A stretch of DNA of 64,000 nt from Acidobacteriota bacterium. Lineage in GTDB: Bacteria; Acidobacteriota; Terriglobia; Terriglobales; Acidobacteriaceae. Within the stretch, counting starts at the first letter, position 1. Each line of letters starts with the position of its first letter. Below are positions 1 to 64,000 of the stretch, in pieces. The translations under genes were made by a program, and so were the position numbers. Under the pieces are notes generated by a model that had not been told where the DNA came from, searched no databases, and was given only the letters and a program-made list of their open reading frames with translations. The DNA is taken from positions 26,075 through 90,074 of the forward strand of contig JAGWNX010000004.1 in the NCBI GenBank assembly GCA_028872955.1, written 5' to 3'.

Positions 1-1
1 G

Positions 2-1249
2 CTGCTCAACTGGCTTCTGGCCCGCACCATGGTGCGCTTCCAGTGGCAGGCACGGCTCCGGCTGCTGCAGCTCGGGCTGCTGCTGAACACCGCAGCGCTC
101 AGCATCTACAAGTACACCGGCTTCCTGGTCACCACGGCTGCGGCAGTGCTGCATCGCAACTGGCGAGCCCCTGCCATTTCGTTTCCGCTGGGCATCAGCT
201 TCTTCACCATTGTGCAGGTCATGTACCTGCTGGACTGCTACGAAGAACTTGTGCCTGCGCTGGGTGCGCTGGACTATGCCACCTTCGTCAGCTTCTTTCC
301 CAGCATTCTCTCCGGACCGCTGGCGCGCGCTGGCTTACTCCAGCCGCAGTTGCAACGCCTGGGTGGAGAGCCGGGCCGCACGGCAGAGCAAGTGGCGCGA
401 GGCCTGTTGCAGTTTGCCATCGGCATGTTCAAAAAGATCGTCTTCGCCGGAGCCTTCTCTTCGGTGGCCAACGTGGGCTTTCAGCGTGGCGCGCATCTGT
501 CTGCCCTGGAGGCGTGGCTGTGCAGTGCCGCCTACACGCTGCAGATCTACTTTGACTTCAGCGGCTACACCGACATGGCCATCGGCTCTGCCCGCATGCT
601 GGGCGTCGAGCTGCCGCGCAACTTCAATGCCCCGCTGCGCTCGCGCTCCATCATCGAGTTCTGGCAGCGCTGGCACATTACCCTCTCCAACTTCATTACC
701 ACCTATCTGTACACCCCGATTGTGCGCCGCTTCCGTAAGATCACCCTGGCGAAGGCCGCGTTGGCCACTCTGCTGGCCATGACCATCGCCGGGCTGTGGC
801 ATGGGCCGTCCTGGAACTTCGTGCTCTTCGGCATGATGCACGGCGCGGGCCTGGTGGTGAACCAGTACTGGCGCAAGAAGAAGATGCCTAAGCTGCCCGG
901 CTGGCTCTCTCTGGCCCTGACGCTGCTGCTGGTGAATACCGCGTTTGTAGTCTTCCGCGCGGCAGACCTGGCCCAGGCCGGTACCGTGCTGCGCACGATG
1001 CTGACGCCGCACCACGCCGCCGGCCTCGAGTCGCTGCGTGCCGCGCGGTTGGATCTAAGTGCCTTCAAGGTGCTGGTTGCCATGCCAGCGGGCGTACTCG
1101 CCGCCTTTCTGGGGCCAAGCTCCGACGAGTGGTGCCAGCGCTGGCAGCCCACTGCCTGGACCGCCCTGGGCGTGGCCGGCATGGTGATGATGAGCATGAT
1201 CTACCAGATCTTCAACGTATCGCAGGACTTTGTGTACTTCCGGTTTTAG
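2..1249 (+). CDS. MBOAT family O-acyltransferase (AlgI/DltB-like), 5'-truncated by the window edge
   Basis: Motifs PLGISFFT, LQIYFDFSGYTDMAIG, EFWQRWHITLS and GLWHG. The frame is open from position 2, upstream of the ATG at 29. Confidence 0.9.
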   Translation: MLNWLLARTMVRFQWQARLRLLQLGLLLNTAALSIYKYTGFLVTTAAAVLHRNWRAPAISFPLGISFFTIVQVMYLLDCYEELVPALGALDYATFVSFFPSILSGPLARAGLLQPQLQRLGGEPGRTAEQVARGLLQFAIGMFKKIVFAGAFSSVANVGFQRGAHLSALEAWLCSAAYTLQIYFDFSGYTDMAIGSARMLGVELPRNFNAPLRSRSIIEFWQRWHITLSNFITTYLYTPIVRRFRKITLAKAALATLLAMTIAGLWHGPSWNFVLFGMMHGAGLVVNQYWRKKKMPKLPGWLSLALTLLLVNTAFVVFRAADLAQAGTVLRTMLTPHHAAGLESLRAARLDLSAFKVLVAMPAGVLAAFLGPSSDEWCQRWQPTAWTALGVAGMVMMSMIYQIFNVSQDFVYFRF

Positions 1250-1259
1250 GGAGCTGGGT

Positions 1260-2222
1260 ATGAGCTACAAGCGATGGCTGGGCATGGTGGCGATGGTGAT
1301 GGTTGCGATCACCGCGCTGCTGGCGGCGGCGATGCTGCAAAGCATCGGCTACGTCCGCACCGAGCGCTTCCGCGCCAACGCGACAGACCCCTACCTGCTG
1401 ACCGAAGAACGCGCCTTCCATCTGCGCCACCAGGAGTGCGACGTGCTGATCTACGGCGACTCCACCGCGCTGACGGGCGTAGCTCCGCAGGTGGTGCAGC
1501 AACGCACCGGCCTGACCAGTTGCAACATCAGTGTGCCGGTCAGCACGCTACTGGTGCTGGGCACGCTGCCGGTAGATGCCTATCTGCAACAGAATCGCAA
1601 GCCACGCATTCTGGTGCTGCAGCTTGGGCCGGAGACGCTGTACCTCTCACATCGCTGGGAGACCCAGGCCGCGGACTACCCAATCGCCCTGCTGCTGCGC
1701 GACCAGCCCACCGTGCGGGCCCTGCAGCAGCTGGCCCTTCATCCCGCGCAGGCCGTCCTGTTCTTCTGGCCGGTTACGCGGTACAGGCTGCTGCCGGATC
1801 GCGGCAAGGTGGCCACCTTCCGGCAAACGTTTGGCCCGGCGCTGCAACGCGCGGACCAGCAGGGCGGCCTGCTGACGCTGCCCTCGCCTGCGCAGACCGC
1901 ATGCGACACGGTGCCTCGTGCTCTGGCCAGCCAGCCAGACCTCGCCTGGCTCGACGAAATGCGGCAACGCTATGCCGCGCAAGGCATTATGGTGGTCGTT
2001 CGAGCTTCGCCCGTGCCGGCCTGCGATCCTGACCTGGTGCGCTTCCAGAGCGAACTGGCAGGGCACGTGGACATGAACGTGCTGCCGCTGCCGATCACGT
2101 ACTTCAACGACCGCAACCGGCACATGACAGCCGAGGGCGCGCGGGTCGAGACGGAGCAGCTGACGGACCTGCTTAGCAGCCATCTCCCCGGCCGCGTCAA
2201 CACCCCGCCAGCCGGGCAGTAA
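1260..2222 (+). CDS. Membrane-anchored SGNH-like protein, probable partner of the MBOAT acyltransferase
   Basis: N-terminal TM helix, IYGDS block-I-like motif, C-terminal FNDRNRH. Starts 10 nt after the MBOAT stop. Confidence 0.55.
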   Translation: MSYKRWLGMVAMVMVAITALLAAAMLQSIGYVRTERFRANATDPYLLTEERAFHLRHQECDVLIYGDSTALTGVAPQVVQQRTGLTSCNISVPVSTLLVLGTLPVDAYLQQNRKPRILVLQLGPETLYLSHRWETQAADYPIALLLRDQPTVRALQQLALHPAQAVLFFWPVTRYRLLPDRGKVATFRQTFGPALQRADQQGGLLTLPSPAQTACDTVPRALASQPDLAWLDEMRQRYAAQGIMVVVRASPVPACDPDLVRFQSELAGHVDMNVLPLPITYFNDRNRHMTAEGARVETEQLTDLLSSHLPGRVNTPPAGQ

Positions 2223-2328
2223 CCCAAGTTGCTGCAGCAGGTTACGCGTCACTGCCGGGCAGCCGGATCAGGGTGCTAGCCCGTTGTCCTGAGATACACC
2301 GGCGTTGCCATAGGAGTAACCCTTTGCG

Positions 2329-2337
2329 TGGTATACT
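2329..2337 (+). promoter_or_regulatory. Extended -10 promoter (TGnTATACT) upstream of gyrB
   Basis: TG-G-TATACT about 128 nt upstream of the gyrB ATG. Confidence 0.5.
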
Positions 2338-2353
2338 TAAGGGACGGAGCTGA

Positions 2354-5080
<2,727 letters not shown>

Positions 5081-5098
5081 GGTTCGGGCACATACTTC

Positions 5099-5129
5099 AA
5101 AAGGCCTCGCCACGCGGCGGGGCCTTTTT
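5099..5129. terminator. Bidirectional intrinsic terminator between gyrB and the SDR gene
   Basis: AAAAGGCCTCGCC-acgc-GGCGGGGCCTTTTT hairpin with A and T tracts between convergent genes. Confidence 0.85.
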
Positions 5130-5152
5130 GCATGTGCGCGGCATACCCTGCG

Positions 5153-5884
5153 CTAACCCATATGGCGGACGATGAGCTGCGGGATGCGGACGTTGGGCGG
5201 CTGCGTGCATACGTAGACGACGGACCCGGCGACCTCAGACGGCTCCATCATGCGGGAGTTGTCAATAAACTCCTGCGTGCGACCGTGACCCAACGCGAAC
5301 TCCGACTTGACTCCGCCCGGGCAGACAACGCTCACCTTGATGTTGTGCTTGCGCAGCTCTGCATCCAACGACTGCGCCAGGCCGACCTGGGCAAACTTCG
5401 TGGCCGAGTAGACCGCCTCGCCCGCGGCACCCTGCAACCCGGCGACCGACGAGACGAAGATCACCGTGCCGGAGCCCTGCTGGATCATCGACGGCACGGC
5501 GTGGCGCGTGAACAGGAATCCTGAGCGCAGATTGGTATTGAGCAGCGCATCGTACTCTGCGGCCGAGGTCTCGACGAAGGGCTTGTAGTCACCGATGCCG
5601 GCGTTGTTGATGAGGATATCGAGTCGGCCCAGGCTGGAGAGCGCAAGCCCGACGGCCTGCTGTGCGGTGGCCTCCTCGGCCGCGTCGCCGACCACGGCCA
5701 GGGCGCGGCAGCCCAGCGTGGAGATCTGCTGGCAGAGCGCGGCGAGCCGCTCGGCACGGCGCGCAGTCACCACCAGGTCTGCCCCCTGGCGGGCCAGCGC
5801 CAGCGCAGTAGCGTGGCCAATGCCAGAGCTGGCCCCGGTAACAAGTGCGACCCGGCCGACGAGGGATGCGTGAGCGGTGGACAT
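5153..5884 (-). CDS. Short-chain dehydrogenase/reductase (SDR)
   Basis: VTGASSGIG, NNAG, YSATK. It is the C-terminal 243 aa of the 496-aa track ORF, and the start at 5884 has an upstream GAGGA. Confidence 0.92.
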   Translation of the reverse strand: MSTAHASLVGRVALVTGASSGIGHATALALARQGADLVVTARRAERLAALCQQISTLGCRALAVVGDAAEEATAQQAVGLALSSLGRLDILINNAGIGDYKPFVETSAAEYDALLNTNLRSGFLFTRHAVPSMIQQGSGTVIFVSSVAGLQGAAGEAVYSATKFAQVGLAQSLDAELRKHNIKVSVVCPGGVKSEFALGHGRTQEFIDNSRMMEPSEVAGSVVYVCTQPPNVRIPQLIVRHMG

Positions 5885-5926
5885 GATCTGGCTGCGACTC
5901 CTCAGCGTGGATGCTACCATCCGGCT

Positions 5927-6715
5927 ATGTCGATGCACGAGACAGCGGTGCTGGTGGAGGCAACGGGCCTGGTGAAGGAGTACACCAGCGAAGGCCGCCG
6001 CAGCCGCGTGGTAGACAACGTCTCGCTCACCATTCGGCGCGGGGAGACGCTGGGGCTGGTGGGCGAGTCTGGCAGCGGCAAGAGCACCGTGGCGCGCATG
6101 CTGCTGCGGCTGCTGGAGCCGACGGCGGGCCGCGTCTGCTTCGACGGCATCGACGTGCTGCGGGCCTCTGGCGCGGAGCTGCGCGCGCTGCGTCGCCGCA
6201 TGCAGATCGTCTTCCAGGACCCCTACGCGGCGCTGAACCCGCGGATGCGTGTGCGCGAGATTCTGGCGGAACCCTTCGCCATCCACCGGGTGCAGCCCAA
6301 GGGTGGCCTGGAGCCGCACCTGCGCACCATGCTGGCGCGGGTCGGGCTGGAGGCGAGTGCCCTGCCCCGGTACCCGCACGAGTTCAGCGGCGGCCAGCGG
6401 CAGCGCATCAACATTGCGCGCGCCCTGGCGCTGCAGCCCAGCCTGGTGGTGCTGGATGAGCCCGTCAGCGCGCTGGACGTGAGCGTAGGCGCACAGGTGG
6501 TGAACCTGCTGCGCGAGCTGCAGCGCGAACACGGCCTGACCTACCTGTTCATCTCGCACTCCATGCCGCTGGTGCGCTACCTGTGTGACCGCGTCGCGGT
6601 GCTGCGGGGCGGGTGCCTGGTGGAGGAGGGCGATGCCCTGCACGTGTGTGACGCGCCGCGCCAGCCCTACACGCAGTCGCTGCTGGCTGCCACGCCCGAG
6701 CTGCCGGTCCGCTGA
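5927..6715 (+). CDS. Oligopeptide/dipeptide-type ABC transporter ATP-binding protein
   Basis: GESGSGKS, IVFQDPY, FSGGQRQR, VVLDEP, ISH, PYTQSLL. Confidence 0.92.
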   Translation: MSMHETAVLVEATGLVKEYTSEGRRSRVVDNVSLTIRRGETLGLVGESGSGKSTVARMLLRLLEPTAGRVCFDGIDVLRASGAELRALRRRMQIVFQDPYAALNPRMRVREILAEPFAIHRVQPKGGLEPHLRTMLARVGLEASALPRYPHEFSGGQRQRINIARALALQPSLVVLDEPVSALDVSVGAQVVNLLRELQREHGLTYLFISHSMPLVRYLCDRVAVLRGGCLVEEGDALHVCDAPRQPYTQSLLAATPELPVR

Positions 6716-6836
6716 GAGCGACCCGCTGAACGTGCAGGCCGATCCATAGCTGCCAAATAGTTCGCGACTCTTCAGGGTGCATTAAGCCTGGCACGCCAGA
6801 CTAAGAACACGCAGCATCCATCCACGGAGGATTCAC

Positions 6837-7304
6837 ATGAACACAGCCCGCAACATCGTGTTGGCAGCACTTACTCTCTCCGCCACTTTGGCGGCCCACG
6901 GCAGCTCCGACAAGCGAATTACGGCATCGCAACTGCCAGCGCCGGTGCTGGCGATTGCTCAGAACGAGACGAAGGGCGCTATCATTAAAGGCTACGCCAC
7001 TGAAGTAGAGAACGGTGCCCGGGTGTATGAGGTGGAAACCGTGGTAGCGGGTCACACCCGCGACCTGCAGATTGCCTCCGATGGCACATTGAATGAGATT
7101 GAAGAGGAGGTACAGTTCGACTCTTTGAGTGAGCCTGTTCGCACCAGCCTGATGGCAAAGGCTAAAGGCGCGCGCATTGTGAAGGTGGAATCCCTGACCA
7201 AAGGCGGCAAGCTGGTTGCCTACGAGGCAGCAACCGTGCGCGGTACTCGCCACGGTGAGGTGCAGACAGGCCCCAGCGGAGAAACGCTGTCGCACGAAGA
7301 GTAG
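6837..7304 (+). CDS. Secreted protein with two PepSY-like/BLIP-like repeats
   Basis: Signal peptide, GGAGG SD, two ~60-aa repeats (LPAPV..YEVE..DG and LSEPV..YEAA..SG). Confidence 0.65.
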   Translation: MNTARNIVLAALTLSATLAAHGSSDKRITASQLPAPVLAIAQNETKGAIIKGYATEVENGARVYEVETVVAGHTRDLQIASDGTLNEIEEEVQFDSLSEPVRTSLMAKAKGARIVKVESLTKGGKLVAYEAATVRGTRHGEVQTGPSGETLSHEE

Positions 7305-7315
7305 AACCGTCATGC

Positions 7316-8095
7316 ATGCTTAATGGCCTGGTACCGCACTGGCACTATTTGTGGCTGGTGACCGCATCGTTGATCGCCGGCGTGATGAACGCCATGGCCG
7401 GCGGTGGCTCGTTCGTGTCCTTCCCTGCGATGCTCACGATGGGCATTGCACCGATCCAGGCAAACGCCACGAACACGGTGGCGCTGTGGCCGGGCCAGGT
7501 CACCAGCGTGACGGCGCTGCGGCACGACCTGCGCCGCGACCTGCTGCCGGTGGTGCTGGCGGCTTCGGTGCTGGGTGGCGTGGGCGGCGCGGTGCTGCTG
7601 CTGCACACGCGGCAGATCACCTTTCTGCACATGGTTCCGTGGCTGCTGCTGGTTGCGTCCGTGCTGTTCGGCCTCAGCGGGCCGGTGGGCCGGTGGCTCA
7701 AGGCACGCTCAGATCAGCCACACAAGGAGCGCAGCGGCGGCAAGTTGGCCCTGTTCTTTGCCCTGTTGCCGGTGTGTCTCTACATTGGGTACTTCGGCGC
7801 GGGCGCGGGCTTTCTGATTATGACGGCCCTGGCGCTGTTTGGCCTGGAGAAGATGCATGAGCTGAATGCGCTGAAGGTGACGGCGGCGTGCCTCTCGAAC
7901 CTGAGCGCCGTGGTTACATTCATCTTTGGCGGGGCCATTGTCTGGCACTACTGCCTGCTCTCCATGATCTTTGCCGGGGTTGGTGGCTACGTGGGCGCAC
8001 TGTACGCCCGACGGATGAACGCCAACGTGCTGCGCACCATTGTGGTGGTGACGGGCTGCGCCATGGCCGCCTACTTCTTCTGGAGGAATGGATGA
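7316..8095 (+). CDS. TauE/SafE (TSUP) family membrane transporter
   Basis: AGVMNAMAGGGS, ANATNTVALWPG, YIGYFGAGAG; multiple TM helices. Confidence 0.88.
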   Translation: MLNGLVPHWHYLWLVTASLIAGVMNAMAGGGSFVSFPAMLTMGIAPIQANATNTVALWPGQVTSVTALRHDLRRDLLPVVLAASVLGGVGGAVLLLHTRQITFLHMVPWLLLVASVLFGLSGPVGRWLKARSDQPHKERSGGKLALFFALLPVCLYIGYFGAGAGFLIMTALALFGLEKMHELNALKVTAACLSNLSAVVTFIFGGAIVWHYCLLSMIFAGVGGYVGALYARRMNANVLRTIVVVTGCAMAAYFFWRNG

Positions 8096-8391
8096 CCGAC
8101 TTCAGCAGACCATCCGTCGAGATGCTGGGCTTTGCGGCAGCCACGCTGACGACGACGGCCTTTGTGCCGCAGCTGGTGCGCGTCCTGCGGCTACGCTCGG
8201 CACGCGACATCTCGCTGGGCACATTCCTCATGTTTTCCGTGGGCGTGCTGCTGTGGTTTGTGTATGGGATCTTGAGTGGATCGAAGCCGGTGCTGGTCTC
8301 GAACGGAATTACCCTGCTGCTCTCCGTGAGCATTCTGGGGTTGAAGCTCTGGTATGGACACAGCAACGCAGGGGAAGGGAAAGAACGATGA
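8092..8391 (+). CDS. SemiSWEET (PQ-loop) transporter
   Basis: LGFAAATLTTTAFVPQL..SARDISL..GVLLWFVYG; three TM helices; ATGA overlap with the upstream stop. Confidence 0.88.
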   Translation: MTDFSRPSVEMLGFAAATLTTTAFVPQLVRVLRLRSARDISLGTFLMFSVGVLLWFVYGILSGSKPVLVSNGITLLLSVSILGLKLWYGHSNAGEGKER

Positions 8392-8825
8392 GTCACGAGG
8401 GCATCAGGATAGTGAGCGCGGACGAGGCGAAGCGCGATGCGGAGCTGGCCAGGCTGCCGCCAGAGGCCACCTCACCGCAGAAGATCCGGGTGAAGAAGAC
8501 CGAGGGTACCGGAGTCGAGATCGACTGGAAGGACGGCCACCACAGCGCGTGGAGCTTTGCCTGGCTGCGCAACGGCTGCCCGTGCGCCACCTGCCATGAC
8601 GAGCGCGAGAAGAGCGGCCGCAAGCCCGGAGAGGCAAAGCCCAAGCCGCAGACGCTGCTGATGATGTATGAGGAACCGCCGCGCCCCGTTGAGGTGACAC
8701 CCGTCGGCAACTATGCGCTCAAGTTCAAATGGAACGATGGGCACGAGGCCGGAATCTACAGTTGGGAGTATTTGCGCCGCGTCTGCCGCTGTGCAGCTTG
8801 CCAGCAGAAAGACAACCTGCTCTAG
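8388..8825 (+). CDS. DUF971 / gamma-butyrobetaine hydroxylase N-terminal-like protein
   Basis: WKDGH..WLRNGCPCATC and VGNYALKFKWNDGHEAGIYSWEYL. Confidence 0.85.
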   Translation: MSHEGIRIVSADEAKRDAELARLPPEATSPQKIRVKKTEGTGVEIDWKDGHHSAWSFAWLRNGCPCATCHDEREKSGRKPGEAKPKPQTLLMMYEEPPRPVEVTPVGNYALKFKWNDGHEAGIYSWEYLRRVCRCAACQQKDNLL

Positions 8826-8829
8826 GGTG

Positions 8830-9396
8830 TCATCCGCAGGTGTAGCCCATCTGCTGCAACTGCACAAAGGCCTGGGCTACGGTCTCGACCTGCAGCAGGA
8901 TGCTGCGGCTTTTCGGCTTCAGCACGCCGTGCGCTACGGCGTGGTCCAGAAAGCGCACCAGGTCGTCGTAGAAGCCGTTGATGTTCAGCAGCACGATGGG
9001 CTTGTTGTGCAGGCGCAGCGTCTGCCAGGCCAGCACCTCAAACATCTCCTCCAGCGTGCCGTAGCCGCCCGGCAGGATGAAGAAGGCGTCGGCCTTCTCA
9101 CTCATCAGCGCTTTACGCGTGTGCATGGTATCGACCACGTGCAGCTCGGAGATGCCTTCGTGCGCGACTTCGAGATCGACCAGCACCTCTGGGATGACGC
9201 CAACGACGTGACCACCGGCCTCGAGACATGCCTCGGCGACAGCGCCCATCAGGCCCACCTTGGCCCCACCGTAGATCAGGCCCACGTTCCGCGCTGCCAG
9301 GGTTTGGCCAAGCTCTTGCGCGGCCTGGCGGTAGACGGGGCTGGCGCCCTCCGCTGAGGCACAGTAGACGGCGATCGAGGTGAGTGCAGAGCTCAT
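8830..9396 (-). CDS. LOG family nucleotide phosphoribohydrolase (TIGR00730-like)
   Basis: IAVYCAS, LIYGG..GLMG, MHTRK, PGGYGTLEE; C-terminal 188 aa of the 679-aa track ORF. Confidence 0.92.
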   Translation of the reverse strand: MSSALTSIAVYCASAEGASPVYRQAAQELGQTLAARNVGLIYGGAKVGLMGAVAEACLEAGGHVVGVIPEVLVDLEVAHEGISELHVVDTMHTRKALMSEKADAFFILPGGYGTLEEMFEVLAWQTLRLHNKPIVLLNINGFYDDLVRFLDHAVAHGVLKPKSRSILLQVETVAQAFVQLQQMGYTCG

Positions 9397-9630
9397 AGCA
9401 ACAGCATAGCCTGCGCCGTGCCGTGCTGGCGTGAATGGACGATTGCAGCACGCAGGATTGTGGCAGCGGAGGTGCAGCACCGGGCCGAGCACTCTGGCAG
9501 TGATGTGCAGTCGGCAGACAAGCGTTCCACGGTGGTTGTGAATAACCGGGGAGTGCGCAGAAGCCTGCACTGGCGCGGCTGCGCGGCAGTAGGCAGCAGG
9601 CAGCTCTGCGCCTAAAATCATGAAGGGAGT

Positions 9631-12474
9631 GTGAGACCGTTGAGCCGATTGCTCGAGAAGATGAACCCGCAGCAGCAGGAGGGCATCCGCACGGTCGATG
9701 GCCCGGTGCTGCTGCTGGCTGGTGCTGGCAGCGGCAAGACGCGCGTGATTACGCATCGCATCGCGTACCTGATTGAAGAGCGTGGTGTACCGGCCGACCA
9801 GATTCTTGCCGTCACCTTTACCAATAAAGCCGCGCGAGAGATGCAGGAGCGCGTGGAAAAGATCCTGGGCCATACCACGCTGGCCAAGCCGACGCTGGCC
9901 ACCTTTCACAGCTTCTGCGTGCGCGTTCTGCGCCGCGATATCGAGGCCATGCGGCAGAACGGCAAGGGGCTCACCAAGACCTTTGCCATCTACGATGAGA
10001 CCGATCAGCAGGCCGTGGTGAAGGCGGCGCTGAAGCGCCTGGCCATTGACGATAAGAGCCTGAAGCCGCGTGTCGCGCTGGGCCGCATCAGTTGGGCCAA
10101 GAACCACATGATCGACCCGCAGGAGTACTTCCTGGCCAGCAGCAATCCCATGGAAGAGCGGATCGCGCATATCTACGAGATCTATCGCAAGGAGCTGGCC
10201 AAGGCCAATGCGCTGGACTTTGACGATCTGTTGCTGGAGACCGTTCGCCTGCTGAAGGGGTACAGCGACGTGCGCGAGCGCTACAACCGGCGCTATCGCT
10301 ACGTGATGATCGACGAGTACCAGGACACCAACCGGCCCCAGTACGAGCTGATGAAGCTGCTGGCCGGCGACCACAAGAACATCTGCGTCGTGGGCGATGA
10401 GGACCAGTCCATCTACAGCTGGCGTGGTGCAGATATCAAGAACATTCTGGACTTCGAGAAGGACTTTCCTGAGACGCGAACCATCCGGCTGGAGCAGAAC
10501 TACCGCTCCACGCAGATCATTCTGGAAGGCGCGAGCGCCGTGGTGGCGCAGAACACGCAGCGCAAGGGTAAGAACCTCTTCACCACGCGCGAAGGCGGCA
10601 GCCTGATTGGCTACTACGAAGCGCCCGATGGCGAGAACGAGGCGCTGTTTATCGCAGACCGCATCCAGAAGTACCTGCGCACCGCCGGGCAGGAGCAGGA
10701 TCAGCCGCGCTGCGCCGTGCTGTACCGCACCAACTCGCAGTCCCGCCTGGTGGAAGAGGCGCTGCGCCGCTACGGCGTTCAGTACCACATGGTGGGTGGC
10801 TTCAGCTTCTACGACCGTGCAGAGATTAAGGACCTGCTCTGTTACATGAAGCTGGTGCTGAATCCACACGACTCCATTGCCCTGTCGCGCGTGGTCAACT
10901 CGCCGCCGCGCGGCATCGGCAAGACGACCATGGAGACGCTGGAGCGCATGGCCCTGACCACCGGCATGAGTGTGTGGGATGCGATCGCCCGTGCGGCAGA
11001 GGAGAAGCTCTTACCGGGCCGCGCGCTGAGTGCGCTGGAGACCTTCCGCCGCCTGATTCTGGACGCGCGCGCCATGCTGGGGCCGGGCTTTGCCGAGCAA
11101 TTAGCCGCCGATGCCCGCGGCGAGCAGCTGGGAGACGCAGCCGAGTTGAGCACGGCAAGCCTGGGCGATGAGGCTGCCGCGCCGGAGCTGGACACGCACC
11201 TGGGTGAGGCGAGCGATGCCGACCGCGACTTCGACACCAGCTTCAACTTCGGCTTCGACTTTGGCCCCACCGAAGAGCGGAGCACGATTGCTGCAGAGAA
11301 CAGTACCGACTCGGACGCGGCGCACGGCATTGATCTTGCGAGCTTCAATCCATTCGCACCGGTGGTGGAGAAGCGGAGCAACGCTGCACAGAGCAGCAGA
11401 TCTGGCAGGCGCGAGGCCGCACCGCCTGCAACCTCGCAGGTGGCTGAGGCGCGCGGCCGCAACGAGGATCGCCCCGCATTCCGCCAGCCCGGTGAAGCAG
11501 CCACACTGCCGGAGCTGATTAAATTTCTGAACGACCGCAGCGGCTACATTCGCTCGCTGGAGGAGGAGGCCACGCCAGAGGCCTTCTCGCGCATTGAGAA
11601 CCTGAAGGAGTTGGCCAACGCCGCACAGGACGCGCAGGAGCGCGGCGAGACGCTGCAGGAGTTTCTGGACCACGCCGCGCTGGTCTCTGACGCAGACAGC
11701 TATAGCGAAGAGGCGCGCGTGACCTTGATGACCCTGCACGCCGCGAAGGGACTGGAGTTTCCGCTCGTCTTTCTGACCGGCATGGAGGAAGGGCTGTTTC
11801 CGCACTCGCGGACGTTTACTGACCCCACCGGCATGGAGGAGGAACGCCGGCTGTGCTACGTGGGCATGACGCGCGCCATGGACACACTGGTGCTGACGCG
11901 CGCCCGCTACCAGCGCCGCTACGGCAGCGACATGCCAGAGGCCAGCGTGGCCTCGCGCTTCCTGGAAGAGGTGCCGAGTCGGCTGGTGGAGGACTTGGGC
12001 AGCCCGGCAGCACGGCCGCAGTTCAGCAGTGGCGAGTCGAGAAGCGGCTTCAGCGGACGTCCCTATGCCACGCCGTATCCAAAGCGCGGCGGCAGCGCAG
12101 AAGAGGGCGAACGCCACTACAGCTACGAGGATGAAGATCAATCGCAGAGCTATGGCAGCAGCAGCGCGGCGCGGCGTCCTGCGGTCACGCGTGGCGGTGG
12201 CGGCTCGCTGGATAACATTGCCAGCTTCTTTGCGGCGCGCGGACAACGGCCGCCCGCGACGGCTGCCCGGCCGAGCGCAGCCAAAGTGCCCGTGCCGGAG
12301 CCGACCGGCAAGACCGGTCTGCGCCAGGGCACCCGCGTGCGCCACCCCAAGTATGGCGAAGGAACTGTCTTTCGCCGCGAAGGGGATGGGGATGACGCGA
12401 AGATTACAGTACAATTTCAACAGCACGGTGTGAAGAAGCTGGTGGAGAGGTTCGCCCAGCTCGAGCGCCTCTAG
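9631..12474 (+). CDS. pcrA: ATP-dependent DNA helicase PcrA/UvrD
   Basis: AGAGSGKT, TFTNKAA, DEYQDTN, VGDEDQSIY, LEQNYRS, TLHAAKGLEF, EERRLCYVGMTRA, C-terminal RVRHPKYGEG domain. The start may be TTG 9640. Confidence 0.95.
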   Translation: MRPLSRLLEKMNPQQQEGIRTVDGPVLLLAGAGSGKTRVITHRIAYLIEERGVPADQILAVTFTNKAAREMQERVEKILGHTTLAKPTLATFHSFCVRVLRRDIEAMRQNGKGLTKTFAIYDETDQQAVVKAALKRLAIDDKSLKPRVALGRISWAKNHMIDPQEYFLASSNPMEERIAHIYEIYRKELAKANALDFDDLLLETVRLLKGYSDVRERYNRRYRYVMIDEYQDTNRPQYELMKLLAGDHKNICVVGDEDQSIYSWRGADIKNILDFEKDFPETRTIRLEQNYRSTQIILEGASAVVAQNTQRKGKNLFTTREGGSLIGYYEAPDGENEALFIADRIQKYLRTAGQEQDQPRCAVLYRTNSQSRLVEEALRRYGVQYHMVGGFSFYDRAEIKDLLCYMKLVLNPHDSIALSRVVNSPPRGIGKTTMETLERMALTTGMSVWDAIARAAEEKLLPGRALSALETFRRLILDARAMLGPGFAEQLAADARGEQLGDAAELSTASLGDEAAAPELDTHLGEASDADRDFDTSFNFGFDFGPTEERSTIAAENSTDSDAAHGIDLASFNPFAPVVEKRSNAAQSSRSGRREAAPPATSQVAEARGRNEDRPAFRQPGEAATLPELIKFLNDRSGYIRSLEEEATPEAFSRIENLKELANAAQDAQERGETLQEFLDHAALVSDADSYSEEARVTLMTLHAAKGLEFPLVFLTGMEEGLFPHSRTFTDPTGMEEERRLCYVGMTRAMDTLVLTRARYQRRYGSDMPEASVASRFLEEVPSRLVEDLGSPAARPQFSSGESRSGFSGRPYATPYPKRGGSAEEGERHYSYEDEDQSQSYGSSSAARRPAVTRGGGGSLDNIASFFAARGQRPPATAARPSAAKVPVPEPTGKTGLRQGTRVRHPKYGEGTVFRREGDGDDAKITVQFQQHGVKKLVERFAQLERL

Positions 12475-12546
12475 CCCACGCCGCTGGAGCCAAACAAGGT
12501 TCACACTGGCGCATCTCTAGACCCACAGAAAGATTGGCATTCGTAC

Positions 12547-12702
12547 ATGGCAAATACCAAGAGCATTACCGACAAGACAGAGCGCAAGAAGATCAAGCGG
12601 GCAGCACGCAAGAAGGCAGCTCCGAAGGGGCCGCGGACCGGAGCTCGCGGCGAGAATAAGGCCAAGGTTAAGAAGGCAGCACGCGGCCAGTCGAAGCGCT
12701 AA
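12547..12702 (+). CDS. Small Lys/Arg/Ala-rich basic protein (51 aa), absent from the ORF track
   Basis: MANTKSITDKTERKKIKRAARKKAAPKGPRTGARGENKAKVKKAARGQSKR. Host-like codon use, fills the intergenic gap, followed by a hairpin. Confidence 0.7.
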   Translation: MANTKSITDKTERKKIKRAARKKAAPKGPRTGARGENKAKVKKAARGQSKR

Positions 12703-12723
12703 CCGGCCGAGTACGATAACCCA

Positions 12724-12765
12724 GAAGCCCGCACGTCGGCAGCAGCATGCCACGTGCGGGCCTTC
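12724..12765 (+). terminator. Stem-loop after the small basic protein gene
   Basis: GAAGCCCGCACGT...ACGTGCGGGCCTTC inverted repeat; no clear U tract. Confidence 0.5.
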
Positions 12766-12842
12766 GCATCTGGTGCAGGACACATGGGCCACCCGGCCCT
12801 GGGTGGTCAGGATGCGCAGGACCTCCCCCCGACGAACGATAG

Positions 12843-14429
12843 TTGCTGGAGGAGCGGACGCTGGGCAGACAGATCTTTGCAACCAAGTCGATCGACAAGC
12901 TGATTCACGAATCAGAACAGGCGGAGCACGCCTTGCGCAAGACGCTGGGCCCGGTCTCGCTGACGGCTCTGGGCATCGGCGCGGTCATCGGCTCTGGCAT
13001 CTTCACCGTCATCGGCGTGGCTATCGGCGGCAATCCATCCAGCCAGGCCAGTTGGACAGACTCGCCTGTGCTTGATCTGATCGTCGGCTGGCTGCACCAC
13101 ACCAGTGGCGTGGTGGCGGGACGGCCGGGTGCTGGACCTGCGCTGGCGGTATCGCTGGTGCTGGTCGCCCTTGTCTGCGCGCTCACCGGGCTCTGCTATG
13201 CGGAGCTGGCCAGCATGATTCCCATTGCAGGCTCTGCCTACACCTACACCTATGCCACGCTGGGCGAGCTGGTGGCGTGGATCATCGGCTGGGACCTGAT
13301 CCTGGAGTACGCCTTCTCGAACATGAGCGTGAGCGTGGGCTTCGCCGCGCATCTCGTCGACCTGCTGGACTGGCTGGGGCTGCACTTCTCTCCCCGATGG
13401 CTGAGCCCTGCGTATCTGCCGCTCGGCCTGCAGGCACTGGACAACAGCTGGATCTACCAGCCGGGCTGGCACGCTGGCTTCAACATTCCGGCGTTTCTCG
13501 TGGTGCTGCTGCTTACCGTCGTTCTGGTGCGCGGCATCCGCGAGTCGGCACGTACCAACAACCTGATGGTGCTGGTCAAGATTGCCGCCATCCTGGTGTT
13601 CCTCTTCTTTGGCGTCAGCTTCATCCACCCGGGCAACTATGTCCCGTTCTCGCCCAATGGCTGGAGCGGGGTGCTGGCGGGCGGCTCCATCATTTTCTTC
13701 ACCTACATCGGCTTCGACTCCGTCTCCACCGCCAGCGAGGAGTGCCGCAACCCGCAGCGCGATGTGCCCATCGGGATTCTGGCGACGCTGGTGGTATGCA
13801 CCGTGCTCTACATCGGTGTGGCGCTGGTGCTGACCGGCATGGTGCCGTGGCGCTCCGTCGCAGGCGATGGCGCGCCGGTTGTAAACGCGTTGAAGCGCGT
13901 GAGCCTGCTGCCGGGCGGCCATCGTCTGCACTGGGTGCGCCTGGCGGTGCTGGTGGGAGCCATTCTGGGTATGGTCTCCTCCATCCTGGTCTTCCAGCTC
14001 GGACAGGCGCGGGTGTGGTTTGCCATGAGCCGCGACCGGCTGCTGCCCTCGGCCTTCAGCCGCGTGCATCCGCGCTATCGCACACCGGCGTTTGCCACCT
14101 GGGTGGCGGGCGTGCTGGTCGCCATTCCAGCCGGTCTGTTTGACGTGGGCACCTTCGCCGAGATGTCGAACATCGGCACGCTCTTCGCGTTTGTCCTGGT
14201 CTCCATCGGCGTGCTGGTGCTGCGGGCGCAACAGCCTGAGCGCAGGCGCGGCTTTCGCGTGCCCTTTGGCCCTGTGGTGCCAGTGCTTAGTGTGTTCTTT
14301 TGTGTGCTGCTGATGGCTGGCCTGCCCAGCATTACCTGGGTGCGCTTCTTTGTATGGTTGGCGGTGGGGCTGCTGGTGTACGTCTTCTACTCGCGCAGGC
14401 GAAGTGAGTTTTACCGTCCACAGGCCTAA
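12843..14429 (+). CDS. APC family amino acid permease
   Basis: LGIGAVIGSGIF, CYAELASMIP.AGSAYTY, GWDLILEY, FFTYIGFD, NIGTL. The start codon is uncertain. Confidence 0.93.
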   Translation: MLEERTLGRQIFATKSIDKLIHESEQAEHALRKTLGPVSLTALGIGAVIGSGIFTVIGVAIGGNPSSQASWTDSPVLDLIVGWLHHTSGVVAGRPGAGPALAVSLVLVALVCALTGLCYAELASMIPIAGSAYTYTYATLGELVAWIIGWDLILEYAFSNMSVSVGFAAHLVDLLDWLGLHFSPRWLSPAYLPLGLQALDNSWIYQPGWHAGFNIPAFLVVLLLTVVLVRGIRESARTNNLMVLVKIAAILVFLFFGVSFIHPGNYVPFSPNGWSGVLAGGSIIFFTYIGFDSVSTASEECRNPQRDVPIGILATLVVCTVLYIGVALVLTGMVPWRSVAGDGAPVVNALKRVSLLPGGHRLHWVRLAVLVGAILGMVSSILVFQLGQARVWFAMSRDRLLPSAFSRVHPRYRTPAFATWVAGVLVAIPAGLFDVGTFAEMSNIGTLFAFVLVSIGVLVLRAQQPERRRGFRVPFGPVVPVLSVFFCVLLMAGLPSITWVRFFVWLAVGLLVYVFYSRRRSEFYRPQA

Positions 14430-14438
14430 GATAGGGGA

Positions 14439-15479
14439 ATGACCCCACGCAAAAGCGCGAAACAGAGTGAGCCGGATCCGCGGGAGTGGTTGCGCGGCCT
14501 GCCCAAGGTTGAGCTCCACCTGCACCTGGAAGGAACCATCCTGCCTGCAACCCTGCTGGAGCTAAGCCGTCGCCACGATGACGTGCCGCTTACGCCCACT
14601 GAGGCTGAGGCGCTCTATCGGTATGAGAACTTTCAGGGATTCATGGACTCCTTCAAGGCTGTCTCCTCGCGGCTGAAGGGGCCGGACGACTACGAGCTGA
14701 TCACCTACAACATGGTCCGCGAGCTGGCCGCACAGGGCGTGGTGCATGCTGAGGTCTACATCTCCTTCGGCATTCTGTACTACTGGAAGAACGCTGCGAT
14801 TGAACCCTATGTGGAGGCCATCGAGCGCGGACGCGTCCGTGCCCAGCAGGAGTTTGGCACCACCGTGCTCTGGCTCATCGATGCCGTTCGGCACTTTGGC
14901 GCGGAGGAGGGTGCGAAGGTCTTTCGCAAGGCCGCAGCGATGCGCGCGCAGTATCCCAGCATTGTGGGCATCGGCATCGGCGGCGATGAGGCACGCGGCA
15001 GCGCCGACCTCTTTCGCGAGAGCTATGCTGAGGCCAAGGCCGCCGGGCTGCGTCTGACCGCGCACGCCGGCGAGACCATTGGCCCGGAGAGCATCTGGTC
15101 CGCCATCAACATTGGAGCCGAGCGCCTGGGCCACGCGCTGAGCGCACAGCATGACGAGGAGCTGATCGGCGTGCTGGCCGAGAAGCAGATTCCGCTGGAA
15201 CTGAACGTGACCAGCAACATCCGCACCGGCTGCTGCCCGTCGTTTGACGCCCATCCCGTGCGGCAGTACTTCGAGAGCGGGCTGATGGTCACCATCAACT
15301 CCGACGACCCGCCCATGTTTGGCACCAACCTGCTGGAGGAGTATCTGCTGCTGCATCAGCGGTACGAGTTCACCCTGCAACAGATGCGCGAGCTGGCCGC
15401 GAACGCCGTGGAGGCGAGCTTTCTGCCACCAGCGGAAAAGCTTGCGCTGCTGCAGCGGGTGGAGCAGTACGGCTACTAG
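14439..15479 (+). CDS. add: Adenosine/adenine deaminase
   Basis: LPKVELHLHLEG, HAGE, RLGH, NSDDP. Confidence 0.9.
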   Translation: MTPRKSAKQSEPDPREWLRGLPKVELHLHLEGTILPATLLELSRRHDDVPLTPTEAEALYRYENFQGFMDSFKAVSSRLKGPDDYELITYNMVRELAAQGVVHAEVYISFGILYYWKNAAIEPYVEAIERGRVRAQQEFGTTVLWLIDAVRHFGAEEGAKVFRKAAAMRAQYPSIVGIGIGGDEARGSADLFRESYAEAKAAGLRLTAHAGETIGPESIWSAINIGAERLGHALSAQHDEELIGVLAEKQIPLELNVTSNIRTGCCPSFDAHPVRQYFESGLMVTINSDDPPMFGTNLLEEYLLLHQRYEFTLQQMRELAANAVEASFLPPAEKLALLQRVEQYGY

Positions 15480-16072
15480 CGACCGTCTGGCGCGGGCACC
15501 ATCACGGCGTTCGGGTCTACGCGCGGAATGCCGAAGTGGCCGCTCAGGTGCACCAGGTCCAGCGGACGCAGATCACAGGCCACCTGAATCACGCTCATGT
15601 CGCGGGAGCTGCGGGCCAGCACGGTGACGCCGTCGATGTCGCCACCAACATAGTGCAACCATAGATCCGTAACCATGCCCCGGGGCTGGGCGGTGTTGCC
15701 GCCCGTCTGGTTGACGTTCACCAGGTGCTTCCATCCAGCAGCGTGATAGCTGCGGTTCAGCGACTCCAGGGCCTCGGGCGCATAGAACGCGGGGCTGGAG
15801 TAGCGGTAGGTATCCACGGCGATGCTGTGCAGCGCGGCAGTGGCGCGAGCGCTCTCCAGCCCGCCCTGCACCAGCACCTGCTGGGCCTGTTGCAGCATGT
15901 CACGATCAAAGACGAAGCCGGTGTGTGTGGCAGTCTGGCTGGAGAGAGTGCTTAACGCGTCCTGAACTCCAGGCGGCTGCTGGGCGAGCGCAACCGATGT
16001 GGCGAGTGGAGCCAGCGCTGCCAGCGCAAGAGCAGCAAGTGAACGACGTAGCGTGCGGCGATGCAGTTCCAT
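15476..16072 (-). CDS. Secreted hypothetical protein
   Basis: Signal peptide ending ALA-QQ, GGAG SD, host-like codon use. Confidence 0.7.
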   Translation of the reverse strand: MELHRRTLRRSLAALALAALAPLATSVALAQQPPGVQDALSTLSSQTATHTGFVFDRDMLQQAQQVLVQGGLESARATAALHSIAVDTYRYSSPAFYAPEALESLNRSYHAAGWKHLVNVNQTGGNTAQPRGMVTDLWLHYVGGDIDGVTVLARSSRDMSVIQVACDLRPLDLVHLSGHFGIPRVDPNAVMVPAPDGR

Positions 16073-16150
16073 GGTCGAAACTCCCTGCACCGTTAGACCC
16101 CAACCAGCGGCTGGAGTTATCGCGTCCGGCTAGGATTTTACGACCGCCCC

Positions 16151-17158
16151 CTACTGCAGAGGCCGCGGCGAGAAGTAGCCCTTCTGGGCGCGCACGTGGA
16201 AGCGCGGGTCCAGCGCCTGCAGGTAGATCGTCCGGAAGGAGCCATCCATCTTTAGGCCAGCCGGTCGGTAGACCAGCAGGTACTGGCTGCGCAGCTCTTC
16301 TTCGATGTTGTGGAAGCCGGTCGCCACGTCTTCGATCTTGACCGGATAGAACGCCTGGCCGCCAGTGGCCTCAGCGATCTGGCGCAGAACGTCGTCACCC
16401 TTGTCCTTGCTGGGGCTTACGTTGGTGCTGATGGCGTAGACGATGGTCTGCGCGCGCTGACACATCTTGATGGCGTCCGACTCCTCCACGCGGGAGTAGT
16501 TGTCGTCGCCGTCGGAGACCAGGATGAGCGCGCGCCGCACGGCTGTCGCTTCGTGCAGGGTCAACATCTGGTCGCGGCAGGTCTTGTAGAGCGAGTCAAA
16601 CATCGCCGTGCCACCGCCCGGCCGCAGCTTGCGAATGCCCTGGTTCAGCAGGTCGATGTTGTTTGTAAACGGCTGCTCCAGATCCGTCGCGATGTCAAAG
16701 CCCTCAACAAAGGCGCGGTCGTTCAGATGCAGCACCTGCAGCAGGAACTCGATGGCCGAGTCCTGCTCAAACTGAAAGCGCTGCCGGATGGAGCTGGAGG
16801 TATCCAGCATGATGCCGACGCGCAGCGGCAAGTTGGTCTGCTGGCGGAAGTCGAGCACCGCCGACGGAGGACGTCCATCGTCCAGCAGGCCGAAGTTCTC
16901 GCGGCGCAGATCCTTGATAAAGCGGCCCTTCTTGTCCACCACGGTGAAGATGAGGTTCACTTCGTTCGCCTGGACTTTGATGGTGGTGATGGGCTCTTCC
17001 GACTGCTGCGCATCGGCAGCCGGTGCCGCGGCAGCAGCAGGCGCAGAGTCCTGCTGTTGCGCCTGGAGACCGGAGGCAGCGCCGAAGATCGCGAGCAGCA
17101 TCGCCACCGGAAGCACACGGCGCAGGAAAGGGGAGGAGGTAAGGCACGGGTCGTTCAC
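16151..17158 (-). CDS. VWA domain protein (acidobacterial VWFA-related type)
   Basis: Signal peptide, MIDAS DTSSS, GGT, SDGDD, TGG, ELRSQY. Confidence 0.9.
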   Translation of the reverse strand: MNDPCLTSSPFLRRVLPVAMLLAIFGAASGLQAQQQDSAPAAAAAPAADAQQSEEPITTIKVQANEVNLIFTVVDKKGRFIKDLRRENFGLLDDGRPPSAVLDFRQQTNLPLRVGIMLDTSSSIRQRFQFEQDSAIEFLLQVLHLNDRAFVEGFDIATDLEQPFTNNIDLLNQGIRKLRPGGGTAMFDSLYKTCRDQMLTLHEATAVRRALILVSDGDDNYSRVEESDAIKMCQRAQTIVYAISTNVSPSKDKGDDVLRQIAEATGGQAFYPVKIEDVATGFHNIEEELRSQYLLVYRPAGLKMDGSFRTIYLQALDPRFHVRAQKGYFSPRPLQ

Positions 17159-18300
17159 AGTGTTGATTTTACCGAATCCAGCGCCGCACCGACACGCAGT
17201 GCCGCCAGCAAAGACTCCAACTCGACCGGCAGTGGTGCCGTAAGGTCCAGCGTGCTGCCCGTTCGGGGATGCCGCAGCACCAGATGAGCCGCGTGCAGGA
17301 AGTTCCGCTCGAGCGCCAGTTCCGGTGCATCGGGCGCGTGCAGCTGATGCGGCGCGCCGTACAGCGTATCGCCTACCACGGGGTGGCCCAGCGCCTGCAG
17401 GTGGACTCGAATCTGGTGGGTGCGTCCCGTCTCAATGTGCACCTCCACCAGCGAAAAGGCCCCGTAGCGCGACTGCAACCGCTCCAGCACGTGCACATGC
17501 GAGATAGCTGAGCGTGCCCCGGGTACGTCCGGCCCGCGACGCGTCGTCATGCGCGTGCGGCGCAGCAGGTCACGGGCGACGGGCAGCGTGATCGTGGTGT
17601 CGTCCTTCGGTACATGCCCGTGCACCAGCGCAAGGTAGGTCTTCTCCAGCGCCCGGGCCGCGAACATCTCGCCCAGTTTGCGGTGCGTCACATCATCCTT
17701 GGCCACCAGAATCAGACCGCTGGTCTGCTTGTCGAGTCGATGGACGATGCCGGGGCGCAAGTCTCCGCCCACCCCCGAGAGCTGCTGAAAGTGGAAGAGC
17801 AGCGCGTTCACCAGGGTGCCGCGATTCCGCTCGTCGTCGCTGGCACCGGCCCCGGCATGCACGGTCATGCCGGCGGGCTTGTCGATGACGGCCAGGTAGG
17901 TGTCCTCGTAGACGATACGGAGCGGAATCTCCTCTGGCGTGGCGTGCAACGGCTCCGGGTGGGGTGCGCCATGAATCTCCACCTGCTCCCCGCCAGCCAG
18001 CTTCCGCTTCGGCTTTGCGGTCTGGCCATGCACCAGCACCTGTCCGGAGTCGATGAGCAACTGCACGCGCGCCCGGGAGATCTCCGGTATCGCCTGGGTC
18101 AGATACTGGTCCAGGCGCAATCCAGCCGCAGCAGCGGGCACGGTCAGCACCCGCACCGCATCGTCGGTCAGCGCATCGTCCTCCAGCTCCAGTTGCGGAA
18201 TCGGCTCCGGCTCCGGTGCCTCCACACCGCGGGTGGCGACGTACTGCGGTCGCACGGTGCGTCGGCGCTGGCCCTTCGGCAGCATATTCTTAGAGGGCAT
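17155..18300 (-). CDS. rluD: RluA/RluD family pseudouridine synthase
   Basis: S4 domain RLDQYL, DKPAG, IVHRLDKQTSG, ETGRTHQIRVH, GHPVVGD. Confidence 0.9.
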   Translation of the reverse strand: MPSKNMLPKGQRRRTVRPQYVATRGVEAPEPEPIPQLELEDDALTDDAVRVLTVPAAAAGLRLDQYLTQAIPEISRARVQLLIDSGQVLVHGQTAKPKRKLAGGEQVEIHGAPHPEPLHATPEEIPLRIVYEDTYLAVIDKPAGMTVHAGAGASDDERNRGTLVNALLFHFQQLSGVGGDLRPGIVHRLDKQTSGLILVAKDDVTHRKLGEMFAARALEKTYLALVHGHVPKDDTTITLPVARDLLRRTRMTTRRGPDVPGARSAISHVHVLERLQSRYGAFSLVEVHIETGRTHQIRVHLQALGHPVVGDTLYGAPHQLHAPDAPELALERNFLHAAHLVLRHPRTGSTLDLTAPLPVELESLLAALRVGAALDSVKSTL

Positions 18301-19078
18301 CGGCAGCACGCTCCGGGGCCGGGACCGACTGCGGCCCCAGCAGATAGATCACCCCGCCAGCAAAGCACAGAAGCAGAGCGAGCCACTGGATGGGATCGAG
18401 CATCGCAGCCATCCCGCTGGGAAGCGCCGAGTCTTCAAAGCTCGGCTGTCGCAGGAAGGTCAACAGGAACTCTGCCAGCCCCGACACCAGCAGCGCCAGC
18501 GCAGCCGTGCGTCCTGCAGGCAGAGCCCGGCGCAGGGTAGCCAGCAGCAGGGCCGTGGTGCCCAGTGCAGCAAGCGCTGCGTACAGAGCCACAGGATAAA
18601 GATGCGTAAGACCGCTGGGCGATGGGATGCTGGTCACCCAGTTGACTGGGCTTGCCGTCACCATGCCGGGATCGCTGCCGTCGGCCAGATGTGCCGCAGC
18701 GAGGAAGGCCCACACCAGTGTGGCGCACGGAGCCCAGGCGTCCAGCACGCACAGAAGCGGCAGACGCTGCACCCGCAGGTAGATCACCGTGCAGAGCAGC
18801 GTGAGCCACACGCCCGTGGCGGAGAGGCTGGGCAGCGTGAGCAGCAGCAGCGGTGCGGCTAGAAAGCTGGACAGGTTGGTGAGCACCAGAACCAGCCGCG
18901 AGAGGACAAACGCCGCCAACATGGCAAACAGCGAGGCATCCCACACGCGTTCCGCATCCAGGCCCACACGCTTTGCCGTGCGCTGCGAAAGTCCCAGGGC
19001 CGCCATCAGCCCAAGCGCGGCAAGGGCGCCGTAGGTGGGCACCACGAACCGGCCGAGGTGGAGAAGATAAGGATGCAT
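18290..19078 (-). CDS. Divergent prolipoprotein diacylglyceryl transferase (Lgt)-like protein
   Basis: N-terminal MHPYLLHLGRFVVPTYG, LDAWAP, YPVALY, EFLLTFLR; several catalytic residues look substituted. Confidence 0.7.
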   Translation of the reverse strand: MHPYLLHLGRFVVPTYGALAALGLMAALGLSQRTAKRVGLDAERVWDASLFAMLAAFVLSRLVLVLTNLSSFLAAPLLLLTLPSLSATGVWLTLLCTVIYLRVQRLPLLCVLDAWAPCATLVWAFLAAAHLADGSDPGMVTASPVNWVTSIPSPSGLTHLYPVALYAALAALGTTALLLATLRRALPAGRTAALALLVSGLAEFLLTFLRQPSFEDSALPSGMAAMLDPIQWLALLLCFAGGVIYLLGPQSVPAPERAADAL

Positions 19079-19111
19079 CACTGGAGGCTGCCGGAGTCGG
19101 CAGCGATGAGG

Positions 19112-19310
19112 TAAGAAAACCGACCCGCGGGGCCGTGTGCGAAGCGCTGGTGAACCCGTCCTAAGACGGTGGGACCCTGCCGTGGTTCTTTAGGCATTCC
19201 GGACTGGCGGACGTTGCACACCGAACCATGTATACGAGCCAGGCCCCTGTTCAATGAATGTTGGTTCAACCAGCGGGGATCGCGGCACCTGCTTTGCAGG
19301 CCGGTCTCTT
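19112..19310 (-). ncRNA. ssrS: 6S RNA
   Basis: About 200 nt directly downstream of zapA (conserved zapA-ssrS synteny). The termini pair (ACCGGCCTGC/GCGGGTCGGT), as do CGCTGGTTGAACC/GGTTCACCAGCG, giving a long rod-like fold. Ends are approximate. Confidence 0.8.
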
Positions 19311-19399
19311 AGCTTGGATGCTACTTGCTACTCCGGGGAATGGCAAGTTGACGGCAGTTGAGTGAATTTGACCTCATCACCCTGCGGCTGCTCCCATTG

Positions 19400-19768
19400 C
19401 TAACCGACCTTGCGGTCTTCCAGCACCTCGTCCAGCATGCCGGCCAGCGAGCCTGCGCGTGAGCGCATGCTGCTCTGGGACTGCGAGACGCTGCCCGAGA
19501 GCTGATCGTAGCGCTGACGAAGCGTCGCCAGCTCATCGGCGATATTGAGCGCGGCCAGCACGGCCACACGCAGAGAATCCACCGTGCTGCCGTGCGTGGC
19601 CACGGCGCGCATCTTCGCATCCACAGATTGCGCCAGCTGCTGAATGTAGCCTGGGTCCGTGCCGCGCAGATGGTAGACCTGGTCGTAGATATCGACCGTC
19701 ACAGCCTCAGGGGCTGCGGCTTGCGTGCTGGGGGCTGGCATCGGGTTAGGCTCAAGCATGTCGTCCAT
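19400..19768 (-). CDS. zapA: Cell division protein ZapA
   Basis: VTVDIYDQVYHLRG..AQSVDAKM..VAVLAALNIADEL; GGAGG SD. Confidence 0.92.
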   Translation of the reverse strand: MDDMLEPNPMPAPSTQAAAPEAVTVDIYDQVYHLRGTDPGYIQQLAQSVDAKMRAVATHGSTVDSLRVAVLAALNIADELATLRQRYDQLSGSVSQSQSSMRSRAGSLAGMLDEVLEDRKVG

Positions 19769-19792
19769 CTTGCCTCCTTCGATTCGGGGAGC

Positions 19793-20050
19793 TTAGAGGA
19801 GTTCGTCGATCTGCTGCAGCATCTTCTCCACCCGCAGGCGCACGGTGTCTCGCTCCTGGGTAAGCAGGTTCAACTGGGTGTTGGCTGCGGCCTGCTCGGC
19901 TGCCTGCGCAGCAAGCTGCTCGCGCAACAGGGCGACTTCGGCCTCGGCGGCTGCCCGGGCCTCACGCTCGCGCTTTACGATCTCGACAGCGCGCAGAACC
20001 TTCTGTTCGAGAGCCTGAAACTCATCGACGCTGATTGTAGCGGTGCTCAT
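19793..20050 (-). CDS. ZapB-like coiled-coil protein
   Basis: 85-aa continuous coiled coil (FQALEQKV..RVEKMLQQI) directly upstream of zapA. Confidence 0.75.
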   Translation of the reverse strand: MSTATISVDEFQALEQKVLRAVEIVKREREARAAAEAEVALLREQLAAQAAEQAAANTQLNLLTQERDTVRLRVEKMLQQIDELL

Positions 20051-20096
20051 ATTTCTGAAGTATAGACGTCCGTGCCGTGGAATTCGTGGGCGAAAT

Positions 20097-22157
20097 CTAC
20101 GCCCGCTGCGTGCCACCCAGCGCAGTCAGTGCGTTGACGATCTGTGCCTGCCAGGCCGCCAGCTCATCCTCGCGCAACGTCCGCTCCTGCGACTGGAAGA
20201 CCGCGCGCACCAGCAGCGAGTAGACGCCAGGAAACTTCTTGTGGTCGCGCCATACCTCAACCGGCCGCAGCGTCTGCAGCTCTGCAACTCCGAGGCCCAG
20301 AATCGCCTGCTCCGCCGCGCCCCACGCCACTGCTTCCGGAAAGACGAACGAGAAGTCGCGCTCCACGGCCTGGTAGCGCGAGAGCTCGCGTGCCGTAATG
20401 TGGCGAAGGGAGAGCTGGTACAGTGCGCCCAGGTCAAGTTGAGCCAGGTAGACCGGCTGGCGCAGCTTGCGCGCAGCCTGCTGGGCCGAAGCCAGTTCGC
20501 CAAAGCTGGCGAGCGCCTGGCCGTTGACCAGCACCGTGGCGCCGCGACCGGGCTCGGCCCAGGCTGGCGCAGCGGCGGTGAACGCCACACTCTCGGTAGC
20601 AAATAACGAGAGCAACGACTCCAGCACACCCTTCAGCTCAAAGATCGGCGCGTCCTGGGCGGAGTACAGCGTGCTGGCCACCACCGGGCCGGTCAGGCCC
20701 AGCGCCAGTTGCGGCGTCTCCACCACGCACTGCGTGGTACCGGTAAAGGCCTGCCCCTGCTCAAACAGCCTCACCTGCTTCACATCGCGATTCAGGTTGT
20801 GCGCGAGCATGGCTGCCATGCCGGGCAGCAGTGAGGGTCGCAGCAGCGACGCCTCTTCCGAAAGCGGATTCTCCAGCGCAATGCTTCCCTGCCCCGGCGT
20901 GCCAAAGAGTTCTGCGTCCTGCTGGCTGGCGAAGGTGCTGGAGATGGACTCCGAGTACCCCAGTGCGAGCAGCCGCGTGCGCACGGCAGCTTCGCGGGCA
21001 GCGGTGGCATGCGCCACCACGACACCGGGTGTGGGCAGCGTATTGGCAAAGCGGTTGTAGCCGTAGACGCGGGCGATCTCCTCCACCAGGTCGATCTCGC
21101 GCTCCAGGTCGAGCCGCCACGAGGGCAGCTGCACCGCAAAGGAGTCCGGCGTCTGCTCGGTCAGCGTGCAGCCCAGCGCGCTCAGGTACTGCGCCACAAT
21201 CTCGCGGGTAATGCCCTCCGGATGCACGGTCGTGCCCAGGTGGCGCTGCACCTGCTGGACGGAGAGCGCAATGGGCGGCCGCTGCGCGGTGCGCGCCTGC
21301 ACCGACGGCACCACAACGTCCACCAGCTCGCCCTCAATCGTTCCGCCAGATTGCAGAATGAGCCGCGAGACCAGGTCGTTGGCAACGGGAGCGGCGTTGA
21401 AGTCTGCGCCACGCTCAAAGCGGTGCGAGGCATCCGTATGCAGCAGGTGGCGACGCGAACTGCGACGGATGCTGGCGGGGTCAAACCACGCAGCCTCAAC
21501 CAGAATGTGTTTGGTCTCCGCCGTAATCATGGAGTCCCAGCCGCCCATCACGCCCGCCAGTGCCAACGCCTTCTTCTCGTCGGCCACCACCAGGTCATCG
21601 GCCTCCAGGGTGCGCTCCGTGCCATCCAGCAGACGCAGCTTCTCTCCCCGGCGAGCCAGCCGCACCACAATGCCGCCCTCAATCTTGTCCAGGTCAAAGG
21701 CGTGGGTGGGGTGCCCCATGCCCAGCAGGGTAAAGTTCGAGGCATCGACGGCGTTGGAGATGAGCTTCTGCCCCAACAGGTTGAAGTAGTGCGCAACCAT
21801 GCCCGTGCTGGGCGCAATGGTGACGTTGCGTAACACCCGGGCAGTAAAGCGACCACACAGCTCTGGCGCCTCAATGCGTACCGGGAACGGCGCTGCCGGG
21901 GTGGCGGCGGGCAGCGCGGTAGAGTGCGGTGCCAGCGGCAGGTCATAGATGGTGGCCGCCTCGCGCGCGATGCCGTAGTGGTTCATCGCGTCCACGCGAT
22001 TGGTGGTGATGTCCATCTCAAAGAGGTGGCCATCCGGGCCAAGCGAGTGGACACCCTCCACGGCGATACCGCGAAGTGTCAGGTCCTGAGCAAGTTGTTG
22101 GTCGTCCACGGCGATATCCGGGACGGCGGAGCGGAGCCAGCTGGTGAGAATCTTCAT
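20097..22157 (-). CDS. pheT: Phenylalanine-tRNA ligase beta subunit (lacks the B2 domain)
   Basis: ITTNRVD..GIARE, B3/4 domain, PSWRLDLEREIDLVEEIARVYGY, NPLSEE..LRPSL, FDX-ACB RDFSF; 686 aa. Confidence 0.95.
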   Translation of the reverse strand: MKILTSWLRSAVPDIAVDDQQLAQDLTLRGIAVEGVHSLGPDGHLFEMDITTNRVDAMNHYGIAREAATIYDLPLAPHSTALPAATPAAPFPVRIEAPELCGRFTARVLRNVTIAPSTGMVAHYFNLLGQKLISNAVDASNFTLLGMGHPTHAFDLDKIEGGIVVRLARRGEKLRLLDGTERTLEADDLVVADEKKALALAGVMGGWDSMITAETKHILVEAAWFDPASIRRSSRRHLLHTDASHRFERGADFNAAPVANDLVSRLILQSGGTIEGELVDVVVPSVQARTAQRPPIALSVQQVQRHLGTTVHPEGITREIVAQYLSALGCTLTEQTPDSFAVQLPSWRLDLEREIDLVEEIARVYGYNRFANTLPTPGVVVAHATAAREAAVRTRLLALGYSESISSTFASQQDAELFGTPGQGSIALENPLSEEASLLRPSLLPGMAAMLAHNLNRDVKQVRLFEQGQAFTGTTQCVVETPQLALGLTGPVVASTLYSAQDAPIFELKGVLESLLSLFATESVAFTAAAPAWAEPGRGATVLVNGQALASFGELASAQQAARKLRQPVYLAQLDLGALYQLSLRHITARELSRYQAVERDFSFVFPEAVAWGAAEQAILGLGVAELQTLRPVEVWRDHKKFPGVYSLLVRAVFQSQERTLREDELAAWQAQIVNALTALGGTQRA

Positions 22158-22297
22158 GACGGACCGTACCAGTCTAAATGCTGCGAGGTACCCTGGCGCA
22201 GATGAGGCTGCAGGAATGGCCCCACGAGCACCTGTCGGCAGCCTGAAGTCCGCCACTTCAGGTATGCTTCGGTCAGTTTCCCGCCAGGAGGAAGACG

Positions 22298-22651
22298 ATG
22301 ATGCGCATGTTGCTGCACTGGATGCTGAACGCAGTGGCGCTGCTGTTGGTGTCGCGGCTGGTCCCCGGGTTTGAAGTGACCGGCTTCGCCTCTGCGCTGA
22401 TTGCTGTACTTGTGATCGGCCTGCTGAATGCGACGCTGGGCCTGCTGCTGAAGTTTGTGACGCTCCCGCTGGGCATCCTGTCGTTCGGCCTGTTCTTCCT
22501 GCTCATCAACGCCCTGATGCTGCGCTTCGCCAGCGTGCTGGTGCCGGGCTTTGTCGTTACCAGCCTTGCGGCGGCCTTCTGGGGTGCGCTGGCGCTGGCG
22601 ATCCTGCACCTGCTGTTTGGCTTTCTGGTGATGAAGCCGCAGAACAGCTAG
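22298..22651 (+). CDS. 4-TM phage-holin-like family (YvlD-like) membrane protein
   Basis: LLHWMLNAVALL..VPGFEV..LLNATLGLLLKFVTLPL..GLFFLLINA; AGGAGG SD. Confidence 0.85.
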   Translation: MMRMLLHWMLNAVALLLVSRLVPGFEVTGFASALIAVLVIGLLNATLGLLLKFVTLPLGILSFGLFFLLINALMLRFASVLVPGFVVTSLAAAFWGALALAILHLLFGFLVMKPQNS

Positions 22652-22721
22652 CAGCGCGGGGATGGGCTGACCTGTGCTCGGTTAGATGCGCTGCGCGTGA
22701 TGTTAGCGGGGCTCGGCTGCC

Positions 22722-23285
22722 TTAGGACTGGACGGCCTCAGGCAGCCCGGTGGGCAGGCCGTCGAGGCTGCGGGTGTTCTTCTCGCGCCGATACTCCACC
22801 AGTGCGTCCTCGCCCTTGACGCTGGCCCAACGCAGCAGCTGGTCCCGCTCGCCACGGTACTCATAGAACGGGACGTTCATGCCGCAGGAGGTCTGAACCA
22901 GGTCGATGACGGCCAGAATCATCTGCCGCGCACCCGGCGGCTCCTGCCCGTCAAAGTGGCTGGCCAGCAGGCTGTTGTAAGCGGCAGAGTGGCGCGGCAG
23001 CACCCGCCCCTGACCATAGAGCCGCATAATATTGGGCGCGCCTTCGAAGGCGCAGAGCATCAGCGTAATGCGACCATCGGCCAGGATGTGCGCTGCCGTC
23101 TCGTTGCTGCTTCCGGTCAGGTCCAGGTATACCACTGACGTCGGAGAGAGCACCCGCAGCGAGCGCGCATCCTTGGGCGAGAGATTAATGTGGCCATCCG
23201 CAGCCGCCGTCGCATGGAAGAAGACCTGCTGCCGCTCAATAAACTCGCGATGATCCGGCCCGATGCTGGCAAACTGTTTCCCCAT
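22722..23285 (-). CDS. Pyridoxamine 5'-phosphate oxidase family FMN-binding protein
   Basis: FIERQQVFF.ATA, INLSPK, YLDLTGSSNETAAH, QTSCG..VP.YEY. Confidence 0.88.
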   Translation of the reverse strand: MGKQFASIGPDHREFIERQQVFFHATAAADGHINLSPKDARSLRVLSPTSVVYLDLTGSSNETAAHILADGRITLMLCAFEGAPNIMRLYGQGRVLPRHSAAYNSLLASHFDGQEPPGARQMILAVIDLVQTSCGMNVPFYEYRGERDQLLRWASVKGEDALVEYRREKNTRSLDGLPTGLPEAVQS

Positions 23286-23335
23286 CGTCCCTCCATGTGT
23301 CGCCAAAGTGTCGACGATGCTGCGCCAGAAGTCTG

Positions 23336-24436
23336 CTACGCAAACTGCTCCAGAAAGCGCATATCGCCTGAGTAGAAGTGGCCGATGTCCGAGATGCCGT
23401 GCTGGATCATCGCAATGCGCTCCACGCCCATGCCAAAGGCGAAGCCGGTGATGCGGTCTGCCTGATAGGCCGGCTGCTTGCCAAGCTCCACTCTGCGCTC
23501 GTCCACCGCGGCAAACACCGCAGGATCCACCATGCCGCAGCCCAGCAGCTCAATCCAGCCGGAGTGCTTGCACTTGCGGCAACCCTTGCCACTGCAGAAG
23601 ATGCAGGATATCTGCACGTCGGCCGAAGGCTCCGTGAACGGAAAGAAGCTGGGGAAGAAGCGCGTCTTGACGGAGGCCCCAAAGAGCGCCTTCATGGCGT
23701 GGTCGAGCGTACCCTTCAGGTCAGAGAAGGTAATGTTGGTATCCACGCACAGACCTTCCACCTGGTGGAAGATGGGCGAGTGCGTGGCGTCGGCGGCGTC
23801 GTTGCGATGCACCTTGCCGGGGATGACGAGACGCAGCGGCGGCTCCTGCGCAATCATGCTGCGAATCTGTACCGGTGACGTGTGGGTACGCATCAGCAGG
23901 CGGTCGCGCGAGGGGCGCGATTGCTGCTCTGCGATCACCAGCGTGTCCTGCGTGTCGCGCGCCGGGTGGTTGGGCGGAAAGTTGAGCGCCTCAAAGTTGT
24001 AGAAGTCGCTCTCCACCTGCGGGCCAAGGTTGGTGGAGTAGCCAAGCTGATGGAAGACCGCCACGATCTCGTGCATGGTCTTGAGCAGCGGATGCTGGAT
24101 GCCCGGGGTATGGGTGGTACCGGGCAGGGTAAAGTCGATGGCTGCGGCCTTGGGTCCGGCAGCAACGGCAGGAGCCTCCAGCGCGGCCTCAATCTGCTGC
24201 TTCAGCTGGTTGAAGCGTATCCCAAGCGGTTTGCGCGCCTCGGCCGGGGCAGACTTGAGCCAGGCATCGCTGACCAGCTTCAGCCGGCCCTGCTTGCGGC
24301 CAAGCCACTGCAGGCGGAAGGCCTCAACGTCGTTGAGCGTCGCGGAGGTCTGGCACACCTCCTCGGCCAAAGTGGCAAAGGCAGCGTCGAGGGAGGGTTC
24401 GTCAAAGGCGGCAAGCTGAGGAATCGTGTCGTTCAT
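23336..24436 (-). CDS. pheS: Phenylalanine-tRNA ligase alpha subunit
   Basis: NFEALNFPPNHPARDTQDT, RTHTSPVQIR, HSPIFHQVEGL, FPFTEPS, GFAFGMGVER. Confidence 0.97.
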   Translation of the reverse strand: MNDTIPQLAAFDEPSLDAAFATLAEEVCQTSATLNDVEAFRLQWLGRKQGRLKLVSDAWLKSAPAEARKPLGIRFNQLKQQIEAALEAPAVAAGPKAAAIDFTLPGTTHTPGIQHPLLKTMHEIVAVFHQLGYSTNLGPQVESDFYNFEALNFPPNHPARDTQDTLVIAEQQSRPSRDRLLMRTHTSPVQIRSMIAQEPPLRLVIPGKVHRNDAADATHSPIFHQVEGLCVDTNITFSDLKGTLDHAMKALFGASVKTRFFPSFFPFTEPSADVQISCIFCSGKGCRKCKHSGWIELLGCGMVDPAVFAAVDERRVELGKQPAYQADRITGFAFGMGVERIAMIQHGISDIGHFYSGDMRFLEQFA

Positions 24437-24458
24437 GGTGGTCAACTAGTAGGGTAAC

Positions 24459-25946
24459 TCACAGCGAGGCGAGCACAACCAGCAGCACCAGCAGCCCCAG
24501 CAACAGGCTGCGGCGGTCGGTGACGGCGTAGACCACCGGGTCCTCGTCCAGCTGGCCGCGCGAGGCCAGCATCCACAGGCGGCTGAGCCACAACAGCAGG
24601 ATGGGCACCAGCAGCCACAGACGGCTGGTGTGGCCGTACAGCTCGGCCGCTGCCAGGTTGGAGATGTACAGCGTCAGCACGGCTACGGAGACGTATCCGG
24701 CCGAGGTGCCGAAGCTGCGCAGCTGCTCCAGATCCTGAATGTGGTAGCCGCGTCCGCTGGCAATGGCGCCACCGCGCTCGCGCAGGGCCTCCAGCTCCGC
24801 AAAGCGCTTGACGAAGGCCAGCGACAGGAAGAAGAAGATGCTGAAGCTGCCCAGCCAGGGCGAGATGGCGACGCCGGTCGCCGCTCCTCCGGCCAGAATG
24901 CGTATGGTGTACAGGCCGGAGAGCACAATCACGTCCACCAGCACGGCACGCTTGAGCCGCAGGGAGTAGGCCAGCGTGGTGGCGAGGTACACCAGCAGCC
25001 AGACGCCAAAGCTCAGGTGGTAGGGGCCATCCAGCACACGCTCCGGGGCCAGGTGGCGCACCAGCCGGGGCAGCGCAAGCGCCAGCGTGGCCGAGGCGGC
25101 AAAAAACAGCAGCAGCACGGCCACACCCGCCTGCACCGATAGATCGCCCGCAGCAAACGGCCGCCGTCGCTTGCGTGGATGGACGCGATCGGACTCCACG
25201 TCCAGCAGGTCGTTGATGATGTAGGTGGCAGAGGCACAGAGCCCGAAGGCCAGAAACGCCGTGCCGGCGCTCAGCAGCAGCGTTCGCTGGAAGGTGTGGG
25301 CCAGCAGCAGGGGCAGAAAGAGCAGCGCATTTTTAGCCCACTGGTGCAGGCGCAAGGCACGCATCCAGGCCCGCAGCGGCGCTTCCCGCTCCTCAAAGAC
25401 CAACGCCGGACGAATGCCCGCCGAGCGCAGCCGGGCGCGCAGACCCGCCGTCGGATTGGCAACCATGGGCTGTTGGCATGCCTGCAGCAGGCACAGGTCC
25501 GGGCTGGCGTTGCCGATATAGCTGAAGCCTTGCGGGAAGCGCTGCTGAAATGCGGCCAACTTGTTGCTGCCGGCCAGGTTCAGCGTCCCGTCTGAGGCCA
25601 GCACCCCGGCAAACAGCCCCAGATGCGCCGCGACACGCTCAGCCAGCCGCAGATCGGCGGCGGTGGCCAGGTAGATGGGGCGTCCGGTGGCGTGCTGCTG
25701 CTCAAGATACTGCAGCAGGGCTCGGTTGTAGGGCAGATGCTCGACATCGAGGGCCACGGCATCGGTAAGGTGCTGCTTGAGCGCCGCCTTGCCCTGCAGC
25801 AGCCAGCCCGGCAGACGGAGCAGGGTAGCCGGAGACTGGCGGGCCAACACCAGCGTAGAATCGTACAGCGTATCCGACTTAACCAGCGTGCCGTCCAGAT
25901 CGACACAGAGCGGGACATCAGGTTGGGGCGCACCGTAGTTGGGCAA
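24459..25946 (-). CDS. UbiA family prenyltransferase with N-terminal HAD-like domain
   Basis: VDLDGTLVKSD (HAD), LRLHQWAKN, YIINDLLDVESDRVHPRKRRRP, KRFAE, EDPV. Confidence 0.9.
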   Translation of the reverse strand: MPNYGAPQPDVPLCVDLDGTLVKSDTLYDSTLVLARQSPATLLRLPGWLLQGKAALKQHLTDAVALDVEHLPYNRALLQYLEQQHATGRPIYLATAADLRLAERVAAHLGLFAGVLASDGTLNLAGSNKLAAFQQRFPQGFSYIGNASPDLCLLQACQQPMVANPTAGLRARLRSAGIRPALVFEEREAPLRAWMRALRLHQWAKNALLFLPLLLAHTFQRTLLLSAGTAFLAFGLCASATYIINDLLDVESDRVHPRKRRRPFAAGDLSVQAGVAVLLLFFAASATLALALPRLVRHLAPERVLDGPYHLSFGVWLLVYLATTLAYSLRLKRAVLVDVIVLSGLYTIRILAGGAATGVAISPWLGSFSIFFFLSLAFVKRFAELEALRERGGAIASGRGYHIQDLEQLRSFGTSAGYVSVAVLTLYISNLAAAELYGHTSRLWLLVPILLLWLSRLWMLASRGQLDEDPVVYAVTDRRSLLLGLLVLLVVLASL

Positions 25947-26137
25947 GGCGAACTCGTCCTTTGGGGCAGTAGGCAGCAGAAAGAGGTCCTCTGCGTCGCG
26001 GCTGACACGCAGAAATTACTTGCAACCTATAACATACGACTTTCGTCATTATGACGTGTGGGAGCGTGCCGTGCAGCACCGGCAGCTATCGAAAACGTCC
26101 ATCTTGAATCAATATCTCTAGGAACGGTGGGAGTACC

Positions 26138-27550
26138 ATGTCATCTCTGCACATCTCAGCCCCGGAACAGCGCGCGGACGCGGATAAGGGCGCCAGCCAA
26201 CCCGAAGTGCCGCAGCAGGGGTCCTCGGGCCGGAAGTGGGTGGTTATCGCAGTCCTTCTGCTGGCGGTCGTCGCCGCCGTGTGGAAGATCCGGGCGAATC
26301 GTGCCGAGCAGGAGGCGCAGAGCAACCGGATGATGGCGATGGGCGACCGGCCGGTGCCGGTGCTGGTACAGCCCGTGGTGAGCAAGACCATGCCCATCTA
26401 TCTGACGGCGCTGGGGACCGTCACGGCCTACAACACCGTCACCATCAAGTCCCGTGTGGACGGGCAGCTGCTGCAGGTCTTTGTGCGCGAGGGTCAGGCC
26501 GTCCGCAAGGGCCAGTTGCTGATGCAGATTGATCCGGCTCCGTACCAGGCCGCACTGGCCCAGGCGCAGGGCAATCTGGTGAAGGACCAGGCCAACGCGG
26601 CCAACGCTGAGGCCGAGGCGGCGCGATACACGGCGCTCTACCAGGCGGGCGTGGTCTCCAAGGAGAGCCAGCAGTCGCAGATCTCCAGCGCGGGCCAGGC
26701 CAGCGGCTCCATTGACGCGGACAAGGCCGCCATTCAGGCGGCGCGGGTGAATGTCGCCTACACGCGCATCACCTCGCCGATCGACGGCGTGGTTGGCCTG
26801 CGCCAGGTTGACCCGGGCAACATCGTCCACGCTTCCGACACGACGGGTCTGCTGGTCGTGACCCAGGTGCAACCGATTACCGTCATCTTTACCCTGCCCG
26901 AGGACCAGGTTCCGCAGGTGCAGCAGCTGGTGCGCGCAGGCAAAAAGCTGACGGTCGAGGCGTATGACCGCTCGCAGAGCACGCACCTGGCGACCGGCAC
27001 GCTGTTGACGCTGGACAACGTGATCGACACGACCACCGGCACGGTGAAGGGCAAGGCAGTCTTTGATAACCGCGATGGGGCGCTGTTTCCGAACCAGTTC
27101 GTGAATGTGCGGCTGATTCTGGAAGACCGGCCTAATACGTTGGTGATTCCGGCAGTGGCGCTGCAGTCTGGCGTGAACGGCAGCTTTGTGTACGTGATGA
27201 AGGCCGGGCAGCAGGCTGCGGCGCAGCCCTCGGCAGAGGCCGCAGCGGCTCCGGGTGGCGCATCAGGTAGCGCATCAGGTGGTCATGGCTTCAACGGTCC
27301 TACCGGCACGGTTGAGGCACGGTCGGTCAAGGTGGACTTGACGGAGGGCGCTCAGATTCTGCTGGAGAGCGGCCTGCGGCCGGGCGAGATGATCGTGGTC
27401 GACGGGCAGGAGAAGCTGAAGGACGGAGCCAAGGTGATTCCGCATCAGGCCACGGCGCCGGCAGCACCCGCAAGTGGGGCGGCGCGTCAGCCTGCACCGG
27501 CTGATGCGGCTGCGGCGCAGCGCCACACCGCGCAGGAGAAGCAGCCATGA
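26138..27550 (+). CDS. mdtA: RND efflux periplasmic adaptor subunit
   Basis: N-terminal TM helix, [52 protein letters not shown]. Confidence 0.9.
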
Positions 27551-30500
27551 GCCCGTCACGGCCGTTTATTCTGCGGCCGGTCGCCACCGCGTTGCTGATG
27601 GTGGCCATTCTGCTGGCGGGCTTCGTCGCCTACCTGCAGCTGCCGGTCTCGGCACTGCCGCAGGTGGATTATCCGACGATTCAGGTGATGACGTTTTACC
27701 CGGGGGCAAGCCCGGAGGTGATGGCGTCGTCAGTGACCTCACCTCTGGAGCGGCAGTTCGGCCAGATTCCGGGCCTGAGCCAGATGACCTCCACCAGCTC
27801 GGGTGGCGGCAGCGTGATTACGTTGCAGTTCACCCTGGCGGAGAGCATCGACGTTGCCCAGCAGGACGTGCAGGCCGCCATCAACGCGGCCTCCAGCTAC
27901 CTGCCCAAGGATCTGCCGAACCCACCGGTCTACAGCAAGGTGAATCCGGCGGACGCGCCGATTCTGACCCTGGCGCTGACCAGCGATACGCTGCCGCTCT
28001 CGCAGGTGGAAGACCTTGCCGATACGCTGCTGGCCCAGAAGATCTCGCAGCTCTCCGGCGTGGGCCTGGTTTCGATTGCGGGCGGGCAGAAGCCTGCGGT
28101 GCGGATCCAGGCGAATCCGATGGCACTGGCGAACTATGGCCTGAGCCTGGAGGATGTTCGCTCTGCCCTGGCGACGGCCAACGTCGACCAGGCCAAGGGC
28201 AATCTGAACGGGCGCACACAAGCCTACACCATCGGCGCGAATGACCAGTTGCTGAGCAGCGCCGACTACAGCCAGGTGATTATCGCCTACCGCAACGGAT
28301 CGCCAGTCCGGCTCTCCGACGTAGCCAATGCCGTGGACAGCGCCGAAAATCTGTACCAGGCGGCGTGGATGGGTTACGCGGCCCGGTCGGCCAGCACCGA
28401 TGCCAACGGCCAGTCGGTGGCGGCGCAGGATGCGGTGCTGAAGCCTGCGGTGATCATCAACATCCAGCGCCAGCCCGGTGCCAACATCATCGGCGTAGTG
28501 AACGAAGTAACGGCGCTGTTGCCGCAGCTGCGCAGTTCCCTGCCCAACAGCGTGTCGTTGCAGGTGCTGACCGACCGAACCAACACGATTCGCGCCTCGG
28601 TCAAGGACGTGCAGTTTGAGCTGGTGCTGACCATCGCGCTGGTGGTGATGGTGATCTTCCTGTTTCTGCGTTCGCTGGCAGCCACCATCATTCCGTCGGT
28701 CGCGGTGCCGCTGTCGATCATCGGCACCTTCGGCATCATGTACCTGCTGGGCTACAGCCTGAACAACCTGAGCCTGATGGCGCTCACCATCTCCACCGGC
28801 TTCGTCGTGGACGATGCGATCGTCATGATCGAGAACATCGCGCGCTACCTGGAAGAGGGCGACACGCCATTGCAGGCCGCGCTCAAAGGCTCGGAGCAGA
28901 TCGGCTTCACCATCGTCTCGCTCACGGTCTCGCTGATCGCCGTGCTGATTCCGCTGCTGTTCATGGGCGATATCGTCGGCCGGCTGTTCCGCGAGTTTGC
29001 GGTCACCCTGGCCGTCACCATTCTGGTCTCGGCGTTTGTGTCACTCACGCTGACGCCGATGATGTCGGCCCGACTGCTGAAGCACACGCCCGAGAGTGAG
29101 CAGGGCGCCTTCTACCATCAGAGCGAGCGCTTCTTCAACGCCGTGATTGCGCGCTACGGCAAGGGCGTCAAGTGGGTGCTGCGCCACCAGACGCTGACGC
29201 TGCTGGTCACGCTGGGCACCTTCCTGCTCACCATCTACCTGTACATCATCGTGCCCAAGGGCTTCTTCCCGGTGCAGGATACGGGGGTGTTGCTGGGCAT
29301 CACCGAGGCACCGCAGACAGTCAGCTTCCAGGGCATGTCAGACCGGCAGCAGGCGCTGGCACGCATCATTCTGCAGGACCCCGATGTGGAGAGCGTCTCC
29401 TCGTTTATTGGGATCGACGGGACCAATATGACGCTGAACAGCGGCCGCATCCAGATCAACCTGCGCGACCGCGAGCAGCGCACAGCCAGCGCCGTAGAGG
29501 TGATGCAGCGGCTGCAGCCCAGGCTGGCCCAGATTGACGGCATCCAGTGCTACCTGCAGCCCCTGCAGGACCTGACCGTGGAAGATCGCGTGAGCCGTAC
29601 CCAGTACCAGTTCAGCCTGGAAGATGCCAACCAGGAAGAGCTGACCGAGTGGACCGCTCGCGTGATGGACAGGCTGAAGCAGATTCCCATTCTGACGGAT
29701 CTGGCCAGCGACGAACAGTTGAGCGGTCTGAACGCCAACCTGGTGATTGACCGGGATACGGCAGCGCGATTGGGCATTACGCCGCAGAACATCGACGACA
29801 CGCTCGACGATGCCTTCGGTCAGCGCCAGGTCTCCACCATGTTTACGCAGAAGAATCAGTATCACGTGGTGCTGGAGGTCGCGCCGAAGTTCCAGCGCAC
29901 GCCGCAGTCGCTGGACAACATCTATGTGAAGAGCTCCAACGGGACACAGGTTCCGCTGTCAGCCTTTACGCACTTTGAGCCTACGCAGACCTCGCTGGCG
30001 ATCAATCACCAGGGGCAGTTTCCGGTGGTTACGCTCAGCTTCAACCTGGCACCGGGCAAGTCGATTGGCGATGCCGTCACCGCCGTCAACCAGGCCACCC
30101 GCGAGCTGAATATGCCGGCCAGCGTCCATGCGGAGTTCCAGGGCACGGCAGCCTCCTTTGAGGCCTCGCTGGCGAATGAGCCCATCCTGATTCTCGCGGC
30201 GTTGATCGTGGTCTACATCGTGCTGGGCGTGCTGTACGAGAGCTACATCCACCCCATCACCATCCTCTCCACGCTGCCCTCGGCGGGCGTCGGGGCGATT
30301 CTGGCGCTGCTGCTGTTCCACGTCGATCTCAGCGTGATTGCGCTGATCGGCATCATCCTGCTGATCGGCATTGTGAAGAAGAACGCCATCATGATGATCG
30401 ACTTTGCCCTGGAGGCAGAGCGCGACCACAACATGCCGCCTGAGGAGGCGATCTACCAGGCCTGCCTGCTGCGCTTCCGCCCCATTATGATGACGACCAT

Positions 30501-30738
30501 GGCCGCGCTGCTGGGCGGCGTGCCGCTGGCGCTGGGTACGGGCACCGGCAGCGAGCTGCGTCGTCCGCTGGGCATCACGATTGTGGGCGGGCTCATCGTC
30601 TCGCAGATTCTTACGCTGTTCACCACACCGGTGGTGTATTTGTTCTTTGACCGCATCGGTCGACGGTACTTTGGCTCTGCAGAGGCGGATGCGGAGATGC
30701 GGGCCCATGAGCTGCAAAGCCCCGTAGGAGCCGACTGA
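27547..30738 (+). CDS. mdtB: RND efflux permease, MdtB-like
   Basis: [57 protein letters not shown]. Confidence 0.9.
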
Positions 30739-33700
30739 TGGCGATCGACCTGAAAGGCGTGCACTTCTCCGCTCCGTTCATCAAGCGGCCGGTCGCGACG
30801 TTTCTCCTTTCGATCGCTGTCATCCTGGCGGGTATCGGGGCGTACACGCTGCTTCCTGTGTCGAGCCTGCCGCAGGTGGAGTACCCGGTCATCTCGGTAG
30901 GTGCGGCGCTGCCTGGGGCCGATCCGGAGACCATGGCCAGCGCGGTGGCCACGCCGCTGGAGCGCCAGTTCAGTCGCATCGCCGGCATCAACCAGATGAC
31001 GTCGAGTTCGACGATGGGCACGGCCTCGATCACCATGCAGTTTGACCTGAGCCGTGACGTCAATGGCGCGGCTCGCGATGTGCAGGCGGCCATCAACGCC
31101 GCGGCCAGCCAGCTGCCGGCTAATCTGCCCGCGAACCCGACCTATCGCAAGATCAACCCCTCGGACGCGCCCATTATGATTCTGGCGCTCACCTCCGACA
31201 CGCTGGGCGTTCCGCAGCTCTATGACGCCTCAGACAGCGTGCTGGCACAAAAGATTGCGCAGGTGCCGGGCGTGGGACAGGTGTTCACCGGCGGCAGCGC
31301 CAAGCCCGCAGTCCGGGTGGAGGTAAACCCCACGCAACTGGCCGCCTACGGAGTGGGGCTCGAGGCTCTGCGTGCCGTCATCGGTCAGGCAAACGTGAAT
31401 CAGGCCAAGGGCTACCTGATGGACGATACGACGCGGATGTCGATCAGTTCCACCGATCAGCTCTTTGGTGCCGATGCGTACAAGTCGCTGATTGTGGCAA
31501 CGGACCGCGGCCCCGTGAGCACGGCCTCGGCGAACAGCGGACTCCCCTCCTCGCTGCAGAGTGCGGTGGCCGCCAGCAGCAGTACTGCCGCCAGCACAGC
31601 GGCGGCGCCAGCGCCAGCACAGGGCTCCCCGGCCCAGGCACACGGTGCGCTGCGCATTTCGGATGTGGCGGAGGTGACGGACTCGGTCGAGGACATCCAC
31701 ACCGGCGGCACGTTCAACGGCACGCCAGCCATTCTGGTCGTTATCTTCAAGTCGCCTGGCGCCAACGTCATTGAGACGGTGGACAACATTCGTAAGCGAC
31801 TGCCGGAGCTGCGCGCGTCCATCTCGCCGGCCATTCGCGTGGATGTAGCACTGGACCGCACCTCGACGATCCGTGCCAGCGTTCGCGATGTCACGCGCAC
31901 GCTGGTGATCTCGATTGTGCTGGTCATCCTGGTCGTGTTTGCGTTTCTTCGGGAGTTCCGCTCTACGTTGATTCCCAGCGTCTCGGTGCCGCTCAGCCTG
32001 TTGGGTACGTTTGGCATCATGTACCTGCTGGGCTACACGCTGGACAACCTGAGCCTGATGGCGCTCACCATCTCCACCGGGTTTGTGGTGGACGACGCCA
32101 TTGTGGTGATTGAGAACATCAGTCGCCATCTCGAGGCAGGCATGAAGCCCTTTGACGCGGCGATGCTGGGCTCCAAGGAGATCGGCTTTACGGTGCTTTC
32201 CATGAGCACCTCACTGATCGCCGTCTTCATCCCGATCCTGTTGATGGGCGGCATCGTCGGGCGACTGTTCCGCGAGTTTGCCGTCACGCTGTCCGCAGCC
32301 ATCCTGGTCTCGCTGGTCGTCTCGCTCACCACCACGCCCATGCTGAGCGCCAAGTTTCTGGAGCCGCACGACCGGCGCAAGCACGGCGCATGGTTCAAGC
32401 GTGGCGAGCGGGCGCTGGCGTGGATGACGGAAGAGTACGCGCGCGGCCTGCGCTGGGTGCTGAAGCGGCAGGGTTTCATGCTGGCCGTCACCATTGGCAC
32501 ATTTGTCCTCAATATCTATCTCTTCATCCTGGTGCCGAAGGGCTTCTTCCCACAGCAGGACACAGGTCGGCTTACGGCGATGGTGCTTGGGCAGCAGGAC
32601 GTCTCCTTCGACGACATGAAGGCGAAGATGAAGACGCTCGCCACAATCGTGGAGAAGGACCCTGCGGTGGAGAACGTCATGGCCTTCCTGGGTGGTGGCG
32701 GCCCGGGCGGCGGCGGCTCCAACAGCGGGCGAATGTTCATCTTTCTGAAAGACAGCCAAAAGCGCCTGAAGGCGGGCGATACGACCGATGTGATCATGAG
32801 CCGACTGCGGCCCAAGGTCAGCGGCCTGCCCGGAGTGCAGCTGTTTCTGCAGCCGCAGCAGGAGCTGAACATCGGCGGACGTCCTACGGCGACTCAGTAC
32901 CAGTACACCCTCACCTCAGACAACCTGGACGATCTGGACACATGGGCTCCGCGCCTGGAGGCAGCGATGCAGAAGCTGCCCGCACTCAAGGACGTGGCCA
33001 GCGACCAGCTCAACCAGGGGCTGCGCGCCCAACTGGTGATCGACCGGGACACGGCCAGCCGCCTGGGCGTCTCGCCCCTGGCGATCGATGCCACGCTCTC
33101 CGATGCTTTCGGACAGCGTCAGGTATCGACCACCTACAAGTCGCTGAACCAGTACCACGTGGTGATGGAGGTGGCTCCGCAGTACCAGGCTGATCCGGAT
33201 GCGCTGAAGAACATCTACGTGAAGAGCACGAACGGCAGCGAGGTTCCGCTGGCAGCGGTCACGCACTTTGAGTCGCAACGCATTCCTCTGGTCGTCAACC
33301 ACCAGGGCCTCTCGGCAGCGGCCACGCTCAGCTTCAACCTGACTCCCGGAGCGTCGCTGAGTGAGGCAACCGAGCAGATTGAGCAGGCACGCATCGAGAT
33401 TGGCATGCCATCCACCGTTCATGGCGGATTCCAGGGCTCGGCGCAGGCCTACCAGGCCTCACTCTCCTCGGAGCCGTATCTCATTCTGCTCGCCGTCATC
33501 TCGGTCTACATCGTGCTGGGCATGCTGTACGAGAGCTTCATCCACCCCATCACGATTCTCTCCACGCTGCCCTCGGCAGGTGTCGGCGCGCTGCTGGCGC
33601 TGCTGCTGTTCAAGGTCGAGCTCAGCGTCATTGCGATGATCGGCATCATTCTGCTGATCGGTATTGTGAAGAAGAACGCCATCATGATGATCGACTTCGC

Positions 33701-34025
33701 CCTGGTGCAGGAACGCGAGTACGGCAAGCCGCCGCAGGAGGCCATCTACGAGGCGTGCCTGCTGCGCTTCCGGCCGATCATGATGACCACCATGGCGGCG
33801 CTGCTGGGCGGCCTGCCGCTGGCTCTGGGTACGGGCACCGGCAGTGAGTTGCGCCGCCCGCTGGGCATCACCATCGTCGGCGGACTCATCGTCTCGCAGG
33901 CGCTCACCCTGTTCACCACGCCGGTGGTCTACCTGATGTTTGACCGGCTGCGTGCCTTCCTGGCCCGGCTGCGGGGCAAGAGCGGCGAGATGCAGCGGCT
34001 TCCGCAGGTGGTTGCTGGGGACTAG
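30738..34025 (+). CDS. mdtC: RND efflux permease, MdtC-like
   Basis: Second tandem AcrB-family permease carrying the same motifs. Confidence 0.88.
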   Translation: MAIDLKGVHFSAPFIKRPVATFLLSIAVILAGIGAYTLLPVSSLPQVEYPVISVGAALPGADPETMASAVATPLERQFSRIAGINQMTSSSTMGTASITMQFDLSRDVNGAARDVQAAINAAASQLPANLPANPTYRKINPSDAPIMILALTSDTLGVPQLYDASDSVLAQKIAQVPGVGQVFTGGSAKPAVRVEVNPTQLAAYGVGLEALRAVIGQANVNQAKGYLMDDTTRMSISSTDQLFGADAYKSLIVATDRGPVSTASANSGLPSSLQSAVAASSSTAASTAAAPAPAQGSPAQAHGALRISDVAEVTDSVEDIHTGGTFNGTPAILVVIFKSPGANVIETVDNIRKRLPELRASISPAIRVDVALDRTSTIRASVRDVTRTLVISIVLVILVVFAFLREFRSTLIPSVSVPLSLLGTFGIMYLLGYTLDNLSLMALTISTGFVVDDAIVVIENISRHLEAGMKPFDAAMLGSKEIGFTVLSMSTSLIAVFIPILLMGGIVGRLFREFAVTLSAAILVSLVVSLTTTPMLSAKFLEPHDRRKHGAWFKRGERALAWMTEEYARGLRWVLKRQGFMLAVTIGTFVLNIYLFILVPKGFFPQQDTGRLTAMVLGQQDVSFDDMKAKMKTLATIVEKDPAVENVMAFLGGGGPGGGGSNSGRMFIFLKDSQKRLKAGDTTDVIMSRLRPKVSGLPGVQLFLQPQQELNIGGRPTATQYQYTLTSDNLDDLDTWAPRLEAAMQKLPALKDVASDQLNQGLRAQLVIDRDTASRLGVSPLAIDATLSDAFGQRQVSTTYKSLNQYHVVMEVAPQYQADPDALKNIYVKSTNGSEVPLAAVTHFESQRIPLVVNHQGLSAAATLSFNLTPGASLSEATEQIEQARIEIGMPSTVHGGFQGSAQAYQASLSSEPYLILLAVISVYIVLGMLYESFIHPITILSTLPSAGVGALLALLLFKVELSVIAMIGIILLIGIVKKNAIMMIDFALVQEREYGKPPQEAIYEACLLRFRPIMMTTMAALLGGLPLALGTGTGSELRRPLGITIVGGLIVSQALTLFTTPVVYLMFDRLRAFLARLRGKSGEMQRLPQVVAGD

Positions 34026-34056
34026 CCTGCCCTGCGCGCACGGCAGCGCACCACGA

Positions 34057-34099
34057 AAGCGGGGCCACAGTCCAGTGACTGCGGCCCCGCTTCTTTGTT
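34057..34099. terminator. Terminator hairpin between mdtC and glgP
   Basis: AAGCGGGGCCACAGTC-cagt-GACTGCGGCCCCGCTT followed by CTTTGTT. Confidence 0.75.
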
Positions 34100-34128
34100 C
34101 CCTATTTAGCTGCTTGGAGTGTTGCCCG

Positions 34129-35946
34129 TCAGGCCGTCGCCGGAATCAGGCTGGCCTGGGACGAGTTCGGGGCTGGATCGTCCGTTGCGCGGCGGCGCTG
34201 CAGCGGCGACTGATAGCCGGTAGCCACAGACGACGTCTCAATCGGGAAGTAGGCGCTGGTAAAGTACTGCTCCAGCATGCGGTGCGTATTGAAGAACGCC
34301 CCGTTGATCGCGATGCAGTGGCGCTGCATCGCAGCCCAGGCCGTGGGGTTGGCATACAGCGGGGCAATGGAGTGCTGCAGCTTCTCGTACAGGCTGTTGG
34401 CCTCAGCTTCTTCCGAGTCGCCATCCTCAATCGCCCACCCGGTAATGTTCTCGGCGCAGCCTTCGATCCACCAGCCGTCCAGGATCGAGAGCGAGGGCAC
34501 ACCGTTCAGCGCGGCCTTCATGCCGGAGGTTCCAGAGGCTTCATACGGGCGTCGCGGCGTGTTCACCCAGACGTCAACCCCCTGGGTGAGCGCAGCGCCA
34601 AGGTCCCAGTCATAGTTCTCCAGGTAGACAATCTTGAGCGCCGAACTGCTGAGCCGCGAGGCTGCCGCGAAGACATCGCGGATCAGGCCCTTGCCTGCAT
34701 TGTCGGCCGGGTGCGCCTTGCCCGCGTACACGATCTGCAAGCCGCCGATCTTCTCCGCAATCGCGACCAGGCGTTTGGGGTCGTGCAGCAGCAGGCTGGC
34801 CCGCTTGTAGGTCGCCACGCGCCGGGCAAAGCCCAGGGTCAGCACCGTGGGGTTAAACTTCAGCCCGGTGCGCTGCGCAATGGTGCGAAACAGGCTCAGC
34901 TTGCCCTTCAGGTGCGCGTGCGCCACCAGAGCCGGATCGATGCCATAGACGGAGCGGAAGTACTGGTTGTCCGTTCGCCAGGCCGGAACCTGATCGTCCA
35001 GCAGCTCCTGAAACGCGCGCGACAGCCAGGTGGCCGCGTGCACGCCGTTGGTAATGGAGTGCACCGGATACTCCGGAAACATCTGCTGCGAGACCTTGCC
35101 ATGCTGCATGGCGACACCGTTGACGTAGCGCGAGAAGCGCAGCGCGATGTAGGTCATATTCATCAGGCCGTTGTGCAGGCAGCCGATACGCTCAATGGCG
35201 GAGGCGCGCTCGTGGCCCAGCACCTGGTACATCTGGTCCAGGCCGAACTGGTCATGCCCGGCCGGCACCGGCGTGTGCGTGGTAAAGACGCACTGCCGTC
35301 GAACGGCTTGAATATCGGCCTCGGTTGCATCGCGCAGCGAGCCACCCTGCAGCTGGGTCTCCAGCAGCGCCAGCGCCAGCAGCGCGGCGTGGCCCTCATT
35401 CATGTGGTGCACCTGCGGCTTGACGCCAAGTGCCGAAAGGATGGCGATGCCGCCCAGGCCGAGCACGGCCTCCTGGCAGAGCCGGTAGTACGTGTCGCCG
35501 CCGTACAGATGATCGGTCAGGCGACGATCCCACGGGTCATTGCCCTCGATATCGGTATCCAGCAGGAACACCGGCAGAATGTGGCCGGTGACACCGATGA
35601 CGTCAAACCGCCAGGCGCGTACCTGAATCTCGCGGCCCTGCAGGCTGAGTGTGACGGTCTCGCCAGCCTGGGGCAGCGTGGTCTCTGGCGACCACGGCAC
35701 GTCCGTCTCCGTCTGTTGCCCGACAGAGTCCAGGTGCTGCCGGAAGTATCCACGCCGATGCGCCAGCGACACGGCCACCATCGGGGCTGAGGTGTCTGCC
35801 CCCGAACGCAAGGTGTCGCCAGCAAGCATGCCAAGTCCGCCCGAGTAGGTCGGCAACGAGGGGGAGAGGGCAATCTCCATGGAGAAGTACGCGATGGTGC
35901 GATTGGAGAGATCCGGGGCGGGGTACGACGACGAGACGAGGCTCAT
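34129..35946 (-). CDS. glgP: Alpha-glucan phosphorylase (short form)
   Basis: YFSMEI, YSGGLGMLAGD, RLCQE, HMNEGH, FTTHTP, ITNGVH, FARR..YKR, PLP motif EASGTSGMKA. Confidence 0.93.
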   Translation of the reverse strand: MSLVSSSYPAPDLSNRTIAYFSMEIALSPSLPTYSGGLGMLAGDTLRSGADTSAPMVAVSLAHRRGYFRQHLDSVGQQTETDVPWSPETTLPQAGETVTLSLQGREIQVRAWRFDVIGVTGHILPVFLLDTDIEGNDPWDRRLTDHLYGGDTYYRLCQEAVLGLGGIAILSALGVKPQVHHMNEGHAALLALALLETQLQGGSLRDATEADIQAVRRQCVFTTHTPVPAGHDQFGLDQMYQVLGHERASAIERIGCLHNGLMNMTYIALRFSRYVNGVAMQHGKVSQQMFPEYPVHSITNGVHAATWLSRAFQELLDDQVPAWRTDNQYFRSVYGIDPALVAHAHLKGKLSLFRTIAQRTGLKFNPTVLTLGFARRVATYKRASLLLHDPKRLVAIAEKIGGLQIVYAGKAHPADNAGKGLIRDVFAAASRLSSSALKIVYLENYDWDLGAALTQGVDVWVNTPRRPYEASGTSGMKAALNGVPSLSILDGWWIEGCAENITGWAIEDGDSEEAEANSLYEKLQHSIAPLYANPTAWAAMQRHCIAINGAFFNTHRMLEQYFTSAYFPIETSSVATGYQSPLQRRRATDDPAPNSSQASLIPATA

Positions 35947-36162
35947 GCGAACGGGTCCTTGGGCTCGACGGCCCTCCAGCAGATGAAACTGGACCGACGA
36001 GGTTCCGGGAGAGACGCAGCCAGCGCGTAGCAGGACTGTCTTGCTCCCTGAATGTCACTTCTAATGGTAGCAAATGCCATGTCAAAGCTGCGGGAACTAT
36101 GGTAACCCGAAGAGGGGATGGACTTGGCCACGGCTGAGCTGCCGCGCGAGCTGCTGCCTGCC

Positions 36163-36468
36163 CTAGAACCTGTCGTGGGTGATGAAACCAAGCCGCAGCG
36201 CCAGCCCCAGACCACCGGCCAGCACCAGCGCCAGGGTGGTCCACGGTGCTGCGGTCGAGAATCGCTTGCGCGCCGCCTGGATGAGCAACAGGATGAAATA
36301 GATTGCCAGCATCAGGAGCAGGCCGTCCCAGATAAAGAAGCGGCTGACAGCAGCCGAGGTGGCGCCATCGAGCGTGGTCTGCAGCCGGAACGGACGCGCG
36401 AAGCTACCTGCCGCAAAGACAAGGAAGAAGAGCAGGAACTGCAGAAGGATACTGAACACACGCTTCAT
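36163..36468 (-). CDS. Small membrane protein (3 TM)
   Basis: MKRVFSILLQFLLF...; hydrophobic helices; GGAG-like SD. Confidence 0.65.
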   Translation of the reverse strand: MKRVFSILLQFLLFFLVFAAGSFARPFRLQTTLDGATSAAVSRFFIWDGLLLMLAIYFILLLIQAARKRFSTAAPWTTLALVLAGGLGLALRLGFITHDRF

Positions 36469-36609
36469 GGGCGTCTCTCGCGCGGGCGACGAGCGTGCCG
36501 GAGCGGAGAGCACTGCGGCACGGCACGTCGAAAGATAGAGCCAGTGTCGCAGGGGGGCTGCCGCTTGGCAAGCATCTTAAGTGCCTGAGATGCCTCAGGA
36601 TGCGCCAAA

Positions 36610-37509
36610 CTAAACATCACACAGGGTGACTGCCTCTGCCAGCGACGTGAGCGGATCGCGGCTGGGCACAAACTCATGGGCAACATAGCCCTGGAAGCCC
36701 GTGGCGACAATGGCACGCATGACCGCCGGCCACTGTACCTCCTGGGTATCATCCAGTTCGTGCCGCCCGGGGACTCCGCCCGTGTGGTAGTGGCCGATCC
36801 AGGCGGCGTTGCTGCGGATCGTCTGGATCAGGTCCCCCTCCATAATCTGCATGTGGTAGATGTCGTAGAGCAGTTTGACATGCGGCGAGCTCACGGCGGC
36901 TGCCACCTCCACGCCCCAGGCGGTGAAGTCGCACATGTAGCCCGGGTGATCCCGCTTGCTGTTCAGCAGCTCCAGGTGGATGGTAAGGCCGTGATCCTGC
37001 AGGATGGGCAGCAGGCGGCGGAGGCCTAGGATGGTATTGCGGGCCCCTTCGGCATCGGAGAGGCCCTCGCGCAAGCCCGAGAAGGTGATGACGTCCGTAA
37101 CGCCGGCGTGCTGCAGCGCGGGCAGGTTCTGGCGCAGGCCCGCCTCAATCGCCGCGTGGTTCTCCAGCCGGTTCAGGCCGCGGTTGATCTCGCCGGCACC
37201 GGCGTAGCCCATGGTGCAGCGCAGCCCATAGCGGGCGGGCACCTCAAACTCCTCTGGCTGCAGCAGGTCAATGCCCTGCAGGCCAAGCTGGGCAGCAGCG
37301 GCACACAACTGGTCGAGCGTCAGCCCCTTGTAGCACCAGCGCGAGACAGACTGGCGGATTCGGCCCTTGCGGGGGACCGGAGCGGCGGTCACGGAGCTCG
37401 CCCCCCCGACCGCTGCCTGTGCCGCAAGCGGGGTGGCAGCGCCCAGCAGCGGAGCGAGCGCTGCGGCGGAACTGTGCTGCAGAAGTTGGCGACGGGTCAT
37501 TTGGCTCAT
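36610..37509 (-). CDS. Hydroxypyruvate isomerase / xylose-isomerase-like TIM barrel protein with Tat-like signal
   Basis: TRRQLL signal, LELLNS..DHPGY, LLYDIYHMQIMEGDL, IGHYHTGGVPGRHE, HEF. Confidence 0.88.
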   Translation of the reverse strand: MSQMTRRQLLQHSSAAALAPLLGAATPLAAQAAVGGASSVTAAPVPRKGRIRQSVSRWCYKGLTLDQLCAAAAQLGLQGIDLLQPEEFEVPARYGLRCTMGYAGAGEINRGLNRLENHAAIEAGLRQNLPALQHAGVTDVITFSGLREGLSDAEGARNTILGLRRLLPILQDHGLTIHLELLNSKRDHPGYMCDFTAWGVEVAAAVSSPHVKLLYDIYHMQIMEGDLIQTIRSNAAWIGHYHTGGVPGRHELDDTQEVQWPAVMRAIVATGFQGYVAHEFVPSRDPLTSLAEAVTLCDV

Positions 37510-37522
37510 GGCGCGGTCTTCC

Positions 37523-38422
37523 TCAGGGCAGCATGTGAATCGTGTGCAGCCAGGTCTCTGCCAGCGCCGGCCAGTGCGTAATGGGCTGATCCGTGGGTCG
37601 CAGGCCAAAGCCGTGACCACCGTCGGCGTAGAGGTGCAGCTCCGCAGGCACACCAGCCTGCTTCAGGGTCTGGAAGTAGACCAGCGAGTTCTCTTCATGC
37701 ACGGGGTCATCCTCGGCCTGCAGGATGAAGGTCGGCGGCGTCTTGTCCTTCGCCGGGTCAACCCCGGGGGCGATCTTGTCCAGCGCCGGGCCGACGGCCA
37801 GGTAGCCCGGGTAAAGGACGAAGGCGAAGTCTGGCCGGGCAGAGGCCTGTCCAACGGCCTCGCCGGGGCGGCGGTAGTCGTAGTGGGAGCTGAGCGTGAC
37901 CACCAGATGCGCGCCTGCGGAGAAGCCCAGTGCGCCGACGCGATCCGGATGAAGATGCCACGCAGCCGCGTGCGCACGCGTGATGCGCATCGCCTGCTGC
38001 GCGTCCTCCAGGTCGGCGGCGTTCTCCGGGTAGTGATTCGGGAAAGGCACGCGGTACTTGATGAGGGCGCAGTTGACGCCGATGGAGTTGAGCCAGCTGC
38101 AGACCTCGGTCCCCTCCAGGTCATAGGCCAGAATGCGATACCCACCGCCGGGAAACACCACCACCGTGGTGCCGGAGTTGTGAGCGGCTGGCGCGGGGTA
38201 CCAGGCCAGTGTGGGATGGCTGACGTTGGTCAGGTGCATCAGCGGACGACCTGCGACCAGACGATCCGTAGGGAGCGTGATGTCCTTCTCCACCGGGTCG
38301 CCGGTGTAGGCCTCTGGCGCGCCGTTGGGCCAGAGCGGCAGGGTAACGGACTGGGCGACCGCCAATGTGGTGGGTGCCAGCAGGGCGAGCGCAGCGGTGA
38401 GCAAAAGGGCCGGAGTTTTCAC
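37523..38422 (-). CDS. Secreted alpha/beta hydrolase (esterase-like)
   Basis: FPGGGY, GFSAG nucleophile elbow, QAEDD, HGFG; GTG start at 38422. Confidence 0.88.
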   Translation of the reverse strand: MKTPALLLTAALALLAPTTLAVAQSVTLPLWPNGAPEAYTGDPVEKDITLPTDRLVAGRPLMHLTNVSHPTLAWYPAPAAHNSGTTVVVFPGGGYRILAYDLEGTEVCSWLNSIGVNCALIKYRVPFPNHYPENAADLEDAQQAMRITRAHAAAWHLHPDRVGALGFSAGAHLVVTLSSHYDYRRPGEAVGQASARPDFAFVLYPGYLAVGPALDKIAPGVDPAKDKTPPTFILQAEDDPVHEENSLVYFQTLKQAGVPAELHLYADGGHGFGLRPTDQPITHWPALAETWLHTIHMLP

Positions 38423-38512
38423 GCACACATAGTACGTGAATCCTGCACAGCGAACCACTCGGGCATCCGACCGCCCGGGCAGCGGTCGGATGCCGCAGGA
38501 GGGCTGCTGTTG

Positions 38513-40090
38513 CTAGTGCTGCGCGGCCTCAAACACCTGGAAGCGATGCTCCAGCTCCCACTGCTGCGTCGCCTTGTCACTGCTGTGCAGAAAGGCGGCA
38601 CAGGCGGCTGTGGGCTTGGCGCTGCCGATGGGTTGGGCCGCGCAGGCAGCCACCGTACGGGTAAAGACGTCCTGCTGCAGCCAGAGGTCTGGCCCGGCCA
38701 GAAAGCTGTGCTCCAGCCCGGTGCGAGCCATGTTCTTCAGGTCCACATAGCCCAGGTGGAACTCCTGCGCGGCGCGCGTGTACTCGTGGGTCATGTCGAT
38801 GCGCGAGACGCCCTCATCGTCGGTGGAGAGCGAGACCGGCACATGCGCGGCACGGTAGGCGGGCAGCGGATGATCCTTGCCACGGACGCCGAGGATCACG
38901 TCGTTGGAGGTCAGGTTGATCTCCACCATCACATGGCGCGCGGCCAGTTCGTGCAGCAGCGCGTGCGGGTCGTGCTCGTACATCGCATCCACGCCGTGGC
39001 CGATGCGCTCGGCGTGGCCCAGCTCGACGGCTTCGCGGATGTGGAAGCTGAGGCCATCCGGCGGCACCAGGCCCGGGGCCAGTTCCCCGGCGTGCAGCGA
39101 GATGTGTACCCCGGGATAGACGCCGTGCAGGTAGTCGAGCATCAGCATCTGGCGGTGGTACTCGTGCATCGCCAGGTACGCGTCCTCAGGCTGCACGAAG
39201 TTGATGCCCACCACGTTCGAGTCGTGCGCAGCCAGTTCAAAGTACAGCAGCGTCTGGGCGAAGACGCGTGGCGCAGCGGCGGCACGCAGCACCTGGCCAA
39301 GGAAGCGGATCTGGATGCGGCAACCGGGCGCAGCCTGTGCCGTGCCGCAGTGCTCCAGGGCAGCGCGCGCGGCAAGCGCCTGCTGCAGCTGGCGAGAGGC
39401 GGCGGCGATGTTCTGCTGGAACTCCGGCGCGGCCAGCAGCCGACTGCGCATCTGCGCCAGCTCTGCGGGCGTGGCGTCGCGCGGGCTGTCGTCCGGGTTC
39501 TGCGGCCACCCAAGCTGCTTGCTAAGCGCGACCGCGGGGCCAAAGCCCGGCGTCTGCATGATCTCGAGATACTGCTCGTTCTGCGCTGCTGCGCGCGTGG
39601 CAACTTCGTCCAGCCACTCGCCGGCGTGGCCGTTGCCGACACCGCCGAAGCGGCCAAAGGTGGCGAAGAACTGGTCGTGACCGCTGACGCCGGGCGTGGG
39701 GACGAAGCTGCGCATGGAGAAGGAGTCCACCAGCGCGTCGTAGAGTCGCTGATCGTGAAAGACGTCAGCGGCGGGCCGCAACGGCGCGGCACAGGGCTCG
39801 TGCAGCGGGGCTCCGGCGGCGTTCTCGGCAAAGGCTGCTGCCGTCACGTCCACACACAGGTGGTCGGCGGCACCCTGGTCCAGGAAGCTCTCCGCGTAGA
39901 CCGCGCCGCTCAGGTGCATGTGCAGGTCGGCACCCTTCGGCATGTCGGCAAGGAGGGCGTGCAGTTGCAACGGCGAGCTGCGGGCAGCCTCTAAAGCGCG
40001 GGCGGCACGGGCCTCACCAGCAGTGGACTGTGCCAACACAGAACACGACAGAAATGGAACCACCAAAAGAGCAGCGATCGAGCGGCGCAT
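38513..40090 (-). CDS. Secreted adenosine deaminase (long, ADA2/ADGF-like)
   Basis: Signal peptide, MPKGADLHMHLSG, HAGE, RIGHG, STDD. Confidence 0.85.
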   Translation of the reverse strand: MRRSIAALLVVPFLSCSVLAQSTAGEARAARALEAARSSPLQLHALLADMPKGADLHMHLSGAVYAESFLDQGAADHLCVDVTAAAFAENAAGAPLHEPCAAPLRPAADVFHDQRLYDALVDSFSMRSFVPTPGVSGHDQFFATFGRFGGVGNGHAGEWLDEVATRAAAQNEQYLEIMQTPGFGPAVALSKQLGWPQNPDDSPRDATPAELAQMRSRLLAAPEFQQNIAAASRQLQQALAARAALEHCGTAQAAPGCRIQIRFLGQVLRAAAAPRVFAQTLLYFELAAHDSNVVGINFVQPEDAYLAMHEYHRQMLMLDYLHGVYPGVHISLHAGELAPGLVPPDGLSFHIREAVELGHAERIGHGVDAMYEHDPHALLHELAARHVMVEINLTSNDVILGVRGKDHPLPAYRAAHVPVSLSTDDEGVSRIDMTHEYTRAAQEFHLGYVDLKNMARTGLEHSFLAGPDLWLQQDVFTRTVAACAAQPIGSAKPTAACAAFLHSSDKATQQWELEHRFQVFEAAQH

Positions 40091-40135
40091 GGGCAAGGTC
40101 CTTCAGTTGGGGTGTGATGTGTGCAAGCATACCGC

Positions 40136-40182
40136 ACTCCAGCTGCTAGGACTCCAGCTGCCAGAACTCCAGCTGCCAGGAC
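40136..40182. repeat. Tandem repeat, 3 x 15 bp (ACTCCAGCTGCYAGR)
   Basis: actccagctgctagg / actccagctgccaga / actccagctgccagg. Confidence 0.9.
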
Positions 40183-40230
40183 GGCGGTTGAAGTCTGACA
40201 GGCACAGCGAACGAACGGCACCGGCACGAT

Positions 40231-40259
40231 TTGGCGGAATCACTCCCGATTGCTATACT
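40231..40259 (+). promoter_or_regulatory. Sigma70-type promoter for tRNA-Phe
   Basis: TTGGCG-17 nt-TATACT. Confidence 0.65.
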
Positions 40260-40380
40260 GAGTTTGCGTTTGCGTCACGGGCGTTCTGCCGGTGACTTGC
40301 TCCCCTGCGACAGGCTGGTGCGACAGACGAGACCCTCAGGCGACCTTGGCGGCCCTGAGCGTGTGCAGCAGCAATGCCAA

Positions 40381-40455
40381 GGCCAGATAGCTCAGTGGTA
40401 GAGCGCGGCCCTGAAAAGGCCGGCGTCGGCGGTTCGATCCCGTCTCTGGCCACCA
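40381..40455 (+). tRNA. tRNA-Phe (GAA)
   Basis: Acceptor stem GGCCAGA/TCTGGCC, anticodon arm CGGCC-CTGAAAA-GGCCG, GGTTCGATCC T-loop, encoded CCA. Confidence 0.97.
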
Positions 40456-40458
40456 TTA

Positions 40459-40521
40459 AATCAATAACTTAGCGGCGACCAGATTTAGCTCAAATTAGTC
40501 GAAGACACATATTGGACACAT
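40459..40521. promoter_or_regulatory. Att-site accessory sequences: IHF consensus site and GACACAT direct repeats
   Basis: AATCAATAACTTA (40459-40471) matches WATCAANNNNTTR. GACACAT occurs at 40504 and 40515, 11 bp apart. Confidence 0.55.
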
Positions 40522-40553
40522 TCTCAATACCAGACAGCACCTCTCAGTACCTG

Positions 40554-41690
40554 TCAGGCGGTCTGTTCTAACTTCTGTTGCCCAGTTTCCGCAATCTCCC
40601 TCCCCTCTGACTGCGGCTTTAGCTTGCCCCAAATTTCGCGGGATACACTGCCGGTCTTCACGATGTGCGCCCGAGCGAGGTCTGCATACCGTTCCGTCAT
40701 CTTGATGTTGGAATGCCCAAGCAGCTTCGAGAGCTCGTAAATATCACCGCCGGACATCATGTACCAGGACGCGAAGGTGTGACGCAGGTCGTGGAAACGA
40801 AAGTCTCGAATCTCTGCTCGTTCGAGCAGTTCACGGAGACTCTTGTCCGCACGCTGACGTCCACTTGTTGCGCCGGGCTCAGGGGGCAAAATCCGATCCT
40901 CTCCGAGGACAGCCGGATACCTTCGGATCTCCTCAGCGAGTTCGGGTGACAAGGGCACGTGACGTATCGTTCCTTTCTTAAGCTTTGCCCTCACCACGAT
41001 CAATCCCTCGTTGTAGAGAATGTCTCTCCACTCGAGACGAAAGATCTCCCCGCGCCGCATACCGGTTCCAACGGCAATGAGTACCAACAACCGCAGACGA
41101 AGATTCGTCTTGTTGATGTCCTTCGTGCCCTTCCGGTACATCCTCTCGTCGAGAGCGACCATTAATCTTGGAAACTCTTCTTCTGACAGGTAGCGCTTCC
41201 GAGTATCGTCGACATGTTCAACTTCCACCTGGTCGGCAGGGTTCCGGTCGATGCCGGTCACTGTCGCCCAGATGGTGGATGCCTTCCTCATCATGTGGTG
41301 CATGACGTGGAAGTGGCGCTCGGCTGTGTTTACGGCCAACTCACGAACATCCGTCAGATTGTCGTACCACTCCTGCACAGCCATTCCATCCACCTCTCGT
41401 ACGAACATTCGGCCAAGCGCGGCACGGATGCCCTCGACGATGCTCTTCTCTCGATCCGCAGACCTTTTCTTTACCCCGTATTGGGTCCAATACTTATCGA
41501 TCAGGTCGTCCATCCGGTAGTTAATTTGCTTCTTCACATCGAGGTGCCGGTTTTCAGCTCGAAGTGTGAGTTTCTTATCCTGAATTTTCTTTGCGAGTTT
41601 TGCCGAGCCGTGAACAATCACGCTCCGTGCGCGGCCTCCCTCTCTCCAACGGACCTTGTACAACTTTTCATCTAACTTTGTGACAGACAT
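40554..41690 (-). CDS. int: Tyrosine recombinase (phage-type integrase)
   Basis: TGMRRGE, RFHDLRHTFAS, LLGHSNIKMTERY; R/H-x-x-R/H/Y catalytic residues intact. Confidence 0.95.
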   Translation of the reverse strand: MSVTKLDEKLYKVRWREGGRARSVIVHGSAKLAKKIQDKKLTLRAENRHLDVKKQINYRMDDLIDKYWTQYGVKKRSADREKSIVEGIRAALGRMFVREVDGMAVQEWYDNLTDVRELAVNTAERHFHVMHHMMRKASTIWATVTGIDRNPADQVEVEHVDDTRKRYLSEEEFPRLMVALDERMYRKGTKDINKTNLRLRLLVLIAVGTGMRRGEIFRLEWRDILYNEGLIVVRAKLKKGTIRHVPLSPELAEEIRRYPAVLGEDRILPPEPGATSGRQRADKSLRELLERAEIRDFRFHDLRHTFASWYMMSGGDIYELSKLLGHSNIKMTERYADLARAHIVKTGSVSREIWGKLKPQSEGREIAETGQQKLEQTA

Positions 41691-41702
41691 CTGACTTCTC
41701 CT

Positions 41703-41954
41703 TTAGTCAATGGGTTCGATTGTGTGTTGCTCGATATAGCGCTTAAGAGCCACTAGATCGAACCGCAACGCACGACCGGCCTTGACGTGAGAAATTGACC
41801 GCTCCTGGACCCATTTGTGGAGGGTGTCCACGCTTAGGCCCAAGTATTCGGCCGCATCCTCAACTTTCAGGAGCCGCCTTCCAATACCTTCATTTGACAC
41901 CAAGCGAGCAGAATTTTCAGGGTTTTCGGCCTTAGGCCTCCGGAGAATTGCCAT
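41703..41954 (-). CDS. xis: Excisionase-like HTH protein
   Basis: LLKVEDAAEYLGLSVDTLHKWVQERSISHVKAGRALRF; GGAGG 8 nt before ATG 41954. Confidence 0.85.
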   Translation of the reverse strand: MAILRRPKAENPENSARLVSNEGIGRRLLKVEDAAEYLGLSVDTLHKWVQERSISHVKAGRALRFDLVALKRYIEQHTIEPID

Positions 41955-42021
41955 AACCACTTCCTCCTGCCGGAGTGAGATCTAGAGGTGCTAACTCCGC
42001 GCGTTGGGTATATGTAGGGCG

Positions 42022-42115
42022 AATCCAAATCTCGGTCAAATCTCATTCGTCCCCTCGTAGGGAATGGCATGCTCGTCAGCCGAGCGAATGGTGTGATTTG
42101 ACTGAGTTTCCGATT
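42022..42115. promoter_or_regulatory. Divergent pair of element-specific 21-bp motifs
   Basis: GATTTGACCGAGATTTGGATT (minus, 42042-42022) and GATTTGACTGAGTTTCCGATT (plus, 42095-42115). Confidence 0.7.
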
Positions 42116-42152
42116 GAGACAATCCTGTGCCAGAAGTGAGGAGGTATCGGAT

Positions 42153-42407
42153 ATGAAATCAACGAGCGGTATACCGCTGGCCTTTTTCTTGACCGTCATG
42201 AACGTATGGGCAGCGTGGCAGTTTGGCGTGCCCCTATGGCAGGTCTGGGGAGCGGATCCACTGAAACGTGTAGGCCTACTGTTGATGTCAGGTATTGCCT
42301 CCGCGAGCCTGTGTCATGCCTGGGCACAGATTCTCAAGATCAGACAGCTTCAGCAACGCTTGACGGCAATATCAGCGCCTCCCACCTCGGAGGTTGCCGA
42401 TGTTTGA
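42153..42407 (+). CDS. Small membrane protein (2 TM), hypothetical
   Basis: GAGGAGG SD; overlaps the start of the next gene. Confidence 0.65.
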   Translation: MKSTSGIPLAFFLTVMNVWAAWQFGVPLWQVWGADPLKRVGLLLMSGIASASLCHAWAQILKIRQLQQRLTAISAPPTSEVADV

Positions 42408-43320
42408 GTCAATGCATGCTCTCTCCACAGGCCTAAACTCTGCAGGCTACTTCATCAACCCAGTGATGACGCAGGTCGTCTTCCTCGCGACACGACTGCA
42501 GAAGCCTCTCTTGCTGGAAGGTCCGGCCGGATCGGGCAAAACGCAGCTTGCCTTATCTGTCGCTAAAGCGGGCAGGACGCACATTGAACGATTGCAGTGC
42601 TACCAAGGCGTCACCGAGGCGCAGGCCATCGGTAGCTTCGACGCCGGGCTACAGCGTCTTTACCTCGAGTTCTCGAAGAATCAGCATTCCGACTGGCAAT
42701 CACTTCAAGCCAATCTCACTGGACGGGAGTTCTTCCGACCCGGACCGCTGATGCGCGCTCTCGAATGCGAACGGCCATGCGTCTTGCTGATCGACGAACT
42801 CGATAAGGTCGACGACGGCTTCGAGGCGATGCTGCTGGAAATCCTTTCAGCTTGGCAGCTCTCCATTCCCGAGTTCGGTACGGTACGAGCGAAGAGCATT
42901 CCTTTCGTAGTGCTCACCAGTAACGAGGAGAGGCGGCTAGGGGACCCGATCCGCAGACGGAGTCTCTATGTTCGGGTCGAGCATCCGACCCCAGAGCTCG
43001 AAGCCGACATCATCGCCAGCCGCACTCCTGAGGCGAAGGCCAGCTTCCATCGTGAAATTGCTGGCATCGCTCGATCCTTCCGAAACTACTCGCTCGAAAA
43101 GCCTCCCTCCGTCTCGGAGATGATCGATTTCGCGCGAGCTCTGCAGGTCTTAGGGACAAATCATGTCACCGAAGATTTACGCGATGTTCTTCTGCCATTC
43201 CTGGCAAAAACAGAGAAGGACCGCCGTCACCTAATGTTGCGGGAGGGCTTCAAGAGCCTGCTGAACGACGGTGCGAAATACGCGAAGGAACTTGCTTCGC
43301 CTGAGGGGGCTCTGCCATGA
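42400..43320 (+). CDS. MoxR/CoxD-type AAA+ ATPase
   Basis: LLLEGPAGSGKT, RLQCYQG, VLLIDELDK, VVLTSN, IRRR, PPSVSEMIDFARAL. Confidence 0.85.
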   Translation: MFESMHALSTGLNSAGYFINPVMTQVVFLATRLQKPLLLEGPAGSGKTQLALSVAKAGRTHIERLQCYQGVTEAQAIGSFDAGLQRLYLEFSKNQHSDWQSLQANLTGREFFRPGPLMRALECERPCVLLIDELDKVDDGFEAMLLEILSAWQLSIPEFGTVRAKSIPFVVLTSNEERRLGDPIRRRSLYVRVEHPTPELEADIIASRTPEAKASFHREIAGIARSFRNYSLEKPPSVSEMIDFARALQVLGTNHVTEDLRDVLLPFLAKTEKDRRHLMLREGFKSLLNDGAKYAKELASPEGALP

Positions 43321-43790
43321 AGCCTCTTTATGTTCTTCTGACTATCCTCTTTTCCTGCGCTGCCCAAGGGCAGACAGCTCGCGCCTTCTCCGAGCAGTGT
43401 GTGCAACGATATGCCTCCCTCTACCACATCGAGCCGGAAATAATCGCGGCCTTCATTGATGTGGAATCTGGCTGGAACCCGCGCGCCCTGTCTCCCAAAG
43501 GTGCCATGGGTCTCCTGCAACTCATGCCTGCAACAGCCACGCGCTTCGGGGCCTTTGACCCATTCAATCCAGAGCAGAACATAGCCGCCGGCACACGCTA
43601 CATCACCAGGTTAATGTGGGAGTTCCACGGCGATCTGCGGCTCGTTGCCGCAGCCTACAACGCCGGGGATAAGTGGGTGGGCAAGTGGCTCCTCGACTAT
43701 CGCAATCCCGACGTCGTTGCCTACGTCACCGCAGTCCGTAGGCGTTACATCCTCCGCCGTATGGCGGCATACCCACAGCCCAGGAGATAG
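43317..43790 (+). CDS. Lytic transglycosylase (SLT, VirB1-like)
   Basis: IDVESGWNP..SPKGAMGLLQLMP, AAAYNAG; signal peptide. Confidence 0.92.
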   Translation: MKPLYVLLTILFSCAAQGQTARAFSEQCVQRYASLYHIEPEIIAAFIDVESGWNPRALSPKGAMGLLQLMPATATRFGAFDPFNPEQNIAAGTRYITRLMWEFHGDLRLVAAAYNAGDKWVGKWLLDYRNPDVVAYVTAVRRRYILRRMAAYPQPRR

Positions 43791-43793
43791 ACC

Positions 43794-44723
43794 ATGAAAC
43801 TTCGTTGGCTCATTCCAATCGCTTTCCTGCTCCCCATACGGTCATTCGCTGCAGATGACCAGCATGGCCGTGTAACCACTCTCACTATCCAACCCGGTGC
43901 GATCACACAGCTCCATCTGCGACCAGAGTTCGAATCCGTCATTCACCTGCCGGAGGAGGTCACTTCCGTGGTCGTCGGTAGTCCAGGCTCCTTCCATGTG
44001 GAGCACAGCGAAGCTGAACCCGCCTTCGTCTACGTGAAGCCTGCGGTGCGCGCCGCGACGCAGAGCGATCTGCTTATCGCAATGAAGTCAGGCCAACACG
44101 TCATGCTGGAGCTGATCAGCGACGGCGATGGTGCCCCTGCGACGCAGGGTGTCGACTTCCTTCTGGACTACGAGCCCCGCAAGACGTTCGTCGTGTTTGC
44201 TGCGCCTCCGGAGTCGGATGGCTCGGCCTCATCATCTCGGCTGAGCGGGGTCAAAACGAATGGGAAGGCAACCTCTCTGTCTCCGATCGATCAGGCGCTC
44301 GCATTCCAGAGCAGCATCAATGCCCCGTCGTGGATGAGGTGGGATGGTCAGCAGATCCAGACGTCGCTTGGCGACATCCGGCAGTTGGGGAATCAGACAC
44401 TAATTGCATATTCGATCCTCAACGCGGGCGATCATGCGGTGGAGATTGTGGCGCCGCAGATCCAAATGGACGGTCGCAAGTCAAAGAAGAGCAAAGGCAA
44501 GAACATTCTCTCGGACCAGCTCCAGGTGCGAAGTTACCGGCTCACGGCTACGAGGCTTGAGCCCGGCGCGCGCGCCGATGGTGTTCTGCTCTTCGACCGG
44601 CCGAACTTCAAGTCGTCTATGGACAATCTCTTTCTTCAACTGGCGCAGGCGGATCAAGTCGACCGTCCGGTTCTTGTGAGGCTGCCGTTCACCCCACCCC
44701 TTGTCGCAAACAACAAGCACTAG
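43794..44723 (+). CDS. VirB9/TrbG/TraK-like secretion channel protein
   Basis: Signal peptide, ESVIHLPEEV.SVVVGSP..F.VE..VYVKP; lies directly before the VirB10-like gene. Confidence 0.6.
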   Translation: MKLRWLIPIAFLLPIRSFAADDQHGRVTTLTIQPGAITQLHLRPEFESVIHLPEEVTSVVVGSPGSFHVEHSEAEPAFVYVKPAVRAATQSDLLIAMKSGQHVMLELISDGDGAPATQGVDFLLDYEPRKTFVVFAAPPESDGSASSSRLSGVKTNGKATSLSPIDQALAFQSSINAPSWMRWDGQQIQTSLGDIRQLGNQTLIAYSILNAGDHAVEIVAPQIQMDGRKSKKSKGKNILSDQLQVRSYRLTATRLEPGARADGVLLFDRPNFKSSMDNLFLQLAQADQVDRPVLVRLPFTPPLVANNKH

Positions 44724-44737
44724 AGAGGAGCAGTTCT

Positions 44738-46003
44738 ATGAACCCGAATCAAAACGGTAATTTCCTAAATACAGAGTCCATGGAAGACCAGACTGTTCTT
44801 TTCGAACACTCAGAAACCCCGGCGAAATCGGAACCCGTCGCAGAACCACAAGAGGAGTCTCTGAAATGGGCAACGCGAGCCGATGCGCTGAAGACCGCGG
44901 CAACAGGTCGCAAACCTATTCTGCTGCTCGTCGGAAGCCTCGCAGCAGCAATTGTGTTGTTTGCGGTCACGAGCTTCGTCGGAAAGGTGCCCCACAGGAA
45001 AGTGCCGGCGCCTTCACAGAACAGCACTGAGAGTGCCGCACCCGCTAAACCCAAAGGGAGTGTCACACCTCTGATGGATACAGTGCGAAATCCCACCCAG
45101 AGCAACACCGCTGGACAGCTCACACCAGCCGATATCAACCGAACCAAGGCCAGCACAGGAACCCGGCCCACACCGACGTCCTCGCAGACGTCGTCGCGCC
45201 CGGCTTCCTCAACCGACACAACGCTGGCCTCGGTACCGCCCTTCGAATCCACGCAACAGCACTGGGAAGAACCGAGACCGTATGGCGACACGCAGGCGCC
45301 CCCACATCCTGCTGCTGCGGGGACACAGCAGAACCTGTTGAAAGAAGCTTCGCTTGTGTTCGTGAAGAAGTTGGAGCAGAACACCGCCAATAATGCGTCC
45401 GGGGGAACGAACAGCAATGACGTTACCCCAGAGCTGAACCTGACACCAGGGACGCGGGTTCAAGCGAGGCTTGAGACGCAGGCTTCAAGCGCTGTGACGG
45501 CACCGGTCGTCGCCGTCGTCGAATACACCTACTCTCTAGGCGATCGCATTGTGATCCCAGCGGGAGCCCGGGTCTACGGCCAGCTTCAGCAGGCCGATCG
45601 AAGTGGCGCGGTGAGTATCAAATTCAACGAGATCGAACTGTTGGACGGCAACCGGGAAAAGATCGAAGCGATCGGGACAAGCCTTGAACTGGGGCCGATC
45701 AAAGGGACGGTATCAGGGAAGAACACGGGGAAGAACTTCCTCGTGCGCACCGCCTCCGGAATTGGATCGGTCGCTGCGATGCTAGTGGGAAACAACACCA
45801 GCACTGCCTTCTCTCAGGATGACCTCATTCGTGAACGCATTGCGCAAAACATGGGCAATGCGGGCGATACGGAGATCATGAACATGGCCGTCACCAATCA
45901 CATCGTCGTTTCGTTGCCGGCGGACACGCCGATATACATCGTCTTCACTAAGCGTGAGGCGGCCTCGACACCCTCTCATCCTTCAACAAGCGCAAAACCA
46001 TAG
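44738..46003 (+). CDS. VirB10/TrbI/TraB-like protein
   Basis: Single TM helix, P/T/S-rich linker, PGTRVQARLET..PVVAVVE..IPAGARVYG C-terminal domain. Confidence 0.75.
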   Translation: MNPNQNGNFLNTESMEDQTVLFEHSETPAKSEPVAEPQEESLKWATRADALKTAATGRKPILLLVGSLAAAIVLFAVTSFVGKVPHRKVPAPSQNSTESAAPAKPKGSVTPLMDTVRNPTQSNTAGQLTPADINRTKASTGTRPTPTSSQTSSRPASSTDTTLASVPPFESTQQHWEEPRPYGDTQAPPHPAAAGTQQNLLKEASLVFVKKLEQNTANNASGGTNSNDVTPELNLTPGTRVQARLETQASSAVTAPVVAVVEYTYSLGDRIVIPAGARVYGQLQQADRSGAVSIKFNEIELLDGNREKIEAIGTSLELGPIKGTVSGKNTGKNFLVRTASGIGSVAAMLVGNNTSTAFSQDDLIRERIAQNMGNAGDTEIMNMAVTNHIVVSLPADTPIYIVFTKREAASTPSHPSTSAKP

Positions 46004-46316
46004 TGGTAGATGTTCAAGGGTCAGCATGAGCCTCAGCTTCGGCTGGGGCTTCACTTTGCCTAATTGTCCGAATAGTTGAAGCACCGTGCACGTTGCCCAA
46101 ATCAAGCGCTTCTTGATCATCGTGCAGAATGACGAATTGTTCCCCGGTATATTTCAATGCGCAGAATGACGGATTGTCGGGCTCGGTTCAGATTACATCG
46201 CCGAGGATGCCCCATCTATCGGGTATGCGGTGCTCAACCAGCCACACCTAAAAGATTGCTGGACCAGAATAGATACAGGACTGCGCTGTGAGCCCCTAAC
46301 GGCTCGACAAGGATAT

Positions 46317-46664
46317 TCAAGCCAGGTACTTCGAGACCTTATAAGCCACTGCCCCGATCACTTCCTTCCACTTCCAATCGATCTTTCCTTCGACTTTGAG
46401 GCGTCTGATTCCGCTTTCCTTCCATGCCTCTTCAATCGTCGGCGAGTATACGGAGAGTTCGAAGATCGTCATCGACCTCTGTGCACGCTCGGGCAGAGTA
46501 CGAATGTATTCTGACTCAAGTTCCTGCTTCAGCTCTGTCGCGCCGCTACGAATCGCAGCCTCTGAAATCGGGTCCGGGGGCAGTTGTTCAAGCAAGCGCA
46601 GAATCTCAGCACACTGCTTACCGATCAGTCGGAGCCTTTGGGACGCTTCTTCCTTCTTCATCGA
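46317..46664 (-). CDS. Hypothetical helical protein (115 aa)
   Basis: Open frame with protein-like composition in a lower-GC stretch. Confidence 0.55.
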   Translation of the reverse strand, partial: SMKKEEASQRLRLIGKQCAEILRLLEQLPPDPISEAAIRSGATELKQELESEYIRTLPERAQRSMTIFELSVYSPTIEEAWKESGIRRLKVEGKIDWKWKEVIGAVAYKVSKYLA

Positions 46665-46836
46665 ATAGTCAATCCCTATCAAGCCAGCTTCTTAAGTTTA
46701 CGGAACAAGAACGTTCGCCGCGGACTTCTACTACCGGATCGAAGCAGGACTTGCGACGGCAACCGAAACCAATCATCATGCACCGTGACTCCATTTTCCC
46801 GGTGGTGGGCCAATCTCCGCAATCATCGACCGTTCG

Positions 46837-47043
46837 TCAAGGTCTGTCATTGTGCACCGTGGCTAATTGTCCCGCCGCGTATGGCAATGTGCGTACTGCC
46901 GTATCTACCTCATCGATGAATCGATCTGCGCAATGACCAATTAGCCGTCGTTTTGTGTCACGCTGCATTGCGCCCGATTGTCCCTCCGCATCAAGCAATA
47001 TGCACTGCGCACCGTTTGTTGTCCGCATGTATCCAATCCGCAC
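46837..47043 (-). CDS. Possible small hypothetical protein (68 aa)
   Basis: GTG start with upstream AAAGGG; no recognisable motif. Confidence 0.3.
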   Translation of the reverse strand: MRIGYMRTTNGAQCILLDAEGQSGAMQRDTKRRLIGHCADRFIDEVDTAVRTLPYAAGQLATVHNDRP

Positions 47044-47215
47044 TATGACCCTTTCTAGAGCGCCGCTAGGGCATTTTCCAATGTTTTCCTAAATTTATAG
47101 GCGATTCACGTTCTCCGAATCATAGATCACCAGGACATTTGCTCCCCTTTTCCCATTTCTGCGGACCAGATTGGCCCCTCTCCATACTCTGAACGACGAT
47201 TTCCAAGTTCTCTTC

Positions 47216-47236
47216 GATTTGACCGAGTTTGCGTTT
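47216..47236 (+). promoter_or_regulatory. Third copy of the element-specific 21-bp motif, upstream of the pilin/virB4 operon
   Basis: GATTTGACCGAGTTTGCGTTT, starting 79 nt before ATG 47295. Confidence 0.7.
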
Positions 47237-47294
47237 GGCTCGATGTTTCTCTCGACACGGATGCCCAGAGCAGCCGAGTCCAGGAGAGATAGCT

Positions 47295-47723
47295 ATGACA
47301 ACCGCACTCACCTTTTGGCGGCCTGCTCGCAAATCCGCCAACTCCGTCTCCACCATTCAGCGCCCAAACAGCACCAGTTGGCCGCATCTCTTCCTGAAGA
47401 TCGCGCTCATGTTCATGCTCGTCGGCGCTTTCCTGCCCTTTGCCGCACACGCACAGAACCTCGGAACCTCTCCTCAGTTCGGGCAGGCGGTCCAGGGCCA
47501 GCAGGCCACAACCGTCGAGGGGACAGTTCTTAACATCGTGAACTGGGGCTGCAACGTGATTGCTCCGGTGATTGCGATTGCCTGCCTTGGCGTCGCCGGC
47601 TGGCACTTCAAGTCGGGTCGCGGCTACATGGGCTGGGGAGTGACAGGGGTCGCTTTGATGGTCATCTCTGGGCTGGGACGTATGGCCGAGGGCTTCATCA
47701 CCCAGGCCGGGTCGATTCAATAG
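47295..47723 (+). CDS. VirB2/TrbC-like pilin
   Basis: Long signal peptide ending AHA-Q, then a hydrophobic hairpin VNWGCNVIAP...ALMVISG; first gene of the virB-like operon. Confidence 0.65.
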   Translation: MTTALTFWRPARKSANSVSTIQRPNSTSWPHLFLKIALMFMLVGAFLPFAAHAQNLGTSPQFGQAVQGQQATTVEGTVLNIVNWGCNVIAPVIAIACLGVAGWHFKSGRGYMGWGVTGVALMVISGLGRMAEGFITQAGSIQ

Positions 47724-47734
47724 GGGCGACTGCG

Positions 47735-48397
47735 ATGCCTGTGCCGCAATTCCTTTCCGACCTGCTTCAACTGCTGTTTGACCTCGCGGTCCCAGCTGCG
47801 TTCTGCACGCTGGCGGCCGCGGGCGTCAGCCTGAGAGCAGAGGGCGGAACGAACTTTCACATTGACGGGAAGTTTGGGAAGTGGATTCTTTGGACTGTCG
47901 TTCTGTTGACGATTCCACAGATCCTTTCCTGGGTTGCGGCACAAGGCATCACCGTTCCATCCGCAAGTGGCTCGGTCGGCACGAGCTGGCTGGCGAGCAT
48001 CGAATCGCTCTTCAAGAACTTCGTGAACGACATTGTTGTCGCGAAGCTGGTTCCATTACTCGCTGCGTACTTCGTGCTCAAAGCGACACTCGACGGAGCT
48101 GCCGGAGAGAGTCCCCTCGGATCGATCGTTGCTGCTCTATTCCTGATGTCCATCAGTGCCACGATGCAGCTTTTCCAAGGTTGGAACTCGGGAGGAGAAT
48201 ATGCGACGACCGACATGCTTGGCTCGCTGTGGAACTACATCGCCGACAAGATCATGCCCTCTGCGGCCGGCCTTGCGTGTATTGGGGCGGTCATCAACTT
48301 CGTCCGTCATCGTCCCTGGACACGTTTGATCTTCGCTGCAATCGCATTCCTGAGCGTGACAGGACTTGTAAAGCTGTTTCAGGCCATGGCCGCTTAG
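47735..48397 (+). CDS. Membrane protein with three pilin-like modules
   Basis: Three hydrophobic hairpin units; the last (LWNYIADKIMP...AFLSVTG) clearly resembles the pilin. Confidence 0.7.
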   Translation: MPVPQFLSDLLQLLFDLAVPAAFCTLAAAGVSLRAEGGTNFHIDGKFGKWILWTVVLLTIPQILSWVAAQGITVPSASGSVGTSWLASIESLFKNFVNDIVVAKLVPLLAAYFVLKATLDGAAGESPLGSIVAALFLMSISATMQLFQGWNSGGEYATTDMLGSLWNYIADKIMPSAAGLACIGAVINFVRHRPWTRLIFAAIAFLSVTGLVKLFQAMAA

Positions 48398-48411
48398 AAA
48401 AGGAGAACCCG

Positions 48412-48867
48412 ATGAGTCTCGATGGAGCTATTACAAATCTCGCATCCTGGGGCGGCAACGTCATCATGCCAACGCTGGCGGGCGGTTTCTTTTCCTTCGC
48501 CGTGTACCGCTACAGCAAAGGCGGACCGTTCGAACAGCACCTCTACGGTGGATTCGCATCTCTCATGTGCTCCGGAATCCTCCGTGCTCTCGAGGGCTTT
48601 GTCCAGCACGCCGGACCAACCAGTGCGGACGGCTACTGGACGGCGCTGATGAGTCTCGTCAACTACACAGCCAATGTCATTCTGCCGGTTTTTGCGCTTA
48701 CGCAGCTCGCGGCAATGGCCCTTCATATGGGGGGAGTGCTCGACCAGATCTATCCGGGCTCGACATGGATTCGTAAGTTCGTGGCAGCGATCGGGGCCTT
48801 GATGGTCTCTGGCATCGTGCGTCTGGCCGAGTCGATGGTGACACAAGCGCACGGGATTGGAGGATGA
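48412..48867 (+). CDS. Membrane protein with two pilin-like modules
   Basis: AAGGAG SD; ASWGGNVIMP...SLMCSG and VNYTANVILP...ALMVSG units. Confidence 0.75.
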   Translation: MSLDGAITNLASWGGNVIMPTLAGGFFSFAVYRYSKGGPFEQHLYGGFASLMCSGILRALEGFVQHAGPTSADGYWTALMSLVNYTANVILPVFALTQLAAMALHMGGVLDQIYPGSTWIRKFVAAIGALMVSGIVRLAESMVTQAHGIGG

Positions 48868-48869
48868 CC

Positions 48870-49214
48870 ATGAGTCTCGATCTCACACCTGTTCATCGCA
48901 ACCTGCACACCAAAGTGACATTCCTGGGCCTCGAGTTCGAGGACCTGATCTTCGTGCTCGCCCTGGCAGCACTAATGAATCTGCTGGCTCATTTCGTCGG
49001 CGGAGAGAGCCACATCCTGGGCATGCCGCTCAACGTCTTCATGGAATTCGTCGTGCCTTTTCTGGCCGTGCCGTTCCTCATGCTCTTCAAGTACGGCAAG
49101 CCGAGGGGCTACCTCCTCGATCTTGTGCGCTCTGTCTTTGCCCCCAAGGCCTGGTGTGCACTTGAGCGAGATTCCGAACTGGTGCAGCCTTATCTCGCAG
49201 AAGAGGAGGAATGA
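48870..49214 (+). CDS. VirB3/TraL-like membrane protein
   Basis: TPVHRNL..TFLGLE, two TM helices, KYGKPRGYL; upstream of virB4. Confidence 0.6.
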   Translation: MSLDLTPVHRNLHTKVTFLGLEFEDLIFVLALAALMNLLAHFVGGESHILGMPLNVFMEFVVPFLAVPFLMLFKYGKPRGYLLDLVRSVFAPKAWCALERDSELVQPYLAEEEE

Positions 49215-49217
49215 GCG

Positions 49218-49415
49218 ATGCGAGCACACGTCACAGCACAGCCAGATGGAAGCATTCTCCTCCGCATGGATGTCGAGGCGGCACGGGCCACGTTTGCCAG
49301 TGTTGTCTTTGCCTCCCGATATAACGACGGCGTACGCGGTCTGGAGGAGATCGCGAAGCACGCCCTAGAAGACATACTGGAATCCACCGATCGGAGACAT
49401 GCGACATGCCGATGA
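49218..49415 (+). CDS. Small hypothetical protein (65 aa)
   Basis: GAGGAGG SD; fills the gap and overlaps the virB4 start. Confidence 0.55.
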   Translation: MRAHVTAQPDGSILLRMDVEAARATFASVVFASRYNDGVRGLEEIAKHALEDILESTDRRHATCR

Positions 49416-52054
49416 CCTATGCCGAACACGACAAGAAGATGAAAGCTCCCGCTATGTGCGAACTGTTGCCCCTCCGCGATCTGCCTGAGGGAGACAACGT
49501 GATCGTTCGCACGAACGGCTCATTCGTTGCGGGGTACGAGTTGAAGGGGGTGCTCTCGTACTTCGCGACGGATGGGGAGAGGAACCATGCGAAATCCTCG
49601 CTGGAGGCGCTGTTCCGCGGCATCCCCGACGTCAGCATGCGCGTACAGTTCCGCTACGAGATCGCGGAGCACCTCAACGGACTGATTGACGAGTACGTGC
49701 ACGCACAGCGAACCGATCAGGCGGAGATGATGGCGCTCGACGCCCACCGTGTCTGCAGATGGAGGGAGAAAGAGGCGGAGGGTGCGTACTTCCAGAATCG
49801 TCTCCACGTGTATTTCGTCTGGGACCCTCGGATCCATGCCAAGCTCTACCATTCGGTGGAACAGAATCGAAAGCTCGGCGGTTTCACTTTCAGCCAAAAG
49901 AAGGCCATCCAGAGAACACGCAAGGAACACGAAACGTATCTTGCCGAATTCGAGTCGATCCTTCGCGGTATTGAGAACTCCCTCGAGACCGAAGAAATCG
50001 GCCCACGCCGGCTGCTGACGCAGGAACTCTTCGAAGAGTTACAGTCGGCGCAGCATCCACGACGTCGCGATCGGAGGCCCTATATCCCAGGCGAGGAGAT
50101 GCTCTCGTATCGCAGCGCGCGGGATCAGGCCACCCATGCCAGCATCCTGAACGAAACCGAGAACTACCTCAATATCGACGGGTATCTGTACTCGGTTGTG
50201 AGCCTCAAGGAGCTGCCGGATGCGACCTTTCCTGGCATGTTGCAGAAGTTTTCGACACTAGGCTTTCCGTTGGTTATCAGCGGCCAGGTGGAGATTCCAG
50301 ACCAAGTGAAGATTCTGAAGGCGTATAAGAAGCGCCTCCAGAAGATGACCGCAGCGCAGAAGGACGCTAACGGAAACTTCAAGTCGAACCCGGAGGCCGA
50401 AGTTGCTCAGGCACAGCTCATTCAGGTGCAGCGCGACATCATCTCTTCCTCTTTGAAGACCGCGAAGTTGAGCCTCTCGGTAGTAGTGCGTACTTCCCAT
50501 GAAGCCGTCAGCTTCCGCGACCTAGAGTCGGCAGAGCGTGAGATCTCCAACCGAACACAAGAAGTCCTGAACGCTTTCACCCATATGAACGGGGCGCGTG
50601 GTGTCGTCGAAACCATTGCGAAGCGGCGCATCTTCATCGGGACCCTTCCAGGGATGGGTGAGACGGACAAGCGGGAGCAGGACATGCTTACCCCAAATGC
50701 TGCGGATCTGGTTCCGGTGGAGATGCCGTGGACAGGCACGCGAAAGAGCCCGCTGATGCTGTTCGAAACGCCGTACCGGCAGCTGATCCCGTACTCGATG
50801 TTCGATCCCGATCTGTCGGACGCCAATGGCCTCTTGATGGCAAAAACGGGTGGTGGCAAGACTCTGGCGGCCCAACAGATGCTCTTGATGGCTGCGCGCA
50901 ACAATGCCCGCGTCTCCATTCTCGAAAGCGGCGATTCCTATCGGCCCCTGGTTGAGCTGATGGGTGGCGAGATGGTCCAGATGTCGCTCGACAGCACACA
51001 GACGATCAACCCGTGGGATCTGCTGCATGGTGAGACGAAGCCATCGAACGACCAATTGGCATTCCTCAAGAATCTGACCCGCCACATGCTTGGGGAGAAC
51101 ACGCCACCTGACCTGGATATCGATCTGTTGGATAGCGTGCTGCTGGAGGCAATCACCTCCACGTACAAACGTTGCAGGGCCAAGAGCTCCAATCCAATAC
51201 CCCTCTACTCGGATCTCGCTGCGGAACTAGCCCACTGGCAGGACCGTGACAAGAATCAGAAGATCAATGAAATGGCACGCCTCGCGGCAATGAAGCTGCG
51301 CGCATGGGTCGATGACGGCCCCTATGCCAAGCTCTTCGATCGTCCTACGACCGTACGGCTCGACAGCCCGTGGCTCTATTTCAATGTGGAGAAGCTGAAG
51401 GATGATTCCCGGCTCGAACGTGCCATGAGCCTGAAGGTCGCTCATGCGGCGACTCATCGCGGCTCGGGGAGCGACGGCCTCCCGAACATCACGCTGCTCG
51501 ATGAGTGCTGGGCCATGCTCGAGTCGCCGATTCTTGCCTCCGTTGTCGTTCAGCTCTTCCGGACAGCACGCAAACGCTACGGCAGCGTATGGGGAATCAG
51601 TCAGACGCCGGAGGACTTCGTCGGAACGAAGGATAAGCCCAATCCCTTCGGCGCAGGCATCGTCAAGAATGCTTCCACCAAGATCATTGGCAAACAGCCC
51701 GGCGACATGACGACACACCGCGAGTACATGAACCTCAACGAAACGGCCATCAACCAAATCAAAGCCTTCGCGCAGCCGAAGAAGGGGCACAGGGCTGAGT
51801 TCCTGATCGCAATCGGTGAAAAGGCCGAGTCAACGCATGTCATCCGGATCGCGCCGACACCGGTGGACTACTGGATCACGACGACTTACCCGCGGGAACG
51901 CGTGTATCGGAAGTGGTGGCTGAATGCCCACACAGACGTTCCTCTTTTGTCTGCCTATGAGGGCCTTGCAAGCCTCTATCCACGCGGCCTGGCCGATCTT
52001 GCGCCTCTTCCTGAGGAGATGTCCGGAGAGGTTCTGGAGGTGAAAACCCTATGA
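49406..52054 (+). CDS. virB4: VirB4 family conjugal transfer ATPase
   Basis: Walker A AKTGGGKT, INPWD, Walker B LLDECW, RTARKRYG..ISQ; 882 aa. Confidence 0.88.
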   Translation: MPMTYAEHDKKMKAPAMCELLPLRDLPEGDNVIVRTNGSFVAGYELKGVLSYFATDGERNHAKSSLEALFRGIPDVSMRVQFRYEIAEHLNGLIDEYVHAQRTDQAEMMALDAHRVCRWREKEAEGAYFQNRLHVYFVWDPRIHAKLYHSVEQNRKLGGFTFSQKKAIQRTRKEHETYLAEFESILRGIENSLETEEIGPRRLLTQELFEELQSAQHPRRRDRRPYIPGEEMLSYRSARDQATHASILNETENYLNIDGYLYSVVSLKELPDATFPGMLQKFSTLGFPLVISGQVEIPDQVKILKAYKKRLQKMTAAQKDANGNFKSNPEAEVAQAQLIQVQRDIISSSLKTAKLSLSVVVRTSHEAVSFRDLESAEREISNRTQEVLNAFTHMNGARGVVETIAKRRIFIGTLPGMGETDKREQDMLTPNAADLVPVEMPWTGTRKSPLMLFETPYRQLIPYSMFDPDLSDANGLLMAKTGGGKTLAAQQMLLMAARNNARVSILESGDSYRPLVELMGGEMVQMSLDSTQTINPWDLLHGETKPSNDQLAFLKNLTRHMLGENTPPDLDIDLLDSVLLEAITSTYKRCRAKSSNPIPLYSDLAAELAHWQDRDKNQKINEMARLAAMKLRAWVDDGPYAKLFDRPTTVRLDSPWLYFNVEKLKDDSRLERAMSLKVAHAATHRGSGSDGLPNITLLDECWAMLESPILASVVVQLFRTARKRYGSVWGISQTPEDFVGTKDKPNPFGAGIVKNASTKIIGKQPGDMTTHREYMNLNETAINQIKAFAQPKKGHRAEFLIAIGEKAESTHVIRIAPTPVDYWITTTYPRERVYRKWWLNAHTDVPLLSAYEGLASLYPRGLADLAPLPEEMSGEVLEVKTL

Positions 52055-52878
52055 AGACCACTCGGATTCCTCAGCTCATCAGCTCACTCGGAAATCGCTC
52101 GTTCAAGACGCTCCTGCCGAAGACCAGGCCGAAGTGCATCGCCGTTATGGCCGGGCTCGTCGGGATTGCGCTCGCCTTGCCTACGCCGGCACATGCCGAT
52201 ATTCTAGGCGTCTTTGATTCGATCTTTTCGACCATTCAGAGTGACATGGGTGCATCCCTGAAGGCCATCAACCAGATGACGCAGGAGATCCAGCAGCTGT
52301 ATCAGGAAACCGTGTGGCCGCTCGCGATGGTGAATCAGGCGCGTGGGTTTGTCTCTAATTCCATCACCAGCTACCGCAGCTACATGACGCAGGTCTTTCA
52401 GCTTTCTTCCCCAAGTGCGACATTGGCAAACCCACAGCAACTGGAGACGATTCTGCATAGCCGGACCAGTACTCAGATTCCGGCACTCCAAACCAGTTTC
52501 ACGACGAACTATGGAAGTGTCCCCGCAGTCAATGTCGCCTCGCCACAGGATCGCGTGATGATCGACATCGACGATGCGCTTGGGCAGGAAAACCTTAAGA
52601 CCACACTCATCGCCGACCAAGGACAGGACCTGGTACTTGCCACGGCGAATCAGATGGAGAATCAGGTTGCGGTCAGTGCACCTGGCTCCACTCCTTTCCT
52701 TACGGCACAGGCACAAGTTGCCAATCTTCGCTGCCAGGCTTTCATGCAGAAGATGCTCGCTGCGGAACTGCGGCAAGAGGCGGGGCGCATCGCGCACGAC
52801 AACGTCCTCATCAAGCGGCGTGCCACTTCAGCCGGCAACCTAAACCAATTTGTGTCGGGGTCCCTGACTCACCAGTAA
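52051..52878 (+). CDS. Secreted VirB5/TrbJ-like protein 1
   Basis: Signal ending AHA-D, helical and Q-rich, positioned between virB4 and virB6-like genes. Confidence 0.55.
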   Translation: MKTTRIPQLISSLGNRSFKTLLPKTRPKCIAVMAGLVGIALALPTPAHADILGVFDSIFSTIQSDMGASLKAINQMTQEIQQLYQETVWPLAMVNQARGFVSNSITSYRSYMTQVFQLSSPSATLANPQQLETILHSRTSTQIPALQTSFTTNYGSVPAVNVASPQDRVMIDIDDALGQENLKTTLIADQGQDLVLATANQMENQVAVSAPGSTPFLTAQAQVANLRCQAFMQKMLAAELRQEAGRIAHDNVLIKRRATSAGNLNQFVSGSLTHQ

Positions 52879-52889
52879 AGGAGGCAATA

Positions 52890-53792
52890 ATGCCAGACCT
52901 GAAGCGTATTACCGACAAAATCCGGCGCCCACTCTTCTGGAAGCGTACGTCTCCACCGGAAACAAAAGCCATCTCCAGCGGAGCGACGTCACAGTCTTCC
53001 GACCGGCGTCGCAAGTGGTACGCGCCTACGTTCCTCAAGACAGCGCCCCTTCTGTTAGTGACGGCTCTGTTTGCGCCGAAGGCAGCACACGGGCAGTTCG
53101 GAATCGATCTCGCAGCAATCCTCGCAGGGTTATCCAAGGTGGAGACCCTCATGAACAAGTATGTTGCGGCTCCGCTGAAGACGATCAATCAGGCGCAGCA
53201 GAGTATCAGCAGCTACGAACAAGAGGTCGTCTATCCGATTACCGCGATCAATCAGGCAAAAAGCTCCGTAACTCAGTTTGAGAACCAGTTCAGCCAGATC
53301 AGCACGATGTTTCGTGTCAATGTATCGAGCGCCACGTTGCCGCAGTCGCAGAGTCTCGAGACGATGCTGCTTTCCCGCAATACCAGCAATGTTGCCTCGG
53401 TCTCGCCGCAGTTCCAGAACGTCTACGGTGTCGTCATGGCTCAGAACGCGGCGTCCCCCGAAGTCCGCAACATGACGGACATGACCGATGCACAGGCGCA
53501 GGACGCTATGAAGCGTGCCATCGCCATCGACGCCTTGGCGGATGCCGAACTCGCGCAAGCCGACAAGATGGGGCAACAGATCGCAACTGCGGCACCGGGG
53601 AGCGCGCCCATCCTCGAAGCAGAGGCCGACGTGTGGCTTGTGCGAGCGAATGCCTATACCCAGGCCGCACTCGCTGAGTTGATGCGTACGCGCGGCATCG
53701 ACCTTGCGAACCAAAGCAAGCGTGCGAAGCTCGGTGCTTCCGACAACACCAGCAATAGCACCTTGATCAATGGATCTCTCACCCAGAGGTAG
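52890..53792 (+). CDS. Secreted VirB5/TrbJ-like protein 2 (paralog of the previous gene)
   Basis: Signal ending AHG-Q; shares ATL..Q.LET.L.SR and APGS.P.L.A.A blocks with 52051. Confidence 0.55.
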   Translation: MPDLKRITDKIRRPLFWKRTSPPETKAISSGATSQSSDRRRKWYAPTFLKTAPLLLVTALFAPKAAHGQFGIDLAAILAGLSKVETLMNKYVAAPLKTINQAQQSISSYEQEVVYPITAINQAKSSVTQFENQFSQISTMFRVNVSSATLPQSQSLETMLLSRNTSNVASVSPQFQNVYGVVMAQNAASPEVRNMTDMTDAQAQDAMKRAIAIDALADAELAQADKMGQQIATAAPGSAPILEAEADVWLVRANAYTQAALAELMRTRGIDLANQSKRAKLGASDNTSNSTLINGSLTQR

Positions 53793-53798
53793 TCGGCC

Positions 53799-55577
53799 AT
53801 GATATCCCTATTCCATCCCGCCACCGCCGCACTCGCGCTCTTTCAGTCGACGCAACTGAGTGTCTTCGAGCGCTTTCTGACGCAGGCGGTCACTGGTATC
53901 GACTCGACAAGTATCACTGCCGGGATGCAGAAGGCCGCTTATGTGGTCCTGTTGATTGGGTTCTTGTGGCAGGTATATCAGTCAGCGCTGCACGGCGGGG
54001 ACGTGCGTGGACTCGGCACCAACCTGATCAAATATGTCGTCACGGCAATCGTGGTGATGAACTATCACACCGTTTTTACCTCGATCAATCAGGGCTTTGT
54101 GAACGCCGGCAACTGGATTAACAGCGCATCCGGCGCTACCAGTCTCTTTGAAAACTGGGCCAGTGACCTCAAAACACAGTTCAGTCAGGTTGGATTCCAG
54201 AAGCTTTGGGGATTGGTAACAGCCGATCTACCCGGTCTCATCGATGCGCTCCTGATCATCGTTGCCTATATTCTGTATCCAGTCGTCATCGTCATCTTCG
54301 GCTTTTTCTACATGCTGTACGGATCGATCCTCTACATCTTTGGGCCGATCGTGATCGCGCTTATGCCGCTCGGTGCCACAAATCGGCTGGCAAAATCCTA
54401 TGCCGAGAACGTCTTCATCTGGAACGCGTGGCCTATCCTCTACGGCGGTTTCGGTGCTCTTCTCAGTGCCGTTCAGATGGGTCAGATCGGACAGATGCTC
54501 AACTCGAACAACTTCCTCGGTGGACTGGGCAATCTCGAAGGCTCGATTCTGATCGGCTTGGCCAGCATCATCTATTCGCTCGCTATTGCAGTTATCCCAT
54601 TCATCGCGAAAAAGATTGTGAGCGGCGATGTCGGTAGTACGGCCAGTACATTGCTTGGAGCTGCAGCGACGGCCCTTACTGCCGGAGTCGCAGCAACCGA
54701 AGGTGTAGCAGCGGGACTTGCAAGCACTTCAGGACAAGCCGTCTCTGGCGGAGGAAGAGCCGCCGCGAGCAGTGTACCGGCCGGTAATTCATCCGCAGCC
54801 ACTGGATCGAATCAGCCCGCAGTTCCTCAGCGAATGCAGCCAGGAACTGGTGAACAGCAACGTTCGATGACTAGTACCAGCGCAGCCACACCGGCGACAT
54901 CACCCTCGCTTCCTTCATCGTTCCCTTCGACTCAAGGAGAAGTTGTCGCGGAGGGTATTCGTGGCGGTCTCGAGTCTGCTATCGATCAAACTTCGAAGAA
55001 CGAAGCGGGTGTCCCATCCCACTCTGCGGCATCCTCAAGTAACAGGGGTAATGGAACGACTACAGCCAAACCTACAGATGACGGCACAGCCTCGCCATCG
55101 CGAGGTACCACATCCCCGAAGCCCTCGCACCATAAGGGAAATGGTCCCTCAGCCGGCCTTATGCGGCCCCATGGCCTGGCTACATGGGGTGCATACCACG
55201 CTGCTCGACTCGCCACTCAGGGAGCTGTCGGTGGCGCCCGTGCTGTGGGTGCCACTGCAAAAGGTGTTACCAACACCATCGCGAATCCCGTCAAAACGGC
55301 TGGTCAGGTGGGTACGAAGGCTGGTCAGATCTCGGGAAACGTAGTGAATGCTGCCGAGAAAACTGCAGCGGTTTCCGAACAAATCGCAAATGGCGTAACG
55401 CACCCTCGCAAAACGGTGGGTGCTGGTGCTCAGGCTATGGCAGATGCAGCAAGAACCGCTGTCTCCAATGCATCGTCTACAGTTCGCGGAAGCGCATCAG
55501 CCATGAAAACGAATTTCTCCCAAGCCTACGAAAAGACCCGTGTCGGAGAGATGAGCGACGACAAGGAATCCGCATAG
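53799..55577 (+). CDS. VirB6/TrbL-like polytopic membrane protein with long S/T/A-rich tail
   Basis: Five to six TM helices, GPIVIALMP..TNRLAKSY, low-complexity C-terminal half. Confidence 0.7.
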   Translation: MISLFHPATAALALFQSTQLSVFERFLTQAVTGIDSTSITAGMQKAAYVVLLIGFLWQVYQSALHGGDVRGLGTNLIKYVVTAIVVMNYHTVFTSINQGFVNAGNWINSASGATSLFENWASDLKTQFSQVGFQKLWGLVTADLPGLIDALLIIVAYILYPVVIVIFGFFYMLYGSILYIFGPIVIALMPLGATNRLAKSYAENVFIWNAWPILYGGFGALLSAVQMGQIGQMLNSNNFLGGLGNLEGSILIGLASIIYSLAIAVIPFIAKKIVSGDVGSTASTLLGAAATALTAGVAATEGVAAGLASTSGQAVSGGGRAAASSVPAGNSSAATGSNQPAVPQRMQPGTGEQQRSMTSTSAATPATSPSLPSSFPSTQGEVVAEGIRGGLESAIDQTSKNEAGVPSHSAASSSNRGNGTTTAKPTDDGTASPSRGTTSPKPSHHKGNGPSAGLMRPHGLATWGAYHAARLATQGAVGGARAVGATAKGVTNTIANPVKTAGQVGTKAGQISGNVVNAAEKTAAVSEQIANGVTHPRKTVGAGAQAMADAARTAVSNASSTVRGSASAMKTNFSQAYEKTRVGEMSDDKESA

Positions 55578-55604
55578 ACCTCGCATGAGGAAAGGAGAAC
55601 GAAT

Positions 55605-56306
55605 ATGTTCAGCACAGAAGCGGACGTGAAAGCCTCGGGGCCTCGCCTGAAGTACTACGAGATGGATGGGGCGCGGCTCGCCAATGCCAATCGAGCGTGG
55701 TTGCTTGCATTCCTCATGGCGATCCTTGCAGTTGTGGCCCTCGGGTTTGCAATCATGGTTTGCCTCAAACCCCCAACGGTGATTCGCATCGGAGCCAACG
55801 GAGATGCAGCGGTGCTCGGGCAGTCATCGCCTTCAGTCTCAAGTTCCGCCGGAGATCCCTATCTCACCGAGGTCTTCGTCAAACGCTTCCTCTCCGAATA
55901 CCTGAACTACAGTCCCTCGAATGTAGATGACCACTGGGCAACAGCACTGAACAAGATGACTCGCAACCTTCGTGCCATGACGATCAAAGCGATGTCTGAT
56001 GGCAACGTTCGCGGCAAGATCGACGACGACCAAATCCAGTCGGTATTCCATCTTCGCGAAATGGAGCCCGTCACAGGAGAACCCTTGACCTTCCTGGTCT
56101 ATGGCGTGAAAGACGTGCACCATGTCACGAACGGCGGCGAAGTAACGGACCACTTCGTGAACGAGTACAGGATTCGCCTCGTGGCCGACAGGCGAAGTGA
56201 CGCCAACCCAGACGGGCTTTGGATCGCAGAGTATAGCGAGCGGCCGATTGATGGCGAACGCCGCAATGTCATTCTCTCGGCTTCCGACCAAAACAACAAC
56301 GAGTGA
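55605..56306 (+). CDS. VirB8/TrbF-like protein
   Basis: NRAW + TM + PTVIRIGANG, FVKRFLSEYLNYSP, DGLWIAEY. Confidence 0.7.
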   Translation: MFSTEADVKASGPRLKYYEMDGARLANANRAWLLAFLMAILAVVALGFAIMVCLKPPTVIRIGANGDAAVLGQSSPSVSSSAGDPYLTEVFVKRFLSEYLNYSPSNVDDHWATALNKMTRNLRAMTIKAMSDGNVRGKIDDDQIQSVFHLREMEPVTGEPLTFLVYGVKDVHHVTNGGEVTDHFVNEYRIRLVADRRSDANPDGLWIAEYSERPIDGERRNVILSASDQNNNE

Positions 56307-56319
56307 GGAGGGTATATCG

Positions 56320-56619
56320 ATGGAGGCAACGCAAGCAAAGATAACCGATGCTCCACCGGGGCAACTGCCCGCGAATCCCGCTCAAAAGAAAGGGCGGAAG
56401 GGTCGCAACAGCGAAGAGACAGCTCGGTTCTTTCTCGCCAAAGAAGGTTCCTCTCCCCAAAAACCTGAATTGGGAGAAGAGGCGCAAACCGAAAGCGACG
56501 CCCTCATCAAAGCATTCCAGCAGAAGACGGGCGTGATCTACGTAGTGACAGCATTTCGGGCTGAAGCAGAAATACAAGGAGGCAGCCCTGTATTGGTGAA
56601 ACGGCCGCTCACGAAGTAG
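56320..56619 (+). CDS. Hypothetical protein (99 aa)
   Basis: GAGGAGG SD; basic N-terminal segment KKGRKGR. Confidence 0.7.
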   Translation: MEATQAKITDAPPGQLPANPAQKKGRKGRNSEETARFFLAKEGSSPQKPELGEEAQTESDALIKAFQQKTGVIYVVTAFRAEAEIQGGSPVLVKRPLTK

Positions 56620-56715
56620 CGGCAACGGTCAGCAAACGGCATTCAAAGAGGAGACACACCTTATTCAGGCCACTGTCCTCTCTTGAACCTTATCGCCTGG
56701 GCGATGAGGAATTCC

Positions 56716-56859
56716 ATGCTGACCCGGACTCGATCACTGAGGCCTGGTTCGGTTATCCAACCACCCCTAACACGGGCGCCAGGCACAAGTGAAACGAACT
56801 CGGGACAGCGAGCTCTCAATCACTCATCTGGAGCGCCAGACAGTGAGGAGAAACGATGA
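56716..56859 (+). CDS. Putative 47-aa leader ORF overlapping the polymerase start (ATGA)
   Basis: GAGGA SD, ATG 56716, TGA 56857-56859 overlapping ATG 56856. Confidence 0.35.
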   Translation: MLTRTRSLRPGSVIQPPLTRAPGTSETNSGQRALNHSSGAPDSEEKR

Positions 56860-59420
56860 TAGCGAACATGACCCAATCCGTGACGGAACACTCGAAGCTC
56901 ATCCTTGAGCTATCGATTGATGCGTTTGGCCTTGTCACACGCAAAGAATCGGAACTCAACCGGAAAGATACGCTCGAGGGCACGCTCCTCGTGCAGATCT
57001 ATCCAGGGATCAAAATCGCACGCGTGAGTGTGCCAACTGAACTCGACGCCTACGAGCAATCGTTGGTGGAAAGCCGGATGGCCAACCTGATGTATCAGGG
57101 CATTCACTACAAACTTGCAGGCGCGAGCGGTGCGGCGAAGGACGGACGTTTCTACTTCGTTGATACCACCCATGCGAAGGACATTGCTGAGCGCTTTCAG
57201 CATTGGCCCGAGGCGGCGATGGTGTACTTTTCCATCCTCATCTCTGATTGCAAGACTGTGATCGATGATCCGAACGTGACTGTTCTTGTCGTCAAGGATC
57301 ATGTCCTTGGCACCAACGATTGCCGCGGTTGGCTTCGAGAGTCCCTGTATCGGAAGCTGCAGCTTCCCCAGGATCGATTCGCTCAGTTTCGACTGGCGTT
57401 CGATGCACGCGAACCGAAGCAGGCGAAAGGCGCTGTCAAGGCGATGAGCGACCGCGTAGCTGACAAGCTCGGGGTCGATATCATCTTGCCGGAAAGCTCC
57501 TGTAAGCCCGAGCTCAAGGGATCAGGAAAATTCATCCCCCAGGCGAAGACCACCGGAAGGCTTGTGCAGGGTCCGGTCATTCTGGGAATCAAGCATGTCT
57601 CCCGAAGGACCGTTTACGGCTCCAGCTACACGTTGGTCGAAAATGCTTCGGAAGAGGCTCTTCGTACCGAGATCATCCCTCCAACCGTGGAGGAAGTTCG
57701 TCAGGTACGGAAAGCATGGGAGGACGGGGATTATTCCGCTCTCCTGAAACTGTTGGGACGGAACGAAGAAGAGGAAATCAGCTTTGACGATAGCTTCGAC
57801 ACCGAAAGCTTCGAAGGGGCTGCAGTCACCGCTTCCCAGGAAGGCTGTGATCCGTCAGAGGCGGTACTGCTGGCTGACAAGAGCGGAAGTGCTATTCGGA
57901 TTCCGTTCGTTGCCAACCAGCTGAACCGTAAACTGGCACGCTGGGCCTTTCGCGCAATGACAGGTGGGACATTACGTCTTCCTGCATTCGCACTGGCCGA
58001 CGATGGTGTCCTGATCGAACATGCGGGGAAAATCTACTCCGCATCTGACTGGATTCCGAAGGACAGCGCGATCACTTCGCTCACCTCCGAGCAGAGCTTG
58101 TGTGTCCGGTACCCAATACGGATGCAGGAGGATCTGCTACCAGTCCGCCATCTTTCCGATGACGACCTGGTCCCCCGTCTCGCAGAAGCACTCGGCAGAT
58201 CGGACTTATCCGAAGGCACCGTCCGTCACATCCTGCGTACACAGCTTCGCATGCATGGAGCCTACATCCTGCATTCGGAGACTGCGGCAAAGAACGGTGG
58301 TGACTTCGACTATGACACCATCTGCACTATCCCATCCGACCGGTTCCCGAAGTTCGTTCAGGGACGGATCGCCTATGGAGAGCATTTCACGAACCCGGAG
58401 AAGACCAAGACCAAGGCCCGCTCCCAGTGGTGGAATGTACATCTGGTTGCCATGAAAGCACGCGGAAACAAGATCGGCTCCATTACCGATCTGAAGACCT
58501 CGTGCGTGGCGGCCGGCAGGATTGACCTTGCTTACCAGCTGGTCATTCAACTGCAAAACGCGCTGGACTCCCTCAAACACAAGGTATCCGTGGATGAGGA
58601 ATTGGTGCGCGAAATCCGCAAACAGGTCAATCCATCTCCCTGGCTTCGCTATAAGCGCGAGCGCAGAGTGACGGACATGCCCATGCACCTCGAAGTCGCC
58701 GACACCGACAAGGTGGGCCGGATGTACAACGTGGTGCGCAAGGAACTGGGCGACCTCGAGCAAGAAAAGTCGACCATGGAAGACTTCCGGGGTCTTTTTA
58801 CAGGCCATTCGGTCAGCAAGGAGATGTTCCGGGAGTGTGAGCTGGTCAACAACGTCTTTGGCTCAGTCGCTTCCAAGATCACTGAACGCGAAGAGAAACT
58901 CCGGCTGGAGTTGAACAACGCGCAGGCGTTCTGGGATGCGGGCCGCCAAAGCCAAGACAAGGAAATGAGGAAGTCAGCCGTCATCGCCCGGAATAAGGCG
59001 CAGGCGGCAGTCTGGGAGTCGGAACAGGACGCGAAAAAGCAGTTTCGTTCGCTCAACCTGTTCATGCACTTCTGGGCAGAGGGCAAGCAGGACGGCCGGG
59101 CAGCCTGGGCGCAAGCAATGGCTCATGTCGTTACCAACGGCAAAGGTACCGGTGCAGCTCTCTTCCATACCTTCCCACAGGAAATAGTCGATGCGTTTGC
59201 GGAACAGACCGGTGGCGAAAGTGTTCTGGTCCGCAAGCCAAAGACGATCGATGGATACGTCGAGTTCGATGAAGAACAGCGTGCGTATCTCGTCGAAATC
59301 ATCCCCAATCCCGGGGCCGAAGACACCAAGAAAGCGATCTTCCTGTTCCAGTACACAGGCAATCGTGAACTCGTCTTCGAAGACACGAGGGTCTCGCCTT
59401 ATCGGGCAGATCTCTCCTAA
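56856..59420 (+). CDS. Single-subunit two-barrel RNA polymerase-like protein (cellular RdRP/YonO-like)
   Basis: Ordered motifs TNDCRGW, FAQFR..AKG, LPESSCK, PF..L, LADDG.L, VRYP, GGDFDYD (D483/D485/D487), IGSITD, ALDSLKH. Confidence 0.72.
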   Translation: MIANMTQSVTEHSKLILELSIDAFGLVTRKESELNRKDTLEGTLLVQIYPGIKIARVSVPTELDAYEQSLVESRMANLMYQGIHYKLAGASGAAKDGRFYFVDTTHAKDIAERFQHWPEAAMVYFSILISDCKTVIDDPNVTVLVVKDHVLGTNDCRGWLRESLYRKLQLPQDRFAQFRLAFDAREPKQAKGAVKAMSDRVADKLGVDIILPESSCKPELKGSGKFIPQAKTTGRLVQGPVILGIKHVSRRTVYGSSYTLVENASEEALRTEIIPPTVEEVRQVRKAWEDGDYSALLKLLGRNEEEEISFDDSFDTESFEGAAVTASQEGCDPSEAVLLADKSGSAIRIPFVANQLNRKLARWAFRAMTGGTLRLPAFALADDGVLIEHAGKIYSASDWIPKDSAITSLTSEQSLCVRYPIRMQEDLLPVRHLSDDDLVPRLAEALGRSDLSEGTVRHILRTQLRMHGAYILHSETAAKNGGDFDYDTICTIPSDRFPKFVQGRIAYGEHFTNPEKTKTKARSQWWNVHLVAMKARGNKIGSITDLKTSCVAAGRIDLAYQLVIQLQNALDSLKHKVSVDEELVREIRKQVNPSPWLRYKRERRVTDMPMHLEVADTDKVGRMYNVVRKELGDLEQEKSTMEDFRGLFTGHSVSKEMFRECELVNNVFGSVASKITEREEKLRLELNNAQAFWDAGRQSQDKEMRKSAVIARNKAQAAVWESEQDAKKQFRSLNLFMHFWAEGKQDGRAAWAQAMAHVVTNGKGTGAALFHTFPQEIVDAFAEQTGGESVLVRKPKTIDGYVEFDEEQRAYLVEIIPNPGAEDTKKAIFLFQYTGNRELVFEDTRVSPYRADLS

Positions 59421-59427
59421 CCCTGCG

Positions 59428-59459
59428 GAGGAGGTGCGGACATTCGTCTGTGCCTCCTC
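59428..59459 (+). other. 14-bp stem-loop directly after the polymerase-like gene
   Basis: GAGGAGGTGCGGAC-attc-GTCTGTGCCTCCTC; no U tract. Confidence 0.7.
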
Positions 59460-59503
59460 TCGCTGGAGATTCTGTCGCCTGGAACAGGCGCACGGAGGAG
59501 ACT

Positions 59504-60340
59504 ATGAACCGCTTCTTGTTAGCCGGCATGGCGCTGTTCGCATTCTCGGCGAAGGCGCAGAATATTAACTTTTCAGACGTCCAGCACATCCACACGTCCT
59601 TGAATCACCTGACGGTGATCGACCTGGGTGAGCCCATCCAGTTCATTGCGGCAGCGGATCCAGACTCCTTCCAGATCGAGCGGGTCGGCGACAAGGTGCT
59701 CTTGCAACCTCTCAAGGAAGGCGCTTCCACGAATTTGATTCTCTGGACTGCCTCGCGACAGGTCTCCTATGAGCTGGATGCTCCGGGGGACACCGCCAGG
59801 ATGAATGTTCTTGTGCGCTCTCTTCCTACATCTGTACACGCTGGGACGGAGACCTCCTCCGCAAAGGAACGTCAGGAGATCGCGGCAACCGCCACCACAC
59901 AAGCCATGCTTGGCGCTCAGGATATTGTTGCGGATCAACCGTCCAAGAGCCCTTCGAACACCGTCGCAGTGTCCCTCGTCCGCATCCTGCATACGAGCGA
60001 AGGGACCTATCTTCAATACCAGGTCGTCAATCACTCCACGACACCCTTCCGCGTAACGACGCCTGCTGTTACCCAGCTCACTCCGACACAGACGTCTGTC
60101 TCCCTCGTCGCGCTGCGCAACCATCAACTGTCGTCGCAAACACTCGGCAGCTTCAAGGCCAAATCGAATGGCGCGTCAGTCGTACTCGCAGGACAGATGC
60201 AGCAGTCCGATGTGCAGCCGGGAACTTCGACGAGCGGCTTCGTTCTGATTCGTGCCGTCAATGGCTCCACTCCGGAGATTTTCCATCTCGACTTTGGCTC
60301 GACCACGTCAGGTCCGATTGTTCTCGCCGTGGTGATCTGA
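59504..60340 (+). CDS. Second VirB9/TrbG/TraK-like secreted protein
   Basis: Signal AKA-Q, LTVIDLGEPI..DPDSFQIE..VLLQP..TNL; two-domain layout like 43794. Confidence 0.6.
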   Translation: MNRFLLAGMALFAFSAKAQNINFSDVQHIHTSLNHLTVIDLGEPIQFIAAADPDSFQIERVGDKVLLQPLKEGASTNLILWTASRQVSYELDAPGDTARMNVLVRSLPTSVHAGTETSSAKERQEIAATATTQAMLGAQDIVADQPSKSPSNTVAVSLVRILHTSEGTYLQYQVVNHSTTPFRVTTPAVTQLTPTQTSVSLVALRNHQLSSQTLGSFKAKSNGASVVLAGQMQQSDVQPGTSTSGFVLIRAVNGSTPEIFHLDFGSTTSGPIVLAVVI

Positions 60341-60341
60341 G

Positions 60342-60578
60342 ATGGCAGCCGATCGTTTCGTCACCACGGCTGAGGCCCGGGAGATGCTGCGCCGAGCCTA
60401 TCGCTCGGATAGTGAAATCAACCTTGAGGCGGTCGTCCGCCGCGCCGCCTCCGACCCGATCAAGCCGCTGTCGGAGAAAGGCCGCATGCGGCCGAGCACG
60501 CTTGTGGTAGTCGGCAGCATCATGCTGATCCTTCTCATCGCTGCCTTCTTTTACTTCAGTTTCGGAGGACGCGGATGA
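60342..60578 (+). CDS. Small membrane-anchored hypothetical protein
   Basis: C-terminal TM helix; ATGA coupling to virD4. Confidence 0.65.
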   Translation: MAADRFVTTAEAREMLRRAYRSDSEINLEAVVRRAASDPIKPLSEKGRMRPSTLVVVGSIMLILLIAAFFYFSFGGRG

Positions 60579-62371
60579 GCCCGACGTATGATGATCGCAG
60601 GCCAGCGCCGCGCGGCAGCGAAGATGCCGCCGGGATCGTTGTGTTAGGCGGCTGCGCTATTGTCGCGGTGTTCTGGTACATCGGGGTCTCACGCCTGCAC
60701 CTGCGCAATGCGCAATGCCTCGAGCTATTCCTCGACTTTGCAGTCACCCTCTTTGGAACGGGGTTAGTTCTCTCTGACTTCATTGGCCGGCGCCAGCGGC
60801 GGGAAGAGTCCTGGCCGCATCCTGCCATCCACATACCGGGCGAGGTCGACGAGAAGAATCTCTCTCGTGCCCGCGAAGAAGGAAGCACTCTCCTCGGCTA
60901 CGACATCCATGAGGAGCCGTGGTTCTGGCCGGATTCCGTTCGCCTGAAACATGGTGTCATCGCCGGAGGAACCGGCGCCGGAAAGACAACCTTCTTCCAG
61001 AGCATCATCGCGCAGGACCTGAATCGGACCTTCCATGGCAGACGGATGCCCATCATTATCTTCGATGGCAAAGGCGATCAGGCTTTCGTACAAGAGCTGC
61101 TGCCGCACATCGAGGCCGCCGGACGCATGGAAGATCTGAGGCTCATCGATCCCTCGAATCCGCAGGAATCGTGGTCTTATAACCCGTTGTACAGCCCAGA
61201 CTCGCTCTATCAGGAACACGTCAACTTCATCTTCTCGTCCTTCGGTATGCGTGAGGATTTCTTCGCCGGACACCAGGAAGCCTATCTGTCCGATCTTGTT
61301 CGCATTCTCTACTACAGCGGCAAGGTCTTCAACATGCGCGATGTGCTGGTAATGGCGCTGGACGAGAAGGTACTGAATGAACAAATCGGCATCGCGCAAA
61401 AGCGGATTGATAGCAATCCTGTCATCTCGCTCACCATGCGTCTGAACTTCGAGATGTCTGTGAAGATGATTCGGAAGTCGCTGGCGGACCGGGAGCGCAT
61501 TGCAAAGATTCAGGGCTTGCTGAATGAATTGCTGGCGTTCCTGGAGGATGATTTGTCCATCGTCACCGGCTCCTACCAGAACATGCTGACCATCGAAGAG
61601 GTTGTCGACAAGAGCCTCATTCTCATCATCAGCCTCAACTCCAACAAGAACAAGCGGGCCAGCGAAGCGCTCGGCAAGATCCTTCTACAGAACATCCGGC
61701 TGATGGTTGGAAAACGCTACCAACAGATGCTGTCGTTGAATCTTGAGCAGGAGCCAATTCTAAGCGTCATCTGTGATGAAATCGCGCGCTATGCCGACCC
61801 GGATTTTCCGCAGGTCCTGCAGACCGCACGAGGAGCCCGCGTCTCGTTCCTATTTTCTTTCCAGGCCGTACCCCAGCTCGAGAACGTCAGCCGCGCCTTT
61901 GCCGAAGAAGTCTGTTCCGCGCCGGGCACGAAGATGCTCATGAACGGTACAGACGAGTCCACAGCACAGTGGTTTCTGAAAGCCTCGTCTCGTGTTCTGC
62001 GCAAACGCCGCAGTCTTGCTGTCCGCCGTACCGGTATTTTCAGCCAGAAGTACATCGAGACCGGTACCGGCAATGAGAGCGACGCTCGTGAGACGCGCTC
62101 GAGGGAAGAACACATTAAGAACATGCCGGTAGGCCAGCTCGAGATCCTCATGGTCGATCCGCGCGAGGGTACTTTGCACTCTCACCTCCATGGGCGACGG
62201 GCGTTCTCCTACCGCCCGGAAGAGATGAAGTCGGCTCTCTATCCGCGCATGCATGACGTCATCGATCCCAACGTGGGAGCCAATCTGCGTTTCAGTAACG
62301 ATGAGCCACGCCGCGGACGCCGCAGAACGGCAGGCACGTTGGCGAGTCTCTGGACCGGGGAGGAAGCATGA
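60575..62371 (+). CDS. virD4: VirD4/TraD-like type IV coupling protein
   Basis: Two N-terminal TM helices, Walker A GGTGAGKT, IFDGKGD, YNPL, Walker B VICDE, FQAVPQL. Confidence 0.85.
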   Translation: MSPTYDDRRPAPRGSEDAAGIVVLGGCAIVAVFWYIGVSRLHLRNAQCLELFLDFAVTLFGTGLVLSDFIGRRQRREESWPHPAIHIPGEVDEKNLSRAREEGSTLLGYDIHEEPWFWPDSVRLKHGVIAGGTGAGKTTFFQSIIAQDLNRTFHGRRMPIIIFDGKGDQAFVQELLPHIEAAGRMEDLRLIDPSNPQESWSYNPLYSPDSLYQEHVNFIFSSFGMREDFFAGHQEAYLSDLVRILYYSGKVFNMRDVLVMALDEKVLNEQIGIAQKRIDSNPVISLTMRLNFEMSVKMIRKSLADRERIAKIQGLLNELLAFLEDDLSIVTGSYQNMLTIEEVVDKSLILIISLNSNKNKRASEALGKILLQNIRLMVGKRYQQMLSLNLEQEPILSVICDEIARYADPDFPQVLQTARGARVSFLFSFQAVPQLENVSRAFAEEVCSAPGTKMLMNGTDESTAQWFLKASSRVLRKRRSLAVRRTGIFSQKYIETGTGNESDARETRSREEHIKNMPVGQLEILMVDPREGTLHSHLHGRRAFSYRPEEMKSALYPRMHDVIDPNVGANLRFSNDEPRRGRRRTAGTLASLWTGEEA

Positions 62372-63099
62372 AACGCATCTGCCATGGCGCCATTCTGGCT
62401 TTTGTCTTGAGCACACCGTGTGCCAGCACGGCGCAGACCCCAACAGGTTCCCCGATGCATCCTGCAGCAAAACGCTCGCAGGGATTTCTCGATTACGCGC
62501 TTGGGAAGATCAATCCCAACGACAAAGACTACGGCGCGTCCGCTGCCGATGCACGCAGTGAGGTGGTTGCGTATACGCTTCAGAACCTCTATTTCTGGTC
62601 GAATGTCGTCAGCCTTACGCTTCTTGCGGCAACCTCGATAGCACTCATTCTGGTTCTGCGCACACAGGACAAGCGCGAGATTATCGCAGCAATGCTCATC
62701 TCTCAACTCTGGAATGGACGCGTCGTTGACCGCAAAGAGATCGTTCAACGCACTGCGATGTACAACGCCGTGGTGGAAGCAAAGAACGCTGCGCTCACCA
62801 TCAAACCGACTGTTACCCCAAGCGAAGAAGCGACCGCTATCCCCGCAAAACCCGCCTCAGACCAGAAACCTTTCAAGAGATCTGGTGTTCAACCGAAGGC
62901 GGCCGTGTCCACCTCGCCATCCTCCGCAGGAGAGACTGGCGGCGCGGGCTCCGGTGAATCGGGACAGGAAGATCTCCTCCTGGGGAACCAGATTCAGGCC
63001 CTCCGCAATTCAGAACGCAACCTTAGAACTCGCCTGAATCAGGTTTCTCAGGATTTAGAGCGGGAGCGACAACGCAACCAGACATTGAAGGGTGCGTAG
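62368..63099 (+). CDS. Hypothetical membrane protein with C-terminal coiled coil
   Basis: Signal-like N-terminus, one TM helix, P/S/T linker, heptad tail; ATGA coupling to virD4. Confidence 0.7.
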   Translation: MKRICHGAILAFVLSTPCASTAQTPTGSPMHPAAKRSQGFLDYALGKINPNDKDYGASAADARSEVVAYTLQNLYFWSNVVSLTLLAATSIALILVLRTQDKREIIAAMLISQLWNGRVVDRKEIVQRTAMYNAVVEAKNAALTIKPTVTPSEEATAIPAKPASDQKPFKRSGVQPKAAVSTSPSSAGETGGAGSGESGQEDLLLGNQIQALRNSERNLRTRLNQVSQDLERERQRNQTLKGA

Positions 63100-63108
63100 G
63101 AGACCGGT

Positions 63109-63774
63109 ATGAAAAAGCGCACTGAGTTTCAGAATCAGGATGACTGGCTGGCATACGTTCGAGCCACTGTGCCTCCCGAGGATGTTCCATTCATTCTCTC
63201 CATGGGCCTCACTGACACCTATCGCGAGTTCTACGAAATGCGTTCGCGGCCTTTTCCTGAGCGTTTCTCTTTGGAGATCGAACGCATCTCTACGCTGGCT
63301 GAACCAGAGCGGACAAAGGAGTTGGACGCCTTGAACGACAGCATCATGGGGGACGCGATTCAATTCCTGATGACCGCAGCGGGAGTATCGACCGGAAGCG
63401 GAACCATGTCCCAATTCACCCCGCGAGGAACGATCGAGGGATTGCAAGAGCATCTGCGCACGAAGAACCCGTATTTTGCCCTGTGGACTCACTATCAGGA
63501 CAACGTAGCGGGACGGGATGGCGCTCCGGATTGGCGCGCCTATGCGATCCAGAAAATGCAGACCAGTGACGATCGAGAGATCGACTTTGCGGTACTGATC
63601 TCCGAATTGGGTAAATGCCTTGAGCTATACCACCAGCGAGAGATGCAGCTACCAAAGCATTTCTACTCTGAGATCTGGTTTCTCTACCGCTCCAACGAAC
63701 CGGAGCGCAATGCGATGACACGCGCGCTGGTGCAGGAATTGGTGGAGGGGTTAGAGCCGTGCGGGTCCGCATAG
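63109..63774 (+). CDS. Hypothetical protein with internal duplication
   Basis: AGGAG SD; two related halves (DWLAY..EPER and DWRAY..EPER). Confidence 0.72.
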   Translation: MKKRTEFQNQDDWLAYVRATVPPEDVPFILSMGLTDTYREFYEMRSRPFPERFSLEIERISTLAEPERTKELDALNDSIMGDAIQFLMTAAGVSTGSGTMSQFTPRGTIEGLQEHLRTKNPYFALWTHYQDNVAGRDGAPDWRAYAIQKMQTSDDREIDFAVLISELGKCLELYHQREMQLPKHFYSEIWFLYRSNEPERNAMTRALVQELVEGLEPCGSA

Positions 63775-64000
63775 TCAGTCTCGGAACTAACTGGTGGTCA
63801 GCGCATCCACAGGATGTGGCCGACCCTTTTTGTTTTCGGCACAATGCTGTGTGGTTCAACTCTGCTGGCTTGAAATATGGCAACAGGCTGCGACTCTGCT
63901 GGGCGTATCCCGGTCAGGTCCGCTTCAATCAATCCAGCGGCTTCAATCCAGAGTTTCCGAATCGCATCCTTGGACGCACATTCGAGTGCAACAAACCGAG

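What the first reader, a model, noticed from the sequence alone, without database searches (positions are those of the whole stretch)
42022..47236. A 21-bp motif precedes three element operons: candidate element-specific promoter or operator
Seen: GATTTGACCGAGATTTGGATT (minus, 42042-42022, facing xis-int), GATTTGACTGAGTTTCCGATT (42095-42115, facing the ATPase-SLT-virB9-virB10 operon) and GATTTGACCGAGTTTGCGTTT (47216-47236, facing the pilin-virB4 operon). The consensus is GATTTGACYGAGWTTNSGWTT. Each copy points toward its operon and starts 58-88 nt before the start codon. The core TTGACY resembles a -35 box, but the hexamers 17 nt downstream (TACATA, AATCCT, GATGTT) are poor -10 matches. I saw no copy in the host region by eye. 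Inference: these are promoters read by the element polymerase, or activator sites analogous to SetCD/AcaCD boxes that co-induce excision and transfer.
Basis: partly seen in the sequence, partly recalled or inferred. Interest (0 to 1): 0.75.

Follow-up and report, generated by a model that had tools for sequence, protein, structure and literature searches.

The report
Shared promoter box of acidobacterial ICE
A mobile DNA element in a soil acidobacterium starts its excision, mating-channel, pilus and DNA-primase operons with the same short DNA box; the box has the layout of an ordinary bacterial promoter read by the host's RNA polymerase, with extra conserved bases that probably bind an unidentified regulator and switch all these operons together.

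Summary
The three 21-bp copies lie exactly where stated (3 found, 0.02 expected by chance). In the 3.48-Mb genome the box occurs only on the tRNA-Phe-integrated conjugative element (ICE). I found two further copies: a full one before the element's primase gene, 3.9 kb past the window's end, and a degenerate one before virB4 (49160).

In 42 non-identical copies from related elements, the core ATTTGACCGAGTTT contains the host's own -35 (TTGACC). Exactly 17 bp downstream lies a yAnnnT hexamer, with A in 42/42 and T in 31/42. This is the signature of a sigma-70-family promoter. Host tRNA promoters have the same layout without the extra bases.

The box is confined to mobile elements of Terriglobia. 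It heads the same operons in dozens of ICEs, and also int/xis genes on small islands in genomes that lack both the ICE and its polymerase-like gene. More divergent ICE lineages carry variant boxes.

Best reading: host-polymerase promoters carrying a lineage-specific regulator site that defines an excision-plus-transfer regulon. The "read by the element's polymerase" idea is poorly supported. The SetCD/AcaCD-like logic fits, but no regulator was found. No RNA data could be used.

The parts
40381..40455 (+). tRNA-Phe, the integration site (attL side) of the ICE. Its last 48 nt are repeated at contig C161:4311-4358 (attR).
   Evidence: GC falls from 64% to 56% at this point
40554..41690 (-). tyrosine integrase, second gene of the xis-int unit driven from box copy 1
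   Evidence: Pfam Phage_integrase, 3.4e-32
41703..41960 (-). excisionase-type HTH_17 gene (xis), first gene behind box copy 1
   Evidence: Pfam HTH_17, 6.2e-13
42022..42042 (-). box copy 1, GATTTGACCGAGATTTGGATT; -35 TTGACC at 42039-42034
42011..42016 (-). -10-like hexamer TACATA, 17 bp after the -35 of copy 1
   Evidence: alignment
42095..42115 (+). box copy 2, GATTTGACTGAGTTTCCGATT; -35 TTGACT at 42098-42103. It lies back to back with copy 1, 52 bp apart.
42121..42126 (+). -10-like hexamer AATCCT, 17 bp after the -35 of copy 2
42153..46003 (+). operon 1: small membrane ORF, AAA+ ATPase, SLT transglycosylase, VirB9-like, VirB10-like
47216..47236 (+). box copy 3, GATTTGACCGAGTTTGCGTTT; -35 TTGACC at 47219-47224
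47242..47247 (+). -10-like hexamer GATGTT, 17 bp after the -35 of copy 3 (orthologues have CATTCT)
47295..49214 (+). pilin-module genes and a 116-aa membrane ORF, driven from copy 3
49160..49190 (+). degenerate fifth copy, ACTTGAGCGAGATT then 11 nt then CAGCCT, inside the 3' end of the preceding ORF, ahead of the small ORF at 49218 and virB4
   Evidence: orthologous copies in G099, G368 and G335b
49218..63774 (+). long transfer operon: small ORF, VirB4, two paralogous ORFs, VirB6, VirB8, the 854-aa polymerase-like gene, CagX-like, T4CP, and two unknown ORFs
56856..59420 (+). It has a DFDYD motif and no box in its 550-bp upstream region.

Best explanation
The boxes are the promoters of the ICE's backbone operons: xis-int, the ATPase-SLT-VirB9-VirB10 operon, the pilin operon, an internal virB4 promoter, and the primase operon just past the window. 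Their layout is that of a sigma-70-family promoter read by the host RNA polymerase holoenzyme. It consists of a consensus -35 (TTGACC/T), a rigid 17-bp spacer, and a -10 hexamer yAnnnT that keeps the two bases sigma flips out (A-11, T-7). The -10 ranges from near-consensus (TACAAC, TACATA) to weak (CATGCT, CATTCT, AATCCT, GATGTT). The geometry, its conservation, and its restriction to mobile elements are shown. The -35 is embedded in an invariant, asymmetric 14-mer (ATT-TTGACC-GAGTTT), followed by semi-conserved spacer positions (GRA at 16-18, Y at 20, G at 22). Host promoters lack these extra bases, and they change with ICE lineage. I infer they are the docking site of an unidentified transcription factor specific to this element family, which ties excision, mating-pore, pilus and replication genes into one regulon. 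I lean toward a helper-encoded activator, following SetCD/AcaCD logic, for two reasons. The same box heads int/xis genes on small islands that share no regulator with the ICE and sit in ICE-free genomes. And the T4SS promoters have weak -10s. A repressor operator overlapping -35 is the close alternative.
For: (1) The 42 non-identical copies were selected only on the 14-bp core. In them, position 27 (hexamer position 2, 17 bp after TTGACC) is A in 42/42, position 31 is T in 31/42, position 26 is C/T in 38/42 and position 22 is G in 35/42. Flanking positions are random. These sites fall into at least 12 non-orthologous promoter classes. (2) Host tRNA promoters in the same genome read TTGaCc, 17 bp, TAnAcT, and TTGACC itself occurs there, but none has the ATT/GAGTTT extension. 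(3) The box occurs nowhere else in the genome. (4) In related elements it heads the same operons in the right orientation, 51-128 nt before the start codon, even where proteins are only 45-80% identical. (5) In the genome-collection scan, 51 of 80 listed loci are Acidobacteriota. Of their 53 copies, 41 lie just upstream of ICE gene homologues; none of the 29 hits in other phyla do. (6) Lineage-specific variants exist. A divergent ICE clade has GTTTGACAGAAA, 13 nt, then TA at its primase and pilin promoters, still TTGACA-17-TAnnnT. G062 uses TGGTATAG-type extended -10 boxes. (7) Boxed int/HTH_17 islands occur in genomes with neither polymerase nor VirB4. (8) The HTH_17 genes behind the boxes belong to at least 5 unrelated subfamilies, so they are targets rather than the common reader.
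Against: So 'promoter' and 'host holoenzyme' both rest on sequence geometry. No candidate regulator was identified: Pfam finds no sigma, FlhDC-like or other DNA-binding domain among the conserved unknown ICE ORFs. The spacer never varies from 17 bp, which is more rigid than in ordinary sigma-70 promoter sets. The primase promoters end in C, not T (TACAAC). Box and polymerase-like gene are statistically associated across genomes (odds ratio 7, p = 2e-6), as expected if both simply mark the same ICE lineage, but also compatible with a functional link. A perfect -35 is unusual for an activator-dependent promoter.
Confidence: 0.55

Rival explanations
1. Polymerase-specific promoters. The ICE's own 854-aa two-barrel polymerase-like protein recognises the box and transcribes the operons, following T7 or P23-45 logic. 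The boxed islands would be satellites that exploit it.
For: Related phage enzymes use short dedicated promoter motifs (PMC10770324). Box and gene are associated across 301 genomes (16 with both, odds ratio 7). The box variant changes with polymerase/ICE clade. The box is invariant and asymmetric, as expected for a single reader.
Against: The box contains the host's -35 consensus and, at exactly 17 bp, a hexamer whose conserved bases are precisely A-11 and T-7. That would have to be coincidence for a sigma-less enzyme. The conserved block would lie at -38 to -24 relative to a sigma-70-type start, too far upstream for known single-subunit polymerase promoters. 30 of 46 box-positive genomes lack the gene, and the 14 checked also lack VirB4. 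The polymerase-like gene lies inside an operon that starts at boxed promoters and has no separate box-free host-type promoter that I could recognise. Sequence search finds no solved polymerase relative.
Confidence: 0.1
2. Plain strong host promoters with no dedicated factor. The extended conservation would reflect only promoter-strength selection and copying of one promoter cassette within and between elements.
For: All elements of a sigma-70 promoter are present, and no regulator gene was found. Boxed islands persist in ICE-free genomes.
Against: All 14 core positions, plus spacer positions 17, 18, 20 and 22, stay conserved between elements whose proteins are only 45-60% identical, while neighbouring bases are random. 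Sigma region 4 reads about 6 bp. Host promoters with TTGACC lack the extension. Other ICE lineages in the same host family use a different extension.
Confidence: 0.15
3. Loading site for a Q/AlpA-type antiterminator. The conserved bases just downstream of -35 would bind an element protein that boards the host polymerase and carries it through the long operons.
For: In Pseudomonas aeruginosa the AlpA-binding element lies in the spacer between -35 and -10, at -25 to -20 (PMC9371919). Here the extra conservation also extends into the spacer. The operons are long, about 15 kb from virB4 onward.
Against: No Q- or AlpA-like protein was detected. The small HTH_17 proteins are of unrelated subfamilies. 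No conserved -10-like pause element or leader terminator was seen downstream of the boxes.
Confidence: 0.07
4. Not a promoter at all, but recombination, partition or oriT-type protein-binding sites.
For: The boxes lie next to int/xis genes in several elements.
Against: Every copy is intergenic or at an operon head, oriented toward the genes, 51-128 nt from a start codon with a Shine-Dalgarno sequence. The only att-proximal near-match (40482-40495) is not conserved in relatives.
Confidence: 0.03

Closest known systems
SetCD boxes of SXT/R391 ICEs and AcaCD boxes of IncA/C plasmids
   Same: One short box heads many backbone operons, including xis/int and transfer genes. The same box also occurs on small integrative islands that lack the regulator and depend on the helper element.
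   Different: No FlhD/FlhC-family activator gene was found here. The box here contains a consensus -35 and extends into the spacer rather than upstream. Dependence on an activator is untested.
Phage lambda CII-dependent promoters pRE, pI and paQ (TTGC-N6-TTGC around -35; established knowledge)
   Same: A shared motif at the -35 region co-regulates several promoters of a mobile element, including the integrase promoter, and works through host sigma-70 holoenzyme.
   Different: CII sites are direct repeats flanking a poor -35. Here the motif is asymmetric, the -35 itself is consensus, and no CII-like gene is seen.
Phage T4 middle promoters (MotA box centred near -30 plus a sigma-70 -10; established knowledge)
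   Same: An element-specific box in the -35/-30 region is combined with a host-type -10 at fixed distance. The box is asymmetric, as for a monomeric reader.
   Different: T4 middle promoters lack a -35 and need AsiA and MotA. Here the -35 is intact and no such proteins are recognisable.
Global operators of conjugative plasmids (KorA/KorB/TrbA of IncP, repressor network of R388; established knowledge)
   Same: Repeated sites at most backbone promoters give one control circuit for transfer and maintenance genes, and the sites overlap core promoter elements.
   Different: Those operators are palindromic and their repressor genes are known. This box is not palindromic and no repressor was identified.
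Dedicated promoters of phage single-subunit or two-barrel RNA polymerases (T7; P23-45 gp64/gp96, PMC10770324)
   Same: A short invariant motif precedes many transcription units of a mobile element that encodes a polymerase-like protein.
   Different: Those motifs abut the start site and carry no -35/-10 geometry. Here the geometry is sigma-70-like and the box also occurs without the polymerase gene.

Membership tests
sigma-70-family (housekeeping-type) promoter | -35 hexamer close to TTGACA | tested here: met
   TTGACC or TTGACT in all window copies. G5, A6 and C7 are invariant in 42 sites, though these positions were part of the selection. The variant clade has TTGACA.
sigma-70-family (housekeeping-type) promoter | 16-18 bp spacer to a -10 hexamer that keeps A at position 2 and T at position 6 | tested here: met
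   Spacer is 17 bp in 42/42, A2 in 42/42 and T6 in 31/42; none of these was selected for. The window copies are TACATA, AATCCT and GATGTT, and the copy beyond the window is TAGAAC: all have A2, two have T6.
sigma-70-family (housekeeping-type) promoter | same layout as the host's own promoters | tested here: met
   Eighteen tRNA upstream regions fit TTGnCn, 16-18 bp (17 in most), TAnAnT. The tRNA-Phe promoter reads TTGGCG-17-TATACT.
sigma-70-family (housekeeping-type) promoter | transcription start 6-8 nt after the -10, made by host holoenzyme | not testable with these tools
Only indirect evidence: the conserved pilin 5'UTR block begins about 7 nt after the hexamer.
polymerase-specific promoter of an element-encoded single-subunit RNA polymerase | motif occurs only together with the polymerase gene | tested here: not met
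   In 301 genomes: both 16, motif only 30, polymerase only 18. About 8-12 of the motif-only or mixed hits are a coding-sequence look-alike. Fourteen motif-only genomes also lack VirB4, with a working positive control.
polymerase-specific promoter of an element-encoded single-subunit RNA polymerase | conserved block abuts the start site and has no -35/-10 geometry | tested here: not met
   The conserved parts are a 14-mer plus a hexamer 11 nt further on, matching -35/-10 geometry. The start site itself is unmapped.
polymerase-specific promoter of an element-encoded single-subunit RNA polymerase | the element encodes an active RNA polymerase | tested here: inconclusive
A DFDYD motif is present, but sequence search finds no solved relative.
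SetCD/AcaCD-type master-activator regulon | FlhD/FlhC-family activator genes on the element | tested here: not met
   No such Pfam hit in any ICE ORF of the window, of contigs C134 and C161, or of the G671 relative. Part of this ICE is unassembled.
SetCD/AcaCD-type master-activator regulon | one box upstream of xis/int and several transfer operons | tested here: met
SetCD/AcaCD-type master-activator regulon | same box on non-conjugative islands that lack the regulator | tested here: met
   Islands in G123, G279, G209 and G111 consist of int, HTH_17 and a 230-aa nucleotidyltransferase-like gene, each behind a box. They share no protein with the ICE, in genomes with no VirB4 or polymerase.
SetCD/AcaCD-type master-activator regulon | transcription from the box depends on the activator | not testable with these tools
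   needs reporter or RNA experiments
global repressor operators of conjugative plasmids (KorA/KorB type) | palindromic operator and a cognate repressor gene on the element | tested here: not met
   The consensus is asymmetric. The only HTH genes found are HTH_17 genes of unrelated subfamilies and one HTH-M78 gene that is not conserved in relatives.

The most novel reading that the evidence does not exclude
The box is the dedicated promoter of the ICE's own two-barrel RNA polymerase, acting alone or together with a host sigma factor. The element would then run a private, T7-like transcription programme for excision and conjugation. The small boxed int/xis islands in ICE-free genomes would be satellites waiting to hijack that polymerase.
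Probability: 0.08. Interest if true: 0.85.

Novelty: new member of a known kind. Interest (0 to 1): 0.45.

Why it matters
Acidobacteria are abundant soil bacteria with almost no genetics, and their conjugative elements are uncharacterised. This box gives a sequence-level definition of one ICE family's regulon: xis-int, two T4SS operons, an internal virB4 promoter and the primase operon. It is also a simple marker for finding such ICEs and their companion islands in genomes and metagenomes. It predicts start sites and yields specific mutations to test. It also bears on what the element's polymerase-like protein does. If host polymerase reads the boxes, as the geometry indicates, that protein probably has another role, and experiments on it should look elsewhere, for example at the transferred strand. 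Finally, a strong, portable, possibly inducible promoter for Acidobacteriaceae would be a useful tool.

Tried and rejected
(2) Xis as the common reader: jackhmmer with the window's Xis finds none of the small HTH genes behind the boxes elsewhere. They are HTH_17 proteins of at least 5 unrelated subfamilies with different recognition helices, so I rejected this. (3) A cryptic sigma or regulator on the ICE: Pfam at E up to 5 on the unknown ORFs, and on the distal part of the 90%-identical relative G671, gave nothing DNA-binding. The HTH-M78 gene at the right end is not conserved in the fetched relatives. (4) A shared protein between islands and ICE: blastp of island ORFs against G671 ICE ORFs found none of note. 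(5) A direct-repeat or palindrome reading of the box (GATTTG-N5-GATTTG, CCGA-N3-TCGG) holds in single copies only, not in the 42-site profile. (6) A 12/14 copy at attL (40482-40495) that could fire across the joined ends after excision is not conserved in relatives at the same tRNA-Phe site, so it is probably chance. (7) An RBS-sequestering helix in the pilin leader would imply a start upstream of the -10, but the covariation term was unfavourable, with only 2 weak double changes in 6 sequences. (8) Phage contigs gave 5 hits, all low-GC or unrelated and none near ICE-like genes, so this was uninformative. (9) The G289 copy at bamA and copies inside the polymerase gene of G456/G489 lack promoter context. 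I excluded them as chance before computing the profile. (10) About 11 family-survey hits share ATTTGACYGAGATYGTSGAYGCSACCA, which reads LTEIVDAT in frame; I took this to be a conserved host coding sequence, not a box.

Full report
**Observation.** Even with three mismatches allowed the window holds no other match, and shuffles predict 0.02. The window is part of contig C134 of a 3.48-Mb, 207-contig genome. The whole genome holds only these three copies at <=3 mismatches. A weight-matrix scan separates the ICE copies (35-40 bits) from the best other site (15.7 bits).

I found two more copies. A full fourth copy lies at C134:93931, 3.9 kb beyond the window's end and 61 nt before an AEP-type primase gene. 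A degenerate fifth copy lies at 49160-49173 (ACTTGAGCGAGATT, 11 nt, CAGCCT), ahead of a small ORF and virB4. It is conserved at the same place in three relatives.

**Setting.** The element begins at tRNA-Phe (40381-40455), where GC falls from 64% to 56%. A 48-nt repeat of the tRNA's 3' end on contig C161 marks the other end. The gene order is as follows:
- int and an HTH_17 excisionase on the minus strand;
- on the plus strand, a small membrane ORF, AAA+ ATPase, SLT, VirB9-like and VirB10-like;
- a variable 1.2-kb stretch;
- pilin-module genes;
- a long run from virB4 to the coupling protein, which includes the 854-aa gene at 56856-59420.

Past the window come Replic_Relax, a PAPS-reductase-like gene and the primase. 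On C161 there is an HTH-M78 peptidase and a thymidine-hypermodification gene pair.

I saw its DFDYD motif but found no solved relative by sequence, and I did not repeat the fold work.

**What the box is.** Related elements supply the decisive evidence. The polymerase-like gene has homologues in the same family, and the box clusters around them. I fetched the loci, mapped gene order by tblastn and aligned every copy on the 14-bp core.

I selected 42 non-identical copies on the core alone. Four copies that sit inside coding sequences or at a host gene were set aside beforehand. In these 42, the base 17 bp after TTGACC plus one (position 27) is A in 42 of 42. The base four further on is T in 31 of 42. 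The base before the A is C/T in 38. Position 22 is G in 35. Everything upstream of the box and downstream of the hexamer is random.

The sites belong to at least a dozen non-orthologous promoter classes, so shared ancestry alone does not explain this. A consensus -35, a 17-bp spacer, and a hexamer whose two conserved bases are exactly those that sigma flips out (A-11 and T-7) are the signature of a sigma-70-family promoter.

The host's own tRNA promoters read TTGaCc, 17 bp, TAnAcT, several with TTGACC itself, but without the surrounding ATT and GAGTTT. Each ICE promoter class keeps its own -10: primase TACAAC, ATPase operon CATGCT, pilin CATTCT. That suggests graded intrinsic strengths.

**Distribution.**
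Of 80 listed loci, 51 are Acidobacteriota: Acidobacteriaceae, Granulicella, Edaphobacter, Terracidiphilus, Tunturiibacter, Ca. Angelobacter and one Bryobacteraceae MAG. The other 29 are scattered single hits, roughly the number chance predicts.
- Of the 53 acidobacterial copies, 41 lie correctly oriented just upstream of homologues of ICE genes: 21 primase, 14 ATPase operon, 3 pilin, 3 int/HTH. None of the 29 others does.
- The remaining copies head other mobile-element genes: a TSCPD-domain gene, an HxlR-like regulator, an AlpA-like gene and an HTH-integrase.
- In 301 genomes of the family, a stricter pattern hits 46 genomes (78 sites), while its reversed control hits twice.

**Who reads it.** Against it:
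- The sigma-70 geometry (above).
- The conserved block would lie at about -38 to -24 relative to the expected start. That is far from where known single-subunit polymerase promoters sit.
- The cross-tabulation of box against polymerase gene gives both 16, box only 30, gene only 18, neither 237. The odds ratio of 7 is what one expects if both mark the same ICE lineage.
- About 8-12 of the box-only or mixed hits are a coding-sequence look-alike, and some are decayed ICE remnants (G517, G464). But G123, G279, G209 and G111 carry small islands of int, HTH_17 and a 230-aa nucleotidyltransferase-like gene, each gene behind its own box. Fourteen such genomes have neither the polymerase gene nor this ICE's VirB4, with a working positive control.
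- The polymerase-like gene has no box of its own and lies inside the operon that starts at boxed promoters.

For it: the association, the co-variation of box variant with ICE clade, and the precedent of motif-specific phage two-barrel polymerases (PMC10770324). I put this reading at about 10%.

**Why host polymerase alone is not enough.** Sigma region 4 reads about six base pairs. Here 14 contiguous positions and four spacer positions stay fixed between elements whose proteins are only 45-60% identical. Host promoters lack the extension. Other ICE lineages in the same host family have a different extension. One clade has GTTTGACAGAAA with TTGACA-17-TAACTT/TATCTA at its primase and pilin promoters in five genomes, with no control hits. 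G062 has TGGTATAG-type extended -10 boxes. So the extension tracks the element, not the host.

The small HTH_17 genes that always sit behind a box belong to at least five unrelated subfamilies. They are therefore targets, not the common reader. Islands and ICE share no other protein. I found no sigma-like or other DNA-binding candidate among the conserved unknown ORFs, and part of this ICE is unassembled.

The pattern of a helper element plus regulator-less islands carrying the same box is the pattern of SetCD/AcaCD regulons. That is why I lean toward a helper-encoded activator. A repressor operator overlapping -35, or a Q/AlpA-type loading site in the spacer (PMC9371919), remain possible.

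**Shown versus inferred.**
- Shown: the copies, their statistical significance, their restriction to mobile elements of Terriglobia, their conservation at orthologous operon heads, the -35/17/-10 geometry with invariant A, the lineage-specific variants, and their presence in ICE-free genomes.
- Inferred: that they fire as promoters, that host holoenzyme reads them, that an extra factor binds the extension, and whether that factor activates or represses.

The A-11/T-7 profile and the ICE-free islands shift that question toward the host enzyme, but only RNA 5'-end data or in vitro transcription can settle it.

**Verdict.** This is a real regulon-defining promoter box of an uncharacterised acidobacterial ICE family. 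It is a new member of a known kind, namely element-wide promoter/operator boxes. It is useful for annotation and for designing experiments. It would be surprising only if the minority polymerase reading turned out to be true.

Noticed in passing
contig C161:1064-3008 (minus strand; right end of the ICE, outside the window): An aGPT-Pplase3/amino-acid:DNA-transferase gene (PF18746, 3.6e-98) sits next to a thymidylate-synthase homologue. This thymidine-hypermodification pair is usually found in phages; here it is on a conjugative element next to attR.
   Followed up: partly
contig C161:67-1074 (+), outside the window: An HTH plus Peptidase_M78 (ImmA/IrrE-like, HEAGH motif) gene lies at the ICE's right end and could be an induction switch. 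It is not conserved in the relatives I fetched.
   Followed up: partly
window 47254-47290 (+): The pilin-operon leader is almost invariant across six elements (GACACGGATGCC..GAGCAGCCGAGTCCAGGAGAGA). It can form a hairpin that starts about where a sigma-70-type +1 would be. There is no covariation to test it.
   Followed up: partly
L051, L052 (G123); L058, L059 (G279); L049 (G209); L041:13560-14312 (G099 ICE): Small islands are built of integrase, an HTH_17 gene and a ~230-aa wHTH plus nucleotidyltransferase-like gene, each behind its own box. The same 230-aa gene also sits at the left end of the G099 ICE. These may be mobilisable islands or exchangeable integration modules.
   Followed up: partly
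window 46004-47215: A variable stretch lies between virB10 and the pilin promoter, with a 121-aa minus-strand ORF (46317-46682) of no known family. In the 90%-identical relative G671 the same position holds a 5.5-kb insertion, so it is a cargo hot spot.
   Followed up: no
window 42046-42051 and 42083-42088: CATTCG and CGAATG form an inverted repeat just upstream of the two back-to-back boxes. I saw it only in this element, not in the G368 pair.
   Followed up: no
G335 contigs C31 and C22 (L044, L045, L048): One genome carries two elements of this family. One is complete, with the polymerase-like gene. The other has a truncated virB4 and no polymerase hit, but its boxes are intact.
   Followed up: no
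L109 (MAG labelled Actinomycetota) compared with L142 and L146 (Acidobacteriaceae): Nearly the same boxed TSCPD-domain gene occurs in a contig binned as Actinomycetota. This is either mis-binning or transfer across phyla.
   Followed up: no
family survey, e.g. G565:C7:211988, G412:C2:1184267, G401:C9:406109: About 11 genomes share ATTTGACYGAGATYGTSGAYGCSACCA, which reads LTEIVDAT in frame. It is probably a conserved host coding sequence that mimics the box core, and is a false-positive source for motif scans.
   Followed up: no
L195, L196 (low-GC viral contigs of 142-169 kb): The core ATTTGACCGAGTTT recurs three times within 100 bp, inside a longer repeat (CCATACCAAATTTGACMGAGT) of a large low-GC phage contig. 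It is unrelated to the acidobacterial box.
   Followed up: no

What the first reader, a model, noticed from the sequence alone, without database searches (positions are those of the whole stretch)
47295..48867. Six VirB2-like pilin modules in three genes (1+3+2), including pilin concatemers
Seen: the mature part of 47295 (VLNIVNWGCNVIAP...ALMVISGLGRMAEGFITQA) aligns with both halves of 48412 (ITNLASWGGNVIMP...SLMCSGILRALEGFV and LMSLVNYTANVILP...ALMVSGIVRLAESMVTQA). It also aligns with the last unit of 47735 (LGSLWNYIADKIMP...FLSVTGLVKLFQAM). The first two units of 47735 are weaker matches. Modules are joined by short G/S/T-rich linkers, and only 47295 has a signal peptide. Established: VirB2/TrbC pilins are normally single hairpin modules made as a propilin. 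Inference: these are polyproteins cut into minor pilins, or fused modules forming a pilus base or mixed filament.
Basis: partly seen in the sequence, partly recalled or inferred. Interest (0 to 1): 0.68.

Follow-up and report, generated by a model that had tools for sequence, protein, structure and literature searches.

The report
Fused pilin-like hairpins, acidobacterial conjugation element
A mobile DNA element of soil Acidobacteria has, where other conjugation machines have one small pilus-subunit gene, three genes holding one, three and two copies of the same two-helix membrane hairpin; this fixed 1+3+2 layout is not described in the papers I could search, and it may show how such pili are started or anchored.

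Summary
Genes 47295-47723, 47735-48397 and 48412-48867 lie in the virB2 slot, directly before a VirB3-like gene and virB4. They belong to an integrative conjugative element inserted at tRNA-Phe.

- **Modules:** Four hairpin modules (A, B3, C1, C2) are clearly homologous (hhalign 98-99.8%). B2 is homologous with good support (90-96%; controls at most 3.4%). B1 is probably homologous (80-90% to A and C1).
- **Leader:** Only the first gene has a leader, 54 residues long and ending AHA|Q.
- **Conservation:** The 1+3+2 layout is kept in about 80 Acidobacteriaceae loci and in six lineages down to 27% identity. Modules group by position, not by lineage, so the fusions are old.
- **Selection:** dN/dS is 0.04-0.09, linkers included.
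- **Topology:** Charges put every hairpin in the membrane orientation of a mature pilin.
- **Link to TrbC/VirB2:** This rests on gene position, leader and topology. Sequence does not show it (Pfam 13.7 of 27.9 bits; hhalign 22%).

I found no conserved cleavage site and no element-encoded S26 peptidase, so a polyprotein is unlikely. My best reading is one major pilin plus two uncleaved fused accessory subunits that nucleate or anchor the pilus. It is a new variant of a known kind.

The parts
47295..47723 (+). P0001, single-module propilin. Leader residues 1-54 (47295-47456) end in AHA|Q. The conserved mature N-terminal segment is 47457-47522. Hairpin A is 47523-47702 and the C-tail is 47703-47720.
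   Evidence: Searches show the conserved A-x-A|QNLG site and the motif N..NW.GNVI.P..A...GRG...SG..RL.E; mature part 94% identical over 69 loci, dN/dS 0.014-0.025.
47735..48397 (+). P0002, leaderless protein of three hairpins. B1 is 47735-47941, linker 47942-47986, B2 47987-48181, linker 48182-48214, B3 48215-48394.
   Evidence: B3 98-98.9% hhalign to A, C1 and C2; B2 90-96%; B1 80-90% to A and C1; three helix-loop-helix units. K/R lie in or at the edge of the loops, none in the linkers; dN/dS 0.04-0.085.
48412..48867 (+). P0003, leaderless protein of two hairpins. C1 is 48412-48603, linker 48604-48639, C2 48640-48864.
   Evidence: z 7.5-15.7; 99.5-99.8% to A and to each other; helices 3-35, 41-66, 72-106, 119-146; 412 relatives, all 'hypothetical', no Pfam domain.
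48864..49214 (+). VirB3-like small two-helix membrane protein. Its start overlaps the stop of P0003.
   Evidence: It has no Pfam match. Its homologue is fused in frame to VirB4 in relative L121. The motif PVSRNL...GLE.ED is conserved.
49406..52054 (+). VirB4/TraC-type ATPase.
   Evidence: TIGR02746 E=4e-49, TIGR00929 E=2e-45, both far below the curated cut-offs. P-loop_TraG E=2.5e-15.
43317..46003 (+). Upstream T4SS genes: SLT lytic transglycosylase (43317-43790), VirB9/CagX-like (43794-44723), VirB10/TrbI-like (44738-46003).
40381..41690 (.). Left end of the element: tRNA-Phe (40381-40455, + strand) and a tyrosine integrase (40554-41690, - strand). GC falls from about 64% to about 56% here.

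Best explanation
The three genes are old paralogues of one T4SS pilin-type membrane hairpin.

P0001 is the major propilin. It has a 54-residue leader, and the host signal peptidase I would cut it at AHA|Q. That would leave an 88-residue subunit with both ends in the periplasm and a basic loop (KSGRG) in the cytoplasm.

P0002 (three hairpins) and P0003 (two hairpins) have no leader. Each hairpin starts and ends on the periplasmic side, so head-to-tail fusion keeps every hairpin in the same orientation as the mature pilin. The short, acidic, K/R-free N-tails and linkers can cross the membrane without a signal peptide.

I propose that they stay uncleaved and act as low-copy partners of the pilin at the VirB3/VirB4/VirB6 inner-membrane platform. 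They would offer pre-joined pilin-like surfaces on which P0001 starts to polymerise, or by which the pilus base is held.

Shown here: homology of the modules, predicted topology, strict conservation of the 1+3+2 layout, purifying selection on the linkers, and placement in the virB2 slot of one operon.

Inferred: that P0001 forms a pilus, that B and C are not cleaved, and that they nucleate or anchor the pilus.
For: - **Module homology:**
- **Position:** the virB2 slot, tightly packed with the VirB3-like gene and virB4, with no terminator between them. A VirB3-VirB4 fusion in a relative supports the VirB3 assignment.
- **Topology:** intra-hairpin loops hold 1.2-3 K/R in five of six modules. In B2 the lysines sit at the end of helix 1. 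N-tails, linkers and C-tails hold about 0-0.15 K/R and are neutral or acidic.
- **Fixed layout:** A, B1-B2-B3 and C1-C2 are found in about 80 Acidobacteriaceae loci. They are also found in six lineages whose C protein is only 27-40% identical.
- **Old fusions:** in a tree, modules group by position and not by lineage (6 label changes where 5 is the minimum; shuffled mean 27.7). B1 and B2 are each monophyletic at 99/97 and 98/99.
- **Selection:** linkers are as constrained as helices (dN/dS 0.04-0.05 against 0.05-0.085).
- **Major subunit:** the mature single pilin changes 3-4 times more slowly (dN 0.03 against 0.10-0.135). That fits a subunit constrained on all faces.
- **No protease:** no S26 peptidase lies on the element's contig.
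Against: - No sequence or fold link to any experimentally known pilin.
- The structure models have modest confidence, and a helical hairpin is too simple for a fold search to identify.
- No expression or protein data.
- Cleavage by a host protease, or at a site that is not conserved in sequence, cannot be excluded.
- The loop of B2 is acidic, and B1 is only weakly module-like, so P0002 may have moved to another role.
- Some diverged lineages insert an unrelated small membrane gene between B and C, so the set is not wholly fixed.
Confidence: 0.5

Rival explanations
1. Polyproteins. P0002 and P0003 are cut in their linkers after membrane insertion. This gives five extra free pilin-like subunits (minor pilins) that are built into a mixed filament.
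For: - Each module ends in a Q.G..G-like tail resembling the C-terminus of the single pilin.
- Linkers are short and G/S/T-rich.
- In the window's copy, B1 ends with ...SWVAA|QG, which resembles a signal-peptidase site.
- Strong constraint on the linkers could reflect a recognition site.
Against: - The VAA|QG-like site is not conserved in diverged B proteins (WFSNSGVS, WLVNESIP, WLSSEGVE).
- C-family linkers share no A-x-A motif.
- No S26/TraF-type peptidase lies on the element's contig.
- No lineage was found with the modules as separate genes. That would be expected if free subunits were the active form. The single-module C1 proteins I read are frameshift artefacts.
Confidence: 0.12
2. Pilin-derived inner-membrane parts that never enter the filament. 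Possible roles are chaperones or holders of the membrane pilin pool (as TraQ serves F-propilin), a part of the translocation channel, or entry exclusion.
For: - They have no leader and are more hydrophobic and polytopic (4 and 6 helices).
- The B and C modules lack the conserved 22-residue N-terminal segment of the mature pilin.
- They evolve faster than A.
- B1 and B2 have lost the SG..RL.E motif.
Against: - A separate VirB6/TrbL-like gene (E=0.0013) and a VirB8/TraE-like gene already exist.
- C1, C2 and B3 keep nearly the whole pilin motif, including the helix-1 proline and the R/E pair of helix 2. That suggests they still make pilin-type contacts.
- This reading overlaps with the best explanation, since anchoring at the base is also an inner-membrane role.
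Confidence: 0.25
3. Not pilins at all. They would be an element-specific family of small membrane proteins whose likeness to VirB2 is convergent (two helices and a basic loop). The element would then make no VirB2-type pilus.
For: - All sequence tests against TrbC/VirB2 fail at the usual thresholds.
- In Pfam scans TrbC appears no more often than unrelated membrane families (4 of 26 against 5 of 26 for E1-E2_ATPase).
- This T4SS is itself very divergent. Every part scores at or far below the curated cut-offs.
Against: - The long leader, the mature size, the hairpin and the gene order small-hairpin / VirB3-like / VirB4 are the signature of T4SS pilins in every diderm class (established knowledge; PMC12857230).
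- Reviews state that nearly all Gram-negative T4SSs need a pilin-like subunit (PMC12857230), and no other candidate is visible in the operon.
- The weak hhalign match of A to TrbC covers the full length in register.
Confidence: 0.08

Closest known systems
VirB2/TrbC-type conjugative pilins (T-pilin of the VirB system, TrbC of RP4, TrwL of R388; Pfam PF04956)
   Same: A small propilin with an unusually long leader. Two hydrophobic helices joined by a short basic loop. The gene lies directly before virB3 and virB4. The mature N-terminus is Gln.
   Different: No significant sequence similarity (13.7 of 27.9 bits; hhalign 22%). Five of the six hairpins are covalently joined (3+2) and have no leader. 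No TraF-type maturation peptidase is seen.
Arrays of divergent VirB2 paralogue genes (Bartonella Trw trwL copies, Anaplasma virB2 paralogues, Patescibacteria arrays of 2-11 pilin genes; PMC12102498, PMC12857230)
   Same: Several sequence-divergent pilin-type hairpins encoded side by side next to virB4.
   Different: In those arrays each pilin is a separate gene. In the pathogens the copies vary and are thought to serve antigenic or host-range variation. Here the hairpins are fused, their number is fixed, each position is orthologous across lineages, and all are under strong purifying selection.
Two VirB2-like genes per system in other T4SS classes (Tfc9/Tfc10 of MPF-G, TraQ/TraR of MPF-I, as grouped in PMC12102498)
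   Same: More than one pilin-like small membrane protein is a regular part of some conjugation machines.
   Different: Those are single-hairpin proteins. I did not test any relation to them, because the CONJScan profiles are not available here.
Priming complexes of minor pilins in type II secretion and type IV pili (analogy only; from my own knowledge)
   Same: Low-copy paralogues of the major subunit that start assembly.
   Different: An unrelated fold and machine. Those minor pilins are separate polypeptides.

Membership tests
TrbC/VirB2 pilin (Pfam PF04956) | Sequence score at or above the family's gathering threshold | tested here: not met
   P0001 scores 13.7 bits against a cut-off of 27.9, E=0.073. 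P0002 and P0003 have no hit. 4 of 26 relatives match below threshold, best E=0.0045. The six-frame search of the genome does not list the gene.
TrbC/VirB2 pilin (Pfam PF04956) | Profile-profile similarity to bona fide family members | tested here: inconclusive
   hhalign of the A-module family against 13 acidobacterial TrbC proteins that pass the Pfam cut-off gives 22% probability, P about 1e-3, over 66 columns in register. The other modules give at most 2.3%. Reversed controls give at most 3.4%.
TrbC/VirB2 pilin (Pfam PF04956) | Propilin with a long leader and a signal-peptidase site; mature subunit of about 70-90 residues | tested here: met
   Met for P0001 only: a 54-residue leader, a conserved A-x-A|QNLG site and an 88-residue mature part. 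P0002 and P0003 have no leader.
TrbC/VirB2 pilin (Pfam PF04956) | Two hydrophobic helices joined by a short positively charged loop, both ends on the periplasmic side | tested here: met
   Hydropathy, AlphaFold2 secondary structure and charge distribution. The loop of B2 is acidic.
TrbC/VirB2 pilin (Pfam PF04956) | Gene placed directly upstream of virB3-virB4 in the T4SS operon | tested here: met
   A VirB3-like/VirB4 fusion in a relative supports the assignment.
TrbC/VirB2 pilin (Pfam PF04956) | Polymerises with phospholipid into an extracellular pilus | not testable with these tools
   Needs purification or cryo-EM. Fold searches of the models were uninformative.
VirB2 paralogue gene arrays (Bartonella, Anaplasma, Patescibacteria) | Each paralogue is a separate gene | tested here: not met
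   Five of the six hairpins are fused as 3+2 and have no leader. The fusion is fixed in all loci examined.
VirB6/TrbL polytopic platform protein | Match to PF04610, or to the only polytopic VirB6-type protein of the locus | tested here: not met
   P0002 has no Pfam match. A separate 592-residue TrbL/VirB6-like gene lies at 53799-55577 (E=0.0013). The fold search of the P0002 model found nothing with E below 1.
Polyprotein precursor | Conserved cleavage site in the linkers and a cognate protease | tested here: not met
   No shared motif in B or C linkers across diverged members. No S26 peptidase on the element's contig. Other protease classes were not searched.

The most novel reading that the evidence does not exclude
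One P0002 (three hairpins) and one P0003 (two hairpins) together supply exactly five pilin-like hairpins. Five is the number of subunits in one layer of the five-start conjugative pili solved so far (from my own knowledge). On this reading the pair forms a single, covalently pre-joined, asymmetric first layer. That layer would template polymerisation of the major pilin, either below the two VirB5-position proteins at the tip or on the VirB6 platform at the base. This would explain why the counts 3 and 2 never change across the family. It would be the first defined nucleator of a T4SS pilus.
Probability: 0.12. Interest if true: 0.85.

Novelty: new variant of a known kind. Interest (0 to 1): 0.6.

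Why it matters
How a conjugative pilus is started and held at the inner-membrane platform is still a model and has not been shown. The review I read says the VirB6-platform model remains to be tested (PMC12857230).

A machine with pilin-type hairpins permanently joined in fixed numbers is a natural experiment on which pilin-pilin contacts matter at the start of assembly. The joined neighbours say which subunits must lie side by side.

The element is also common. I found 129 tblastn-confirmed places in genomes, and several genomes hold more than one copy, including cultured strains of Granulicella, Telmatobacter, Acidicapsa and Silvibacterium. It is probably a main route of gene exchange in soil Acidobacteriaceae, where conjugation has hardly been studied.

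All three proteins are 'hypothetical' with no Pfam family, so the report also gives them a name.

Tried and rejected
- **Family libraries:** Pfam and NCBIfam scans of the three proteins and of 26 and 21 diverse relatives gave only sub-threshold noise.
- **Solved structures:** profile searches of PDB sequences with the pilin and the two-module families found no pilin.
- **Fold search:** Foldseek of both AlphaFold2 models against the PDB gave best E of 0.4 and 1.2, with generic helical bundles. This neither supports nor refutes a pilin or a permease fold.
- **TrbC in the genome:** a search for PF04956 in the window's own genome did not list the gene.
- **R388 as yardstick:** accession BR000038 is not in the plasmid collection. 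I used 13 acidobacterial TrbC proteins instead.
- **A hit outside the family:** the only one in 301 genomes of the phylum (G285) lies in an unrelated 415-residue polytopic protein, so I rejected it.
- **Free-standing C1 modules:** 46 'C1-only' representatives looked like them. The 24 I read are frameshifted or chimeric metagenome calls.
- **First dN/dS for P0001:** it used too few ungapped pairs, so I redid it on 69 loci.
- **Literature:** four searches found pilin gene arrays but no fused T4SS pilins and no description of this element.
Full report
**1. Setting**

The window changes composition at about 40 kb, from about 64% to about 56% GC. A tRNA-Phe gene lies at that point (40381-40455), followed by a tyrosine integrase (40554-41690, minus strand; Pfam Phage_integrase E=3e-32). 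From there to the window's end runs a very divergent type IV secretion (conjugation) gene set:

| Coordinates | Gene | Evidence |
|---|---|---|
| 42394 | AAA+ ATPase | |
| 43317 | SLT transglycosylase | |
| 43794 | CagX/VirB9-like | |
| 44738 | TrbI/VirB10-like | |
| 47295-48867 | the three genes of the finding | |
| 48864 | 116-residue two-helix protein | |
| 49406 | VirB4/TraC ATPase (TIGR02746 E=4e-49) | |
| 52051, 52890 | two paralogous secreted proteins | |
| 53799 | TrbL/VirB6-like (E=0.0013) | |
| 55605 | TraE/VirB8-like | |
| 59450 | second CagX-like | |
| 60575 | coupling protein | |

This is an integrative conjugative element (ICE). Relatives named by their sources are all Acidobacteriota, mostly Acidobacteriaceae: Granulicella rosea, Silvibacterium bohemicum, Telmatobacter bradus, Acidicapsa dinghuensis, and Edaphobacter and Terracidiphilus MAGs.

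**2. The observation**

They are packed with 11-nt and 14-nt spacers. The stop of the third overlaps the start of the next gene (ATGA). No terminator-like site lies between them.

I cut the proteins into the six proposed units: A (P0001 mature part), B1-B3 (P0002) and C1-C2 (P0003). Local alignment scores against 500 shuffles:

| Pair | z |
|---|---|
| A~C1 | 15.7 |
| A~C2 | 11.1 |
| B3~C2 | 10.6 |
| C1~C2 | 7.5 |
| B3~C1 | 5.9 |
| B2~B3 | 3.8 |
| B1 with any | chance level |

I then built family alignments from 80 genomic loci, from diverse representatives and from six diverged loci. Profile-profile comparison gave the following:

- A, B3, C1 and C2 match each other at 98-99.8% probability.
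- B2 matches A at 95% (67 columns, in register), B3 at 96%, C2 at 93% and C1 at 90%.
- B1 matches C1 at 90% and A at 80%.

Controls of the same composition behave differently. Column-reversed profiles never exceed 3.4%, and the neighbouring VirB3-like two-helix family does not exceed 9.7%. So four modules are certain, B2 is well supported and B1 is probable.

All six share a proline in helix 1. A, C1 and C2 share the motif N..NW.GNVI.P..A ... G ... SG..RL.E, and B3 shares it in weaker form.

AlphaFold2 gives four helices for P0003 (3-35, 41-66, 72-106, 119-146; pLDDT 69). For P0002 it gives three helix-loop-helix units separated by low-confidence linkers (pLDDT 64).

Only P0001 has a leader. 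It is 54 residues long, with a hydrophobic core at 29-53 and a conserved A-x-A|QNLG site.

**3. Conservation**

- **Family size.** A profile of the four clear modules finds 393 cluster representatives (E<=0.001) among 1.84 billion proteins.
- **Module content.** Classified with module-specific HMMs, the 149 listed representatives are A alone, C1-C2, or B1-B2-B3, apart from fragments.
- **Artefacts.** The 46 apparent 'C1-only' proteins look like frameshifted or chimeric metagenome calls. The 24 I read all run on in a wrong frame or into unrelated sequence.
- **Close relatives.** All 80 genomic loci with enough flank keep the three genes in the same order, at 70-94% identity.
- **Distant relatives.** Six further lineages keep pilin (126-163 aa), three-hairpin protein (227-258 aa), two-hairpin protein (152-174 aa), VirB3-like and VirB4. 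Their two-hairpin protein is only 27-40% identical to the window's.
- **Variations.** Four of these lineages insert one unrelated small membrane gene between B and C. In one the VirB3-like gene is fused to virB4. That fusion is known from other systems (PMC12102498) and supports calling the 116-residue protein VirB3-like.
- **Age of the fusions.** In a tree of 42 modules from seven lineages, modules group by position and not by lineage. There are 6 label changes where 5 is the minimum, against a shuffled mean of 27.7 (0 of 200 shuffles as low). B1 and B2 are each monophyletic at 99/97 and 98/99, and C1 and C2 are sisters. The fusions therefore predate the spread of the family.
- **Taxonomic range.** In an even sample of 301 genomes of the phylum, the family was found only in the window's taxonomic family (4 genomes, the window's own included). 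One hit elsewhere proved spurious.

**4. Selection**

Synonymous sites are saturated (dS>1.4). dN/dS is 0.05-0.085 for the B and C hairpins and 0.04-0.05 for the linkers of P0002. The linkers are therefore not free spacers. The mature single pilin is the most constrained part: 94% identity over 69 loci, dN 0.03 and dN/dS 0.014-0.025. The B and C hairpins have dN of 0.10-0.135.

**5. Topology**

Across the family alignments, lysine and arginine concentrate in the intra-hairpin loops or at their edges (1.2-3 per loop). The N-tails, linkers and C-tails carry almost none (0-0.15) and are neutral or acidic. By the positive-inside rule (established knowledge), each hairpin has both ends in the periplasm and its loop in the cytoplasm. 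That is the orientation of a mature VirB2-type pilin stored in the inner membrane. Because a hairpin begins and ends on the same side, joining hairpins head to tail keeps all of them in that orientation. The exception is B2, whose loop is acidic and whose lysines sit at the end of helix 1.

**6. Is it VirB2/TrbC?**

Not by sequence.

- Pfam PF04956 gives 13.7 bits against a cut-off of 27.9.
- Only 4 of 26 relatives match below threshold, no more than unrelated membrane families do.
- A six-frame search of the genome with PF04956 does not list the gene.
- As a yardstick I took 13 TrbC proteins from other Acidobacteriota genomes that pass the Pfam cut-off. hhalign of the A family against them gives 22% (P about 1e-3). 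The match covers the full length in register, which is a hint and no more.
- PDB sequence searches and Foldseek searches of both models found nothing meaningful.

The pilin reading rests on the long leader, the mature size, the hairpin with a basic loop, and the gene order hairpin / VirB3-like / VirB4. These features define the function across T4SS classes whose pilins are not alignable with one another.

**7. Mechanism**

*Best reading (confidence 0.5).* P0001 is the major pilin. P0002 and P0003 are uncleaved, pilin-derived accessory subunits. They insert without a leader and offer pre-joined pilin-type faces at the VirB3/VirB4/VirB6 platform, either to start polymerisation or to hold the base of the filament.

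*Polyprotein (0.12).* I find no support for it:

- Linker sequences share no cleavage motif across diverged members.
- The signal-peptidase-like VAA|QG after B1 in the window is not conserved.
- The element's contig carries no S26/TraF-type peptidase.
- I found no lineage with split genes.

*Inner-membrane role without entry into the filament (0.25).* This could be a pilin chaperone or a channel part. It overlaps with the best reading and cannot be separated from it by computation.

*Convergent, not a pilin (0.08).* This remains possible because no sequence link to a known pilin exists.

*A speculative point.* Three plus two is five, the number of subunits per layer in solved five-start conjugative pili (from my own knowledge). 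B and C could form one pre-joined first layer. I give this 0.12. The geometry of 9-18-residue linkers was not tested.

**8. What is known**

Reviews and surveys describe arrays of separate, divergent virB2 genes in Bartonella Trw, Anaplasma and Patescibacteria, and two VirB2-like genes in the MPF-G and MPF-I systems (PMC12102498, PMC12857230). Four literature searches found no fused T4SS pilins and no description of this acidobacterial element. An older survey knew only one acidobacterial T4SS, of the MPF-T type (PMC3548315).

Earlier unchecked notes of this scan report the same 1+3+2 family in two other genomes, and fused pilin hairpins in CPR bacteria and Clostridia. These are leads, not evidence. 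They suggest that fusion of pilin hairpins has arisen more than once.

**9. Limits**

- There are no expression or protein data.
- The structure models have modest confidence, and I could not run multimer models.
- MPF class profiles were not available.

**10. Verdict**

This is a new variant of a known kind. I score interest at 0.6.

Noticed in passing
L121:3471-6471 (ENA metagenome scaffold): In this diverged relative the VirB3-like protein is fused in frame to VirB4, giving a 1047-residue product. In the window they are separate genes (48864-49214 and 49406-52054).
   Followed up: partly
L114:5733-6056; L119:2744-3004; L121:2528-3004; L122:2071-2412: Four diverged lineages carry one extra small membrane gene (86-158 aa) between the three-hairpin and two-hairpin genes. 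It matches none of the module HMMs convincingly, and the window lacks it.
   Followed up: partly
window 52051-52878 and 52890-53792: Two paralogous proteins of 275 and 300 residues, 34% identical (E=1e-35), each with an N-terminal hydrophobic segment. They lie directly after virB4, where VirB5/TrbJ sits in other systems, and have no Pfam match. L117 has three genes of similar size (269-285 aa) at that place; I did not compare them.
   Followed up: partly
window 46003-47295: A 1.3-kb gap separates virB10 from the pilin gene. It holds an antisense ORF (46317-46682, 121 aa). Relative L114 has almost no gap here, and L117/L118 instead carry a 681-residue AAA+ gene at this place.
   Followed up: no
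P0262 (152 aa, metagenome protein): This protein joins a B1-like N-terminal hairpin directly to an A-type pilin hairpin. It is either a real recombinant or an assembly chimera.
   Followed up: no
L019 and L023 (Telmatobacter bradus); L044 and L070 (Acidicapsa dinghuensis); several contigs of MAGs WY4.bin103 and SMAG_U13992: Several genomes hold two or more copies of this element's pilin operon, so related ICEs coexist in one host.
   Followed up: no
G123, G134, G062 and others: 10 of 151 sampled Acidobacteriota genomes also carry ordinary TrbC/VirB2 pilins that pass the Pfam cut-off. One of them, G062, also has the 1+3+2 family. Canonical MPF-T-like systems and this divergent system therefore coexist in the phylum.
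   Followed up: partly

Follow-up and report, generated by a model that had tools for sequence, protein, structure and literature searches.

All RNA synthesis in conjugation is generally attributed to the host RNA polymerase and to primases of the Toprim or AEP type. The primases TraC1 of RP4 and Sog of R64/ColIb are encoded by transfer-region genes and provide RNA on the transferred single strand (PMC5512222). Single-chain two-barrel RNA polymerases (RNAPs) are known from other settings. The Thermus phage proteins gp64 (P23-45) and gp62 (P74-26) are phage-encoded non-virion RNAPs that act at GC-rich promoters of phage genes and have no link to conjugation (PMC10770324). YonO of SPbeta is a prophage late-gene transcriptase of Firmicutes (PMC5467207), and virion RNAPs enter a new host with the nucleic acid and act first on the incoming DNA. 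Eight residues are universal to two-barrel RNA polymerases, D709, R738, K743, R962 and P964 of QDE-1 among them (PMC2919709), and 'YonO-like' proteins of cyanobacteria have been noted earlier (PMC2919709, PMC5467207). Here we describe a predicted polymerase of this kind, P0001, whose gene lies within the type IV secretion system (T4SS) operon of a mobile element. We found no description of such an arrangement in the literature.

A probable polymerase gene within a conjugative transfer cluster

The host of the element is a soil acidobacterium. The element is bounded by a tRNA-Phe gene and an integrase gene, and its right end lies beyond the window, the whole 64-kb stretch of DNA analysed. The tRNA-Phe gene (40381..40455, + strand; ARAGORN) adjoins the tyrosine integrase gene (40554..41690, - strand; Pfam Phage_integrase, E 3e-32) and is the probable integration site and left end. 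The transfer genes all lie on the + strand. Pfam identified genes for an AAA+ ATPase, an SLT/VirB1-like transglycosylase, a CagX/VirB9-like and a TrbI/VirB10-like protein (42394..46003), a VirB4-type ATPase (49406..52054; P-loop_TraG, E 2.5e-15), a TrbL/VirB6-like membrane protein (53799..55577), for which the TrbL match is weak (E 1.3e-3) and which is syntenic in all relatives, and a TraE/VirB8-like protein (55605..56306; TraE 2.5e-5, VirB8 2.9e-4). By sequence reading, a 99-codon ORF with its own Shine-Dalgarno (SD) sequence follows (56320..56619, +), in frame with the ORF 56197-56619. The structured leader (56620..56855, +) and the polymerase gene (56856..59420, +) come next, and downstream are a second CagX/VirB9-like gene (59450..60340, +; CagX, E 3e-7) and the gene of a VirD4-type coupling protein (60575..62371, +; TraG-D_C and TrwB_AAD_bind). 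The element therefore carries what defines an integrative and conjugative element (ICE) with a T4SS: a tRNA-adjacent integrase, SLT, VirB4, VirB6, VirB8, two VirB9-like proteins, VirB10-like and VirD4. The first-pass annotation of this DNA had placed the polymerase gene, co-oriented, between virB8-like and virB9-like/virD4 genes, and the Pfam matches of the neighbours bear this out.

Motifs and conserved residues of the polymerase

The polymerase ORF is intact, giving a stop-free translation of 854 aa, and all the motifs that had been listed for it were found at the residues given. These are GASGAAKDGRFYF (residues 89-101), the first-barrel motifs TNDCRGW (D155), FAQFR (R179), AKG (K191) and LPESSCK (211-217), and further along the chain LADDGVL (380-386), VRYP (R418), GGDFDYD, IGSITD (540-545) and ALDSLKH (569-575). 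The strand pattern of the structural model, conservation and alignment place a first, beta-like double-psi beta-barrel (DPBB-B) at residues ~134-255 (57255..57620, +), containing D155, R179, K191 and K195, and a second, beta'-like barrel (DPBB-A) at residues ~374-493 (57975..58334, +), containing R418-Y-P420 and the metal loop. DxDxD in a double-psi beta-barrel is the metal-binding centre of all two-barrel polymerases. The corresponding motif of P0001, DFDYD (D483/D485/D487; 58302..58316 by arithmetic, +), aligned to the DFDGD of the cyanobacterial relatives P0272 and P0273.

Conservation was assessed in a 27-sequence alignment that includes relatives down to 29 % identity (range 29-92 %). No covering sequence deviates at D155, R179, K191, K195, R418, P420 or D485, D483 and D487 are each identical in 26/27 (the exception is a fragment), and N538, G541, D571 and K574 are invariant or almost so. 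The conservation across this alignment shows that the motifs are not chance strings. All eight of the universal residues of two-barrel RNA polymerases are conserved in the family, with D155, R179, K191, R418 and P420 equated to QDE-1 residues from motif order and an hhalign alignment to P0273 rather than from structural superposition.

The replacement of the Gly of DxDGD by Tyr is real yet family-variable: position 486 is Phe in 15 of the 27 sequences, Gly in eight and Tyr in four. An aromatic residue here is unusual and could alter the chemistry, a point that also counts against the mechanism favoured below. The protein might accordingly have lost or changed its activity, serving as a polymerase-derived T4SS scaffold or as a two-barrel DNA polymerase that fills in the transferred strand. 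The aromatic residue in 19/27 members and the position of the gene amid structural T4SS genes would suit such a role, and archaeal PolD shows that DNA synthesis by a two-barrel core is possible (PMC7708050). However, sequences spanning 29-92 % identity retain the three Asp, a fourth Asp, Arg-x-Pro and the Lys/Arg of the barrel, members with a canonical DGD are interspersed within the polymerase family, and PolD was absent from the Foldseek matches of the model in the PDB. An inactive scaffold would hardly retain these residues throughout the family, and we regard lost or changed chemistry as very improbable.

Fold and profile comparisons

The AF2 model of P0001 has a pLDDT of 86.6 and a pTM of 0.83. 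Foldseek of the model against the PDB gave seven matches at E<=1e-3, each of them to a phage RNAP of the single-chain two-barrel type: the gp64/gp62 structures 8f72 and 8f5m, the gp96 structures 8h2m and 8h2n of P23-45, and the gp66 structure 6vr4 of phi14:2 (E 6e-9 to 5e-6 for 8f72, 8f5m, 8h2m and 6vr4). The best match in BFVD was 'RNA dependent RNA polymerase' (E 2.3e-15). Weaker matches were to isolated DPBB domains (VCP N-domain, 7dbo), consistent with a two-barrel core. The expectation that a fold search would reveal two DPBB domains was upheld, with significant PDB and BFVD matches only to two-barrel RNAPs.

Sequence searches were less direct. P0001 alone gave only noise against Pfam, NCBIfam and PDB sequences, as did the family profiles against PDB sequences, and P0001 had no match to Pfam RdRP (PF05183) even at E<=10. 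The family members P0128, P0155 and P0140 match PF05183 weakly in the DxDGD region, at 13.6-16 bits against a curated gathering cutoff of 23.8 bits, and P0273 alone passes that cutoff, with 24.4 bits. The family profile aligned over both barrels to the two cyanobacterial plasmid proteins (hhalign 99.4 %, E 1.4e-21, and 99.9 %, E 7e-37), the first-barrel motifs falling on TGDCHGKIS / FQFR / SKG of the Nostoc relative. With YonO or an 18-sequence YonO alignment, hhalign of the diverse alignment A2 gave E 0.11-0.17 and a probability of <1 %, with the catalytic motifs in register (DFDxD on DNDGD, GNxIG on GINIG); the low-diversity alignment A1 was not significant. As the YonO family profile match is not significant, P0001 is 'YonO-like' only at the superfamily level, and the narrower assignment was dropped. 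No polymerase relatives were found by tblastn in 50,697 phage records.

The original proposal of an RdRP/YonO-type single-subunit polymerase, for which a profile check against PF05183 and YonO had been suggested, is therefore supported, with two reservations. The fold, the profile links, including P0273 passing PF05183, and the eight residues support the polymerase type; the direct matches of P0001 to PF05183 and to YonO did not materialise. Together, the matches of the confident model, the profile links to Pfam RdRP and the retention of the eight catalytic residues indicate that P0001 is very probably a catalytically competent nucleotide polymerase that combines the two barrels in a single chain and belongs to the RdRP / phage-RNAP branch. 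Pfam and NCBIfam detected no Toprim or AEP catalytic domain in P0001; a primase-like role would rest on analogy.

Conservation of the gene order

The polymerase gene belongs to the vertically retained core of a large ICE family of Acidobacteriota. About 70 Acidobacteriota loci (49-91 % identity) share the order VirB4…VirB6-VirB8-polymerase-VirB9-like-VirD4, which was seen in every long locus among 80 examined and also in relatives at 34 % and 40 % identity. The location inside the transfer cluster is thus not only confirmed but a conserved core feature. The gene sits among mating-pair and coupling genes and not with regulators, which would suit a role on single-stranded DNA. In all, 452 polymerase-family loci were found in species-representative genomes, several of which have two copies. 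Cultured hosts of related loci are Telmatobacter bradus DSM 23630, Tunturiibacter psychrotolerans X4BP1, Acidicapsa dinghuensis and Granulicella sp. L60, so that the function is directly testable.

Downstream, an AEP-type primase gene is present in 46/54 loci of the element family, and relatives carry a gene for a Replic_Relax protein. One divergent relative has an SSB gene two genes downstream of the polymerase. Distant relatives are found on conjugative and mobilisable cyanobacterial plasmids (7/15 plasmids were typed conjugative); on Nostoc pNPM2 the relative is followed, ~7 kb downstream and in the same orientation, by a VirB4-like gene. Both the SSB gene and the plasmid context would be in keeping with RNA synthesis on single-stranded DNA.

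A true RdRP making dsRNA or antisense RNA, for control of the element, exclusion of rivals or counter-defence, would agree with the family being closer to Pfam RdRP than to any other family tested and with the weak matches of two members to the PHROG 'RNA-dependent RNA polymerase'. Against this, no Argonaute, Dicer-like or other RNA-silencing partner was found in the conserved neighbourhood, the characterised bacterial and phage members are DNA-dependent (PMC10770324, PMC5467207), and the strict T4SS synteny would be left unexplained. We consider an RNA-templated function highly unlikely.

A recurrent 15-nt motif and a structured leader

The 15-nt motif GATTTGACYGAGWTT occurs in three copies in the window, where 0.23 are expected, and each copy faces an operon. 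The first (42028..42042, - strand) faces xis/int, the second (42095..42109, +) faces the AAA-SLT-VirB9-VirB10 operon, and the third (47216..47230, +) lies upstream of the long + strand T4SS run that contains the polymerase gene. The motif is conserved in 16 related loci, in most of which it precedes the conserved AEP gene by ~40-70 nt. None of the copies in the window immediately precedes the polymerase gene.

The leader is predicted by RNAfold to be far more stable than shuffled sequence (-89.7 kcal/mol, z -4.23; 0/200 shuffles as stable), and its last hairpin pairs UCUC…CACUC with GUGAGGAGA, the SD sequence of the polymerase gene. In a subset of 20 relatives, RNAalifold kept the SD hairpin, with compensatory change in 6/11 pairs and a weak energy. 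Over all 63 leaders it gave no consensus structure, and the SD pairing probability showed no excess over shuffled upstream sequence (0.55 vs 0.58). A 47-codon uORF in the leader was set aside as seemingly not conserved when leader sequences were compared by eye: assuming the same start, the equivalent frame stops after ~17 codons in locus L052 and after ~5 in L078.

These features bear on whether P0001 is an element-specific transcriptase. Such an enzyme would start from promoters of the element and, in the donor, transcribe the operons for transfer, excision and replication without the host RNA polymerase, in the way that YonO serves the late genes of SPbeta (PMC5467207) and gp64 the early genes of P23-45. 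The solved structures nearest to P0001 are of phage RNAPs with promoter specificity (PMC10770324), and the excess of the motif in front of the xis/int, AAA and T4SS operons, its recurrence in the related loci and the stable leader with its paired SD sequence all fit. As the polymerase gene lies within one such operon, a positive-feedback switch gated by the leader could result. However, TTGAC within the motif is an ordinary -35 element of sigma-70 promoters, so that the motif may be a promoter of the host RNAP plus an operator. The lack of a copy immediately before the polymerase gene also speaks against a transcriptase, and conjugative elements do not usually have their regulatory genes amid structural T4SS genes. 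We hold this explanation to be possible and place it second to the one that follows. The motif upstream of several operons suits a transcriptase as well as it suits RNA synthesis on the transferred strand.

A possible role on single-stranded DNA

Our favoured explanation, to which we give a probability of about 0.4, is RNA synthesis on single-stranded element DNA handled during conjugation; transcription of the element's operons by P0001 ranks behind it. Transcription of the transfer genes, priming and delivery through the T4SS had each been put forward as candidate functions in the first-pass annotation. The polymerase would be produced together with the mating apparatus, its translation set apart by the leader that pairs its SD sequence. 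It may then make RNA on single-stranded element DNA, yielding primers for the complementary strand and/or the first transcripts of the incoming strand, either at the donor relaxosome or coupling protein or in the recipient after passage through the T4SS. It would be to conjugation what virion RNA polymerases are to phages, and would parallel the primases that plasmids transfer. Enzymes of both kinds are established precedents, namely the transferred TraC1 and Sog and the injected virion RNAPs (PMC5512222), and QDE-1, of the same branch, has both DNA-dependent and RNA-dependent activity (PMC9508822). Against this mechanism, the solved structures closest to P0001 belong to enzymes that transcribe double-stranded phage genomes from specific promoters (PMC10770324). 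Priming may also not need the polymerase, since an AEP-type primase is already kept in the element family; a role as sole primase is weakened by that gene.

In a stronger version, P0001 would itself be a T4SS substrate that enters the recipient with the single strand and primes and/or transcribes the incoming DNA before the host expresses element genes. No T4SS translocation signal was recognisable in the polymerase, which counts against delivery, and we think this version unlikely.

The locus suggests that a step of conjugation may use a polymerase of the element's own. A two-barrel polymerase as a T4SS core gene would add an unrecognised conjugation step or an element-owned transcription system, and would add to the few single-chain two-barrel polymerases recorded from bacteria. 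Such enzymes bear on the origin of RNA polymerases and of eukaryotic RNAi polymerases, with which they have the ancient two-barrel core in common, and are of interest as compact orthogonal polymerases for engineering. If delivered by the T4SS, P0001 would be the conjugative equivalent of virion RNAPs.

Comparison with known polymerases and primases

TraC1 and Sog resemble P0001 as a functional analogy only; they have a Toprim/DnaG-type fold, with no sequence or structural similarity to it. The best structural matches are gp64 and gp62 (Foldseek E 6e-9 to 1e-7, TM to target 0.44-0.54), which like P0001 are single-chain and of minimal size, with DPBB-B before DPBB-A. They have ~590 aa compared to 854 aa, and share ~10 % identity with P0001, whose family motif is DFD[FYG]D. 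QDE-1/RDR2 (PF05183) have the same motif series in the same order, with a DbDGD-type loop, R-x-P, Q-x-R…KG and LGxIxN-like and VDxxK-like motifs, whereas P0001 lacks a PF05183 match and QDE-1 was not among the top fold matches. Unlike eukaryotic RdRPs, P0001 belongs to a bacterial host and a mobile element, without RNAi partners. YonO (839 aa; PMC5467207) is likewise a single-chain two-barrel enzyme of a bacterial mobile element, but ends in a Cys-rich C-terminal tail that P0001 lacks. P0272 of Pseudanabaena pPg_05 and P0273 of Nostoc pNPM2, candidate examples of the cyanobacterial 'YonO-like' proteins, are plasmid-borne homologs over both barrels; they differ in having 22-27 % identity and a canonical DFDGD, and the pPg_05 gene does not lie between virB8 and virB9. 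The virion RNAPs phi14:2 gp66 (crAss-like, 6vr4) and P23-45 gp96 (8h2m) match the fold significantly (E ~1e-6). Both belong to giant virion/tape-measure proteins delivered by the phage tail, whereas delivery of P0001 is hypothetical; in acting first on DNA that enters a new host, they offer the closest analogy for the mechanism we favour.

The polymerase is predicted to adopt a two-barrel fold

The polymerase gene runs for 854 codons without interruption (56856-59420, +) and is preceded by a Shine-Dalgarno sequence, GAGGAG, 7 nt upstream. The first-pass annotation had read its product, P0001, as an RdRP/YonO-like single-subunit RNA polymerase on the strength of a series of motifs. Each motif was found in P0001 at the residue numbers assigned to it, and their positions are exactly the invariant or near-invariant columns of A2, an alignment of 27 family members down to 29 % identity. 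Three independent lines, namely fold, profiles and catalytic residues, identify P0001 as a two-barrel polymerase, as judged from model and sequence.

AlphaFold2 on A2 gave a model with a mean pLDDT of 86.6 and a pTM of 0.83. A Foldseek search of the PDB returned only seven matches at E <= 1e-3, all of them single-chain two-barrel phage RNA polymerases: P23-45 gp64 (8f72), P74-26 gp62 (8f5m), P23-45 gp96 (8h2m, 8h2n) and crAss-like phi14:2 gp66 (6vr4). Weaker matches were to Pol IV and to isolated double-psi beta-barrel domains. In BFVD there were 12 significant matches, among them a P23-45 protein; the best (E 2.3e-15) bears the name 'RNA dependent RNA polymerase'. In the model, one strand-rich block holds D155, R179 and K191, and the next holds R418-P420 and DFDYD; the barrel order predicted from this secondary structure is that of YonO and QDE-1.

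As a single query, P0001 had no match in Pfam, NCBIfam or PDB sequences, and so fell short of the RdRP profile PF05183; some of its relatives did match it. Three family members singly matched PF05183 (E 0.005-0.03) at model positions 429-560, the DxDGD region, and P0273, a relative on the Nostoc plasmid pNPM2, scored above the curated cutoff (24.4 vs 23.8 bits). Alignment of the family profile by hhalign to P0272, a relative on Pseudanabaena pPg_05, and to P0273 covered both barrels, at probabilities of 99.9 % (E 7e-37) and 99.4 % (E 1.4e-21), respectively. The YonO part of the claim fared less well: the motifs are in register, but profile comparison with YonO or with an 18-member YonO alignment was not significant.

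Ruprich-Robert and Thuriaux list eight residues common to all two-barrel RNA polymerases, which in QDE-1 are D709, R738, K743, R962, P964, D1007, D1009 and D1011 (PMC2919709). Their counterparts in P0001 are D155, R179, K191, R418, P420, D483, D485 and D487, and these are kept in all family sequences covering them, bar one fragment. The metal loop, D483-F-D-Y-D487, is encoded by nt 58302-58316. Tyr486 does stand in place of the Gly of DxDGD, as had been noted, but the position is variable in the family (15 sequences have F, 8 have G and 4 have Y); the family thus includes canonical D[FY]DGD members alongside the Tyr variant. Lost activity, or conversion to a DNA-polymerase variant, is a minor alternative. 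A C-terminal block outside the barrels (residues 740-790, nt ~59073-59225) is strongly conserved, W-x-x-GK-x-x-NR-x-x-W-x-Q-A … TGS-x-LF-x-AFPQE-x-VD-x-x-AE-x-TGG, and is recognisable in cyanobacterial relatives too; it may be a clamp element.

The family is large and annotated nowhere

P0001 has more than 1,338 matches in a 90 %-clustered collection, all 'hypothetical' and with Telmatobacter, Terracidiphilus and Acidicapsa among the names; clustering at 50 % left 549 representatives. Species-representative genomes gave 452 confirmed polymerase loci; the 80 best-scoring all come from Acidobacteriota/Terriglobia. Several assemblies carry two polymerase loci, that is, two element copies (L011/L017, L004/L013, L044/L063, L028/L047, L036/L053, L038/L045 and L037/L055). 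Some same-genome pairs are quite divergent, the Acidicapsa dinghuensis copies being 65 % and 54 % identical to P0001.

Searching plasmids by tblastn revealed relatives on 15 cyanobacterial plasmids. The distant relatives on pPg_05 (L086, 11965-14328) and pNPM2 (L087, 12007-15357) have fully canonical motifs: DFDGD, DCHGKIS, FQFR…KG, RYP and VDxxKS. The same search against GenBank phages found no relatives of P0001. In a PHROG scan, 7 of the 27 family members matched phrog_34895 (best E 7e-8), a group without functional annotation, and weak matches to phrog_4291, 'RNA-dependent RNA polymerase', came from two; phage relatives missed by tblastn may therefore exist.

The gene is a core component of a transfer operon

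Pfam bore out the neighbours described earlier, VirB8-like before the polymerase and VirB9-like and VirD4 after it, on the same strand. Upstream on the + strand lie genes for an AAA+ ATPase, an SLT transglycosylase, CagX/VirB9-like and TrbI/VirB10-like proteins, a VirB4-type ATPase (49406-52054), a TrbL/VirB6-like protein and a TraE/VirB8-like protein (55605-56306). Downstream, also on the + strand, are a second CagX/VirB9-like gene (59450-60340) and the VirD4 coupling protein (60575-62371). A tyrosine integrase gene (40554-41690, -) adjoins tRNA-Phe (40381-40455). Given this integrase and the type IV secretion system (T4SS) genes, the window carries the left-hand portion of an integrative conjugative element, whose right end lies beyond it.

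The window's neighbour genes served as tblastn queries against 80 fetched loci. Every locus of sufficient length, from 91 % to 49 % polymerase identity, has the order VirB4 - two unknown genes - VirB6 - VirB8 - polymerase - VirB9-like - VirD4 - two unknown genes. In two much more distant relatives, of 34 % and 40 % identity, the polymerase likewise lies between the VirB4 gene and the CagX/VirD4 genes, with a Replic_Relax gene near the former and an SSB gene near the latter. The conserved downstream backbone (17379-22055 in L003) comprises a Replic_Relax (PF13814) protein (53/54 loci), a small unknown protein of 159 aa (50/54) and an AEP-type primase (46/54), which has a match to the 'TOTE conflict system' AEP model; within 10 kb, a classical MOB relaxase was not found. 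A PAPS-reductase-like gene occurs in 16 of the 54 loci only.

On pNPM2, which is typed MOBP / MPF_T, the relative heads a co-oriented run of genes that extends to a VirB4-like gene ~7 kb downstream. Upstream of the relative are a prokaryotic E2/JAB/ThiF ubiquitin-like cluster and an nSTAND-WD40 gene. On pPg_05 the relative lies instead among methyltransferase and helicase genes. Strict placing inside the T4SS operon is thus a trait of the acidobacterial lineage, and association with plasmids and conjugative elements is wider.

Leader and shared motif

The stretch from virB8 to the polymerase contains a 99-codon ORF (56320-56619) followed by a leader of 236 nt (56620-56855). The ORF has its own Shine-Dalgarno sequence and a basic N-terminal part, and small ORFs precede the polymerase in the divergent relatives L083 and L084 as well. 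Compared with shuffled sequence, the leader is much more stably folded (z -4.23); in its last hairpin, UCUC…CACUC is paired with GUGAGGAGA, which is the Shine-Dalgarno sequence of the polymerase. RNAalifold on 20 sequences kept this hairpin, with compensatory change in 6/11 pairs and a weak energy; in a cruder test on 63 leaders, the pairing showed no excess over shuffles. Pairing of the Shine-Dalgarno sequence is therefore only partly supported. The leader also contains highly conserved blocks, CACCCCTAAC…GGGCGGCCAGGCG and CGCCAGACAAGTGAGGAG. A 47-codon uORF (56716-56859) overlaps the polymerase start (ATGA); by eye, the equivalent frame in L052 stops at the CCCTAA block and that in L078 after ~5 codons. 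Its length is not conserved among relatives, and the uORF is unlikely to be a conserved coding unit.

The 15-nt motif GATTTGACYGAGWTT, which includes a -35-like TTGAC, occurs three times in the window (42028-42042, -; 42095-42109, +; 47216-47230, +) against 0.23 expected, and each of the three faces an operon of the element. Sixteen related loci also carry it (including L004, L009, L010, L044, L053 and L071), mostly at ~40-70 nt before the AEP gene, and it may act across the element as a promoter or operator. P0001 could be an element-owned transcriptase reading GATTTGACYGAGWTT, forming a feedback switch with the leader as its gate. The nearest solved relatives are promoter-specific transcriptases; we rate this reading, the main rival, nearly as likely as the one we favour.

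Proposed function

The analysis shows the fold, the intact, conserved catalytic residues and core-gene status in the transfer operon; for the function, we infer, with a probability of roughly 40 %, that the polymerase would synthesise RNA on the single-stranded DNA that is processed during conjugation. This RNA would serve as primers and/or first transcripts, and the enzyme might be delivered into the recipient before acting. RNA synthesis on the conjugative strand is favoured by the location of the gene, which lies, and is presumably expressed, together with the mating apparatus and not with regulators, and by its phage relatives gp66 and gp96, which are injected together with DNA. It is also favoured because conjugative primases are known to undergo transfer (PMC5512222), and because the enzyme falls in the RdRP branch, where QDE-1 is reported to have DNA-dependent activity as well (PMC9508822). 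RNA-templated synthesis, towards which the RdRP matches of the relatives could lean, is improbable. Counting against the favoured mechanism, besides the promoter-specific transcriptases, are the conserved AEP primase of the element family and the lack of a recognised secretion signal in the polymerase.

Comparison with known systems

Single-chain two-barrel polymerases are known from phages and prophages (YonO, gp62/gp64, gp66, gp96), and 'YonO-like' genes from firmicute and cyanobacterial genomes (PMC2919709, PMC5467207, PMC10770324); in one review, 'transposon relatives' of RdRPs are named but not detailed (PMC7824862). A survey of the proteins that conjugative elements transfer gives primases for these elements and N4-type RNAPs in phages and prophages only (PMC5512222). 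The literature searched contained no description of a T4SS operon in which an enzyme of this type is a conserved gene, nor of the acidobacterial family of P0001. The fold and chemistry are therefore already known, and what is new is the conserved T4SS-operon setting; the metal-loop motif is a variant one.
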